64,000 bases of DNA from Penicillus capitatus (lineage: Eukaryota > Plantae > Chlorophyta). The position numbers and the translations under genes were made by a program. Location of the stretch: contig OZ287697.1 in NCBI GenBank assembly GCA_965649825.1, positions 2,094,351-2,158,350 on the forward strand. Reading direction: 5' to 3'. The notes below the pieces were generated by a model that saw only the letters and a program-made list of their open reading frames with translations, ran no database searches and had not been told where the DNA came from. This document shows, one piece after another, positions 1 through 64,000 of this stretch. The stretch's first letter is position 1, and every line of letters starts with the position of its first letter.

Positions 1-769
1 GTGTGTCTAGAGTGTGCGAATTCCAGACTTCGGAATAGTGGTTCAATTTTTGAAAATTAACCACCACGCGTACACGGCCGTCAGGTTTACGAAGAAAAAT
101 GACAGGAGAGAAAAACCCACGGTCAAAACGAGGAACTTCTTGTATAATGCCACGGGAAAGTAAGGATTCAATCTCGTGCCGCGCATGCTGGGCAGAACAA
201 TCAGTAAAGCAAGGAGGAGCACCCGAGTCTGCAAACGGGACCGGGGACTTCCAGATCAAATCGTCAGCTCTTACTACAAGCGCACGGAGTGTAGAAGACG
301 TCGCATAACTAGAATCATTGTCGGCAAAAAAGTACGGAAAACGAGATTGCCAAACAGAAAACGAAGGTGACGATTCCAAACCAACATCCGGGCGCTCGGA
401 TGTGGGGGAATCCTGAGAAGTAAGTCGTAAAACGAGTTGTGGGTCATTAAGAATCCGCCCACTTCCGGAAAAGGTTCCTCGAACGACTTTCAACTTAGGG
501 GAAAGTGTAGTGAGGCGGTCGGAGAAATTGTGAATACGGACAGAAACACGACCGTTCTTTCCGAGAATAGGATTGACCGAAACGTCTCGCAGAAAACAAC
601 ACGAAAACAGGCCAGTAAGGCCTCCACCAAGCACACTAACCGGAAGGACTGATAAGCGACTTTCAAAAGGTGTCAGGAAAAGAGTTCGGCCGAGTTTGAG
701 AATAAAAGATGTTTGAGAGATACTTGGTTCAGCACCCTTAAGAAGGGCACGGTCTACTCGAAGCGTCAC
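1..769 (-). CDS. pol: pol 5' part (dUTPase-like region and pre-RT segment), copy 1, partial
   Basis: Same sequence as 14787-15555 of the 972-aa pol ORF. Confidence 0.9.
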   Translation of the reverse strand, partial: MTLRVDRALLKGAEPSISQTSFILKLGRTLFLTPFESRLSVLPVSVLGGGLTGLFSCCFLRDVSVNPILGKNGRVSVRIHNFSDRLTTLSPKLKVVRGTFSGSGRILNDPQLVLRLTSQDSPTSERPDVGLESSPSFSVWQSRFPYFFADNDSSYATSSTLRALVVRADDLIWKSPVPFADSGAPPCFTDCSAQHARHEIESLLSRGIIQEVPRFDRGFFSPVIFLRKPDGRVRVVVNFQKLNHYSEVWNSHTLDT

Positions 770-798
770 GCCAGGCGAAGCGCCATGACCTGGCGGAG

Positions 799-2355
799 CT
801 AGTTTGAAGAGACCGAGTGACAGAATACCACATGACCGTCTGTCCCAAGGAGGCAGTCATTGGAGCAGTCCACCGAGATACCAAAAGTTTTCAAAGCCGA
901 ATACCCGAGGATCACCTTATTAGTCGCATCGGTCACATAGTAGGGAATTGCTTGATTCCAGCCGCCAATGCGCGTCGGCAGAATGACCTCGCCGGTGACT
1001 TGACTGGTTGAATTATTGAACCCACGTAGTTGAGTGTTTTCCACTCGCTTTACTCGAAGACCCCAGCGCTGGCAATACTGAAGCGGCAATAACGATACCT
1101 CTGCCCCAGTGTCAATGAGAGCTTGTTCCTTCTCCGGCCGGTTGGCTAGGTAAGTTGCCACTTTCAATGAAGCCCGACCCCTTTGAGGTCTGCTAGACGA
1201 CGACTGGTCAACTCGAGGATAATCGATATATTTGACTGTGTCCTTTCCCGAGTCTTCCTCCTTCAAAACCATCAGTCTTGTCTCTTTGGGCTTGCCCTTC
1301 TTCGCAGAGATGTCGCGTTGTGTTGCCGGGGATAGGCCAACGGAGAGTACAGATGCTGAGTCGTCCTCCCTCTCTTCCTCTTCAAACGCAGCCAACGGTG
1401 CGAAGTGATTCTGTGTTGGTATTGGGTGCGATTCCCGCACGTGGTGTGATCGTTGGCGACAGAATTTGGCTGAGTGGCCATACTCTCCACATTGATAGCA
1501 GTTTCCCTGAAACTGCCTTGCTGGCCGTCTTTGACCAGAACGTTTATTTCCTCTTAGATTCTGGAACTGGCCTTGCGATCCCTTCTGGCGCCACTGTCCG
1601 ACAATGTCCTCAGCAATGCTTGCAAAACGAGGATTTCTGGCAAGTTCACTCCTCATTGCATCACAGAGCTCTCGTAATGATAATGTCTGGCCAAAACTGT
1701 CCACGTTATGGGAAATGTTCCCTCCTCCATTTGCATCTATCGCATCCACTTCCATGGCATCCTTATCCACCTCGGCGGCAGACGATGACCCCGTCCAAAA
1801 AGTCACGTTTCTAATGACCAGAATCATCTCATTTATCGTAGCCGTAACGGGCAGACTAGCGATTGCCCTCTTTAGTGCTGGCGGGAGTTTTCCATATAAC
1901 AGCTTTATTTGCATTTCCCTCGCTAGACCAGACTGAGTTGCCATGACTCCGAACCTCTCCGCGAACTGTAGCCAAGATTCCGCCTTTTTCTTGCTCGCAG
2001 ATGCCAGCCTCTCTCCTGAAGTGGCTCCTGCAGTGGAGCATTGGGCCAGAAGCATTGCTTTAAAAACGTGCCACTTGTCCTCATCGCTTATCGCCGCCTT
2101 TGCTGCAGGGAAACAATTCTTGATGGCCGCGGCCCTTGTCGCGAATGCAGTGTTAAACGCGGCGAGTTCTGCAAAATGTGGCTCAGCGGTCCCCGTCACC
2201 TGGCGGAAGAGCTCGAACAAGGGCGAGCCGACTTCGACCCTTTCCATGACTTTGGCCATCCGCGGTCGATAACCGTCAGCGACCATAGCGGCCGCGTTGA
2301 GAGCGGTCTCAACCTCATGACGTTCAGTGGATAGATATTGTCGCTCCGAAACCAT
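799..2355 (-). CDS. gag: Gag-protease polyprotein, copy 1
   Basis: 518-aa ORF with CCHC knuckle CYQCGEYGHSAKFC and aspartic protease motif ALIDTGAEVSLL. Confidence 0.93.
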   Translation of the reverse strand: MVSERQYLSTERHEVETALNAAAMVADGYRPRMAKVMERVEVGSPLFELFRQVTGTAEPHFAELAAFNTAFATRAAAIKNCFPAAKAAISDEDKWHVFKAMLLAQCSTAGATSGERLASASKKKAESWLQFAERFGVMATQSGLAREMQIKLLYGKLPPALKRAIASLPVTATINEMILVIRNVTFWTGSSSAAEVDKDAMEVDAIDANGGGNISHNVDSFGQTLSLRELCDAMRSELARNPRFASIAEDIVGQWRQKGSQGQFQNLRGNKRSGQRRPARQFQGNCYQCGEYGHSAKFCRQRSHHVRESHPIPTQNHFAPLAAFEEEEREDDSASVLSVGLSPATQRDISAKKGKPKETRLMVLKEEDSGKDTVKYIDYPRVDQSSSSRPQRGRASLKVATYLANRPEKEQALIDTGAEVSLLPLQYCQRWGLRVKRVENTQLRGFNNSTSQVTGEVILPTRIGGWNQAIPYYVTDATNKVILGYSALKTFGISVDCSNDCLLGTDGHVVFCHSVSSN

Positions 2356-2493
2356 TTCGCTTTTTGTTTGGTGTAAACAGAAGCTTAAAAGGGAACGTCA
2401 GATACAAATAACCTAATGCTGTTTCTTTAATTTATATCGATGATGTGACCCTTATTAGTCACCGTCCATGTCGTTCAGCACTCTATCCCGACA
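2355..2493 (-). repeat. 5' LTR of copy 1 (139 bp)
   Basis: Identical to 12537-12675 and 17141-17279. Confidence 0.95.
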
Positions 2494-2623
2494 GTAAGCG
2501 AACATCAATTCTATCATCGCGTTCATGCAGCTCGGAGTCGGTTGGGTCAGGTGCCCGTGGAGGTCGGGGTATGTCAATTCTTTGCTCCGGAATAGGCGAA
2601 GAAGGTTGTGCTGCTAGCTTCAT
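2494..2623 (-). pseudogene. 5' piece of exon 1 of a DMT/EamA transporter paralog, cut by the LTR element (copy 1)
   Basis: Reads MKLAAQPSSPIPEQRIDIPRPPRAPDPTDSELHERDDRIDVRL, homologous to MEHAAQSSSPTLEQRIDIHRPPRAQHPSSSELYEHDDKTDVLI at 49747. Confidence 0.85.
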
Positions 2624-2989
2624 TCTGAGATTTACACGACGGCGACACTTTGCAGTGGCCGCTTGGCCGATAGCTATACTTATAGTTCATATTTAGGTCA
2701 CATGGCCGATGGCTGTAGTTGTAGTTCATATTTAGGATAACGTGCCGCACGAAGTTGACGAAAATAGGAGCAGACAAGTGCTGCTGACGCAGCATCCTGC
2801 CGGGAAAAACTACTACGCGTGCATCAATCACCTCTGCCGTTTTGAACCTGAAATGGCGGGGCGTTTCCGCAGGGGCACTGACAGACAACGCCATCTTCAA
2901 AGACAAATCATCTTTTTGAAGAACACAAAATCTGGCGGTACTTCTTTCACCATCCATTGCTTTGGCAAAGTACTTGCTAGATGAGAAGA

Positions 2990-3140
2990 GCGGACATGGA
3001 TGTTATATCGACGGCTTCATTTTAGGTTCTAGGCCGGATGGACACTGAATCGACACCTACGCTCTTGATGTGCTTGTTGAACTGATCCCTACAAGGAACG
3101 TCGGTACATCCAAAACGTGCTTCACGACAGGGACTTCGAA
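2990..3140 (-). pseudogene. Degenerate relic of the last exon/intron of plastid rps15 (second copy at about 17776-17926)
   Basis: About 2860-3140 aligns by eye with 49980-50240, which contains the final rps15 exon; the frame is broken here. Confidence 0.55.
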
Positions 3141-3146
3141 TCCGTA

Positions 3147-4453
3147 CCCCGAAGAGTTACACTTACGATTACCTCACAACCATGGAAGACTACTTCGACA
3201 CGTCGCAGATCAACATCGTGTTCCGAGACTCCGTCGACTACACAGACCCTCAAGACTTTGAAGCGGCCAGGCAGTCGGAGTACGAATACGTTGATGGAGG
3301 ATACCGAACAGAGGAGCGGCTGATGTCGCAGTCGTGGATGGATTTCTACACGCAGTATGTCGAAGCGAAGTTCTGCTCGAACGAGATCTGCATGGACGAA
3401 GTGCACTGGTACTACGATGGCTTCTCCTCTGCCGATTTTGCGCATCCGTCGAAGAACATCTGCGCCGGCGTCGCGTCAGCCGAAGAGTGTGAGCAGAGGT
3501 GCGAGACGCATTGTCCGCAGGAGGCAGTCGGAATGAGAGAACGGTGCCAGTACAAAAAGGACTCGATGGAATGCTACTGCCCTTATCGGCCAATGCTGAC
3601 ACAGCGCAACTTCTACGAGAACCCCGAAGGCTTTGACAGCAAGATCGAGAGCTACTGGGTGGATTTCCTGAACAACACGGCGACCGGACGTGCATCCAGA
3701 GTCTTCATCAACCTGGACGAGGAGACGACGACGGAGAGAAACACCTTCGGCACGCCAAAGGGCACGCGGTCGTACGTCTATGCCAGAGGCCTCACGAGCG
3801 TGCCCAGTCAACTGGACCACCTCCAGGAGGGACGCGACATCCTCGATCGACAGTCGATCGAGGTCTATCCGTTCGACTACGTGGTGTATGCCATCGGCGA
3901 GCAGTACGAAGACCTGGCGTTGAAGACGGTAGAGGCGATAGGCATCTCCATGGCTGTCGCGACGGTCGTCATGCTGCCCCTCATCGTCAACGTCTTTGCC
4001 GCGCTCATCGTGTCTGTCTGCGTGCTGCTCTCTGTTCTGCTGACGGTTGGAATGACCAGTTGGACTGTTATCGATCTGGAATACTCTGCCTACGTTGCTT
4101 TCATTGTGACGGTTGGGTTGTCCGTGGAGTTCTGTGCGCACATTGCTCGAGATTTCATGTTGGCCGAGGGGGATCGTCTCACACGTTCTATACACGCGCT
4201 CCAGACTATGGGCATTGCAGTATTCAATGGCGGCGTTACGACTTTTCTCGGAATTCTGCCCTCTGCTCTTTCAGATTATCCAGCCATTAGAAATCGTTTG
4301 TTCGTTCAGTATTCCATTTCCACTATCGCCGGCATGTTTACGGGCCTGCTCCTCCTGCCGACCATCCTGTCCCTGATTGGACCTCCGTCCTCCTCCCCCG
4401 AGGAACCGAATAAAGATGCCAAGGATCCGCAGAAAGGAGCGGCACAGCCCTGA
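3147..4453 (+). pseudogene. 5'-truncated NPC1/Patched-like copy (C-terminal 423 aa still open, 3182-4453)
   Basis: Near-identical to the C-terminal third of the 1260-aa ORF at 37894-41676; begins abruptly at CCCCGAAGAG. Confidence 0.9.
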
Positions 4454-5031
4454 TGAATGTACAGATATCATTGGGGCGCATCTTGTTATTCTTTGTTGTT
4501 GTGTTCCTTTTGCGAGTCAGTGCGTTCGCTCTGATGTGTTTTGCCATGAGTGTTTTTTTATTGCATGTGGTATGGGAGACATAAACAATGATGAATGATA
4601 AACGATAACGACCGACGTGAGTTACGTTCGTTGATCCATGTGTCGACGTTCGTTAGAACACGCGACATCGTCGTGCCAAGAACAAGCCGCCGTACATATT
4701 CAACATTCAATCTGTCATATCTGAACTCTGCCATTGTAATGACTTTGTGTGTTATGATATTCCTTTAACCGAACAATCATGTCTCATCGTCTCGGCAGAA
4801 ATTCAACAGGTACTGACGATGGAGAATTCACAACACGCAGCCGATACGTAATGTCGAACATAGATGTTGCACTCAATATGTCCGACGGAGCCTGCTGTGC
4901 TTACAGCTGTGCTCACTATCACTCTTTCACTGACAGCTATGCTCACTCTGTCACTCTCTCACTCGCAGCCAGAAACAACACTTCTGTCGCGGAACTGTGG
5001 TCATAGCCGGAGTTAATATGGTGTCACACTT

Positions 5032-6692
5032 TCAGTAACTTCTATTACAAGTTAAAAACTGTACATATGACAATGCACAAGATTTATTGAAAGTCTGAAT
5101 GGAGTCTAGCAATTTCCGGCGGATTTCTTCTGTCACTCCAGGTATGTCTCTAAACGCAAGTCACACACCAGAAGGTGATCAACTTGGACAGATAGACAGA
5201 AAAAGGCTTACGTGGTGATGTCTATGGTTCTCCAGCTATCCGCATCTCCATCTTTCTCCCTTAGTTTGCAGCGTTCCTTGATCTCTGCAAAATCCGGCTC
5301 GGGAGAATTTTTCCTTAGATTTCCAAAGACATGACAGGCTGCCTCTGGAGATGATGACCAAATCAACCTGCAGAACACAAAACAAACTCTGTCATGTTAT
5401 TTAAGAAGCATCATTGTAGATTACCCGTAGGTTGGAAAATGATGCATCAATAAGAAAAGACGGGAAACAATACTTTTAGATGAGATCGGCACAATGAGAT
5501 CATCATCTAACAGGGGCATCCGCCTCCCATTCAACTCGATGTGCAGCATCGGGGTCTTGAATCTCTTCTTCATGGCGGCCATTTGCTTGAAGATTCTCTT
5601 CGAGTTGAATGACCCGTGAAAATCTGTCACCGTTTTCCTCTCGATGACGATGTCCGGGGTCAATACATAGTCCCCCACCTACCGTATTTCTTTTTATGTT
5701 TTTGTGATGTTTATTACTCATTGTCTTACCTTCAGAGTCGATGCTCGGAGCCTAAAGTTTGCATAATCTAGTGCGGCTGGGAGTATGGCTCTAAACTCGC
5801 GGATGTCAATGACAACCTCCCCTCGCCTCACAACGTCCTATCATGGCAGATTCTCTTTTCTAGCACATATTTTGATATGTGAGTGATGCATTACCAAGTG
5901 CAGATCGAATCGTCTTTTGATGTCTAGAGAGAGGAGAATGTACTCCTTGTTGTCCTCTATGTCCTTAAAGACATTCTCCTCTCTCTCTGCTGCATCCGTC
6001 ATCATCATCTCAATGTCGATGTCGGCCACCACCGATGCCCGAGAACGTAGCCAAAGGGAGAGCTGCCGAAGATGCAACAACTCCATGACCCCCTTTGCCT
6101 AAATCTCACACATTTAACAAAATTTTTCACACTGCTAAACAAAACCTTGGTGAATCCTGCTTCATTTGAAGCAGGATTGTTGCTAATCAGATGAACAAAC
6201 CCTTGAGGGTTGCCTCGATGGAAGAGGCGCAAAGAAAATTCGATGCCGGAGTGTCGGAACACCTCTACTGGATCGAAAAATAAGATCCCAGCAAACGCGC
6301 CAGGATTGATCTCGTGCTCCAAGAAGTCGATTAGCAGAATGAGTGTGGTCACGAAACACACACTCCCTTTTTGGTAATGCTCATGTCGCTTCTTCTGCGA
6401 CATTTTGTCCTTGCTGAGATCGACCGGTTTTGATCCCGAGGGATCTTGGCGGCCGATCTCATTGCTCAGAGCTTCTTTCGTTGACTCTGAGCAACCAACG
6501 AGAAGCACAGCCCCTCGTTTCCTTGATGGCATGGGTGCGGAGAAAGGCCTTGACGGGTTTTGTCCACCCGATGCCGGAGCCAACAACGAAAGGATAGCTC
6601 GGAAAAACTGCTCCTGCGGGATTTGCCGCCAATGACACCGCACACAACTCCTTCGCACAACTGAACCGAAACTCACGGAATTCTTCTGCCAT
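5032..6692 (-). pseudogene. XPF-like: Short XPF/ERCC4 (Rad1-like) endonuclease paralog, probably frameshifted
   Basis: N-terminal XPF segment (HYQKGSVCFVTTLILLIDFL...SLRLFHRGNPQGFV), nuclease VIDIREF...GDYVLTPDIVIERKTVTDF, RLIWSSSP and an HhH exon IPGVTEEIRRKLLDSI; frame change near 6530-6560. End coordinate approximate. Confidence 0.8.
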
Positions 6693-6704
6693 GTGTTTTT
6701 ACCT

Positions 6705-8675
6705 TTACGAATGCATAGAGGAGTAGTGTGAGGACGGCGCAGATGAGGAGATCGGGAGATCGTTAAAGATCTGCGCTTATTTTATCGCGTCCAATGACAA
6801 AGGCTCCAGAGATCAGATCCAAGGCGTCTTGTTTTCTGCCGTCCTCAAAGTTGTTGAGGTAGTAACGTGTGACACTCTTGATACCGTCGTCGATCAGTCC
6901 CCCTACGGAACGCTTTCCTGTGCGAGTGAAACCACTCTCTAGCGCTCCCGTTCCACTATATTGAAGGGAGATTTCGTCTCCGTGATCTGCCCAGATCACT
7001 TTGAACTGGGCCTCGACCTGCATAAACACAAAGCTATGGACGACATGACAGCAGATGGCGCTGTATCTGACACGAGGGAAAGATGCTGGCAGAGATGCTT
7101 GGACCCCAAGTAGATGCGCTTTCTCGAGAAAGGACTCCAAGGCATAACGGCCAAACACAGTTTGCACGACGTTGGTGCGATCAAGGCAATCGACACAATT
7201 GGTGCGAACGATGCCGTCTTGAACAGATGTTGCTCGGCCCTCCTCCTGTCATGCACTTGTGTTCGCACACGAAATCGGACGAGGATAGAGATACCATAAC
7301 GAACAGGCCAAAGCGATCCGGATCTGCTCGGATTCTGTCGAAGAGGATGTAGATACGATGATATCGAGTCGTTCCACATTCTTCACTGAAATCAGAATTG
7401 TTGAGACGGAAGCCGTCTTTCGTCCTTGAGAAACGCCGAGCGGAATTTTCGGATGCACTTGTCAAGGAACCCTCAGATCCGGTGGCGCGTGCCAAATTCG
7501 CCGCAACGCATTCCTGTCCAACAACATCTCTGCATCCCATCCCCCACGACACAGGCCTTGTTGCTCACTGTGTGCGTATGGAGAAGGTCATCGACGTGAA
7601 CGTCGAAGGCATGTGTGTAGTCCATCTCTCTCCCGAGACGCGTGGGTGGCTCGTGCTTGAGTTCGGAATGCTCGTCCAAAACGCGGGGATCGATCCTCGC
7701 AGCTGAATGAACGAACACACATGTCCATTCGACAGACACAGAAGCTGTTCTGTCTCGACGGAATCTGCCACGGATCCCTGACATCAACACATACAGGTTC
7801 GTGAGGCGTAGACGCGAAGAAGCACTTGGAGATCGGCGCCCCTTCTCCAGCTGCGCGTGCCCAGGCGTCTCACCGAACGACGTGCCACAATCGTCAACTT
7901 CCCGGTTACTCGGTGCGAGAATTCCGAATCCGTCAGCTCCTGTACGAAGCGTTGAATGACAGGTAACACAAATCCATGTGCTCTCGGCTCTACACCGCCG
8001 ACATCTGGACATCCTCGCGGAAAGGGATGTGCATTACGTGTGACGGGTTCCATCACATGGCGATTCCAGGAGAAGCGGGTGTCTTCCAGTCCCCACGACC
8101 CTCCTCCTCTTTCGTTGCCGACGGCCGCCTGTCGCTCAGTGCTCGGCGTCAGTCGGATTCAGCTGCTGAAGCACAGTCCTCTTCCGGCTTGTTTGGGATC
8201 CACTGCCGATCTCGCCAATTCGATGTGGCTACGCACAGGGGCTCGCACAAATCACGCGTCCACACATCTACGCACGCACTTGGCATCTTCTGGTGGAAAA
8301 CGTCCCCTGGGAAGATGCAGTTCTGTCTGAACCACTCGGTAAACTGGGGAGCCATGCACCGTTGCGACCTGCAGGACAAACAAAGGCTGTCGCCGTCCGG
8401 TCTGCGTGAGCAGGCGAGTGCACTTGTTTCGCTTCCTTGATGGTGACGAGGACCGTTGCTTTGGCAAGGAGAAGCATTCCCAGAAGTCCAGGGAACGCGA
8501 TGCAGCTACGAAGGAAACGCGGCCGCGTCGACGCTTCGGCTGTGCCGGTTCGGAGGTCGATCTCCAGCGTCTCGACGCATTCCCCTGTCGAGCGGAAAGG
8601 CTGAAGGACGACGACGTCGCCCGTTCTCCTGAGGGCGACGCCAACGAAGGCGTTCGTTATTGCGGTCTCAGTCAT
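6705..8675 (-). pseudogene. SAC1: SAC1-type phosphoinositide phosphatase pseudogene, copy 1
   Basis: Motifs LRGSIPAFW, RTNCVDCLDRTN, WADHGDEISLQYSGTGAL, RYYLNNFEDGRKQDA; 1-nt deletion at about 7660 and TAA before the first TM helix. Confidence 0.85.
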
Positions 8676-10070
8676 GGCGCTTCTTCGCGTCTTCGACTCG
8701 ACGCTGCGACACCTGTGGTCTCGCGCGCCGCAGCGTCGAGCTGTGCTGTCGAAGGTGTTGGCGGCGAGACCGGTCGCGCCGAGAGAGATTCCGAGCGCGG
8801 CCTACAGAAAGAAGTGTCTGCTGGGGTGTGGGAAACGGTCGTCGACTGCAAACCTGAAGGCGAAATTGACGAGACGCTGGTTGCAAAGATGGCGTGCATT
8901 TACAATGATGGAAAACTGACGACGCCGACGAATCCTAGACTCTGGACGGGACGGATGTGACATTGCAGAAGACGGTGGACACTGAGAAGCATTGTCTTTG
9001 TGCTCTTTCATCTTGGGAGCGCGCGTCTCGCTAAAAACTGTCCCGCATTCACTAGAGAAGCCGAATTGAGTATGGCGGACGGGAACGCTGACTGGTGATG
9101 TGACCAACGGCCAAATGACGCACGGTGAGAGGTTGTCCACGTAAAGCAATTCGAGGCGCAATGACCTCCGACTTTTCCGTTTTAGTGTTTCGGTGCGGAA
9201 TGTGCTCGAAAGAGACATCATGGCAGTCGTGACGCGTCTGCTGAGGCGAATTCCGACAGTTGTCGCCCGTTCCAGTGACAGCGACAATCACAGACGGGCA
9301 GACGACGAGCGGTTTTCGTTACCTGAGCGATCAACGCAGTCGCTGTCTTCTGACACTCGCTTGCCCTTATGACGCGACGCATCCCTTGATGTTCCGAACA
9401 GGCAAGCGCCTATCAGATCGATGAAAGTAAGCAACATATTTCGTCTCTCATCGAGACTCCGTTGTCTGTTGGGGACATGGAGCCGACGACAGACCAGACA
9501 GGCACCAGGTTTCGCCGCTATCTTCGTAAGATGCTTCTTCTTGCCGACACGTGTTGCTGAGAGCCGTTTCTTGTCGGCGGATGCACCGCCGACCGATCTC
9601 CGTATTGCCAAACACAGTCGGAAATGGCCAATCTCCGAATGCTGTTCTGTGTTGCAGATCAAGGGCATGGTATCGGGCGGTGGACCGGAGAGATTCCTTC
9701 GGAGCAGGCCAGTCATCCGTCTGCATGGCATTGTATGAAGCTCTGCCGCGAAGGATACGGTGAGTCATTCTCGCCTTTTGTTGGGCGAACCCGCAACTTT
9801 CAGGGTGCATGCCGTGTAAGAAGTACTATGGTCGACTGTTGCGTTTTGTCTGACCACTCCTGAGGATTCCCATATCGATAACAAATTTACCTCTCGCTGC
9901 ATAGAGCATCCGTCCAGTGGTTGTTGTTCAAGGTGCGCATTTTTGCTGTTCGGCGCGCTGAATTGTTCTGACGAGTTGTCAAACACTCTCAACGTTGTCG
10001 TCTCATAATCTGAATTTTAGAGAACATGTTGGCTGCAATAGTAGAGTCCGTTTGGCAGGACACCGCCATG
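8672..10070 (-). other. Unassigned, probably degenerate gene upstream of SAC1 (copies at about 22791-24170 and 32925-34342)
   Basis: GT-AG-bounded segments; the third copy encodes a TM-like ALGISLGVYMYWALYVK ending in TGA that overlaps the SAC1 ATG. No family recognised. Confidence 0.3.
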
Positions 10071-12536
10071 GATCTAACCACCTGCATATCGCACAGAGAG
10101 AGGTAATGGATAGACTCTACAGAAGCAGATTTCGCATTCTTGCGTCTTAAAGGGATCGATGTAGCACATTTTAATTTAGCTCTGCATATCGCGCTGCTCT
10201 CTTTCGTCAGTGTCCGCTTGTGTGCGGGAGAGACTATCGTCGGGCGCGAGCATGCGTGGTACCTTTACGCTTCGCGAGCAAAGTTGACTCAACTTTTGAG
10301 CAACGCGTCCGAATAAATGCATCTGTCAAAAAGCGTCAACCACATCGCCTTTTGTAAATGTATGCCGCCCATTATCGGCATGTAGAATATCACAACAACG
10401 TGTTCTGAAAAAAGAGTCCGACTTCGTCGGTCTATAGGAAACCTCTTCTTACGTGGTATTTGCTATAAACTGGTTTTCTAGATTTACAAAAAAGCAGGCC
10501 ATTCATTCATCGTTCTATCATCCAACTAATGTGTTGAATAGAAACGGTAGGCTGCACCTGTTCTGTCGTTTTGATTGTACAGAGGGAGTTGGGAAAAAGA
10601 GGCAAGAAATCAACAGGGCACTTCAACTTTGGACGGCGCCAATGCTAGGCGTTCAAAGCTCTCGTTGTTCGCCCCGGAGTTCACTCGGAGGTAATAACTC
10701 CGGCATCATCTACAAGCAATATGTTGTGACAACGTCTCCGCAATGCACCGCTTTGCGTTGAGAGAAGAGCCAGAATCATTATTCCCACATCCAGCACTTC
10801 AAGGGCACGCTTTGACGCTTTCGCTTTCACAAATAGGCTACTTTGTGCCGCGATAACGCACTCTTCTCTCTCGAAACTCGAACGATCGTCATCATTTACA
10901 CCTCTCGTCTCTGTAACCGAGCAGATTCTTTCCGGGATGACGAATTGCATAGAGAGGATGTTGGCAATGAGCTGACTGTCGCGTGTATGACGTGCGGGAT
11001 CGAGAGGAGCCTGTGGCATCATGCCCGAAACATTGGCCTACTGCCGAGATCTTTTTTACACTTGACCGAAGTTTGGTCGCGGTGCTGTGGAGCATATGAA
11101 TTCCTGCTTTCTGTAAAAGAGATTCTAAATCGGCAGATAGGAACGTTTCATAAGTCAACAAAAATTTGGAATGAAATTGCACTTGTCACAGGAAACCGCA
11201 TATCTTCCAAGAACTTCAGGACTGAGAGTTGAACATTGGAATAACTGCAAAATACTTGCACCATCTGGAGTTCCGGCACAGAGTTAAGCACGGTATCGAT
11301 GTGGACTTGGTCATTCTTGATGAAAACACATGTCAAGAACGGAAACGATAGCTTGGATAATGAAATAATAAAAGGGCTTCTATCACCACGGTTTAGGACA
11401 ACGTGATGTTCACGTCTTGGTCACTCTGGCACGATCTCTGCTATAGATGACAAGGATAATGGAACAGATCAGCAGAGATCCTCCAACTGCAAGCTGGAGG
11501 CTGATCTCTTCTGCAAAGAAAATGACGCCGCCGCACACAATCATCATAACACTTGATGATGAGGCCATGGCAGCCTTGATAGAAGGACCAATCTGAAACG
11601 CACGGACGATGAAGACATGATTCACGCTACCACAGGCCGTCAAGATGTACAGACCGATGTGTTTGAGAGAAGGTGTCCAATCAATCTTCTCTGGATAGCC
11701 GATGGTGAGGAAAGGAACTGCAAAAAGAGCGAGAAGAACTGTCGAGTGATTCGCAATCACGACGGATGGAATGCTTCTGTCGATTTTCCTGCAAAAGACA
11801 AAAGATGCAGTCTGTTTTGGATAATGGTTGCTTTACCCGACAAGGAGGAAGCTTGTGGCTATAAAAAGGACAGATAAGAAAGCACAGACCAGGCCACCGA
11901 TGCGCTCGATGTCCCATACGAGAGAATCTTCATCCTCAACAAGAAACGGTGGACGTGCGATGAGTACATTTGCACCAATCGATCCAACAATGCCAATCCA
12001 GGAGTACAAGTCGATGGATTCAGTTCGGAACATCCACGCCATAAAAGCGAGCATTGCTGTACAAACACGCATTCGTTCGCACACATAAGTACTTGTGAAT
12101 GACCTGGATAGGTCCCGTTCAGAAGAGCGGCCTCCGACAGTGTAATGAGAACAGAGGAGACCAAAGCAAAGAACAATCCCAGTGCAGCAAACATTCCACG
12201 TAGCACGATCCATTTCATATTGCGATCCAACTGACCGATGATGAAGCCTGTTTGGTAGTATCCAAGTGGCACCAAGACTGGCAATGCCAAAGTTCCACGA
12301 GCGAAGATGGCTTGGAAGACAGACGCGTCGTCATTAGAGAGCTCCTTCGTGGCGACGACGTCCGCCGATAAAAACAAAGCGCCCAGTACGGCACAGCCGA
12401 TGCAGCTGTCCCATATCAAACTGCATCACGTCGTCTCTCTAGTGCGTTGCATTCGTCGAAGGACGGAACATACCTGACAGCCCTGGAAATAATAGAGGGT
12501 GGCTCAGGTAGTGACGCCTCCTGTAAAGATGGTAAG

Positions 12537-12675
12537 TTTCGCTTTTTGTTTGGTGTAAACAGAAGCTTAAAAGGGAACGTCAGATACAAATAACCTAATG
12601 CTGTTTCTTTAATTTATATCGATGATGTGACCCTTATTAGTCACCGTCCATGTCGTTCAGCACTCTATCCCGACA
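12537..12675 (-). repeat. 3' LTR (139 bp)
   Basis: Identical to 17141-17279; on the minus strand it begins TGTCG, ends CGAAA and contains GATATAAATT. Confidence 0.95.
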
Positions 12676-15555
12676 CGCTTCCAGCTGCGCTGTAGTCATA
12701 TGAGGGACTTGTCTCAGTTGATCGTCGTGAACCTTATAGACTTTCCCAAAAAGTAAACCCTCTACTAGCCATAGGCTGTTTCCCAGGGCCTCCTTTACCA
12801 CGCATGGCTCTTCATCCCATGGTGGGCGAAATGTGCCCGCATCAGCTTTTATTCTTGGCCTCAGCACATGATCTCCCAATTTAACTCGTTTCCTACTTCC
12901 AAACTTTTTCCTTCTCAGTTCATTCGTGTATTCCTGCCGCTTCAATGTCTTCTCCATTGCTTCTTGAATCCACCTCTTCTGGACTTCATTATTTACCTTT
13001 CTTCCATTCCTCATCTCTCCATTCTTCAACTCCGCGGCACTATATCCAGTGGTCTCATTTACCGAGCGGTTCATAATGCGAGTCGCCGTGGGTAGAACCT
13101 TCCTCCACTCCCAAGGATTCTTTGCCATCCTCTTTAGTCTCCCCTTGAGCACCCCTATCTGTCTCTCACACATCCCATTTGACTGAGGCATGTAACTGGC
13201 CGTCAGTCGCTGCACAGTCTTGTTCCTTTCACACCAACTCCTCACTTCCTTGGATCGCCATGTTTGAGCATTGTCTGACACGAGCATTTTGATCTTGCCA
13301 TTTTTCTGTCTCCACTTTCCTAATGCTCTTACTGCCACTTCGCTGCTTGGGGCAGTACAAGCCCATGCTTCGACCCATCGTGAGAGGTAGTCCACCATCA
13401 CAAGGATATATCTTGGCTCCTCTCTATCCTTAATCGGTAACGGACCAGCAAAGTCAATACCCACAGCGTCTCCAATTCCAGTTGCCGTTGTGATTCCCAA
13501 ATCCACTCTGTGTTGTACCTGTCCCCACATCTGACAAGTCCAACAATTCGCCACATATTCTTGAACATCTCTTTCCATCCCTCTCCACTTCGGGCCCCCA
13601 TCTCTTTTTAAATTTAGTACTGTTTTCTTTACTCCCCAGTGGCCTTCATGCGCCGCTTGCAATCTTTTCCTTTGCCCTTTATACTCTCCGCCTTGTATAA
13701 CATTTAGGTCCACTTCCTTCCGCTGTGCTAAAGTGGGCCAACGGGAAAGACAGTCAGCGAGAAAGTTATCCGAAGACGGCAAGAAATGCAAGAACAGTCG
13801 GGTGTGTAGAGGAAAATTAGACCACAGCCATCCCAGGCGGCGACCCACACGTAGATCAGAACGTGATTTGTACCAAACATCCCGAGCCTGGAGTTTTTGT
13901 AACGCGCTGAGTGAGTCTGTATATAAATGAACAGGGCAGCCGACAGTAAGGGGAAGAGTGTCTTGCAGACACCAAATAATAGCGTCAAGCTCACCAAGAA
14001 AAGAGCTGACAGGATAGCCATGAAGACTACGCGAGTTAGTAGCAATGATGCGGCGTTGTGAACGATGACCCGCATAGAGAAGATAGCCAGCTCCGGCTCC
14101 CGACCAATCAACTTCAAGATGAAAACTTGGGGATGCGACACAACGGAGGAAATTCAGCGAATTGCGAATTAACCGGGCAGCTACAGCACGGATGAGATTT
14201 TGAACTTCTGACCAATCAATGAAGTGGACTTGTTTATGAAGAAGGGAGTAAAGAGGTGCAAGAGCAATTCCCAAGCCAGGGCAATTGCCGCGACAAGCAG
14301 TAAAAATTCCCAATACACGCTGTAATTCCTTACGAGATCGAACCAGCGGCAACTGTGCAAGTTGTTGTGAGATAAAATTGCGCTGATGATATTGATCACC
14401 CGAGAGAGAAAATCCAAGAAACTGAACCGATGGGCGGCAGAATTGGACCTTGCGCGGATTCACATGCAGACCGGCGGATTGGAGAGCGGTCAGAACAGCT
14501 TCTAAATTGCGATCATGTGAAACGCGATCCTGGCCACCAACAATAATGTCATCGAAATAAGCTAATCCAGGTAAATGGCCAAGAATTCGGCGGATACGGT
14601 CGTTGAAGAAACCGACACTTGAGGCCCAGCCCTGAGGAAGAGTGACAAAACGGAAACGACGGCCAAAACAGGAAAAACAAAACAGGCGACTGAGGGCAGT
14701 GTCCACTGGAATATGAAAATACCCATCGCGAAGATCAAGGATGGTAAAGAAACGCCACGAAGGCTCAACAGCGCGAATAGCTGTTCGTGTGTCTAGAGTG
14801 TGCGAATTCCAGACTTCGGAATAGTGGTTCAATTTTTGAAAATTAACCACCACGCGTACACGGCCGTCAGGTTTACGAAGAAAAATGACAGGAGAGAAAA
14901 ACCCACGGTCAAAACGAGGAACTTCTTGTATAATGCCACGGGAAAGTAAGGATTCAATCTCGTGCCGCGCATGCTGGGCAGAACAATCAGTAAAGCAAGG
15001 AGGAGCACCCGAGTCTGCAAACGGGACCGGGGACTTCCAGATCAAATCGTCAGCTCTTACTACAAGCGCACGGAGTGTAGAAGACGTCGCATAACTAGAA
15101 TCATTGTCGGCAAAAAAGTACGGAAAACGAGATTGCCAAACAGAAAACGAAGGTGACGATTCCAAACCAACATCCGGGCGCTCGGATGTGGGGGAATCCT
15201 GAGAAGTAAGTCGTAAAACGAGTTGTGGGTCATTAAGAATCCGCCCACTTCCGGAAAAGGTTCCTCGAACGACTTTCAACTTAGGGGAAAGTGTAGTGAG
15301 GCGGTCGGAGAAATTGTGAATACGGACAGAAACACGACCGTTCTTTCCGAGAATAGGATTGACCGAAACGTCTCGCAGAAAACAACACGAAAACAGGCCA
15401 GTAAGGCCTCCACCAAGCACACTAACCGGAAGGACTGATAAGCGACTTTCAAAAGGTGTCAGGAAAAGAGTTCGGCCGAGTTTGAGAATAAAAGATGTTT
15501 GAGAGATACTTGGTTCAGCACCCTTAAGAAGGGCACGGTCTACTCGAAGCGTCAC
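12637..15555 (-). CDS. pol: Pol polyprotein: dUTPase-like region, RT, RNase H, integrase
   Basis: RT motifs LDLRDGYFHI, LPQGW, YFDD; RNase H VDWSG/ELDA/YTDS/ADCLSR; integrase HEGH-CWTC, IDFAG, SDNA, NGMCER. The frame is open upstream past 15594. Confidence 0.96.
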   Translation of the reverse strand: MTLRVDRALLKGAEPSISQTSFILKLGRTLFLTPFESRLSVLPVSVLGGGLTGLFSCCFLRDVSVNPILGKNGRVSVRIHNFSDRLTTLSPKLKVVRGTFSGSGRILNDPQLVLRLTSQDSPTSERPDVGLESSPSFSVWQSRFPYFFADNDSSYATSSTLRALVVRADDLIWKSPVPFADSGAPPCFTDCSAQHARHEIESLLSRGIIQEVPRFDRGFFSPVIFLRKPDGRVRVVVNFQKLNHYSEVWNSHTLDTRTAIRAVEPSWRFFTILDLRDGYFHIPVDTALSRLFCFSCFGRRFRFVTLPQGWASSVGFFNDRIRRILGHLPGLAYFDDIIVGGQDRVSHDRNLEAVLTALQSAGLHVNPRKVQFCRPSVQFLGFSLSGDQYHQRNFISQQLAQLPLVRSRKELQRVLGIFTACRGNCPGLGIALAPLYSLLHKQVHFIDWSEVQNLIRAVAARLIRNSLNFLRCVASPSFHLEVDWSGAGAGYLLYAGHRSQRRIIATNSRSLHGYPVSSFLGELDAIIWCLQDTLPLTVGCPVHLYTDSLSALQKLQARDVWYKSRSDLRVGRRLGWLWSNFPLHTRLFLHFLPSSDNFLADCLSRWPTLAQRKEVDLNVIQGGEYKGQRKRLQAAHEGHWGVKKTVLNLKRDGGPKWRGMERDVQEYVANCWTCQMWGQVQHRVDLGITTATGIGDAVGIDFAGPLPIKDREEPRYILVMVDYLSRWVEAWACTAPSSEVAVRALGKWRQKNGKIKMLVSDNAQTWRSKEVRSWCERNKTVQRLTASYMPQSNGMCERQIGVLKGRLKRMAKNPWEWRKVLPTATRIMNRSVNETTGYSAAELKNGEMRNGRKVNNEVQKRWIQEAMEKTLKRQEYTNELRRKKFGSRKRVKLGDHVLRPRIKADAGTFRPPWDEEPCVVKEALGNSLWLVEGLLFGKVYKVHDDQLRQVPHMTTAQLEACRDRVLNDMDGD

Positions 15556-15594
15556 GCCAGGCGAAGCGCCATGACCTGGCGGAGCTAGTTTGAA
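15555..15594 (-). promoter_or_regulatory. Candidate -1 ribosomal frameshift signal (U UCA AAC, 6-nt spacer, 7-bp stem)
   Basis: Heptamer 15588-15594 directly before the gag-pro TAG; stem CGCCAGG (15575-15581) / CCTGGCG (15555-15561); pol is in the -1 frame and open across the site. Confidence 0.6.
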
Positions 15595-17141
15595 GAGACC
15601 GAGTGACAGAATACCACATGACCGTCTGTCCCAAGGAGGCAGTCATTGGAGCAGTCCACCGAGATACCAAAAGTTTTCAAAGCCGAATACCCGAGGATCA
15701 CCTTATTAGTCGCATCGGTCACATAGTAGGGAATTGCTTGATTCCAGCCGCCAATGCGCGTCGGCAGAATGACCTCGCCGGTGACTTGACTGGTTGAATT
15801 ATTGAACCCACGTAGTTGAGTGTTTTCCACTCGCTTTACTCGAAGACCCCAGCGCTGGCAATACTGAAGCGGCAATAACGATACCTCTGCCCCAGTGTCA
15901 ATGAGAGCTTGTTCCTTCTCCGGCCGGTTGGCTAGGTAAGTTGCCACTTTCAATGAAGCCCGACCCCTTTGAGGTCTGCTAGACGACGACTGGTCAACTC
16001 GAGGATAATCGATATATTTGACTGTGTCCTTTCCCGAGTCTTCCTCCTTCAAAACCATCAGTCTTGTCTCTTTGGGCTTGCCCTTCTTCGCAGAGATGTC
16101 GCGTTGTGTTGCCGGGGATAGGCCAACGGAGAGTACAGATGCTGAGTCGTCCTCCCTCTCTTCCTCTTCAAACGCAGCCAACGGTGCGAAGTGATTCTGT
16201 GTTGGTATTGGGTGCGATTCCCGCACGTGGTGTGATCGTTGGCGACAGAATTTGGCTGAGTGGCCATACTCTCCACATTGATAGCAGTTTCCCTGAAACT
16301 GCCTTGCTGGCCGTCTTTGACCAGAACGTTTATTTCCTCTTAGATTCTGGAACTGGCCTTGCGATCCCTTCTGGCGCCACTGTCCGACAATGTCCTCAGC
16401 AATGCTTGCAAAACGAGGATTTCTGGCAAGTTCACTCCTCATTGCATCACAGAGCTCTCGTAATGATAATGTCTGGCCAAAACTGTCCACGTTATGGGAA
16501 ATGTTCCCTCCTCCATTTGCATCTATCGCATCCACTTCCATGGCATCCTTATCCACCTCGGCGGCAGACGATGACCCCGTCCAAAAAGTCACGTTTCTAA
16601 TGACCAGAATCATCTCATTTATCGTAGCCGTAACGGGCAGACTAGCGATTGCCCTCTTTAGTGCTGGCGGGAGTTTTCCATATAACAGCTTTATTTGCAT
16701 TTCCCTCGCTAGACCAGACTGAGTTGCCATGACTCCGAACCTCTCCGCGAACTGTAGCCAAGATTCCGCCTTTTTCTTGCTCGCAGATGCCAGCCTCTCT
16801 CCTGAAGTGGCTCCTGCAGTGGAGCATTGGGCCAGAAGCATTGCTTTAAAAACGTGCCACTTGTCCTCATCGCTTATCGCCGCCTTTGCTGCAGGGAAAC
16901 AATTCTTGATGGCCGCGGCCCTTGTCGCGAATGCAGTGTTAAACGCGGCGAGTTCTGCAAAATGTGGCTCAGCGGTCCCCGTCACCTGGCGGAAGAGCTC
17001 GAACAAGGGCGAGCCGACTTCGACCCTTTCCATGACTTTGGCCATCCGCGGTCGATAACCGTCAGCGACCATAGCGGCCGCGTTGAGAGCGGTCTCAACC
17101 TCATGACGTTCAGTGGATAGATATTGTCGCTCCGAAACCAT
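15585..17141 (-). CDS. gag: Gag-protease polyprotein, copy 2
   Basis: 518 aa, CCHC knuckle and DTGA protease; the A of the first ATG is the last base of the 5' LTR. Confidence 0.93.
   Translation of the reverse strand: MVSERQYLSTERHEVETALNAAAMVADGYRPRMAKVMERVEVGSPLFELFRQVTGTAEPHFAELAAFNTAFATRAAAIKNCFPAAKAAISDEDKWHVFKAMLLAQCSTAGATSGERLASASKKKAESWLQFAERFGVMATQSGLAREMQIKLLYGKLPPALKRAIASLPVTATINEMILVIRNVTFWTGSSSAAEVDKDAMEVDAIDANGGGNISHNVDSFGQTLSLRELCDAMRSELARNPRFASIAEDIVGQWRQKGSQGQFQNLRGNKRSGQRRPARQFQGNCYQCGEYGHSAKFCRQRSHHVRESHPIPTQNHFAPLAAFEEEEREDDSASVLSVGLSPATQRDISAKKGKPKETRLMVLKEEDSGKDTVKYIDYPRVDQSSSSRPQRGRASLKVATYLANRPEKEQALIDTGAEVSLLPLQYCQRWGLRVKRVENTQLRGFNNSTSQVTGEVILPTRIGGWNQAIPYYVTDATNKVILGYSALKTFGISVDCSNDCLLGTDGHVVFCHSVSSN
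17129..17140 (-). promoter_or_regulatory. Primer-binding site candidate TGGTTTCGGAGC
   Basis: Immediately follows the 5' LTR, starts TGG, and matches the plant initiator-Met PBS consensus TGGTATCAGAGC at 10/12. Confidence 0.6.
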
Positions 17142-17279
17142 TTCGCTTTTTGTTTGGTGTAAACAGAAGCTTAAAAGGGAACGTCAGATACAAATAACCT
17201 AATGCTGTTTCTTTAATTTATATCGATGATGTGACCCTTATTAGTCACCGTCCATGTCGTTCAGCACTCTATCCCGACA
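17141..17279 (-). repeat. 5' LTR (139 bp)
   Basis: Identical to 12537-12675; followed by TSD GTAAG. Confidence 0.95.
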
Positions 17280-17932
17280 GTAAGCGAACATCAATTCTAT
17301 CATCGCGTTCATGCAGCTCGGAGTCGGTTGGGTCAGGTGCCCGTGGAGGTCGGGGTATGTCAATTCTTTGCTCCGGAATAGGCGAAGAAGGTTGTGCTGC
17401 TAGCTTCATTCTGAGATTTACACGACGGCGACACTTTGCAGTGGCCGCTTGGCCGATAGCTATACTTATAGTTCATATTTAGGTCACATGGCCGATGGCT
17501 GTAGTTGTAGTTCATATTTAGGATAACGTGCCGCACGAAGTTGACGAAAATAGGAGCAGACAAGTGCTGCTGACGCAGCATCCTGCCGGGAAAAACTACT
17601 ACGCGTGCATCAATCACCTCTGCCGTTTTGAACCTGAAATGGCGGGGCGTTTCCGCAGGGGCACTGACAGACAACGCCATCTTCAAAGACAAATCATCTT
17701 TTTGAAGAACACAAAATCTGGCGGTACTTCTTTCACCATCCATTGCTTTGGCAAAGTACTTGCTAGATGAGAAGAGCGGACATGGATGTTATATCGACGG
17801 CTTCATTTTAGGTTCTAGGCCGGATGGACACTGAATCGACACCTACGCTCTTGATGTGCTTGTTGAACTGATCCCTACAAGGAACGTCGGTACATCCAAA
17901 ACGTGCTTCACGACAGGGACTTCGAATCCGTA

Positions 17933-19239
17933 CCCCGAAGAGTTACACTTACGATTACCTCACAACCATGGAAGACTACTTCGACACGTCGCAGATCAAC
18001 ATCGTGTTCCGAGACTCCGTCGACTACACAGACCCTCAAGACTTTGAAGCGGCCAGGCAGTCGGAGTACGAATACGTTGATGGAGGATACCGAACAGAGG
18101 AGCGGCTGATGTCGCAGTCGTGGATGGATTTCTACACGCAGTATGTCGAAGCGAAGTTCTGCTCGAACGAGATCTGCATGGACGAAGTGCACTGGTACTA
18201 CGATGGCTTCTCCTCTGCCGATTTTGCGCATCCGTCGAAGAACATCTGCGCCGGCGTCGCGTCAGCCGAAGAGTGTGAGCAGAGGTGCGAGACGCATTGT
18301 CCGCAGGCGGCAGTCGGAATGAGAGAACGGTGCCAGTACAAAAAGGACTCGGTGGAATGCTACTGCCCTTATCGACCAATGCTGACACAGCGCAACTTCT
18401 ACGAGAACCCCGAAGGCTTTGACAGCAAGATCGAGAGCTACTGGGTGGATTTCCTGAACAACACGGCGACCGGACGTGCATCCAGAGTCTTCATCAACCT
18501 GGACGAGGAGACGACGACGGAGAGAAACACCTTCGGCACGCCAAAGGGCACGCGGTCGTACGTCTATGCCAGAGGCCTCACGAGCGTGCCCAGTCAACTG
18601 GACCACCTCCAGGAGGGACGCGACATCCTCGATCGACAGTCGATCGAGGTCTATCCGTTCGACTACGTGGTGTATGCCATCGGCGAGCAGTACGAAGACC
18701 TGGCGTTGAAGACGGTAGAGGCGATAGGCATCTCCATGGCTGTCGCGACGGTCGTCATGCTGCCCCTCATCGTCAACGTCTTTGCCGCGCTCATCGTGTC
18801 TGTCTGCGTGCTGCTCTCTGTTTTGCTGACGGTTGGAATGACCAGTTGGACTGTTATCGATCTGGAATACTCTGCCTACGTTGCTTTCATTGTGACGGTT
18901 GGGTTGTCCGTGGAGTTCTGTGCGCACATTGCTCGAGATTTCATGTTGGCCGAGGGGGATCGTCTCACACGTTCTATACACGCGCTCCAGACTATGGGCA
19001 TTGCAGTATTCAATGGCGGCGTTACGACTTTTCTCGGAATTCTGCCCTCTGCTCTTTCAGATTATCCAGCCATTAGAAATCGTTTGTTCGTTCAGTATTC
19101 CATTTCCACTATCGCCGGCATGTTTACGGGCCTGCTCCTCCTGCCGACCATCCTGTCCCTGATTGGACCACCGTCCTTCTCCCTCGAGAAACCGAATAAA
19201 GATGCCAAGGATCCGCAGAAAGGAGCGGCACAGCCCTGA
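17933..19239 (+). pseudogene. 5'-truncated NPC1/Patched-like copy 2 (open ORF 17968-19239)
   Basis: Matches the intact gene's C-terminal 423 aa except TEERLM vs TEGRLM. Confidence 0.9.
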
Positions 19240-19829
19240 TGAATTCTCAGATATCTTTGGGGGATGCATCTCATTACTCTTTGTTGTTGTGTTCTTTTTA
19301 CGAGTCAGTGTGTTCGCTCTGATGTGTTTTACCATGAGTGTTTTTATTGCATGCTGTATGAGACACTAAACAATGATGAATGATGAAGGATAACACGACC
19401 GACGTGAGTTACGTTCGTTGATCCATGTGTCGACGTTCGTTAGAACACGCGACATCGTCGTGCCAAGAACAAGCCGCCGTACATATTCAACATTCAATCT
19501 GTCATATCTGAACTCTGCCATTGTAATGACTTTGTGTGTTATGATATTCCTTTAACCGAACAATCATGTCTCATCGTCTCGGCAGAAATTCAACAGATAC
19601 TGTCGATGGAGAATTCACAACACGCAGCAGATATGCAATGTCGAACATAGATGTTGCACTCAATATGTCCGACGGAACCTGCCATGCTTACAGCTGTGCT
19701 CACTCTCACTCTTCCACTGACAGCTGTGCTCACTCTGTCACTCTCACTCGCAGCCAGAAACAACACTTCTGTCGCGGAACTGTGGTCACAGCCGGAGTTA
19801 ATATGGTGTCACACTTTCAGTAACTTCTA

Positions 19830-20700
19830 TTACAAGTTAAAAAACTGTACAGATGACAATTCAGAAGATGTATTAAAAGTCTGAATGGAGTCTAGCAATT
19901 TCCGGCGGATTTCTTCTGTCACTCCAGGTATGTCTCTAAACGCAAGTCACACACCAAGGTGATCAACTTGGACAGTATGCGAACATGACGTTGCTTGGCT
20001 CGTTCGTCCGTGCTCCATGACACTCACTGTCTCGGGTCACACAAATTGCAGAGTTCTGTGACAATCTGAAACGTAAGCAAACAATAAGATAGACAGAAAA
20101 AGGCTTACGTGGTGATGTCTATGGTTCTCCAGCTATCCTCATCTCCATCTTTCTCCCTTACTTTACAGCGTTCCTGGATTTCTGCCAAATCCGGCTCGGG
20201 AGAATTTTTCTTTAAATCTCTAAAGACATGGCAGGTTGCCTCGGGAGATGATGACCAAATCAACCTGCAGAACACAAAACAAACTCTGTAATGTTATTCA
20301 AGAAGCATCATCGTAGATTACCCGAAGGTTGGAAAATGATGCATCAATACGAAAAGACGGGAAACGATATCCTTAGATGATATCGGCAAAGTGAGATCAT
20401 CATCCAATAGGGGAATCTGCCTCCCGTCTAATTCGATCAACAGCATTGGCGTCTTGAAATGCTCCTCCATGGCGGCCATTTGGTTGAATATACGGTCCGT
20501 GTCGAATGACCTGTGGAAATCTTTCACCGTCTTCCTTTCGACGGCGATGTCTGGGGTCAATATATAATCCCCCACCTACCATATATCTATTTGTGTGCCT
20601 GTGCTGCTGATTATTCATAGTCTTACTTTGAGAGTTGCTGATCGGAGCCTAAAGTTTGCACTGGTCGCCTTTCCGAACTCTCTCATGTATCCCTCTGAGC
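19830..20700 (-). pseudogene. XPF-like: XPF-like nuclease/HhH fragment, copy 2
   Basis: GDYILTPDIAVERKTVKDF; lacks the N-terminal part; clearly diverged from copy 1. Boundaries approximate. Confidence 0.75.
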
Positions 20701-21095
20701 AGTTTCCTTCGAGAACTCGTGCCGGCGTTCTTTTCCATTCTCTGTAACTCTGTCGATGAAGCAGTTTTGCACTCCTCGATTCTGTCAAGAAGGCGCTGCG
20801 GGCAGTTGCCGGACGTTCTGCGGGATCATTTCTGCTGTTCCCATTATCTCTCAGTGTTCCTGAGAGCTTTACCAACGTCGCGCGTCCTCCAACGTTTTCC
20901 ACTACTTTGTCGCTTTTTCGGAGTGGAGAATTAGCGTGCCCGTCGATCGGTGGATTTCGACAGCTTTCAACTTCCGTCAATGCATCCGCCGGAGGGCTCA
21001 TCCCAGTTCTTCTCCACCCACCCACCTCCGTCTCACCTGCCTGAAAGGACCTCGTCCAGGCTTCCCACCCACAACACCTCCAGTTGGTTGATTGA

Positions 21096-22794
21096 TCTCC
21101 GTGATCTGCCCAGATCACTTTGAACCGGGCCTCGACCTGCACAAACACAAAGCTACGGACGACATGACAGCAGATGGCGCTGTATCTGACACGAGGGAAA
21201 GATGCTGGCAGAGATGCTTGGACCCCAAGTAGATGCGCTTTCTCGAGAAAGGACTCCAAGGCATAACGGCCAAACACAGTTTGCACGACGTTGGTGCGAT
21301 CAAGGCAATCGACACAATTGGTGCGAACGATGCCGTCTTGAACAGATGTTGCTCGGCCCTCCTCCTGTCATGCACTTGTGTTCGCACACGAAATCGGACG
21401 AGGATAGAGATACCATAACGAACAGGCCAAAGCGATCCGGATCTGCTCGGATTCTGTCGAAGAGGATGTAGATACGATGATATCGAGTCGTTCCACATTC
21501 TTCACTGAAATCAGAATTGTTGAGACGGAAGCCGTCTTTCGTCCTTGAGAAACGCCGAGCGGAATTTTCGGATGCACTTGTCAAGGAACCCTCAGATCCG
21601 GTGGCGCGTGCCAAATTCGCCGCAACGCATTCCTGTCCAACAACATCTCTGCATCCCATCCCCCACGACACAGGCCTTGTTGCTCACTGTGTGCGTATGG
21701 AGAAGGTCATCGACGTGACCGTCGAAGGCATGTGTGTAGTCCATCTCTCTCCCGAGACGCGTGGGTGGCTCGTGCTTGAGTTCGGAATGCTCGTCCAAAA
21801 CGCGGGGATCGATCCTCGCAGCTGAATGAACGAACACACATGTCCATTCGACAGACACAGAAGCTGTTCTGTCTCGACGGAATCTGCCACGGATCCCTGA
21901 CATCAACACATACAGGTTCGTGAGGCGTAGACGCGAAGAAGCACTTGGAGATCGGCGCCCCTTCTCCAGCTGCGCGTGCCCAGGCGTCTCACCGAACGAC
22001 GTGCCACAATCGTCAACTTCCCGGTTACTCGGTGCGAGAATTCCGAATCCGTCAGCTCCTGTACGAAGCGTTGAATGACAGGTAACACAAATCCATGTGC
22101 TCTCGGCTCTACACCGCCGACATCTGGACATCCTCGCGGAAAGGGATGTGCATTACGTGTGACGGGTTCCATCACATGGCGATTCCAGGAGAAGCGGGTG
22201 TCTTCCAGTCCCCACGACCCTCCTCCTCTTTCGTTGCCGACGGCCGCCTGTCGCTCAGTGCTCGGCGTCAGTCGGATTCAGCTGCTGAAGCACAGTCCTC
22301 TTCCGGCTTGTTTGGGATCCACTGCCGATCTCGCCAATTCGATGTGGCTACGCACAGGGGCTCGCACAAATCACGCGTCCACACATCTACGCACGCACTT
22401 GGCATCTTCTGGTGGAAAACGTCCCCTGGGAAGATGCAGTTCTGTCTGAACCACTCGGTAAACTGGGGAGCCATGCACCGTTGCGACCTGCAGGACAAAC
22501 AAAGGCTGTCGCCGTCCGGTCTGCGTGAGCAGGCGAGTGCACTTGTTTCGCTTCCTTGATGGTGACGAGGACCGTTGCTTTGGCAAGGCGCAGCATTCCC
22601 AGAAGTCCAGGGAACGCGATGCAGCTACGAAGGAAACGCGGCCGCGTCGACGCTTCGGCTGTGCCGGTTCGGAGGTCGATCTCCAGCGTCTCGACGCATT
22701 CCCCTGTCGAGCGGAAAGGCTGAAGGACGACGACGTCGCCCGTTCTCCTGAGGGCGACGCCAACGAAGGCGTTCGTTATTGCGGTCTCAGTCAT
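21096..22794 (-). pseudogene. SAC1: SAC1 pseudogene copy 2, 3'-truncated after WADHGD
   Basis: Same frameshift as copy 1 (about 21780); homology to copy 1 stops at 21096. Confidence 0.85.
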
Positions 22795-24167
22795 GGCGCT
22801 TCTTCGCGTCTTCGACTCGACGCTGCGACACCTGTGGTCTCGCGCGCCGCAGCGTCGAGCTGTGCTGTCGAAGGTGTTGGCGGCGAGACCGGTCGCGCCG
22901 AGAGAGATTCCGAGCGCGGCCTACAGAAAGAAGTGTCTGCTGGGGTGTGGGAAACGGTCGTCGACTGCAAACCTGAAGGCGAAATTGACGAGACGCTGGT
23001 TGCAAAGATGGCGTGCATTTACAATGATGGAAAACTGACGACGCCGACGAATCCTAGACTCTGGACGGGACGGATGTGACATTGCAGAAGACGGTGGACA
23101 CTGAGAAGCATTGTCTTTGTGCTCTTTCATCTTGGGAGCGCGCGTCTCGCTAAAAACTGTCCCGCATTCACTAGAGAAGCCGAATTGAGTATGGCGGACG
23201 GGAACGCTGACTGGTGATGTGACCAACGGCCAAATGACGCACGGTGAGAGGTTGTCCACGTAAAGCAATTCGAGGCGCAATGACCTCCGACTTTTCCGTT
23301 TTAGTGTTTCGGTGCGGAATGTGCTCGAAAGAGACATCATGGCAGTCGTGACGCGTCTGCTGAGGCGAATTCCGACAGTTGTCGCCCGTTCCAGTGACAG
23401 CGACAATCACAGACGGGCAGACGACGAGCGGTTTTCGTTACCTGAGCGATCAACGCAGTCGCTGTCTTCTGACACTCGCTTGCCCTTATGACGCGACGCA
23501 TCCCTTGATGTTCCGAACAGGCAAGCGCCTATCAGATCGATGAAAGTAAGCAACATATTTCGTCTCTCATCGAGACTCCGTTGTCTGTTGGGGACATGGA
23601 GCCGACGACAGACCAGACAGGCACCAGGTTTCGCCGCTATCTTCGTAAGATGCTTCTTCTTGCCGACACGTGTTGCTGAGAGCCGTTTCTTGTCGGCGGA
23701 TGCACCGCCGACCGATCTCCGTATTGCCAAACACAGTCGGAAATGGCCAATCTCCGAATGCTGTTCTGTGTTGCAGATCAAGGGCATGGTATCGGGCGGT
23801 GGACCGGAGAGATTCCTTCGGAGCAGGCCAGTCATCCGTCTGCATGGCATTGTATGAAGCTCTGCCGCGAAGGATACGGTGAGTCATTCTCGCCTTTTGC
23901 TGGGCGAACCCGCGACTTTCAGGATGCATTCCGTGTAAGAAGTACTATGGTCGACTGTTGCGTTTTGTCTGACCACTCTTGAGGATTCCCAGATTGGTAA
24001 CAAATTTACCTCTCGCTGCATAAAGCATCCGTCCAGTGGTTGTTGTTCAAGGTGCGCATTTTTGCTGTTCGGCGCGCTGAATTGTTCTGATGAGTTGTCA
24101 AACACTCTCGACGTTGTCGTCTCATGAGCTGAATTCAAGAGAACATGTTGGCTGCAATAGTAGACTC

Positions 24168-24796
24168 CGTTTGGCATCTACTACACGATCTCGTTCGAAC
24201 AGGGGCTCGATTTGAGTGAGTCTGTGTCGCCGAAGAGTTACACTTACGATTACCTCACAACCATGGAAGACTACTTCGACACGTCGCAGATCAACATCGT
24301 GTTCCGAGACTCCGTCGACTACACAGACCCTCAAGACTTTGAAGCGGCCAGGCAGTCGGAGTACGAATACGTTGATGGAGGATTCAGAACAGAGGAGCGG
24401 CTGATGTCGCAGTCGTGGATGGATTTCTACACGCAGTATGTCGAAGCGAAGTTCTGCTCGAACGAGATCTGCATGGACGAAGTGCACTGGTACTACGATG
24501 GCTTCTCCTCTGCCGATTTTGCGCATCCGTCGAAGAACATCTGCGCCGGCGTCGCGTCAGCCGAAGAGTGTGAGCAGAGGTGCGAGACGCATTGTCCGCA
24601 GGCGGCCATGACAGCCAAAAAAAAACTTCCTGAGCATGACGGTGGTCTACCAGAAGACATAGTTATGTTATTGTACTTGAAGCTCGATCGCTCGAATGCT
24701 TCGCATGAAAAGGCAACTGTCCTCGAAGACAAGCGCCAGTCGACGTCGCTTTCTCGACGGGGCGAGAGAGGAAGCAAGGACAATAACAACGTCTAG
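24168..24796 (+). pseudogene. Chimeric ORF: Patched lumenal-loop fragment fused to an F-box-like N-terminus
   Basis: ORF 24212-24796 reads Patched ...CETHCPQAA then MTAKKKLPEHDGGLPEDIVMLLYLKLD. Confidence 0.65.
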
Positions 24797-24819
24797 TCTA
24801 CTCTCCATTACAGCGCATC

Positions 24820-27178
24820 TCAGTTTAGAGGGTGAACGACAGGGATGGGCGTTCTCAAGAAAACTTCGACCCCCTTGGGTGCCCACACGCGTCCCTTCAG
24901 CCACCCTCGATCTCTGTCCTTGCTCATGTAAGGCACGGCGAGCGAGATCCAACCTGGCAGTCCCGAAACGGAGATGTCTGCGAGGTTCTCCTCAAATCCC
25001 AGACACTCGATCTGAAAAGACTTGGCCACTGCCCATCCGGTTTCGAGGACACGATCCCTGCCAAAGAATGCCTTTGTCGCGTCAACGTCCGTCGCCGCCT
25101 CGTCCTCGACGGTTTCATTGCGGCTTCCGATGGACTTCTCCTGTGCCTCGACTCTGTGAGGCGACAGAGGGGCGTCCTCGATAAGAAGATCGCTCTTCAA
25201 GTCTTCGAAGTCGGAGATGGACGCGGAAGCCTGTCCGTTCTGCAGTCGTTCGACGTCCTCCAGGTAACGAGTGGATACGATACGGTCCATCATCTCTCCG
25301 TTGACGACGGATCTCAGAACGTCTCCTTCCGTTCGATGCCCTTCAGCCGTGGCATCGGGCCGAAGAAGAGGAAAGGCGTGGACCTTGAGCGCGGACGCTC
25401 CGAAGAAAACGAGTCCCAGCGATGACGGCGCCTCAAAGATGTCGATCCGTACGAGACCGCCCCAGAAGTACGTGGCCGAGATGCGATCCGGCTCGTCCAT
25501 GATCCTTTCAACCAGTTCTTCGTCCGAGATGGTTTTCCGTCTCTCTTCCAGCGCCTCTCTCTGAGACACTTGTTTGCAGATTTCGTAAGGCGACGGAGGG
25601 ATGTAAGGAGACAACGGACGACCGGGGAGCAGCCTTCTCAGATCTTCCGGCGCGAGGAAGTGCGTCAGTCGGTGAAAGATATGGACGCCTGGAGTGTCTG
25701 CTCAAACACCATAGTCCCGAAGGAAGAGAAACGTGCATCCTCTTACCGTAAATGGCACCCTTTCTCTTCAGTGCTCGGAGCTTGATGATGCCCAAGGTGG
25801 TGCCCGGCATCGACGATTCCACAGGGAGAAACCGTCCTGCACATCGCGATGCCGCCGTCGAGACGACGACGCGTCGAAATCACCTCTTGCCATGGCATCG
25901 GCGGTGAAGTTAGAGGAGGTCAGCGTGCGCATCTCCGTCAGAAAAGCCCGAACGAAGGCGGATTTGCCGACGTTTGCCAGTCCCATAACATACACGTCCC
26001 TTCCATTCCTCGTCCTCAGGATAGATGACGTCGCTGCCGTTATTCCTGGCCAACCGAAAGTTCGAAAAGAAGAAGACGCCGTCTGCGTTCTCACCCGTTT
26101 TGTTACGATTGCTGACAAGATGGACGTCCACGACGTTGAGTCTCTTGGAAACCGCGCAGTCTCTCAGCCACGCCTTCACCTCTGGCAGAGGGGTGTGTTT
26201 GGGCAGGAGGTCGGCTTTGGTGCCGATCAACACGATGGGATTCATGCCGATCAGCGGGCGAATAGAGTTCAACAACGACCCGGGCAGATCCAGGAGATCG
26301 GCCAGCAGTATGACCAGCACCTTCTTGTCGCGGACACTCCTGAGCTGCTCCTTTAGTTCCTCTGGACTCAAGAGATTCTTGAAGCGGTGCTTCTCGGTGG
26401 AACGGCGGCGGTCTTCGATGGCGGCTACCATTTCTCCATGCGTCAGCAGAACGCATCTGCTGCACAGGAGCTGGCATTGAACCGATGCAGAGCATCTCAC
26501 ACGTGTGGGGACGAGTGTCGCACCTGGCTGTACTGTTTGTGATGGACTTTGGTCTCGAATTTTCTCTCGTCGATGTAGCCGATTTCTGACGCGTCTCTCG
26601 TCTGCAGTTCCACTCCGCAGCCATAGCAGCAGACCTGCACTCAACAGAAGACCGACGCTCCTAATGGCTGAGCAATCAAGAGCAAACCTTCAGGGCCCGC
26701 GGCTTCGGTGCCTCGGCAGCTTCAAAAGCATCCACGATCTCGACCGGCTCCTCTGCGTGACAATGAAGGACTGCGTCGCTTCGTTCCCTGTCGAGAAGGA
26801 GAGGTTCCGCAATATGGCGTCTCTTGGGTCACTCACCGCCTGACTCCAAACAGCCAGATCCGACGCCGTTGTGCGAGAAGGCCTACGGTAGGGCTGTGCG
26901 AGAATCGAGTAAAGCTCAATCCGCGGCCCGGAAGTTCTCGTGGAGAAAGACAGCACTGCGGCATCTCTGTGCGACAGGTTTTTTCAACGGGGACGCGATG
27001 CGATGTGAAGGGACGTAGAAACTCTCAAAGCTTCCAGATGATACGATTGTCGATGAAATGGAATAGACGAGGCACGAGACGATTTGTCGGGGACTGGTCT
27101 ACCTATCACTGCAACAGCTGTCCGCCTTCGTGCAGCTGTCAAGGAGGTAGAGAGTGATGTTAGTGTGTTCGACATCAT
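24820..27178 (-). CDS. NOA1: NOA1/RIF1 (YqeH-type circularly permuted GTPase), organelle-targeted, multi-exon
   Basis: CYGCG...CSRC zinc motif, TKADLLPK, GLANVGKSAF, PGTTLG, DTPG; Ser/Arg-rich N-terminus. Confidence 0.9.
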
Positions 27179-28522
27179 GTGTTGGTTCGTTCTTCGTCTA
27201 TTTAATCTAGACAACAAGAGTTCAGACAGTCTTTGTAAGTGATAAGTCTTCGTCGTCGTTCGCCTCTGCGCACGCCTAAGCAACGAGGTAGCCTCCACAT
27301 TGCCGATGTGAGGACGAGAAAGGGGGCTCTGAGCCAGACAAGTCACACCACGCGAATAAGAAGCTCAGGCGCTTTGTTGGTTTGCCCGTCTATAAGCTCT
27401 GGTCACTGGTCGGCACAGCAAAGGCGAGTGAAGGAAAGACTTGGAACTGTTCGGACCAAGGTACAGACTGGCTTAAATTCACCGTTTTATACCCTAAGAT
27501 GACGTGAATTTTCTAGGCAGTCGAGCTCTGTTAAACGCGTGCTTTACACTTCTCCAGTCAACTTCGAGCGAAACACACCCCTCGTACTCTTGTTATATAA
27601 CACGATGAGATTCTCGAATCGTCTCTGCGTCATGTCTTATGCCCCTACCTCTACGTCCTTTCTAATCAGGATCTGACAAGATTGTAGGGATGACTCGGAT
27701 CAGTTGCGAAGGGAGACATCAGATAAAGCTTTCGGCGTCGTCGTTCGAGACTGGCACGTGGCGAAACAAGATTCCATTCTCAGCATGAAAACCGGAGAGA
27801 AAGAAATGTAGGAGAACTATCTCGCACTCAATTCGATCTCCCGACATATCGAATTGAGTGACTTGAGAGACTCGATGGACTCAGTGACGTCGATGTCTCA
27901 CTGTAAACACCTCTTCGGGTGGTGCACATCATGCCAATGTCGCACGCAGCGAAGTGATGCGTTGAATGATAGCCGCTGCGGTTGTACACCACAGACAGTA
28001 TAGCACTGAAGATCTGCACATCAGCTGGATGTCGCATACAGGAGATTGCCCCCATGGACTTTGGCCGAACGCATCCGCGTCAGGCAGATCTCTTGGATGT
28101 GGATGTTGCCGAATGATGTGCCCTCTGTGTGACACACGTGATTTGGGTCTCGGAAAAAAAACCAGCGCGACGCCTCGAGAAAGAAAGTAAAACGTGAACA
28201 GTGGAAGGCTATGCGCCGTAGACGTCTCTGTAGATTCCGTCGTACGTCTTAAGCGCACGAGACGTCGGTTTTAGCGAAAGCCTCTTTCGCCTTACAGTGC
28301 CGCTTTCGCTATCAATCGAAGTTCGTTTTGCGAAGTTCTGCTGTTCGTCTGGTATCCGCGCATTCCGTCTTACCGTTTTCTTATCGAGTTCGTTTTCAAG
28401 ATCCCTGTTTCGGAAGCGGGCTTCCTCTGTACGTGCAAACGTTCTTCCGACACCTTTCGTTGTAACCACCCTTGCGTGTCTGGAAAATACGTTGCGTTTC
28501 CGCCCAGATCAGACGCGTCGTC

Positions 28523-29467
28523 ATGTCGATGGAAATGAATGAAGTCGGGGACGTCATGGGTGCAGTAGTTGATGCAGGGAGTTCGTTTCGATCTGGAAAT
28601 GAACTCGACGAAATAGATTCCGATGCCTTTTTCATTCAGTTCCTTTCCTTTATTCTAGCCATCACTACCCTTATATATGTGGCCTGTTTTTCAAGGTATT
28701 CATCCTGTGTTGTATATTTCTACATGTGTGACTCTTCTCTGCTTCTAGTGCTCGGCAAGACTCCAATACGATTCGTCAGCTCGACGCTCGAGCTCTCCAT
28801 CAAGCTCGTGTCGATCGTTTTGTCGACCGACGAACGGATGGCGCCAGAAGACGCGCCAATGACACGACATTCGACGAGGACCATTGTGTTCTCTGCTTGA
28901 ATTATTTCAAAAACGTAAGTGCCCTTTCTCACACTTTTCACATTTATCAAAATTCAGGTGGGGCAGGGGCCTTTTGACATTGTCGCTGCTCTACAGAACC
29001 TTATTGGGACACGGGTTCTGGGTTGCACTCTCAAGTGTGGCCATCGCTGCTGCAATCACTGCCTTAAACGCTGGCTCGCAGTGAAGAAGATGTGTCCTAT
29101 CTGTCGTCGCGCTGTCTCCGACGTATCAAGCCCGGTACCTTCGACCATCCAAACCCTTCCGGGCAGTGAATTGGAGCACCGTCTGGATACCGGATATCCC
29201 TTTTTGCCTGTGGAGATTCCTCCACCAAGTCTCGTCTCACATGGCACGAGCTCCGCGACGGCTGGCTCCGTCGAATACCTCCATCGCGTGGTTGAAGAGC
29301 GCAACGCCGAACTCTTCAACCGTTTTCGTCATGGTCCGGATTTGATTAGACCCGGACAACACGAGGAGGTCTTCATCGATGATCACGAAGTAGAGAGTGT
29401 CGAATCGGTCGTTGTCAGTCCTCGAACTCGAAGAAGATCGACCCGGAGGCGTTGGATTGGACGATAA
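28523..29467 (+). CDS. Membrane-anchored RING-HC E3 ligase, spliced
   Basis: N-terminal TM (FFIQFLSFILAITTLIYVACFS); after in-frame GT-AG introns, HCVLC...CGHRCCNHC...CPIC. Confidence 0.75.
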
Positions 29468-29592
29468 ATGTCCCTCTCCCTACCTGCTTACCTTATAGCA
29501 ACATCTGCGTTTGTCTGACATGACAGTGACAGCCGCGCATTTAAGGAAGAGATAGATCTGCACAATGTCGGTTTTCTCGGCGAATATATGCT

Positions 29593-30119
29593 ATGCGTTA
29601 TCGACTGCCGATGAAACCGACTCGGACATTGTTCCGTCCTGTCCGGGCTCTACCGAGAGCACCTCAGCGTCATTCACATTTCGCACGCTACGACCCAGAT
29701 GTCGATATCTTCACACACGACCTCGTCGCAGAGGAGACCGTTTCCACAGTCCCATGCAATGCCGGAACGCAGCTGTCAGAATCCCGACGGGTCCTGCGCA
29801 CCATCGGAAGCGACATCGTCGCACTGATTGACACGGGCGACCTGGTGACAAAGGAACGGTAAGACCATGGCCATCCATCCGTCCATCCACAGAACAGATG
29901 GTCACCTGTCTGCCTCGTAGGGAGCACAGTGCAGAAGAGCTCGAATTGCAGCGGCTGCCGCACAAGCGACTGGCGTGTATCTGTCAGAGCTACGGCGTGA
30001 GCCCAGCTGGACGCAAGAGAGAACTCGTTGAGAGGATTCTGAAGCACGAGGAGATGCATGAGAGCAGCAGTTGCTGGAGGGAAGGCGTCCCTTCGATGGA
30101 CTTTCTCTTTCTGCGGTAG
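29593..30119 (+). CDS. Small SAP-domain protein, spliced
   Basis: LELQRLPHKRLACICQSYGVSPAGRKRELVERILKH fits the SAP pattern; intron GTAAG at about 29859. Start uncertain. Confidence 0.5.
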
Positions 30120-30317
30120 AGTCGCCGAGAGATACTCGTGACGGTGTGTACACCACGGCCATTCTTGACGATTCTTCATTCGATTCTTAGACAGACGAGC
30201 CCCTCTGCCCGTCTTGTCACCTGTGGGATTAGTGTAATCTCCTTCGAGGTCGGCGTTGCGTCACGTCGCATCACATCCAGTGCAGACCATCGCTTGCACA
30301 TGCGCTGCAGCGCCGCT

Positions 30318-31529
30318 ATGGAGTTCCAGATCGTCGCCTCGCAGGGACGGGCGCGATGCGGTGCGATGAAGCTGACACGTCACACGTGCGAGACGCCAAT
30401 GTTCATGCCCGTCGGCACGCGCGGGTCCGTCAAAGGCCTCACGTCTGAGCAACTACGCGAGCTCGATTGTCAGATGATTCTCGGAAACACCTACCATCTC
30501 CAGTCAAAACCGGGATCCGAGATCGTCCAGCAACTCGGTGGTCTGCATCGCTTTGTCCAGTGGCCGCGGGGGATGCTCACAGATTCGGGCGGGTTTCAGA
30601 TGGTCTCTCTCCTGCGTCTAGCAGAGATCACCGAAGAAGGCGTCGAATTCCGGTCTCCAGTTGACGGGTGTCGCATGCGACTGACGCCGGAGGAGTCCGT
30701 TCGCATTCAGAACCGCTTAGGCGCAGATGTGATCATGGCCCTTGACGATGTCGTCCCTGCCAACACCCAAGATCCCGTGCGCTTTGCCGAGGCGACGCAC
30801 CGAACGACAAGGTGGCTGGATCGTTGCTTGCAGGCACACGAACGGCCACACGACCAGAGCCTCTTCCCCATCGTCCAGGGAGGCATGGACCTGAGACTGC
30901 GGGACATCAGCGTGAGCGACCTGATCGCTCGACAGTGTCCTGGATACGCCATCGGCGGACTGGCGGGCGGAGAAGACAAGAGCGATTTCTGGCGAGTGGT
31001 GGAGTTTTGCACGCGACGGCTGCCGTCCAACAAGCCGAGATACGTCATGGGTATTGGATATCCCCTGGACATCGTCGTCTGCAGCGCTTTGGGGGCTGAC
31101 ATGTACGACAGCGTGTATCCTTCGCGCACAGCACGCTTCGGCGTGGCTCTAGTGTCGCAGGGGACACTGCGTCTCAAGAACGCACAGTATGCAAACGATC
31201 GGCAGCCGCTCGATCATTCCTGTCACTGCTACGTCTGCCGGCACTACTCCAGAGCAGCTTTGCATTCGTTGCTGTTGGCTGGAACGACGATTGGCTGTCG
31301 GCTGGTAACCTATCACAACATCGCGTACATGATGGAGTTCACACGCGAGATGCGTTCCGCCATTCGCGCGCAGAGATTCCCGTCCTTCGTGAAAGAGTTC
31401 CTGCGGAAGCGATTTCCCCGGCGATCGGACGTCCCTGCTTGGGTGATCGATGCGCTGGGCGCAGCAGAGATCGAAGTGGGCGACGACGAGAGTGAATGGA
31501 GAGTGCCATCGCGGACGGCCATTTCTTGA
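30318..31529 (+). CDS. QTRT1: Queuine tRNA-ribosyltransferase catalytic subunit
   Basis: TPMFMPVGT, LGNTYHL, TDSGGFQMVSL, GYAIGGLAGGE, DSVYPSRTARFG, CHCYVC...H zinc site; intronless. Confidence 0.96.
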   Translation: MEFQIVASQGRARCGAMKLTRHTCETPMFMPVGTRGSVKGLTSEQLRELDCQMILGNTYHLQSKPGSEIVQQLGGLHRFVQWPRGMLTDSGGFQMVSLLRLAEITEEGVEFRSPVDGCRMRLTPEESVRIQNRLGADVIMALDDVVPANTQDPVRFAEATHRTTRWLDRCLQAHERPHDQSLFPIVQGGMDLRLRDISVSDLIARQCPGYAIGGLAGGEDKSDFWRVVEFCTRRLPSNKPRYVMGIGYPLDIVVCSALGADMYDSVYPSRTARFGVALVSQGTLRLKNAQYANDRQPLDHSCHCYVCRHYSRAALHSLLLAGTTIGCRLVTYHNIAYMMEFTREMRSAIRAQRFPSFVKEFLRKRFPRRSDVPAWVIDALGAAEIEVGDDESEWRVPSRTAIS

Positions 31530-32044
31530 CATCGCCTTTCTCTTAACCACATGTAACGTCGATGTAAACACAGTGGCATCGTCCTCTTCCAACGCGTATT
31601 CCTTCTTTCCACAACCGCGCATCGAGATCTTGTCCGAGCAATCAAAGACGTTTTTCGGTGGCTTGCAACAACTTCCAGTCGCAGTCATTAACCAAGACAA
31701 GGATGCCAGGTCGTCTAACAGAGACAGAAAAGCGCACATGCATACTTGTGCGCGACAGAAAGTGCGAAATATCACATCGAGTCATCCTTCACGAAAAGCT
31801 TGTTTATTTGTGCCAAGAGCTCAGATCTGGCCTACTTGCATGACGTCCGAAACCACCAGCTGTGGTTCTCACAGGCAATCGAAGGAAACTGTTGCGCTTC
31901 ATCGCACTGTCTTGTGAGTGAGAGGATTGTCCACGGTGTGTTTCGTCTGGTTGCCAAACAGAATCTCCAAGCCGCCCCGCGATGCAAAGCCTGCTGCGCA
32001 GCTAGGAGACATAAGACAATGCTACCCAAACTCCAACCGAAGCT

Positions 32045-32486
32045 TCATTTGAGTCTGGATCGGCTGACGACGTCATAAATCAGCAACAATTTGCATCCTT
32101 CGCCGTTTACGTGGAATGCATCACGGATGCCGTAGCGTTGTCTGTCCCCTGTCTCTTTCCACGACGCTCCGAGAACGGAGAATGGCATGTCACGCCCGAT
32201 GTTATCAAGCAGCAGAGCGCAGACTAACTCCGCGCCTGCGTCCAGCGCAAAGACGAGATTCAGACTATCACGTGGCGACTGAATGATGCTGCCTTGCAAA
32301 ACAAGTCCGTTGACCAGCATTGGGATCACCTCTATCTCGTTTCTCCAGTCACCGAAAAGCAGGCGAGACATGGAATGAAGAGTGAATGGACTCAGGAGAT
32401 CATAAGCGTCAAGCTTCAAGCCCAATAACATAACTATGTCTTCTGGTAGGCCATCCTCATGCTCAGGAAGTTTTTTTGGCTGTCAT
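32045..32486 (-). pseudogene. F-box-like gene, frameshifted just after its ATG (A7 run)
   Basis: LPEDIVMLLGLKLDAYDLL resembles an F-box start; ATG at 32486 is out of frame with it. Confidence 0.4.
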
Positions 32487-32927
32487 GGCCGCCTGCGGAC
32501 AATGCGTCTCGCACCTCTGCTCACACTCTTCGGCTGACGCGACGCCGGCGCAGATGTTCTTCGACGGATGCGCAAAATCGGCAGAGGAGAAGCCATCGTA
32601 GTACCAGTGCACTTCGTCCATGCAGATCTCGTTCGAGCAGAACTTCGCTTCGACATACTGCGTGTAGAAATCCATCCACGACTGCGACATCAGCCGCTCC
32701 TCTGTTCTGAATCCTCCATCAACGTATTCGTACTCCGACTGCCTGGCCGCTTCAAAGTCTTGAGGGTCTGTGTAGTCGACGGAGTCTCGGAACACGATGT
32801 TGATCTGCGACGTGTCGAAGTAGTCTTCCGAGGTTGTGAGGTAATCGTAAGTGTAACTCTTCGGGGACACAGACTCACTCAAATCGAGCCCCTGTTCGAA
32901 CGAGATCGTGTAGTAGATGACAAACTG
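32487..32927 (-). pseudogene. Internal NPC1/Patched-like fragment
   Basis: Mirror of 24168-24607. Confidence 0.85.
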
Positions 32928-34338
32928 AGTCTACTATTGCAGCCAACATGTTCTCTTGAATTCAGCTCATGAGACGACAACGTTGAGAGTGTTTGACAAC
33001 TCATCAGAACAATTCAGCGCGCCGAACAGCAAAAATGCGCACCTTGAACAACAACCACTGGACGGATGCTCTATGCAGCGAGAGGTAAATTTGTTATCGA
33101 TATGGGAATCCTCAGGAGTGGTCAGACAAAACGCAACAGTTGACCATAGTACTTCTTACACGGCATGCACCCTGAAAGTTGCGGGTTCGCCCAACAAAAG
33201 GAGAGAATGACTCACCGTATCCTTCGCGGCAGAGCTTCATACAATGCGCTGCAGACGGATGACCGACTGGCCTGCTCCGAAGGAATCTCTCCGGTCCACC
33301 GCCCGATACCATGCCCCCTATCTGCAACACAGAACGGCATTCGGAGATTGGCCATTTCCGACTGTGTTTGGCAATACGGAGATCGGTCGGCGGTGCATCC
33401 GCCGACAAGAAACGGCTCTCAGCAACACGTGTCGGCAAGAAGAAGCATCTTACGAAGATAGCGGCGAAACCTGGTGCCTGTCTTGTCTGTCGTCGGCTCC
33501 ATGTCCCCAACAGACAACGGAGTCTCGATGAGAGACGAAATATGTTGCTTACTTTCATCGATCTGATAGGCGCTTGCCTGTTCGGAACATCAAGGGATGC
33601 GTCGCGTCATAAGGGCAAGCGAGTGTCAGAAGACAGCGACTGCGTTGATCGCTCAGGTAACGAAAACCGCTCGTCGTCTGCCCGTCTGTGATTGTCGCTG
33701 TCACTGGAACGGGCGACAACTGTCGGAATTCGCCTCAGCAGACGCGTCACGACTGCCATGATGTCTCTTTCGAGCACATTCCGCACCGAAACACTAAAAC
33801 GGAAAAGTCGGAGGTCATTGCGCCTCGAATTGCTTTACGTGGACAACCTCTCACCGTGCGTCATTTGGCCGTTGGTCACATCACCAGTCAGCGTTCCCGT
33901 CTGCCATACTCAATTCGGCTTCTCTGGTGAATGCGGGACAGTTTTTAGCGAGACACGCGCTCCCAAGATGAAAGACCACAAAGACAATGCTTCTCAGTGT
34001 CCACCGTCTTCTGCAATGTCACATCCGTCCCGTCCAGAGTCTAGGATTCGTCGGCGTCGTCAGTTTTCCATCATTGTAAATGCACGCCATCTTTGCAACC
34101 AGCGTCTCGTCAATTTCGCCTTCAGGTTTGCGGTCGACGACCGTTTCCCACACCCCAGCAGACACTTCTTTCTGTAGGCCGCACTCGGAATCTCTCTCGG
34201 CGTGTATATGTACTGGGCCCTCTACGTCAAGCACCGACGACCGGTTTCGCCGCCAAGACCTTCGACAGCACAGCTCGACGCTGCGGCGCGCGAGACCACA
34301 GGTGTCGCAGCGTCGAGTCGAAGACGCGAAGAAGCGCC

Positions 34339-36037
34339 ATGACTGAGACCGCAATAACGAACGCCTTCGTTGGCGTCGCCCTCAGGAGAACGGGCGACGT
34401 CGTCGTCCTTCAGCCTTTCCGCTCGACAGGGGAATGCGTCGAGACGCTGGAGATCGACCTCCGAACCGGCACAGCCGAAGCGTCGACGCGGCCGCGTTTC
34501 CTTCGTAGCTGCATCGCGTTCCCTGGACTTCTGGGAATGCTGCGCCTTGCCAAAGCAACGGTCCTCGTCACCATCAAGGAAGCGAAACAAGTGCATTCGC
34601 CTGCTCACGCAGACCGGACGGCGACAGCCTTTGTTTGTCCTGCAGGTCGCAACGGTGCATGGCTCCCCAGTTTACCGAGTGGTTCAGACAGAACTGCATC
34701 TTCCCAAAGGACGTTTACCATCGGAAGATGCCAAGTGCGTGCGTAGATGTGTGGACGCGTGATTTGTGCGAGCCCCTGTGCGTAGCCACATCGAATTGGC
34801 GAGATCGGCAGTGGATCCCAAACAAGCCGGAAGAGGACTGTGCTTCAGCAGCCGAATCCGACTGACGCCGACCACTGAGCGACAGGCGGCCGTCGGCAAC
34901 GAAAGAGGAGGAGGGTCGTGGGGACTGGAAGACACCCGCTTCTCCTGGAATCGCCATGTGATGGAACCCGTCACACGTAATACACATCCCTTTCCGCGAG
35001 GATGTCCAGATGTCGGCGGTGTAGAGCCGAGAGCACATGGATTTGTGTTACCTGTCATTCAACGCTTCGTACAGGAGCTGACGGATTCGGAATTCTGGCA
35101 CCGAGCAACCGGGAAGTTGACCCTTGTGGCACGTCGTTCGGTGAGACGCCTGGGCACGCGCAGCTGGAGAAGGGGCGCCGATCTCCAAGTGCTTCTTCGC
35201 GTCTACGCCTCACGAACCTGTATGTGTTGATGTCAGGGATCCGTGGCAGATTCCGTCGAGACAGAACAGCTTCTGTGTCTGTCGAATGGACATGTGTGTT
35301 CGTTCGTTCAGCTGCGAGGATCGATCCCCGCGTTTTGGACGAGCATTCCGAACTCAAGCACGAGCCACCCACGCGTCTCGGGAGAGAGATCGACTACACA
35401 CATGCCTTCGACGTTCACGTCAATGACCTTCTCCGTACGCACACAGTGAGCAACAAGGCCTGTGTCGTGGGGGACGGGATGCAGAGATGTTGTTGGACAG
35501 GAATGCGTTGCGGCGAATTTGGCACGCGCCACCGGATCTGAGGGTTCCTTGACAAGTGCATCCGAAAATGCCGCTCGGCGTTTCGCAAGGACGAAGGACG
35601 GCTTCCGTCTCAACAATTCTGATTTCCGTGAAGAATGTGGAACGACTCGATATCATCGTATCTACATCCTCTTCGACAGAATCCGAGCAGATCTGGATCG
35701 CTTTGGCCTGTTCGTTATGGTATCTCTATCCTCGTCCGATTTCGTGTGCGAACACAAGTGCATGACAGGAAGAGGGCCGAGCAACATCTGTTCAAGACGG
35801 CATCGTTCGCACCAATTGTGTCGATTGCCTTGATCGCACCAACGTCGTGCAAACCGTGTTTGGCCGTTATGCCTTGGAGTCCTTTCTCGAGAAAGCGCAT
35901 CTACTTGGGGTCCACGCATCTCTGCCAGCATCTTTCCCTCATGTCAGATACAGCGCCATCTGCTGTCATGTCGTCCGTAGCTTTGTGTTTGTGCAGGTCG
36001 AGGCCCGGTTCAAAGTGATCTGGGCAGATCACGGAGA
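34339..36037 (+). pseudogene. SAC1: SAC1 pseudogene copy 3, 3'-truncated
   Basis: RTNCVDCLDRTN present; same frameshift at about 35353; same truncation as copy 2. Confidence 0.85.
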
Positions 36038-36429
36038 GCAATCAACCAACTGGAGGTGTTGTGGGTGGGAAGCCTGGACGAGGTCCTTTCAGGCAGGTGA
36101 GACGGAGGTGGGTGGGTGGAGAAGAACTGGGATGAGCCCTCCGGCGGATGCATTGACGGAAGTCGAAAGCTGTCGAAATCCACCGATCGACGGGCACGCT
36201 AATTCTCCACTCCGAAAAAGCGACAAAGGAGTAGAAAACGTTGGAGGACACGCGACGTTGGTAAAGCTCTCAGGAACACTGAGAGACAATGGGAACAGCA
36301 GAAATGATCCCGCAGAACGTCCGGCAACTGCCCGCAGCGCCTTCTTGACAGAATCGAGGAGTGCAAAACTGCTTCATCGACAGAGTTACAGAGAATGGAA
36401 AAGAACGCCGGCACGAGTTCTCGAAGGAA

Positions 36430-37300
36430 ACTGCTCAGAGGGATACATGAGAGAGTTCGGAAAGGCGACCAGTGCAAACTTTAGGCTCTGATCAGCAACT
36501 CTCAAAGTAAGACTATGAATAATCAGCAGCACAGGCACACAAATAGATATATGGTAGGTGGGGGATTATATATTGACCCCAGACATCGCCGTCGAAAGGA
36601 AGACGGTGAAAGATTTCCACAGGTCATTCGACACGGACCGTATATTCAACCAAATGGCCGCCATGGAGGAGCATTTCAAGACGCCAATGCTGTTGATCGA
36701 ATTAGACGGGAGGCAGATTCCCCTATTGGATGATGATCTCACTTTGCCGATATCATCTAAGGATATCGTTTCCCGTCTTTTCGTATTGATGCATCATTTT
36801 CCAACCTTCGGGTAATCTACGATGATGCTTCTTGAATAACATTACAGAGTTTGTTTTGTGTTCTGCAGGTTGATTTGGTCATCATCTCCCGAGGCAACCT
36901 GCCATGTCTTTAGAGATTTAAAGAAAAATTCTCCCGAGCCGGATTTGGCAGAAATCCAGGAACGCTGTAAAGTAAGGGAGAAAGATGGAGATGAGGATAG
37001 CTGGAGAACCATAGACATCACCACGTAAGCCTTTTTCTGTCTATCTTATTGTTTGCTTACGTTTCAGATTGTCACAGAACTCTGCAATTTGTGTGACCCG
37101 AGACAGTGAGTGTCATGGAGCACGGACGAACGAGCCAAGCAACGTCATGTTCGCATACTGTCCAAGTTGATCACCTTGGTGTGTGACTTGCGTTTAGAGA
37201 CATACCTGGAGTGACAGAAGAAATCCGCCGGAAATTGCTAGACTCCATTCAGACTTTTAATACATCTTCTGAATTGTCATCTGTACAGTTTTTTAACTTG
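36430..37300 (+). pseudogene. XPF-like: XPF-like fragment, copy 3
   Basis: Mirror of copy 2, plus a TGA at 36489-36491. Boundaries approximate. Confidence 0.75.
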
Positions 37301-37893
37301 TAATAGAAGTTACTGAAAGTGTGACACCATATTAACTCCGGCTGTGACCACAGTTCCGCGACAGAAGTGTTGTTTCTGGCTGCGAGTGAGAGTGACAGAG
37401 TGAGCACAGCTGTCAGTGGAAGAGTGAGAGTGAGCACAGCTGTAAGCATGGCAGGTTCCGTCGGACATATTGAGTGCAACATCTATGTTCGACATTGCAT
37501 ATCTGCTGCGTGTTGTGAATTCTCCATCGACAGTATCTGTTGAATTTCTGCCGAGACGATGAGACATGATTGTTCGGTTAAAGGAATATCATAACACACA
37601 AAGTCATTACAATGGCAGAGTTCAGATATGACAGATTGAATGTTGAATATGTACGGCGGCTTGTTCTTGGCACGACGATGTCGCGTGTTCTAACGAACGT
37701 CGACACATGGATCAACGAACGTAACTCACGTCGGTCGTGTTATCCTTCATCATTCATCATTGTTTAGTGTCTCATACAGCATGCAATAAAAACACTCATG
37801 GTAAAACACATCAGAGCGAACACACTGACTCGTAAAAAGAACACAACAACAAAGAGTAATGAGATGCATCCCCCAAAGATATCTGAGAATTCA

Positions 37894-40800
37894 TCAGGGC
37901 TGTGCCGCTCCTTTCTGCGGATCCTTGGCATCTTTATTCGGTTTCTCGAGGGAGAAGGACGGTGGTCCAATCAGGGACAGGATGGTCGGCAGGAGGAGCA
38001 GGCCCGTAAACATGCCGGCGATAGTGGAAATGGAATACTGAACGAACAAACGATTTCTAATGGCTGGATAATCTGAAAGAGCAGAGGGCAGAATTCCGAG
38101 AAAAGTCGTAACGCCGCCATTGAATACTGCAATGCCCATAGTCTGGAGCGCGTGTATAGAACGTGTGAGACGATCCCCCTCGGCCAACATGAAATCTCGA
38201 GCAATGTGCGCACAGAACTCCACGGACAACCCAACCGTCACAATGAAAGCAACGTAGGCAGAGTATTCCAGATCGATAACAGTCCAACTGGTCATTCCAA
38301 CCGTCAGCAAAACAGAGAGCAGCACGCAGACAGACACGATGAGCGCGGCAAAGACGTTGACGATGAGGGGCAGCATGACGACCGTCGCGACAGCCATGGA
38401 GATGCCTATCGCCTCTACCGTCTTCAACGCCAGGTCTTCGTACTGCTCGCCGATGGCATACACCACGTAGTCGAACGGATAGACCTCGATCGACTGTCGA
38501 TCGAGGATGTCGCGTCCCTCCTGGAGGTGGTCCAGTTGACTGGGCACGCTCGTGAGGCCTCTGGCATAGACGTACGACCGCGTGCCCTTTGGCGTGCCGA
38601 AGGTGTTTCTCTCCGTCGTCGTCTCCTCGTCCAGGTTGATGAAGACTCTGGATGCACGTCCGGTCGCCGTGTTGTTCAGGAAATCCACCCAGTAGCTCTC
38701 GATCTTGCTGTCAAAGCCTTCGGGGTTCTCGTAGAAGTTGCGCTGTGTCAGCATTGGTCGATAAGGGCAGTAGCATTCCACCGAGTCCTTTTTGTACTGG
38801 CACCGTTCTCTCATTCCGACTGCCGCCTGCGGACAATGCGTCTCGCACCTCTGCTCACACTCTTCGGCTGACGCGACGCCGGCGCAGATGTTCTTCGACG
38901 GATGCGCAAAATCGGCAGAGGAGAAGCCATCGTAGTACCAGTGCACTTCGTCCATGCAGATCTCGTTCGAGCAGAACTTCGCTTCGACATACTGCGTGTA
39001 GAAATCCATCCACGACTGCGACATCAGCCGCCCCTCTGTTCGGTATCCTCCATCAACGTATTCGTACTCCGACTGCCTGGCCGCTTCAAAGTCTTGAGGG
39101 TCTGTGTAGTCGACGGAGTCTCGGAACACGATGTTGATCTGCGACGTGTCGAAGTAGTCTTCCATGGTTGTGAGGTAATCGTAAGTGTAACTCTTCGGGG
39201 ACACGGACTCACTCAAATCGAGCCCCTGTTCGAATGAAATCGTGTAGTAGATGCCAAACGCCATCCAGACGGCGAAGACGGCGAAGGTGGAAAAGGTCAG
39301 CGGCCAGCGGAAACTGCGAATCGTCTGAGAAAAGACACCTTCTTTCTCTTCCTGCGCATTTCCCTCCTGGACGGATGGCTCTGGCAGACGGACGCCAAAG
39401 AGCGCCAGCAAAAAATCTGGTTTGCCATCGAGGTGACGACGGACGGCGAAGGAGAGTAGACTGGGAACGGCAAAGATCGAGACGATGTAGGCAATGGCAA
39501 TGCCGACTGTCATTTGGACACTGAACCAAAGGACAATGGGCACAGGACTGAGGGTGCCGAGAGCGAAAGCAACTGCGTTGGTGGCGGATGAGAGAGTTAT
39601 GGACGTGCCTCCGATCGCCATGGCCTCGTACATGACTCCTTCTAAGCCTGCAGGACGGTCTGGGCGCAACAAGACGGACTTGAAAGCCGAACACAGGACA
39701 AAGAAATCATTCACGCCCAGACCCAACATCAGCAACGGCACCATCTGGACTGTGGTAAAAGAGATTTTGAAACTGGTTAGGGACGATACGTATCCGGCCA
39801 CGCCCAGAGTTGCCCCCACCGAAAGCAGTATGATGATGAAGCACAGGGCAGAGATGCCAGGTCCTGGTGGATTGTATGCCAGACGTACACCGGTCGGATT
39901 CCAGTCGAGGGTGACAAAAATCATTATGTACATCAGAACGAGGGCAAAGCCCAAGAAGAAGAGACCGAATTCCGCCTGGGCCGCCGCTTCCACTTCGTCG
40001 TCGATTGAACTGTCTGTCAGCCAGACGACGTTGATGTACTGGAACCGAGCGGCGACATCGTCCATGCCGTCTCTCCACGCCTTCTCCCACTCGTGCACCA
40101 GATCTCTGGCTTTGTCGATGGTGTCGGTGAGATCTCGGACTTCGGTGACGATGGCTTCGTACTGGATCGGGGTGTCCGCGCCGGCCACTTGCGGCTGAGC
40201 TTCAGTGGAAGTTGGATCGGCAGTCGATTCGGGGACCTCGCAGCCGAACTCCGAAACCAGCAAGGCACCCAACTCTGTCTGAGCATCGGTGTCGCCTTCC
40301 AGAGCCGCCGCGAAGAGACCGACTTGATCCGGATTCTCTTGGCCGTATGCGAGGGCGGCATCTGTGCACGTTGTGGAAGTGGCATCCGCAAGGCACGAGC
40401 AGATGGGTTCCTCTTCGGCGTCGGCGTCGGCATCGGCTGGCAGCGGACACCCGACCTCTTCGACCAGCAAGCGTCCCATTTCGGCGATGGCATCCTCGTC
40501 GCCTCCTCCTGCGGCTAAGAATGTTTCTTGATACTCTTGATTCTCTGCTACAAAGGCTGTGGCTGCCGTCGTGCACGCATCGCCGGCACCCGCAAGGCAG
40601 ACGCACACTTCCGGTGTCGTCGCAGCCGCTCTCTCGCCAACAATGAGCTCAAGATTCTGGCACCGAGGCTGGACTTCGACAGCCGTCAAACCGCATGCCG
40701 TGAAGATCTGGTTGGCAATTGGCGCCACTTCCGGGCGCAGTTCAAAGATCGTTTCGACGCAAGGACTCTGACGGACAGGGGCCGCCACATCGCAACAGCT

Positions 40801-41676
40801 CTGAGGTTGAGATGCGGCGCCGTCGATCGTGCATCCGGCTGCCACAAAGGCCGTCGCCTGGAGATTGGTGGCACACTCCACGCACGTCGAGGGATTGGAA
40901 CACGCGTCCTCGTTCACCTCCTTCTCTCTCCACTCGTAATACTGCAGTCCTCTCTGCCGCAGCTTCTTGGGAGACGAGGAACCAAAAAGAATCTGCAGAG
41001 CGCCGACGTGCGTGATCGTATCCTGATCTTCGGGGTCCACTTCGAATCCGCCCAGCATGAGCGAATCTGGATTCAGGTTCGTCTGCGCGATGAACGATCG
41101 CGTGAGATCTCGGCTGAAGTTGAAGTCTCGGTACGACGGCTTTGCCTGGAAGAGCACCGCGTAGTCAGTATTGTTCTCGCCGCCCACGTTGAACACGGCC
41201 CCTTCGCGGAAGCTCTCGAGCAACGAAGTCTGCCAGCACGGCTCGGCGGGATCGCCATCGACCGTCTTGAAGCAAAACTGCTCCAGCGACACTTGGCGGC
41301 CCTTGTAGTCGAACGCAAACGTTCGAATCTGCTCCTGCAGGGCATAGACCTCGTCCAGGGCGTCGGTGCTGAAGATGTCGACGCCGGGCTTTGGCGTGAC
41401 GATGACGGAGTTCAGGACGGGAGAGATGAGATCGAAGTTGTCGATGAAGTAGTTCTTCTCTCCGTCGATTCGACCGCGACGGGCGACGAGAAGTTCGTTG
41501 ACTCTAATCTCCGTATCGAACGTCCAGAGTCCACCGCAGAAAGCGACGAGAACGGCGACGAACAGAGCGATGATGAGACGCGGACGGCGGGAGACGGAGA
41601 CGCCGATGCTCCCAAAGGCTCTGTGAAACGCAGGCTCCGCATAGGAAGCAATCCCTAGAACTGCACGAACATACAT
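37894..41676 (-). CDS. NPC1/Patched-like sterol-sensing-domain RND protein (1260 aa, intronless)
   Basis: N-terminal TM, large lumenal loop, SSD helices with LGLGVNDFFVL, second loop, and TM block with GLSVEFCAH and GVTTFLGIL; no NPC1 N-terminal domain. Confidence 0.92.
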   Translation of the reverse strand: MYVRAVLGIASYAEPAFHRAFGSIGVSVSRRPRLIIALFVAVLVAFCGGLWTFDTEIRVNELLVARRGRIDGEKNYFIDNFDLISPVLNSVIVTPKPGVDIFSTDALDEVYALQEQIRTFAFDYKGRQVSLEQFCFKTVDGDPAEPCWQTSLLESFREGAVFNVGGENNTDYAVLFQAKPSYRDFNFSRDLTRSFIAQTNLNPDSLMLGGFEVDPEDQDTITHVGALQILFGSSSPKKLRQRGLQYYEWREKEVNEDACSNPSTCVECATNLQATAFVAAGCTIDGAASQPQSCCDVAAPVRQSPCVETIFELRPEVAPIANQIFTACGLTAVEVQPRCQNLELIVGERAAATTPEVCVCLAGAGDACTTAATAFVAENQEYQETFLAAGGGDEDAIAEMGRLLVEEVGCPLPADADADAEEEPICSCLADATSTTCTDAALAYGQENPDQVGLFAAALEGDTDAQTELGALLVSEFGCEVPESTADPTSTEAQPQVAGADTPIQYEAIVTEVRDLTDTIDKARDLVHEWEKAWRDGMDDVAARFQYINVVWLTDSSIDDEVEAAAQAEFGLFFLGFALVLMYIMIFVTLDWNPTGVRLAYNPPGPGISALCFIIILLSVGATLGVAGYVSSLTSFKISFTTVQMVPLLMLGLGVNDFFVLCSAFKSVLLRPDRPAGLEGVMYEAMAIGGTSITLSSATNAVAFALGTLSPVPIVLWFSVQMTVGIAIAYIVSIFAVPSLLSFAVRRHLDGKPDFLLALFGVRLPEPSVQEGNAQEEKEGVFSQTIRSFRWPLTFSTFAVFAVWMAFGIYYTISFEQGLDLSESVSPKSYTYDYLTTMEDYFDTSQINIVFRDSVDYTDPQDFEAARQSEYEYVDGGYRTEGRLMSQSWMDFYTQYVEAKFCSNEICMDEVHWYYDGFSSADFAHPSKNICAGVASAEECEQRCETHCPQAAVGMRERCQYKKDSVECYCPYRPMLTQRNFYENPEGFDSKIESYWVDFLNNTATGRASRVFINLDEETTTERNTFGTPKGTRSYVYARGLTSVPSQLDHLQEGRDILDRQSIEVYPFDYVVYAIGEQYEDLALKTVEAIGISMAVATVVMLPLIVNVFAALIVSVCVLLSVLLTVGMTSWTVIDLEYSAYVAFIVTVGLSVEFCAHIARDFMLAEGDRLTRSIHALQTMGIAVFNGGVTTFLGILPSALSDYPAIRNRLFVQYSISTIAGMFTGLLLLPTILSLIGPPSFSLEKPNKDAKDPQKGAAQP

Positions 41677-42545
41677 AAGCGTGTTGCTGCTCCGCGAGAG
41701 ACAAACATACGTCGCATGGTGCCTAGGCAGGCAGCACTATATGTGGCTGTGAATATTTCAGTGAAGCGAGGGGAGAAGAGAGGATGTCGTTTTTATAGAC
41801 GGACTCGGTCGTCTGACCTGGAAAACGTAAAGAGCGAGAAGCGATGTGCGGCGCAAAATGCGTTGATAGATCAGTTCAGCGGAGCCGAGGATACGTGCCG
41901 CGTCTCTTCGCAGGACGACCACACACGTCATTTCGGTTGTCATTGTCACCATGCGGATACCGAACGGAGCGGCTGCACATGGGTGGGTTTCAAAACGGCT
42001 TATGCGCCGGCTGGCCGAAGGAATCGACGTGGCTGTCGATGAGAATGGGATCTTTAGCCAAGGGCAACGCCCCTGATGTCAGACAGCGACCGGTCAAGCC
42101 TTAGGTGGCTGTACAGTTTCGTCTGCAGTCGTTAGAGGGGACGTCGGGATGTCTCGTATGTGAGATGCGTTCTGCTTCCTCCAGTCAATGGCACGCTACT
42201 GCATGAAACAGAACAGAAAGGGAAGTGCCTTTTCGGAACGGGATGTCCACATGACGGCATCGACGCCACATCCAGACACTATCCTTCATCGACTCCACTC
42301 CTGTAGTTCGCCACTCGATCGCTCGTTCGTGTCCACAGCGGTGTGCTGCACGTCGCAGACGGAGCCTCGCTGCAGCATCTGGCGAGAGCGCACATCACTG
42401 AATTGTAGGACAGCCGTCAACGCGGAAGAAGAATATCTCGGGGACGACAGGATCTGTGTCCCTTGGACGTGGCCACGGACGAAATGGAAGAGAGCCGGAG
42501 CCGATCAGACGTCAACGCGACGGTCAGACAGAGTGACATCACACA

Positions 42546-44317
42546 TCACGACGTGACCTTCAGCAAAAGCTTGTTCTTTTTTCCTGCTGCCAGCAAAAGC
42601 ATCTGTCCGTCGATCAAATCGTCCTCCGTCAGTTTCATCGCCACGTCTTGAACCTTCTGATTGTTCACTCGGATGCCGCCGTTGCGGATCATCCTGCGCA
42701 CGGCTCCCTTGCTCCCTTGCATCTTGACTTTGACAAAGACGTCTGTCAGGTAGGCATCCAGCACCTCGGATCTCTGCAGCGTGGCGGTCGGCGCCTCTCC
42801 TGCCGCCTCTGCCAAGGATGTCCCGTCAAGCTTCGTCTCGGAGCCTGGTCGGAGTGCCTGAGACAGAACGCCATCTCGCGCGTGTCGAGAACGAGTGGGT
42901 CGGTTGACTTCTGTGGCGGCGATGGCCTGTTGCAGTCCATCCTCTCCATGAACCATCCGCGTCACCTCCTCTGCCAGACGTCTCTGCGCGGCATTCGGGC
43001 AGTATCCCGATTCCGGAGCACCGGCCATGGCCGATTCGATGGTCTCGATCTCGGAGAGCGACAAGAACGTCAGCATCTTCAAGAAGCGGATGACGTCGAC
43101 GTCCCTGGTCGAGAAGAGGTACTGGTAGAACTTGTACGGCGACAATCTCTCCGCGGACAGCCACACAACGCCGCCCTCGGACTTGCCGAACTTCTTCCCT
43201 TCGCTGTCCACCTGTTCCAAAAACAGACACTGCCATCGTCACCCTTCGGAAAGGCTGGGAGACACCAGCAACGGAAAAGTGAGGCCCTGTGCCGTCGGAG
43301 CGGCCTCGTTCGGTGGCCACAGCCGTTTCACGAGATCCAATCCTGCCGTGATGTTGCCCCACTGATCGGAGCCTCCGATCTGCAACTCGATGCCGCCTCG
43401 TCGACACAGGTGATAGAAGTCGTATCCCTGCAGGAGCTGGTAGGAGAATTCGGTGAAGCTCAGGCCGCTGCCGCCGTCCTCCGTCGCCAGTCGCGATTTG
43501 ACCGAGTCCTTGCTCATCATGGTTCCGAGCCTGGCGTGTTTGCCGACGTCCCTCAAGAAGTCCAGCAGCCGCATCTCCCCGAACCAGTCCAGGTTGTTCA
43601 CGAACTGCAGAGGCGTGCCCCCGGCTGTCGCGTTTTTTGCGAAGATCTCTTCGAGCAGTGACTGGATACCTGTTCCACACACCGTCACGGCAGTTCGACC
43701 TCGAAACCCGCTTTACCGGCACTGTTCGTCTGCAGCTGCTCTTCCGTGAGCAGTGGCCGCTCTGTCTGCTTTCCGGATGGATCCCCCACTCGGCCAGTAG
43801 CTCCGCCGATGAGCGCGACCGGCACATGGCCATCCCGGTGAAACCACATGAGCACAATGAGGCCCAGCAGATTGCCCAGGTGCAGACAGTCCGCGGTCGG
43901 ATCAAAACCGCAGTAGAGTTTGATGGGACGTCTCTGCGTCATCTCTCGCAGATCGCCAAGACCGGAACAGGATTCGATGAGACCCCTCTGCTCCAAGTGC
44001 GACAGGAGATCTCCCGCTTCCCTCTCCGCTGAATGCCCATCTGTCTGGGAGCTTGAAGACAGGGCTCCCGCAGTCACGCTTCAGATCCGCATGATCGTCT
44101 GAAGAGGAGGAGACTGGCTATACTTGAGACGGCGACAGAGGATGTCTGCGCAGCCGTCGCTTCGCGTCAGCTTCATGAAAGGATTTCCGAAGGGGGCGGC
44201 CTCGCCTGACGTGACGTCTGCCGCGCGCCGCGTCCATTGAGAGAGAGACGCGCGAAGGAAGAGTGAGGGACGCTGCCAGCCGCACCGCACCGCCCGCACG
44301 AGTTCGAGTCGCGCCAT
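42546..44317 (-). CDS. TyrRS: Organellar (bacterial-type) tyrosyl-tRNA synthetase, multi-exon
   Basis: [40 protein letters not shown] and a C-terminal S4-like domain; transit-like N-terminus. Confidence 0.95.
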
Positions 44318-44372
44318 CGATCTGCGCTGATGTGACCGTCGTTCTTCAAAAACGCCATCCCTCCTCAAAATC

Positions 44373-44767
44373 TCAGCCCATGACATGGACCACGGACTTC
44401 TCCTCGTGTCTTTTCGCGCTCCTTGACTTCGTTGTCTCCAGTCTCACCCTCCAGTTCTCGTCCGGCGGCGTTCCTAGCTCCTCTTCGTGCGAGAGGACAA
44501 ATCCAGTGTCGATGTTGCCCTGTTGAAAATCTTCTGTTTCTAAGATGAGCTTATGGTAGGGAGCTGTCGTGGGCACACCCTCAATCACGCACTCCTGCAA
44601 TGCCCTCTTCATTCGAACGATGGCCTAAGAATATCAACAGACAGCCTCCAGAACATCGATCTTTCACATGTGAAGAAGAGTGACCTGATCTCGATTCTCT
44701 GCACAGACAATGAGTTTTCCCAGGAGGGAATCGTAGTGTGAGGGGACGAGATAAGAGGGGGTTGGTA
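44373..44767 (-). pseudogene. accC: Orphan C-terminal fragment of plastid-type biotin carboxylase
   Basis: YLVPSHYDSLLGKLIV, 60-nt phase-0 intron, AIVRMKRALQECVIEGVPTTAPYHKLILE...IDTGF; no upstream BC sequence. Confidence 0.8.
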
Positions 44768-44861
44768 CTAAAATGTTCGCCATTACGCAGATGCAGGAAA
44801 GCAGGCATACTACGCTTATTATGAATACATCTTATCTTTTCTGAAACTGGCAATACTTGCG

Positions 44862-45689
44862 TCAATGCTCCGACCATCGTTGATGTACGCCACGTCTCCG
44901 AATCGTTTCTTGATTTCGAAAACTTTCAAATATCTGCGCACTCATTGATGTGATTATGGTATTCGAAATGGCCGTCGAGAAAGATCTTCCATCTGAGTTG
45001 GTGCCTGGGAGCAAAATCTCCGCACTAACTGTTGGAGATTCTTCATTTAAGCTCCGATCGTGGATGGTGCTTGGTTCGATGCCAACTGTAGATCGCACGC
45101 TCGATGATTCAGATATCGCGTGTTGGCATATCGGACATTCTCGTCGTTCTAATAACCAGCGCCGCAAACACTGGGCACAACAATAATAGTTATCTGCAGG
45201 GCGTACAGGTGAGGTCGACATATGCGCAATAGAGACTGACCTTAAAGCTTATCGTCGATGCGTTCTCGTATGCGTATAGACGACGCCGTTTGTGACACTG
45301 TGTCTGTCACAGTGCATTTTTAACAACTGTATTCATGCGTTCGTTAGTAAGGACTGAAGCCGGATCGAAGAACGAACACACGCCGTCTTCGTCCCGATCG
45401 TCAGTAAAATTTCAAGACGCCATTTCTGTACGGCAAACAATCCAGCCAGGTACTGGAGAAGGAAGAAAAGGACAGTGCAAAACAACCAATCGCGTTTTTT
45501 AGTGCACAGTCGCGAGAACAGTGTAACTGACACTAAGGATATTTGTACGAAAACGGTATACGCAGCCGTACGAATAAAGCAAAGAAAGCCTGAAGTGGAG
45601 ACTGTTTTTCGGAATAACGCACCTTGGATGCGCTTCCAAGACGCTTTCTGAAACGGATCAATTGGCTCAGTACCGATAGATGACGACAT
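44862..45689 (-). pseudogene. TM + RING gene, paralog of 28523-29467, probably degenerate
   Basis: CCAQCLRRWLLERRECPICQHAISE parallels CCNHCLKRWLAVKKMCPICRRAVSD; first CxxC pair not found. Confidence 0.5.
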
Positions 45690-46169
45690 CAGTCGACCGT
45701 ATTCACACGTGTTCGCAGATAGCGACAGATCTATCGTGTATGTCCTGCGAACGTCTACTCGTCGCTTTGCAAGGTTGCGTCGCCAAACATCCGCATCAAC
45801 ACCAAGCAATCTCAACAAACGCATGTTCACCTCGACTCACACTCTGTTCTCAGGACATCTGCCGCCACTTACACGCCCAAGCGGGTTTGTGCGTTCTCTC
45901 TCGTGTCTGTCCGAGCGAAGGTGTGTTGTCACTCTTTGACTCAAGGACGGTTCTTAAGAGTGACGTCGTAGTGGAGGACTTAGCTGACTGTCTAAAAACA
46001 CGAGGACACCCTTCCTGCCAAATCTTCGCCGCCAGACTCGAGGGCTGCCTCTCAGCGGCGTCTTATGTGCCCAGCGAGTCCAAACCAGTCCAGACCCAGA
46101 CATCAAACCCTTGATATCCACCTTTCTCCCACAAAGCAGGAGTGTGACGTGTCAGACGCAAAAGACGTG

Positions 46170-47633
46170 ATGCACCTATGGGATGAAGCGGGCAACGTTG
46201 TCCTGTTGGTCGTGCTCTACTGCCTCCAAGGTGTACCGCTGGGTCTGTCGATGGGCAGCATGCCCTTTCTCCTACAAGCCAATGCCTCGTACACCAGTAT
46301 CGGCATTTTCAGCATGGCTGCCTATCCCTATTCCTTCAAGCTCCTCTGGAGTCCCATTGTCGATTCTGTCTTCCATCGACGGTTCGGTCGACGCCGAACA
46401 TGGATCGTCCCATTGCAGACGCTCTCGGCACTACTTCTCTTCTACTTCGGCCAGACGGCGGAAGATGCGTTGAATGGCTCCGATATCTGGCGACTGTCAG
46501 GTCTGTTCTTCATCCTCGTTCTCTTGGCAGCCACTCAGGACATTGCCGTCGATGGCTGGGCACTGACTCTGCTCTCACGATCGAATCTGGGTTACACCTC
46601 TACCTGTCAAACCGTCGGCATGAATGCTGGATTCTTTCTCTCCTTTACTGTCTTCCTGGCACTCAATGACAGCGACTTCTGCAACAAGTACTTTCGCCGC
46701 ATTCCCCAAGAGACCGGAATCGTCACTCTGGCAAATTACATGAAAGCGTGGGGTGTGATCTATGCCATCGTCACACTCTACATCGTCCTGTTCAAGCGTG
46801 AACGCGACGATCCTTCTCTCAGGGGACGCCGTTTGAGGGATTCCTACAGTCAGCTTTGGGACGTGATCAAGCTTCCGGCCGTGATCAAACTCTCTTCCGT
46901 TTTGCTGCTCTGCCGTCTTGGAAGCGTCGTTGCCGAAGGAGCCGGGACATTGAAGCTGCTGGAGAAAGGTGTATCGAAGGAGGCGCTGTCCGGCATCGTT
47001 CTGATTCAGTTTCCCATCGAACTCTTCTCGGCAGTGCTCGCTGGAAAGTGGGTCGCCGGCAAAGACGCCTTCTCGCCTTTCCTCTTCGCTTACAAGAGTC
47101 GTCTCGTGACGGCCTCTCTGACCACTTGGGTCGTCCGGGTCTTCCCTGTCGGCGCCGCCATGTGGTTCGATGCACCGATGCCTTTCCTGATGGTGCTTTC
47201 GATCGGAGTGGCCGCATCCTTCGGAGCGACCCTCATGTTTACAGCACAAGGTGCTTTTTGCAGTCAAGTGAGTGACCCTGCTATGGGAGGTGCATATCTC
47301 ACTCTTCTCAACTCCATCGCCAATTTGGGGTCGACGCTGCCGCGGTTCATTGTCTTCTGGCTGATGGATCTGTTGACAGTACGAGAGTGTGAGATCGATG
47401 GGGACGTGCGGCCGGAGTATCTGTGTCCGTCCAGAAAGGACGATGCCTTGGAGTCTAATGCCTGTACCGACGTGGGCGGTTCCTGTCTTCTGACGAAGGA
47501 CGGCTTCTATCCCCTTTCATGGTTTCTGATCATCGCGGGATGCTTCTTGAGTGTGTTCTTTTCAAAAATGCTGCGTCAGCTACAGCATCTCCCCATTGAC
47601 AAATGGCATGTGAAACACAGCAAAGCGACGTAG
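46170..47633 (+). CDS. AT-1: Acetyl-CoA transporter AT-1 (SLC33A1-like MFS)
   Basis: LYCLQGVPLGL, PYSFKLLWSPIVDS, AATQDIAVDGWAL, YLTLLNSIANLG; intronless. Confidence 0.93.
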   Translation: MHLWDEAGNVVLLVVLYCLQGVPLGLSMGSMPFLLQANASYTSIGIFSMAAYPYSFKLLWSPIVDSVFHRRFGRRRTWIVPLQTLSALLLFYFGQTAEDALNGSDIWRLSGLFFILVLLAATQDIAVDGWALTLLSRSNLGYTSTCQTVGMNAGFFLSFTVFLALNDSDFCNKYFRRIPQETGIVTLANYMKAWGVIYAIVTLYIVLFKRERDDPSLRGRRLRDSYSQLWDVIKLPAVIKLSSVLLLCRLGSVVAEGAGTLKLLEKGVSKEALSGIVLIQFPIELFSAVLAGKWVAGKDAFSPFLFAYKSRLVTASLTTWVVRVFPVGAAMWFDAPMPFLMVLSIGVAASFGATLMFTAQGAFCSQVSDPAMGGAYLTLLNSIANLGSTLPRFIVFWLMDLLTVRECEIDGDVRPEYLCPSRKDDALESNACTDVGGSCLLTKDGFYPLSWFLIIAGCFLSVFFSKMLRQLQHLPIDKWHVKHSKAT

Positions 47634-48495
47634 GTGTTTGCCATTCACCGTCCAGATCCGCGAATCCGTTCGACTTCTTGACGAAAGAGGCGCTTCATAT
47701 CGTCCTATAATGCATGCGGGTGTCCGGAGATGAAAGACCGATCGGTCGGTGTAGAGGACATGTCTGAAAAGAGAGAGACGTCTGAGTGCCGTCTGCTGAA
47801 AGGCGATCTCGCGAGAGAACGTACCAACCGATGGCTGAGGTCGCCAAGACCATCGCCGACCCTGGCTCGAACGCCTTGATCCGCATTCCTGCTAAGGGGA
47901 GACGTCACCTCAGACGTCATGCTCACCGCGGCGGGAAGGACTCTGGCACGCGCGGTTGGGTCGATTCCTTCGGCCTGACGAAACCCTAGGTGTGATAAAA
48001 AGAGTGAGAAATATGACGCACCGTGACTTTTCCAGTACACGACGAACAGGATTCAGCGCGACAGGATCAGGCAGATCCACAAAACCTGTGGCATCATGAC
48101 CGAATCACTGGTCTTTTGCCGAGATCGTCTCTGCACTTGACCGAAACTGGTCGCCACGCTGTAGACCGCACCCACGTCGAGTACTACTTTTCGCTAAAAA
48201 GAGGGAGATTCTACATCAGCAGATAAGGACGTCTCGTAAGTCAACAAGAATCGAGAGTGGAATTCCACTCTCGCAGGAAACCCGCTTATCTTCCAAGAAC
48301 TTCAGGACATGGAGTTGAACATTGGAATAACTGCAAAATACTTGCACTATCTGCAGTTTCCGCGCAGAGTGAAACACGGTATCGATGTGGACTTGGTCAT
48401 TCTTGATGAAACGACACGTCAAGAACGGAAACGACAGCTTGGATAATGAAATAATAAAAGGGCTTCTATCACTACGGTTTCGGACAACGTGATGT

Positions 48496-49747
48496 TCACG
48501 TCTTGGTCACTCTGGCACGATCTCTGCTATAGATGACAAGGATAATGGAACAGATCAGGAGAAATCCTCCCACTGCAAGCCGGACGCTGATTTCTTCGGA
48601 AAAGAAAATGATGCCGCAGCACACAATCATCAGAACTCTTGACAACGAGGCCATGGCAGCCTTGATAGGAGGACCAATCTGAAACGCACGGACGATGAAG
48701 ACTTGGTTCACGCTACCACAGGCCGTCAAGATGTACAGACCGATGTGTTTGAGCGAAGGTGTCCAATCAATCTTCTCTGGATAGCCGATGGCGAGGAAAG
48801 GAACTGCAAAAAAGGCAACCAGGACTGCTGAGTGATTCGCAATCACGACGGATGGAATGCTTCTGTCGATTTTCCTGCAAAAGACAAAAGATGCAGTCTG
48901 TTTTGGATAATGGTTGCTTTACCCGACAAGGAGGAAGCCTGTGGACATGAGTAGGACAGATAAGAAAGCACAGACCAGGCCACCGATGCGCTCGAGGTCC
49001 CATACGAGAGAATCTTCATCTCCTACAAGAAATGGTGGACGTGCGATGAGCACATTTGCAGCAATCGATCCAACAATGCCAATCCAGGAGTACAAGTCAA
49101 TGGATTCAATTCGGAACATCCACGCCATAAAAGCGAGCATTGCTGTACAAACACGCATTCGGTCTCATACATGAGAATTCATGAATGACCTGGATAGGTA
49201 TCGATCAGAAGAGCGGCCTCCGACAGTGTAATGAGAACATAGGAGACCAAAGCAAAAAGCAATCCCAGTGCAGCACACATTCCACGTAGCACGATCCATT
49301 TCATATTGTGATCCGTCGGACCGATGATGAAGCCTGTTTGGTAGTATCCAAGTGGCACCAAGACTGGCAATGCCAAAGTTCCACGAGCGAAGATGGCTTG
49401 GAAGACAGACGCGTCGTCATTAGAGAGCTCCTTTGTGGCGACGACGGCCGCCGATAAAAACAAAGCGCCCAGTACGGCACAGCCGATGCAGCTGTCCCAT
49501 ATCAAACTGCATCACGTCGTCTCTCTAACGCGTTGTATTCGTCAAAGGAAAGGACGTACCCGATAGCTCTGGAAATAATAGAGGGATGTTCAGTTGGCGA
49601 AGCCTCCGGTAAAGACGGTATCAAGACGTCGGTTTTGTCGTCGTGTTCATAGAGTTCGGAACTGGATGGGTGCTGAGCTCGTGGAGGTCGGTGTATATCG
49701 ATTCTCTGTTCCAGAGTGGGCGAAGAAGATTGTGCTGCGTGCTCCAT
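48496..49747 (-). CDS. DMT/EamA (SLC35G-like) transporter, intact paralog, 4 exons
   Basis: Multi-TM EamA repeats (LRGMCAALG, LSEAALL, RAFQIGP); three GT-AG introns keep the frame. Confidence 0.85.
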
Positions 49748-50127
49748 TCTTAGTTTTATATAACAGCGACGCTTGTGCAGTCGCGACACGGTCTATGGCT
49801 ACGTACGTGATTCATATTCACATATAGCATTTAATACATACAACGTGCGTCATGGAATCGACGGACATAGAAGCAGCCATACGCGCTGCTGACACAGCAT
49901 CCTTCAGGCAAGACTGCCACGTGTGCATCAATCAATCACCCCTCGTTGTGGACCTGGAACCTGAGATGACAGGCCGTTTTCGCTAAGGCACTGACAAAGA
50001 TGCGTCTTTTTTAACGTATCATCTCTCGCAACAAAACAAACACTCGAGACACTTCTTTCGTCATTCATTGCTTTGGCAAAATCGCTGATAGATGAAAAGA
50101 GCGGACATAGATGCTGCATCAGTATCT

Positions 50128-50770
50128 TCACTTCAGGTTCTTCGCCAGAGCGACGTTGAATCGAATCTTGAGCTCTTTGATACACTTGTCGAACTGTTCT
50201 CTACAAAGAACGTACGTACGTCCAAAATGCACTTTACGAGAGGCACTCTTTACCTGTCTCGGCGATAGAGATACTGTAGCAGATCGCGTCGTTTTCCCAG
50301 AATCAACTGCAGCCCTCGTAAAGCAGATTTGTCTTGTTTATTATTCTGGCCACACACAAAAATCGCATTCCAATGTTCAAAACTCACTGCACGCTGCTTT
50401 GCCTTGAGATGCTCAGTCAGTTGTGTTACCCTTGCTGTAAAGCGTGCCACTTGAACGACAGAAGACCCAACATCATTCTCATGCAGACGGAACTCGTCGA
50501 TACGACTCAAATCGGTATTCAACCCACGGTACTTTGCTCTGCAGCGTACATATGCCTCTGGACGGTCCATGAAACACAGAGAGCATACGTGACGTCAAAG
50601 GAGGCGCGCTGTGGTCGGGAAACGACGTTGGGGCGTTTCACTGGTGTGCCCACCAAGAAGCCTAAACCACACGGCAGGCCTTTCGCTTTGTAACCGTGTT
50701 CTCTATAATGGGATCCACTTCTGTGAGACGCCGCCGTCTGTTTGACGGGAGTGAATGAAACCCTCGACAT
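50128..50770 (-). CDS. rps15: Plastid ribosomal protein S15, nuclear-encoded, spliced
   Basis: Transit-like N-terminus; FRLHENDVGSSVVQVARFT, DKSALRGL..ILGKRR.LL.YL, last exon EQFDKCIKELKIR. Confidence 0.9.
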
Positions 50771-50784
50771 TGTCACCTCTTCAA

Positions 50785-51734
50785 ATGGCGACAATGAAGG
50801 CGCACGGTCAGACGGGTGCTCTTTCCCGTTGCCGAGGATCGGTCGCTCTGCACAACAGCGCCTCTCTCCCATCGGTATATCTCCCTTAAGAACGTAGCTC
50901 CTGCTCCCTTTGACTTTTATGCAGGGTCACTTGACGCGTCGATGTGTCTGGCATGGGGTTTCCGCTTTTTCGAAGAAGGAGCGATCGGCAGGCCTAACGA
51001 TCAGAGGTCCGTCGCCTCGCTTTGAAGAAGATCTCTTATTTTTTGCATTCCTCAGCTTCGGCGACGAGCGTGGAAGAAGTGGAAGAGATGCCAAAAAAGA
51101 GGGAGAAAGTTATGGACTATAACAAGACGTATTATCCCAGGAAGATGGATACGGATGGAGCGGAAAAGCCATGGTTTATTGTCAATGCTGATGGTCAGAT
51201 TCTCGGTCGTATGGCCTCACTCATTGCCGTCATGATCCGGTTTCTCCTCTCCTCATCTCACACTTTTTTCAAAAGTGTGATCTCATAGAGGGAAGTTGAA
51301 TCCTGCCTACACACCTTCGATGGATATGGGAGCCTTTGTCGTTGTGATCAATGCCGAAAAGGTGACGGTCTCCGGAAACAAGTACAGAGACAAGATCTAC
51401 TATCGTCATACGGTGGGCCGACCGGGATCACTGAAGAGAGAATCCTTCAAGACTCTGCAAAATGTGCCGTCCTCTATGATCTGCACCCTCTCGCATCAAC
51501 TGACATATCCATATGTGTGCTCAGAGAATTCCGGAGCGCATTATTGAAAAGGCTGTCAAAGGAATGCTGCCGAAAGGCAGACTGGGACGTCGACTGTTCC
51601 ATCATCTCAAGATCTACAAGGGAGATTCGCATCCTCATGCCGCACAGAAGCCACGAGACATCACCGTCATGATCGATGCTAAACCTAGTGTCTATGCTCC
51701 CATTTTGGCAGAAACGTTCGGAGACGGCGTCTAA
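50785..51734 (+). CDS. rpl13: Plastid ribosomal protein L13, nuclear-encoded, spliced
   Basis: Transit peptide over introns 50875-50924 and about 51006-51054; [37 protein letters not shown]. Confidence 0.93.
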
Positions 51735-51809
51735 TAGTTTTGTAAGGCGTGGCTTTGGACGTCGACTTGTGGGAAAGAGGGGTCAGTTGGTCCATCGATT
51801 TTGCTTGAG

Positions 51810-53613
51810 ATGATTGCTCGTCGATTTGCATGTACAACGATTCCAATCGACGGCAGCGCCAGGCGTTGCGTCGCGCGCCTGGCATCGACTTCGAAAGCAC
51901 GTTTGTCGCACAGGATATGGCAATCGACTGTCGGTCGCGGTAGGAACGTTCTGTCGGCGTGGCCAAAATCGCGGAGAGCACGGAACAGATCGATACCAAC
52001 CCTCCTCGAGGTCTATCGCCAAGATTCACTTGTCCTTAGCACGTGACGTCTGACGTTCAGGGACACGGGATTTCTTTCCTGACGAGATGCGACAGCGGAA
52101 CTGGCTGTTCTCACACTTTTCTTCTGTGAGTGAGCAGTTTGGATTCGAACAAGTGGATTTTCCGGTCCTCGAATCGGAAGAGCTCTTCACACGGAAGGCA
52201 GGAGAAGAGATCACGGGTCAGCTCTTCAATTTCAAAGCATGGCATCGTAGAGGCGGCTGGAGGCGTAGCGTCGTTGTGATCCTTAGGACAAGGGCGGCCG
52301 TTCCGTTGCACTCAGACCGGAGCTCACACCGTCTTTGGCACGGCTGGTCCTGCAAAGGGGAAAGGGATTGGCTCTGCCAGCAAAGTGGTATTCCATCGGA
52401 CAGTGCTGGCGTTACGAACGCATGACCCGTGGCCGTCGCCGAGAGCATTACCAGGTCTGACAGACCTCTCTCGCTCGTCTGTACCTTCCTGCGATGTCTC
52501 TTAGTGGAACATGGACATCGTTGGAGTGAATGGCCAAGAAGCCGAGGGCGAACTGCTAGCCGCTTTGGTTCTGTTTTTCGAACGACTGGGACTGTCCGCA
52601 GATGATGTTGGCATCAAGATCAACAGTCGAAAAGTCTTGCAAGAGATTCTCTCTGAGTAGGCATCAGATCTCCGACCCCAACGCAGTCACACAATTCACG
52701 AGGACAGATGTGGAGTGAGCGACGAGATTTTTGCGTCTGTCTGTGTTGTGGTGGATAAAAAGGAGAAGCTGCCGGAAACGGAGATCGTCTCCCAGCTGAA
52801 TGAGCTGCGGCTGACATCGGATACAATCGACAAGATTATGAGAGCGATGTCAAGTCGATCGATGGGTGACCTCGTCGCTTTACTCGGAGCCCAATCTGAA
52901 GCCATTCACGATCTGGAATCTCTCTTTCGACTGGCAGAGGGATACCAAATCGAGAACTGGCTCAGCTTGGATGCGAGTGTCGTTCGAGGACTCGCCTACT
53001 ACACAGGTTCCGTCACACCATCCAGCCTCTCACTCTTCAACAGGGTATCGTTGCCTGTAGGGATTGTGTTCGAAGCTTTTGATCGCTCAGGTACATTGAG
53101 AGCCATTTGTGGCGGCGGACGTTACGACAAACTACTGAGTACTTTGGGAGGCGAGAATCAGCCCTGTGCCGGATTCGGCTTTGGTGATGCTGTCATCATG
53201 GAGCTGCTTAAAGACAAGAATCTCCTTCCCACTCTTCCACATCAGGCATCTCACTCTTTCCCTTCCAGCTGCTCAACAGCCGTTTCCCAGGTGGATGATT
53301 TTGTGTTTGTTCTTGATGAAGAGCTGCGGCCGATCGGCTGTCGAGTGGCACTGGGTCTCCGTCGACAAGGTCGTCGAGTGGATCTGGGATTGGATGCACG
53401 ACGTATTAAATGGGCCTTCAAAGTACCCTCGACTAGGTCACCGCTATTTTCCACAGCGTCCTTCCTTTCTAGCACGTGGACCGGGTTGGTGCCGAAAGAA
53501 TGATCATCATTGGAAAACAGGAATGGGAGTCTGGCGGCTTGATTCGAGTGAAGAACTTGAGGACACGTGAAGAAGAGAATCTGAAAATCGAGAAGCTCCT
53601 TGCATTACCATGA
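51810..53613 (+). CDS. HisRS: Organellar histidyl-tRNA synthetase, multi-exon
   Basis: [49 protein letters not shown]. Confidence 0.94.
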
Positions 53614-53951
53614 GACCCTTGTTCAAAAAACCAGAGTCTTAAGCAGACAGACCGATCTCTTCTCTTTAAAAGAAACTAAAGAATGGGTCTCCAGATTACG
53701 TTTCTAGCTTCCCTGTACACAAAACTCGTCCATGCTTGAGCTTAATTCTTTAGGCTCGCTTAATTCTTTGCCTGTCGTTGGTCTCCAAATAAAAATCCAC
53801 AACCCACCCATGGAATGTCGCCATCCTTTCTTTGCTTTCTCAGGAGTCGTCGAATAAAAATCTGTTCTGCGATGAATAGATATTAAAAGGGCGCAACAGT
53901 CAAGGAGCTGATGTTGCCTCGTCATCTGCCGCGACGGTTCCTCTTATTCAT

Positions 53952-55284
53952 TCATGCCAGGAATATTCTGTGGACCGAACAGGGTCTTCGACACACGGGG
54001 CATCGATTCAATTCCATGCAGCAACGTAGACATGCGCACAAATGACCGCAGGGTATGAATACAGCATCGGCCGGACGATCCCAGCAGACAATACATTTGC
54101 CTCTGTCTTCAGCCTCTTGATCAGGAGATGGATCTGCTGAAGACGTCGAATGGGCACCACGTTCCACACGACGGCGTTTTTCCTCTTCTGCCAGCTGTTT
54201 GCGAATTCTCCGATAACGCATCGTCGATCGAACATGTTTCCACAGTTGCAGGCCGATCAATACCAGACTCACAGTGCCAAATCCAATACCCAACCACTAA
54301 TCCACCACCACCCAGCCACCCAATATCTCACACTTTTATGTATAGGCATGACAGACATACTTTGCACGTTCCTGTGTTACGCATGAGAGAATCTTGCAGC
54401 TCTTCGAATGTCTTGGGTGTGACGTAGAAAGGATGACCAGCGAATGGGCCAGACGGTTTTCGCACAACCATGTCATCCTTTCCGTCCGAAGATTGCGCCA
54501 ATTCCCCGACAACCGTCACAGGCGTGCCCACAGGCAGAAAGCGTTCCGTTTCCCAAACGCCCAAAGGCTGATAGCCACTAGGCACAGAAGTCGCATGTCA
54601 GTCCCTGCACCCATCGACATCAAGCACTCGGACGATAGCCGACTGAGGAGCCGTTGATAGCCACTCGATTGTCCCTCACGGAATTGTTTGGTGCTCGTAA
54701 ATGCGTTTTCAATCAGAGATGCATCAAACGCTTCTTCTACTCCCAGTCGCGACCGTCCATCATCATCGGACTACATCTCACACACATCTCACTCTTTTGC
54801 TCTTTTACCTCCTGTTGTGACATACAATGAACCACCTAGGTGCAAGACGTTGGTGTTTCACGAGCTTAAATTCTGGTGACCAGGCCCCTTTATCATTCTG
54901 TTTAAGGGCACTCAGCTCCTCTGTCTCCTGCAACAGTCATATAGGCGTTGTAATATGATGGGACAGGTGTGATGCACTTCAATGAGAACGGAATGCGTGT
55001 TGGAAATCTTGGCCATGGCCGGTTCGTCGGCATTAGCTCTGCCTCGTGCCGAGACCAGAACAGGTAAGCAGTGCACCAGGTCACTCGCCGCTATCGTCGA
55101 CACATACATCACCCTCCGTAGCGTAGCGAAGCTCTGGCTGCCGACCTGAGATAGTGGGAAGGGGATGAGCTTGTTGCAGTTGTTTGGCTTTTTTGCCTTC
55201 TCGACGCGCGAAGCCGAACATCACGAGACTCGCGATGCCAAAAGTGACACCACTCCATGAGAAGCAGTCCGTGCGATCACTCAT
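53952..55284 (-). CDS. SP1/MUL1-like GIDE-domain RING E3 ligase
   Basis: N-terminal TM, GIDE-like LGVWETERFLPVGTPVTVVGEL, second TM, C-terminal CIVCW...CGHLCAC..C...CPVC. Confidence 0.85.
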
Positions 55285-56227
55285 GATGGCTGACAGAACG
55301 CGAAGAACAAAGAGAACAATGTCAATGACGATGGAGGAGACGACGACGACGCATTCGGTGCACAGTCAACTGTCGCTCTCTCTGCATCATGATACGCCAA
55401 ACGTCACATCGAAAAGTAAACCAGACAGGCACAGACGGCACTGGCAGAACGCAGTGCGAAATGGGCCGTGCAGGATGGTACACGGTCATGGGGTTTCTGT
55501 TGGCGAGCGTTATGGCGTCAGACGAGGAGAATGACCAAGCTGTCCTTTCAGGAGATGTCTAACGAGACGGTTTGGCCAAAATTGGTCAAAGGTGTCGGTG
55601 GCTGTCGTGGCAATCGCCTCTAAGTCACACATCTGATCCATCCTGAAGACGAGGTCGCTTCGGATCGTATGGTCGTCATCATGACCTCTCTTCGCTATTG
55701 CTGTTGTTTCTGTTGGCATGTCTGTGTTGGCCACTCTTCGAATGTCTGACCTCTCTGTTAAGCGACCAGTCGGCGAGATATGAAATTTCTGTCTGTGAAA
55801 GTGCATCGTGATCATGTCACACATGTTATAGGGCTCAGTCATGTGTGATGTATGTAGGTCAGGCGCCGCCACTGTCAAAGGTTTGGGCATGGTTTCGTCC
55901 TCGGAGAGGTTTGTCGTGCCAAACAGACATGAAATGGCCGAGATCGTCCTCCACAATGCGAACGCCGTTGAAAAGAGTGAGAAGAATCTGATGCATGGAG
56001 CTTGGCGTTTGTGAGCCTTCTCGAAGATTTGATGGTATGTTCATCACGCATGCACACGAGAACACACATTCCATGTCACTGTATCGACGCGCGGTTCTGC
56101 AGACACATTGGGGCACGGATGATGTTCTAGTGAAGACGGCAGACCAGTGCATCTACTCTTCTCATTTGTTGTTTCACTCCCAGTTGTGATTGAGGTGTCC
56201 TGTTGTGCGTACATTGTGTTTGAGCGT

Positions 56228-56877
56228 TTATGTATTGGGGATAATTGTTGTTGTGGTGGGATAGTAGTGTGAGGATCGGTGATTCTCAGCTGTCACATAC
56301 GTCACTTCACTTTGAGTCTCTTGCAAACGCAGCAAGCGGCTGTGCGCAAGCTTCGTATGCTGCTTCAAACTCTCCTCAGCTACAAAAGACTGTCACATCA
56401 GAAATGTGATTCAAATGATGAATGTCACACTTTTGAACGACTGAAGAGTGAGAGGAGAGACAAAGAGACGGGTCTCTGGTGTCACACGTTCGATGCGATA
56501 GATCTGAGAATGACACCTGAGCCATTGATAGAGTGAGAGGCACAGGAGAAAAGAGTGACATACAGAGCACAGGTTTCCATGTCCGCAGCACAGATGAGGC
56601 AGAAGAGATGCCAACATGGAGAGAGACGGCCGAATACCGCGACAGGACAATCGCAGAGAGCGCAGAATCGGCGTTTAGCTTCGCCAGCGGTCGGCACCAC
56701 CCAGCCTCCACCCTGTCGATCGCTCATGGGCACTTCAAGAAGACGGCGGCGACTCCTACTGTCTTTTCTGTTTCGGGGTTGGACATGATAACGAAATGAT
56801 GATGAAATGGCATCCATCCATCCGCACAGGAGCGACGGGATTGTGGACTGGCTTCTGTCGAACGCGGCGTTTGGCAT
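56228..56877 (-). CDS. HAKAI: Hakai/CBLL1-like RING protein (m6A writer-associated)
   Basis: FCALCDCPVAVFGRLSPCWHLFCLIC...C..C...IERV, then LFVSPLTLQSFKS and EESLKQHTKLAH. Start uncertain. Confidence 0.75.
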
Positions 56878-57000
56878 GTGAGCCTACGGACAAGGAGATC
56901 CGTCCCATAGGTGCGACGCAGCGATGATCTGTCGTATGATGGTGGGGTTTGGGATAGAGGCAGATGGATTGGGGTCGGATGCTCCTGTGCGTTTAATTCA

Positions 57001-58001
57001 ATGGGGTGGTACTTTGCCAAGTCGTCGACGCTTTGTACAGGGACTCTCTTTTGCCACGTTCGTCGGTGGGTCTCAGTGTTACCGAGTGATGTGTATCGAT
57101 GTCGAACATTCTGTGCAGCACTGGGTGGAAACTTCGCCGGAGTGTCATCCTTCCTGCTGAGCCTAGACGGAGGCCATCTGGCAGAAGAGACAAAACTGGA
57201 TGTCCTTGTCCCGGTTATGAACTACAGTAGATGCTGGAATCCAGATATGGGTTTCGGTAAGAGTCGATCGAACACATCGTGGGGAAAGCTCTCACCCGAA
57301 CCGTTACAGAATTTCGGTATCCAGCCCGTTGGCTGGCAGACCAACGTTTGGCTAGGAGAGCTGCCGAGAGGATCGAACAGGAGAATCCATTGGACCTGCC
57401 ATCGCCAAGATCTCCGCGACCGGCATCGTATTCTCTAGATCCTGTTGTCGCTTTTGGTCCGGCAGGGGGTCGGTGAGTTCTTTACTATCGAAAGACGATC
57501 TCTCGTGAGATGGCTGCAGGGGAGAGGAGAATATTTCTGTCATCGTGACAGACGTGGCGGAAGGTTTTGAGTTGGCGGCGCTGGGCATACCGGAGGAAGC
57601 TGCACAGAAGCTGTTGCAAGAGAGAATCGCGCCGAAGGGATCGAACAAAACGGCCACTCTCATCCAAGCCACTCAACGGTGCGCCGCCATCTTCTGCGAA
57701 CAGTGTCGATTGCTTTCTGTCGTAGCGTGGACACCATGGGCACTCCTTACTACACCATGGAGTACACCGTCCAGAGTGCATCCTGGTTCCGACACAATGT
57801 GGCTGTCTTTGCCGTTAGGTATGGGTCTTCCTCCAGCTCCGTTGTGCATTGCAAGGAGGCAATGTCTTGTGCAGAGCGTGCAAGCTCTATACGTTCAATG
57901 CTCAATGCTCAGAAGCGCAGTGGAATGAATGGAGAGAGCCTTTCGAGATGGCGGCTTACAGTTTTCACATCTTTCCCCGTCAAGCCGCCCTACAGTTCTG
58001 A
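57001..58001 (+). CDS. PsbP-domain thylakoid lumen protein, multi-exon
   Basis: FRYPARWLADQ, DPVVAFGPAG, NISVIV, YYTMEYTV...RHNVAVFAV, KLYTFNAQCSE; start uncertain. Confidence 0.82.
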
Positions 58002-59470
58002 GTGGTCACTAGTTGCGGACCGAGACATCTGCTGTAACAACACATCGATCGAAGCTGTCAGCTCTCTAAAATACTCCGTTCTTGTATCGTCTTCATGCAT
58101 CGCCTTCTCCGCCGTCTTCTTTCGATTCCTCAGAAAGTCGCCTAAGACATCGAGCGCTCAAGGAGAGCTAGAAGCTCGGCAGAGACGTACCCAGCTTAAG
58201 GCTGTTGAGGATATTACGCATCTCTGGGTTCTCGGACATGGCTGAAAGCGTCATCATCGCCTTCTCCACGACATCCCAGTCTGTCTCGTGTATGGCATTC
58301 ATGATCTGGCGAATGAGATCTAGAAACAGGGCAGGGCGTTGGCAAGGATCGTCGAGTGAGATGCACCTCGATCTTGAATGACGAGGTTTCCAAGCTGCAT
58401 CAGATCTGCCAGAAGCGTCAGGCACTTTTTCTTCAGCCGTGCGGATTCTGTCTTCTCCAGCACTGCATGGAGGGCCCGCAGGCCACCTGGATGTCCTCGG
58501 GTAAGCAGATTGTCGCACATAGCTACGAAGCACGACCGCTTGCATAGAAGTCTGTCTGAAGCGCTTCCAAATTGCGAATCAGAGATGAGATCGCATACAG
58601 ACTGTTTGCCACAATCATCGGATCTTGATCGTTCAACAGCTGCCATAAAAAAACACCGTTGCGGATGTCCGAGGCGCCGCAAGATGCACGACCTTTATAA
58701 GTTTGGACAGGATATGTGGATCTTCCTTGTACAGATGCGACTGAAACGTAGGATTGTTCGAAGCGGCGATGCCGATGACCGACGCCGCCAGGGCAGAAAA
58801 CTCATTCTCCATTAAGTACTGTACCAGGACAGAGACCCCATCCAATTTCAGCAAATCTAAGACACCCAGCACCATGATCGGCTTCAGTCTGCCGCATAAA
58901 ACCAGACCATTGGCATTGTCAATGCGATCGACCAAGGACTGCAGTGTCTCCAGCGCCTTCACGATGACACTTCCTTCAGCAGCGCGCCCATTCAGAACGC
59001 CAATTGCCTCCTGTGACGATCCGCGTTGCCATGAGATGGCAACTGTATTGAGTGACCGGTCACACTTTCATGATGTCTGTCTCCGACACTTGTTGCGAAA
59101 TCAGTTTTGTCCACTAAAGAAAACAGTGTGTGGACTGGATTGTGAGAGAAGAAATGATAGGGACCGACCTCCTGTACACGTTCTTTCTGCTTCTCGATGA
59201 ACTCCATTCCTCGATTCTTCATTTCTTCCGCCCGTCTTTTCAGCTCTTTTGGATCACTGTTCTCTGCACGACTGGCAATGCTGTCGCATACGAATGGGCC
59301 GTGTTACCTATGGCCCAGTTCAGTACGCCCTGTAGGTTGAGACCACCGTCTTGGCCAAAGGCGCCGAGCACAGAGTCCAGATAGGACTGATTGCGTTCGG
59401 AATCCGCATCGTCTGACGCCGAGACGACGCAGACCGAGAACATTAGTAGCCAGAGCAGAGGGTGCGCCAT
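57990..59470 (-). CDS. SIL1: ER-lumenal SIL1/Fes1-type Hsp70 nucleotide exchange factor
   Basis: Signal peptide, LQSLVDRIDNAN, AASVIGIAASNNPTFQ, LYAISSLIRN; last exon after a 49-nt intron ends HSEL-stop. Confidence 0.82.
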
Positions 59471-59540
59471 CAGTGACAGCAGTCGAGGTGTTCGGTGATG
59501 TGACGTCGTAACAGGATGATGAATCGGGCAGGCGTCCCTT

Positions 59541-62500
59541 TCAGCACTTCTTACAAGATTTTAACCATTGCGTGATTGTTGCTTGGAGTTCCTCGTTAGG
59601 AATGAGCATATCTCCTGTCAGTTCTGCACGACTAAAAGGATCCGTCAAACTCGTCAAGAGATGACGTTCAATGGTGGAACGATCCACCGTAATCTTAGAA
59701 TCTGGCAAAATCACAGGATCCTGCATCGCAGTCTCTTGACAGAGCATCTACGACGGTTAGAGAGCACACCTTCATCAAGGTCATCATGATGGGATCCATG
59801 AAGTCATCAGGAATGTCTTCTGCTGATGGCCCATCCATCGTCTGTTTCTGTTCACTCTTGTGTAAGTCATAGTCCGTCAGCAGTTCATTTAGACGCGGAA
59901 TCCAGTGAGTCTTCTTATGGATATTGATGTAGACAGTTTTCCAGTCCATCCCTGATAAATAATGCAGGCAGTGGGAACTGCATGACAGTTCTTCTGCCAG
60001 CGTTTTTGCAATAGAGTGCTTAGATGCATCCTTATTCTCTACGGCCAAGCACACATGCCCCTTCAGAAGTGCACGTCTGGCGGTATGGATGCCGACCTTG
60101 GTATGCTGATGTGCGGCTCACATGGATTTCGCTGTTGCTGTCGCTGTGCAAGTAAATCAAAATGCCAGCCACCGGAGCCAGTATAGAGAGTCTTGACATC
60201 TTGGACTTCCATTCCGATCCCGTTTGTCGAGCTTCGATGACGGAATTGAAGGCAGATGAATCGGGTCCCTCAGTTATGTGTGACAGAACGTAGGCCACCA
60301 CTTCCACCACGCGTGTCATGTTCAGTCGAGATCCCGTCAAGAACACTGCTGGCACTTGACCTGCCACCAGTTCGAGGAGTCTGAGGAGATTGGTGGAGAG
60401 GCTGAAAAGGACAGAGGCCTTGCGAGGTTGACGGGACATCATGGAGAAGCTCATGTTGGGAACGCGGGTCACGATCTCTGCCAACTCATTCAAAGCAATC
60501 GCCAACTCTGTCAACGTCCAATTCAGATTGCCGAACAGTCGATTGAGAAAACTGTCCAGCAGAGAGAGATCTGCATTGCAGGTCGATGCAAAGAACTCTC
60601 GGAAGACTGGAGAGCCACTTGTGGAGGATGCCTAGATGAAAAGACGTGATGTGACGTGCCATGGAGGGCGGACATTGACGCACATGTCCAAAACCCGTTC
60701 CCTTGCCGATACTGAGCAGAATGTTCGAAATTGGCAGCCAATGACGTGTGTCAAAGCCTTTCAGCAGACCCACGATGAGACGTCCACGTGCATCTGGATT
60801 CTTTTGACACACTTTCAAGAAATCCTGTATCCGAAGAACAAACAGTAACCGTCATGATGTGACGTTCAGATGAAATGGACTGGTGGATGGATGACCTTGT
60901 CTGCAAAAATGGTGCTCAGTGCTTGGAGAATAGAATCGCACACGTGGGGGTTGATGATCTTTGGATGATTGAAATGCGTCACGAAGAAAGAGAAGACATG
61001 CTGGAGACCTGCTCTCTCCAATTCGATGTGGGTGGCAAATCGCGGCTCCATTTCGGCTAATGCCTGGAAAACCTCGACGACAGCTTCGACGTAGACCTCC
61101 GGGACGTAGAGCATCAGATCCGACGGATGCGCCGAAATGGAGGCCATAAGTTTGGAGACATAAATAATCAAGTGAAAGAGTGACTTCTGTTTCGTATGTG
61201 TGAGCCAGACCAGTTTGCACCAGGCCGATTCTCGAATGGCCTTCTCGACCTCATCCTTCTGTTTCTGTATTTCGGACGGCAACTGCTTTCTCTCCTTTTC
61301 TGACAACTCTGGATCCACCAGCTTGCTCTCCATCTTCAGCAAAGAATTCCTCTGAGCAGTTTCTGTCTGAAACTGCTTGAGACACTGCAGAGAAGGAGAA
61401 ACTGTTGAGCAGAGAGGGATCGAAATGGATGGGGTGTACGCACCACTTTCAGGGCAGCTTCGGGGCCAAGTCGGAATGTCAGCAGCAACATATGCAGAAG
61501 CTTGGGTATCTTATCTTCCAACACGTGGCACCGTGGCACTTCGATCGTAGATGTGTCAGCATCGATGACCACGGATACCATTTCGGGAAACTGTTCGATG
61601 ACGTCCCTCGTCAGATGGGACATCAATCCTCCGAGACGCGGCAGGTCCATATCCACCCCAGTCCCATGTCGAAAGACACCCTGCACGAACATACCCTTAG
61701 ACAGATGATACACAGACATACAGCAGGTCAACTTCGACAAAGAGCTCCTTGACAGGGAACTCCTCCAAACAATCTGTCCCGCTGGTCTTCTCCATCACTA
61801 AGTAGGGAGACAGCAGTGCTGCGAGAAAGTGAAAGATCGAGACCATCGCCGTCGGATCTGCCATCCAGGTGCATCACGGATGGGACGATGGATAGGAAGA
61901 CTCTGTACCTGACAGACCAGGCGGTGGGATGTTTCTGGCAGCTCCGGCGTTCTTCTCCAGCAGATACCGCAAGAAATTGAGAAAGACATTTGTTGGTTTC
62001 CGAAAAAGACGATCTTTCCGTTCGACGTCTTCCGATACCACAGTCATGAGCAGTTCAAATTGCAGCTGTTCGATTTTTTGGTAAGTGGTGGAGAGGGTGG
62101 ACACCAAGGAACGCATGATGTCCTCAGACATCGTCTCATCTTTGCATCCCTTCCACCAGACATTGGGCAACAGCTCCTTCAAATCATCCGTCGTTGGCTG
62201 CTTTCGCACCAAACATCTCTCCAACAGTGCAAAAGCTCGATCGGAGGCGAAGAACACTTTTGCTACTACAGGGGAGCGCAGCAGGGCCACAAAGAGACTC
62301 AGATAGGGATAGGAGGCAGTATAGGGCAGCTCTGAAGCGCGAAAGGGCATGACAGCACAGCTATCGGCGATGTGCGTCAAGAGGGTCTCTGTTAGAGCAC
62401 AGAACTCTATGGGGCCCAATGCATTGGCCAGATGATCCATGAACAGACGCACGGCATGTGTGGACTCCATGCATTTGTCACCCAGCAGTCGTTTCAGACT

Positions 62501-63529
62501 GGACACAATGCCTTGCTGAATATGAAATGGATTTCTCAAGAGGGGGCGCAAATGCTGAACAATCAAGGCTCCGATCAGGACCCCCTCATCAACGGTGAGC
62601 TTTGAACTTCGAAAGACGGGAGACATTGCTGACATGGCATTGGTGGCAGCCATCGTCATTTCGATCAATCTTTCCAGACACTCTGTCAAATACTCCACCA
62701 CAGATTGCTCCCCATTGGGCGGCGGCGTCTCGCACGGATGGTATCCGTCGATCGGGAAATAGAACGGCTGCGTTCCAAAGTTGAGTGTACAGCGCTCGTC
62801 TTCTGAGAGACTGATGGCGGGAAAGTAGCCCAGCTCGGGTTTGAGGGTACGGATGTCGCGAAAGGCCGTTCCCATGGATTTGCCGTTACGATAGAACACG
62901 AGCTCTCCGTCGTCGAAGTCGGCACAGCATCCAATCACATCACCTGGTGCCCACGCCTGTCCATAGTTTGCCGCTTCGACACTCCATTTCTTAATCCTCT
63001 TTCCATCAAAGGCATAGCTGTCTTCACCATCCCCCACACCCTCTTCGCGATTGAACAGACATGAAAGAGTGGCCCATCCGATTTGCTGAATGCCCCCTGT
63101 GCCCAAAACTGCCTCATACATCCAACGTCCCGCATAGAAGCAATGCGTGGCTCTGCAGCTGCTGAAGTTGCCTTTCGATTCGACGCAGAATCGATTTTCT
63201 TCGGATATGACGAGACGACCGAATCTGGAAGCAACGTCGAGTTCGACATGCTCTGGACCAAGACGGCCTTCAGGTGGCAGTGGGGTTTCTTGTGTCGCCA
63301 GCTGAGCCGTGCGTTGCTGAAGAGCCTCCTCGACAGCGCGATAAAGAATGCTGCCTCCTTCGACCAACACGTAGCTGCGGTCGACATTCAGGACGTGACG
63401 CAGGGCGCTGTTGAGTTCTTCGAGTTTGTCGCTGGCGGAAGACGTGGGACGCTCATGCGGATCATCCTGCCTCAGCAAAACGGCGAGGCCTTCGGACTTC
63501 TTTCCTTTTTCACTTGGTTTCAATCCCAT
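59541..63529 (-). CDS. RKP/KPC1 (RNF123)-like E3 ligase: SPRY + KPC1 core + C-terminal U-box
   Basis: SPRY ([25 protein letters not shown]), [20 protein letters not shown]; C-terminus [15 protein letters not shown]|[28 protein letters not shown]. Confidence 0.88.
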
Positions 63530-64000
63530 TCGAGTGACAGATGACAGACAGTGAGCCAAAGGGCACGCTGAGATGAAGTTTAGACGGTGCGCGCACCGGC
63601 AGTTCGATCATGTACCGTCATCTTCAGAAGATTCTTCCATGTCTTCGCTGCTTGTTTCGCTCTTCTCTTGCGCAGAAGACCTCGGATCTGCAACACAATG
63701 GCGTCTCCTTATCCTTTATGAGTTGTCTAATGACCTGGATTGGTGTCAGAAGCGTCTTGATGGGACGGAAAGATCAAGGGCGCTTTGCCGATGTCTTCCA
63801 GGAAACGGTTCTCGGCCAAGAATCGAATGCACTGCAAGACATAGGACTTATCTCTCCTGATCCATATGATCCAATTCAGAAGATCACACATTGCACGATG
63901 ATCGATCGTACGAACCTGGTATCTCTGTACAGGAGCTTCTCCAGCAGAGACATCGGTTTTCGGGGAATGCCTTGTCGATTAAAGGATCCCTAAAGTAGGG

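Follow-up and report, generated by a model that had tools for sequence, protein, structure and literature searches.

An intact Ty3/gypsy-type LTR retrotransposon from a green alga with putative replication signals inside or touching its open reading frames

Structure and boundaries of the element

The window, a 64,000-nucleotide stretch of Penicillus capitatus DNA, contains an LTR retrotransposon on the minus strand at 12537-17279. It is bounded by direct repeats at 12537-12675 and 17141-17279 that are each 139 nt long and 100% identical, which bears out the preliminary description of a 4,743-bp element with identical 139-bp LTRs. Read in the sense direction, the 5' LTR (17141-17279, minus strand) runs TGTCG...CGAAA, and the earlier claim that a target site duplication (TSD) fixes these ends also held, with GTAAG on either side of the element (12532-12536 and 17280-17284, plus strand). 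The boundaries are independently supported by a paralogous empty target site at 49600-49640 (plus strand), which carries a single copy of GTAAG. When the two flanks were joined, they aligned over the junction (near 49620) with 48085-50247 at 83% identity. The U3 motif GTCACATCAT, followed by TATAAAT (17216-17235, minus strand), is conserved in the LTR alignment between families and constitutes a putative promoter. The GTCACATCAT motif is repeated in the 3' LTR at 12612-12631.

Two ORFs on the minus strand fill the 4,465-bp internal region, leaving no space for the env gene of an endogenous retrovirus or errantivirus, and the ORF list contains no env-like third ORF in the element. ORF1 (gag-PR, 15585-17141) encodes 518 amino acids with a CCHC knuckle (a weak Pfam match) and an aspartic protease (DTG). 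As first described, it opens on the last base of the 5' LTR and reads through the primer binding site (PBS), its ATG being composed of position 17141 and the TG of the PBS. The frame of ORF2 (pol, 12637-15642) is -1 with respect to that of gag and is open from 15642. The ORF encodes reverse transcriptase (RT), RNase H (RH), and an integrase (IN) with an H2C2 finger and DDE core. Its Pfam domains are RVT_1 (264-383), RT_RNaseH (477-551), Integrase_H2C2 (629-676), and rve (700-790). The resulting order by Pfam, with PR in ORF1 followed by RT-RNase H-integrase in ORF2, is the order that Ty3/gypsy requires. The C-terminus of pol, ...CRDRVLNDMDGD*, consists of 12 codons and a stop within the 3' LTR (12537-12675, minus strand), so that the ORF ends at 12637 and occupies the first 39 nt of this LTR, again in agreement with the preliminary description. 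An Rfam search of the element returned no match. The element is a genuine Ty3/gypsy-type LTR retrotransposon, intact and mobile in the recent past.

The same insertion is present a second time at 1-2493 (minus strand), where it is cut by the window edge, with its 5' LTR at 2355-2493 and its gag at 799-2355. This copy is 100% identical to 14787-17279, and the right flanks (2494-4014 versus 17280-18800) are 99.8% identical. Since the flanks match along with the element, the alignments assign this copy to a tandem segmental duplication spanning some 14.8 kb, and a second independent insertion at the same site is ruled out as its origin.

Related copies were drawn from three metagenome assemblies. 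Nine elements in six families (62-99.8% related) have LTRs of 139-181 nt, with identical LTR pairs save in L002 (3 mismatches) and 5-bp TSDs that are exact save for one mismatch in L008. In all nine, the ATG is formed by the last LTR base plus TG, and the pol stop falls 33-45 nt into the 3' LTR, with the LTR start in codon phase 0. Between subfamilies, pol differs by 25-26 synonymous versus 9-16 non-synonymous codon changes. From this synonymous excess, the identical LTRs, the intact ORFs, and the existence of several near-identical copies, we infer that the family is probably still active.

Putative priming signals at the LTR borders

The PBS, TGGTTTCGGAGC (17129-17140, minus strand), abuts the 5' LTR and also encodes (M)VSE of gag. 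The same 12 nt are present in L001-L006, L008-L010, and a more distant (32%) relative, L132. It is non-coding in L132, where it belongs to the leader, and in L007, where it has one change (CGG in place of TGG). The PBS starts with TGG in ten of the 11 elements, which is what pairing with a CCA end would call for. A host tRNA that ends in ...GCUCCGAAACCA would likely serve as the primer through its CCA end, with a predicted tRNA 3' end of GCUCCGAAA(CCA).

As an alternative to a tRNA 3' CCA end, reverse transcription might start by self-priming of the Tf1/sushi kind or from an internal fragment of a tRNA. The CGG start in L007 and the unusual acceptor stem implied by the PBS (U1:A72, U2:A71) are in keeping with such priming, as is the outcome of our tRNA searches. 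ARAGORN found no tRNA genes in the window or in the twelve related loci, which together make up about 170 kb of host sequence. When metagenome sequence was scanned for a T-arm combined with the 3' acceptor strand that the PBS predicts, at least 120 loci matched, with no tRNA among the matches listed. However, these searches were limited in size, and the pattern used for the scan required C at position 64, an assumption that is possibly wrong given L002 and L132. As the pattern is perhaps too strict and the matches were listed in part, the negative scan carries little weight. The longest LTR match to the complement of the PBS was 3-6 nt, which is at chance level versus shuffles. Complementarity of at most 4-6 nt, together with the absence of a conserved complementary motif, leads us to reject Tf1/sushi-like self-priming, and the TGG start in nearly all elements fits a CCA end. 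We therefore regard self-priming or fragment priming, taken as a whole, as unlikely relative to priming by the CCA end of a tRNA.

At the opposite border, the sequence ahead of the 3' LTR reads ...ACAGCGCAGCTGGAAGCG and then TGTCG. The ACAGCGCAGCTGGAAGCG segment (12676-12693, minus strand) abuts the LTR and encodes TAQLEA of pol. Its longest purine run is GGAAG (5 nt), confirming that no polypurine tract (PPT) precedes this LTR. In the place of that tract stands a conserved mixed-sequence block, GCGCAG.TGGAAGCG (GCGCAGCTGGAAGCG), which its position and conservation identify as a PPT substitute. It is identical in nine elements of six families and has two changes in L007, and the non-purine block before the LTR is shared with the window element by the L001, L008, L009, and L010 loci. 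GAAGCG-type blocks also occur before the LTR start, or before TGTGAA, in L011 and L132, and are non-coding in L132. Within the internal region, the longest invariant nucleotide runs are found at the PPT/LTR junction and in the frameshift region. The element has no internal (central) copy of the PPT block. Given the presence of a conserved PPT substitute, plus-strand priming would be unusual in its sequence rather than absent.

These observations bear on the preliminary proposal of a streamlined lineage whose LTR, PBS, and PPT signals double as coding sequence. That proposal stood for the PBS and the PPT substitute, because both are kept in distant relatives where they are non-coding, which marks them as true cis signals. 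It fared worse for the LTR, as the 10-14 residues of the LTR-encoded pol tail are not conserved between families, and for this reason the pol-LTR overlap may be without function. The streamlined, overlapping layout itself was upheld in nine elements. The size gain from streamlining is nonetheless small, at about 120 bp relative to the 32% relative with non-overlapping signals (4,865 bp versus 4,743 bp).

The variable pol tail and the modest saving would also be expected if the overlaps were incidental and the nucleotides near the LTRs were kept by protein constraint alone (MVSE, TAQLEA). We judge this to be improbable, and more so than the priming alternative above, on three grounds: the same 12-nt PBS is kept in the non-coding leader of L132, with one change in L007; the GAAGCG blocks before the L132 LTR are likewise non-coding; and third codon positions are invariant through the PPT and frameshift blocks, whereas only 17% of alignment columns in the gag piece and 41% in the pol piece are invariant overall. 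True cis signals embedded in coding sequence account better for this pattern at the PBS and the PPT substitute.

The gag/pol junction and the AA terminus

The gag frame closes on UCAAACUAG (15585-15593, minus strand), an invariant putative -1 frameshift site whose end is the gag stop codon. An invariant hairpin with a CGCCAGG/CCTGGCG stem (15554-15581, minus strand) begins a few nt past the shift site. Ten elements related at 62-100% identity have the same -1 offset, UCAAACUAG string, and hairpin, which suggests that gag-PR and RT-RH-IN are joined through a conserved, putative -1 frameshift. Pol expression without -1 frameshifting, with the copies being frameshift mutants or pol being translated separately, would be compatible with the fact that UCAAAC is not a canonical X_XXY_YYZ heptamer and with the lack of statistical support for the hairpin. 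The latter folded no better than shuffled sequence (z = -0.32, not significant) and displayed no covariation, as every stem base is invariant. However, conservation of all three features across ten elements argues against this explanation, and so does the gag/pol junction of the distant relatives L011 and L132, where the homologous position has a textbook A_AAA_AAC heptamer followed by a stop and a hairpin. Its probability is low and, in our estimation, marginally below that of incidental overlaps, leaving -1 frameshifting as the favored reading.

The U5 end of the element is AA in place of the canonical CA, and this had been put forward as a lineage trait rather than a defect of one mutant copy. 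Independent insertions at different loci substantiate that claim: four full insertions, 98-99.8% identical, with identical LTR pairs and their own 5-bp TSDs, all end in ...CGAAA. Outside of the window, AA-ended copies include L001 (TSD ACATG), L008 (GTCCT/GGCCT), L009 (TGGCT), and the 5' part of L010. In the window element's family, 5/5 copies combine a 5' TG with a 3' AA. The overlapping layout is also seen in sister elements L002-L006, which represent four families at 62-74% pol identity but carry canonical ...ACA ends. Because these close sister families still have CA, the CA-to-AA change can be assigned to a single branch. On this comparison, the change is a derived, fixed trait that is confined to one family and compatible with integration, and the overlapping layout, being common to sister families that keep CA, is older than the AA end. 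Although sister families L002-L006 do end in ...ACA, a private mutation or error in the window copy of a family that normally ends in CA has a negligible probability, since AA occurs in both LTRs of the window copy, L001, L008, and L009 and in the 5' LTR of L010, copies that occupy separate loci, have distinct TSDs, and come from two assemblies.

Proposed life cycle, classification, and known systems

We consider it very probable that the element is an intact, autonomous Ty3/gypsy-type element of a green alga that transposed recently and has its cis signals inside or touching its ORFs. Under this model, transcription would start downstream of the TATA box in the 139-nt 5' LTR, giving a leader of about 50 nt. 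Gag-PR would be translated from an AUG made up of the last U5 base and the first two PBS bases, and a minority of ribosomes would make a hairpin-aided -1 shift at UCAAAC, before the gag UAG, to produce Gag-PR-RT-RH-IN. Minus-strand DNA would be primed on the 12-nt PBS by the CCA end of a host tRNA, and plus-strand DNA would be primed from GCGCAGCTGGAAGCG directly 5' of U3, replacing the classical polypurine tract. With the PBS and PPT both abutting the LTRs, the cDNA is expected to be blunt, its U3 end finishing in ...ACA-3' and its U5 end in ...AAA-3'. Integrase would then join both cDNA ends to the target, generating the 5-bp duplications.

The best named matches were gypsy-type pols with only about 25% identity, and a copia match was found only at E = 3e-4. 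The nearest solved structures were foamy-virus PR-RT, Ty3 and MLV RT, and PFV integrase. No Chromo match was detected in the last 204 residues of pol even at E ≤ 1, and the Bel-Pao domains Peptidase_A17 and DUF1758/1759 were absent according to Pfam. Pfam content and domain order thus rule out assignment to chromoviruses, Bel-Pao, or copia. In a rough NJ tree, the element fell apart from chromodomain-bearing pols, with Caulerpa lentillifera proteins in the wider clade. These comparisons place the element in a Ty3/gypsy clade without a chromodomain that includes Caulerpa sequences.

Among known systems, Ty3 of S. cerevisiae shares the PR-RT-RH-IN order, an H2C2 plus DDE integrase, the RT_RNaseH type, a 5-bp TSD, gag and pol in different frames, and a 5' TG. 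The Ty3 frameshift is +1. Unlike Ty3, the element has PR in the gag frame, a -1 shift, no purine-rich PPT, a PBS that directly adjoins the LTR and contains the start codon, and a U5 end of AA. For cis signals that double as coding sequence, the clearest precedent is Ty1 of S. cerevisiae, which has its PBS within gag, its GAG start codon within the 5' LTR, and its PPT within the coding region of POL. Ty1 belongs to Ty1/copia and is unlike the element in having its integrase before RT, a +1 frameshift, tRNA-iMet as primer, 334-bp LTRs, and TG...CA ends. It is compact, with a 53-nt 5' UTR, a 10-nt PBS, and cis signals for reverse transcription in the GAG region (PMC3592414).

TG...CA ends are typical of LTR retrotransposons and yet not obligatory, as Tos17 and others demonstrate. 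According to the text of a catalogue of non-TGCA elements, Tos17 of rice is active, has TG...GA ends and 138-bp LTRs, and is 4.3 kb long; the text describes seven non-TGCA types across 50 plant genomes, notes that their LTRs are short and that they favor genic sites, and reports that Tos17 and 89% of the catalogued non-TGCA cases are Copia (bioRxiv 10.1101/137141). That text does not name TG...AA as one of its types (bioRxiv 10.1101/137141), and the element differs further from the catalogued cases in that its close sister families retain CA. Chromoviruses of green algae (the Chlamyvir and Tcn1 clades of REXdb) are also chlorophyte Ty3/gypsy elements (PMC6317226), whereas the present element has no detected chromodomain and is separate in the rough NJ tree.

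The REXdb survey reported no chromodomain-less Ty3/gypsy elements in algae, and among algae it found none of the lineages Athila/Tat/Ogre, Phygy, and Selgy, which it defines (PMC6317226). A full-text literature search with the PBS string returned only unrelated PCR primers. By this search and the description of the REXdb survey, which together make a thin test, no described chlorophyte lineage matched the element. We tentatively entertain, at somewhat less than even probability, an undescribed Ty3/gypsy clade without a chromodomain that is specific to green algae and defined by its PBS, its primer motif, and its gag-PR/RT-RH-IN split. If so, an unusual shared PBS would mark the clade, pointing either to a tRNA whose acceptor stem has U1:A72 or to a primer that is not a tRNA. 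Its other hallmarks would be a non-purine motif for plus-strand priming (GCAG..GAAGCG) and division of gag-PR from RT-RH-IN at a -1 frameshift site, and one of its sub-lineages would have collapsed all non-coding spacers. It would represent a group reported as absent from algae by the main plant LTR classification. The change from CA to AA in U5 would then be datable between living sister families, providing a matched pair for how integrase reads the tip.

Curated knowledge of transposable elements is thin for green-algal hosts, and the element adds a well-defined, apparently active Ty3/gypsy family. Close families whose PBS and PPT-like blocks are identical, and which differ only in having CA or AA at the tip of U5, combine with the more distant relatives, in which these signals are non-coding, into a natural series for integrase end recognition, non-polypurine plus-strand primers, and the embedding of cis signals during compaction. 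Annotation tools that require TG...CA ends, a PPT, and spacing between the LTRs and the ORFs would overlook this family or misplace its boundaries. As to the host, its queuine tRNA-ribosyltransferase is closest to chlorophyte proteins.

Structure and affinities of the element

The preliminary description of this minus-strand insertion as a 4,743-bp element with identical LTRs proved accurate. Direct repeats of 139 nt at 12537-12675 (3' LTR) and 17141-17279 (5' LTR) are 100% identical, matching at every base, with the termini TGTCG...CGAAA in LTR sense orientation as claimed and the target-site duplication (TSD) GTAAG on both sides of the element (12532-12536 and 17280-17284). Support for the ends that does not rest on the repeat comes from the flanks, which, joined by script, align across the junction with an insert-free, diverged paralogue at 48085-50247 (83% identity). 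This paralogue is older (83-90% identity) and has an empty target site. Pieces of an EamA-like membrane-protein ORF occur in both flank sets (e.g., 11859-12419 and 49182-49511, minus strand); therefore, the element lies in or beside a gene that belongs to a small family. About 165 nt from its 5' end, a 39-nt unit is present in two tandem copies (82% identical; 17443-17520).

The proposed overlap of both ORFs with the LTRs was also borne out. ORF1 (518 aa; 17141..15585, minus strand) takes the A of its ATG from the final base of the 5' LTR, and ORF2 (open from 15642 to 12637, minus strand) extends 39 nt into the 3' LTR, where it reads 12 codons (CRDRVLNDMDGD) and a stop. There is indeed no polypurine tract (PPT): ...ACAGCGCAGCTGGAAGCG directly precedes the 3' LTR, and the longest purine run is GGAAG. 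In ORF1, searches against Pfam identified a weak CCHC knuckle followed by a C-terminal aspartic protease of retroviral type; ORF2 showed the order RVT_1, RT_RNaseH, Integrase_H2C2, rve, with no chromodomain or any other domain found after the integrase. The closest solved structures were foamy-virus PR-RT, Ty3 Gag-Pol, gammaretroviral RT, and PFV integrase. From domain order and nearest structures, the element is therefore of Ty3/gypsy type (Metaviridae-like), split into gag-PR and RT-RH-IN.

Only seven close pol relatives were found among 5.8 billion proteins, one tier at 98% and the next at 62-74% identity, below which identity falls to about 27%. When 1.84 billion cluster representatives were searched exhaustively without a profile, another tier emerged of ~25 full-length pols at 26-34% identity, including Caulerpa lentillifera proteins. 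We retrieved the DNA of eleven relatives (L001-L011) plus L132. In a rough neighbour-joining tree of RT-RH-IN, built without bootstrap or labelled references, the window family, its sisters, the distant relatives L011 and L132, and the Caulerpa proteins cluster together, separate from metazoan gypsy-type and chromodomain-bearing pols. The family itself is new, and the green-algal clade to which it belongs probably is as well. Its relatives form a clean series showing the origin of the compact form and of the AA tip, and each single oddity of the element has precedent in known elements.

The AA end at U5

Three full elements of the 98-99.8% family at unrelated loci, each with identical LTR pairs, end in ...GCGAAA within their own 5-bp TSDs (L001, ACATG; L008, GTCCT/GGCCT; L009, TGGCT), and the 5' LTR of a further copy, L010, ends alike. 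Hence, the AA end is not peculiar to the window copy, and by this comparison it is a family trait. Five sister elements from four families (L002-L006) end in ...AACA or ...GACA, with TSDs GAATG, GCCCT, GATAC, GTGGA, and CGTGG. Together, these ends indicate a derived C-to-A change fixed in one family. The suggestion that the integrase tolerates a non-CA end agrees with these insertions, as the AA tip is compatible with repeated integration at several loci with separate TSDs. The change is limited to the U5 tip, and the opposite 3'-OH strand retains ...ACA. Tos17 of rice likewise has very short LTRs and a tip other than CA; it is active, 4.3 kb long, and ends TG...GA with 138-bp LTRs (bioRxiv 10.1101/137141). 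Seven non-TGCA types have been catalogued, providing precedents for non-CA tips, and TG...AA was not found among the types named in the portion of that source consulted (bioRxiv 10.1101/137141).

Overlapping layout, putative priming signals, and probable frameshifting

In all nine full elements, representing six families, the gag ATG combines the final base of the LTR with TG, the primer-binding site (PBS) TGGTTTCGGAGC adjoins the LTR without a spacer, and the pol frame passes through the invariant ACAGCGCAGCTGGAAGCG before crossing into the LTR at codon phase 0, with TGT read as Cys, and stopping 33-45 nt inside. Judged by its distribution across families, the overlapping layout predates the AA end. 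L007, a 62% relative, keeps CGGTTTCGGAGCG after the LTR, and its gag starts 27 nt farther downstream. Its assembly reads LTR-internal-LTR-internal (1-9650 of an 11.3-kb scaffold, period 5,654 nt), an order that would arise either from a tandem array or from assembled circular or multimeric molecules. The L007 gag measures 848 aa versus 441-531 aa in other families, and the L007 PBS starts CGG, not TGG.

The 32% relative L132 (element at 1759-6623) comes from the same host sample and assembly as L002, L006, and L008, and has a conventional layout with 157-nt TG...CA LTRs. Exactly TGGTTTCGGAGC follows its LTR after a 2-nt spacer, within a 130-nt non-coding leader, and its pol stops 63 nt upstream of the 3' LTR, with GGCAGCCGAAGCGTA preceding that LTR. 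The corresponding end of L011 (34% identity) is GCGCAGGGAAGCGA|TGTGAA. Across seven divergent elements, invariant alignment columns made up 17% of the gag piece and 41% of the pol piece, and the longest invariant nucleotide runs fell at the PPT/LTR junction (TGGAAGCG|TGT) and the gag/pol junction. This pattern of conservation argues that the PBS and pre-LTR blocks are cis signals, not codons alone. We conclude that GCGCAG.TGGAAGCG is the putative plus-strand primer region, functionally a PPT but compositionally not. In keeping with the earlier idea that signals double as coding sequence, the PBS and PPT blocks are kept where non-coding (L132). The LTR-encoded pol tail is probably a by-product, because its 10-14 residues show no conservation between families. 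Ty1 offers precedent for these traits, as its gag starts in the LTR and its PPT is both coding and not pure purine. The Ty1 PBS is likewise within coding sequence (PMC3592414).

The PBS implies a predicted primer RNA ending GCUCCGAAACCA. No tRNA gene was found in ~170 kb of host DNA, a tRNA-pattern scan of metagenomes gave only chance matches among those listed, and a test of the element did not support Tf1-like self-priming.

In every element pol lies in the -1 frame, overlapping gag by 19-58 nt, and all ten elements share UCAAACUAG, a short spacer, and the stem CGCCAGG/CCTGGCG. At the same place, L011 and L132 carry a textbook A_AAA_AAC heptamer in the correct frame, followed by a stop within a few nt and a hairpin of 8-9 bp, making -1 ribosomal frameshifting the likely mechanism of gag/pol expression. 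The window family carries a reduced heptamer, (U/G)_UCA_AAC, adjoining the stop codon, where tRNA-Asn would slip from AAC to AAA. The invariant stem provided no covariation, and the hairpin had no energy advantage over shuffled sequence. L132 apparently uses three frames (gag, a 137-aa ORF, and pol) with A runs at both junctions, suggesting a pair of -1 shifts of the kind seen in certain retroviruses.

Probable recent activity and duplicated surroundings

LTR pairs are identical in 8 of 9 elements, copies within one assembly diverge by 0.2-0.4% and the two subfamilies by ~1.5%, pol codon changes between subfamilies are mostly synonymous (25-26 versus 9-16 non-synonymous), and all ORFs are intact. 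As indirect evidence, these observations fit recent, and probably continuing, transposition. The fifth AA-family copy, L010 (4480-4800), has a truncated pol (919 aa) and lies within a different short repeat whose units contain GGTACCCCCTTTGG, so it looks rearranged or nested. The sister element L005 inserted inside a 63-nt minisatellite array, which resumes on both sides (1963-2339, 7097-7163). TGTAA is the usual chlorophyte polyadenylation signal; it occurs at an aligned position ~30-40 nt before the LTR end in four sister families (L003-L006), versus TGTAT farther upstream in the window family.

Within the window, 1-2493 is 100% identical to 14787-17279. A second transposition event was rejected as its origin because the flank is also 99.8% identical (2494-4014 versus 17280-18800), and region 1-10057 overall parallels 14787-24176. 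The second copy is the same insertion, copied by tandem segmental duplication of ~14.8 kb, with the element in both copies of the unit. More broadly, the window is pieced together from large segmental duplications (97-99% identical), including inverted ones (17924-22895 versus 39210-34238; 32405-34202 versus 24692-22896) that extend into the NPC1-like gene region. Genes for queuine tRNA-ribosyltransferase (30138-31529), an NPC1/Patched-like protein (37894-41676), an acetyl-CoA transporter (46065-47633), and a SPRY protein (61874-63559) are each a single uninterrupted long ORF, which points to an intron-poor green-algal genome; its G+C content is ~52%. Among named proteins, the first is matched best by those of chlorophytes (Pleodorina, Volvox, Bryopsis, Chlamydomonas, Micractinium; 63-66% identity), which upholds the earlier chlorophyte guess, and its closer relatives are all metagenomic proteins.
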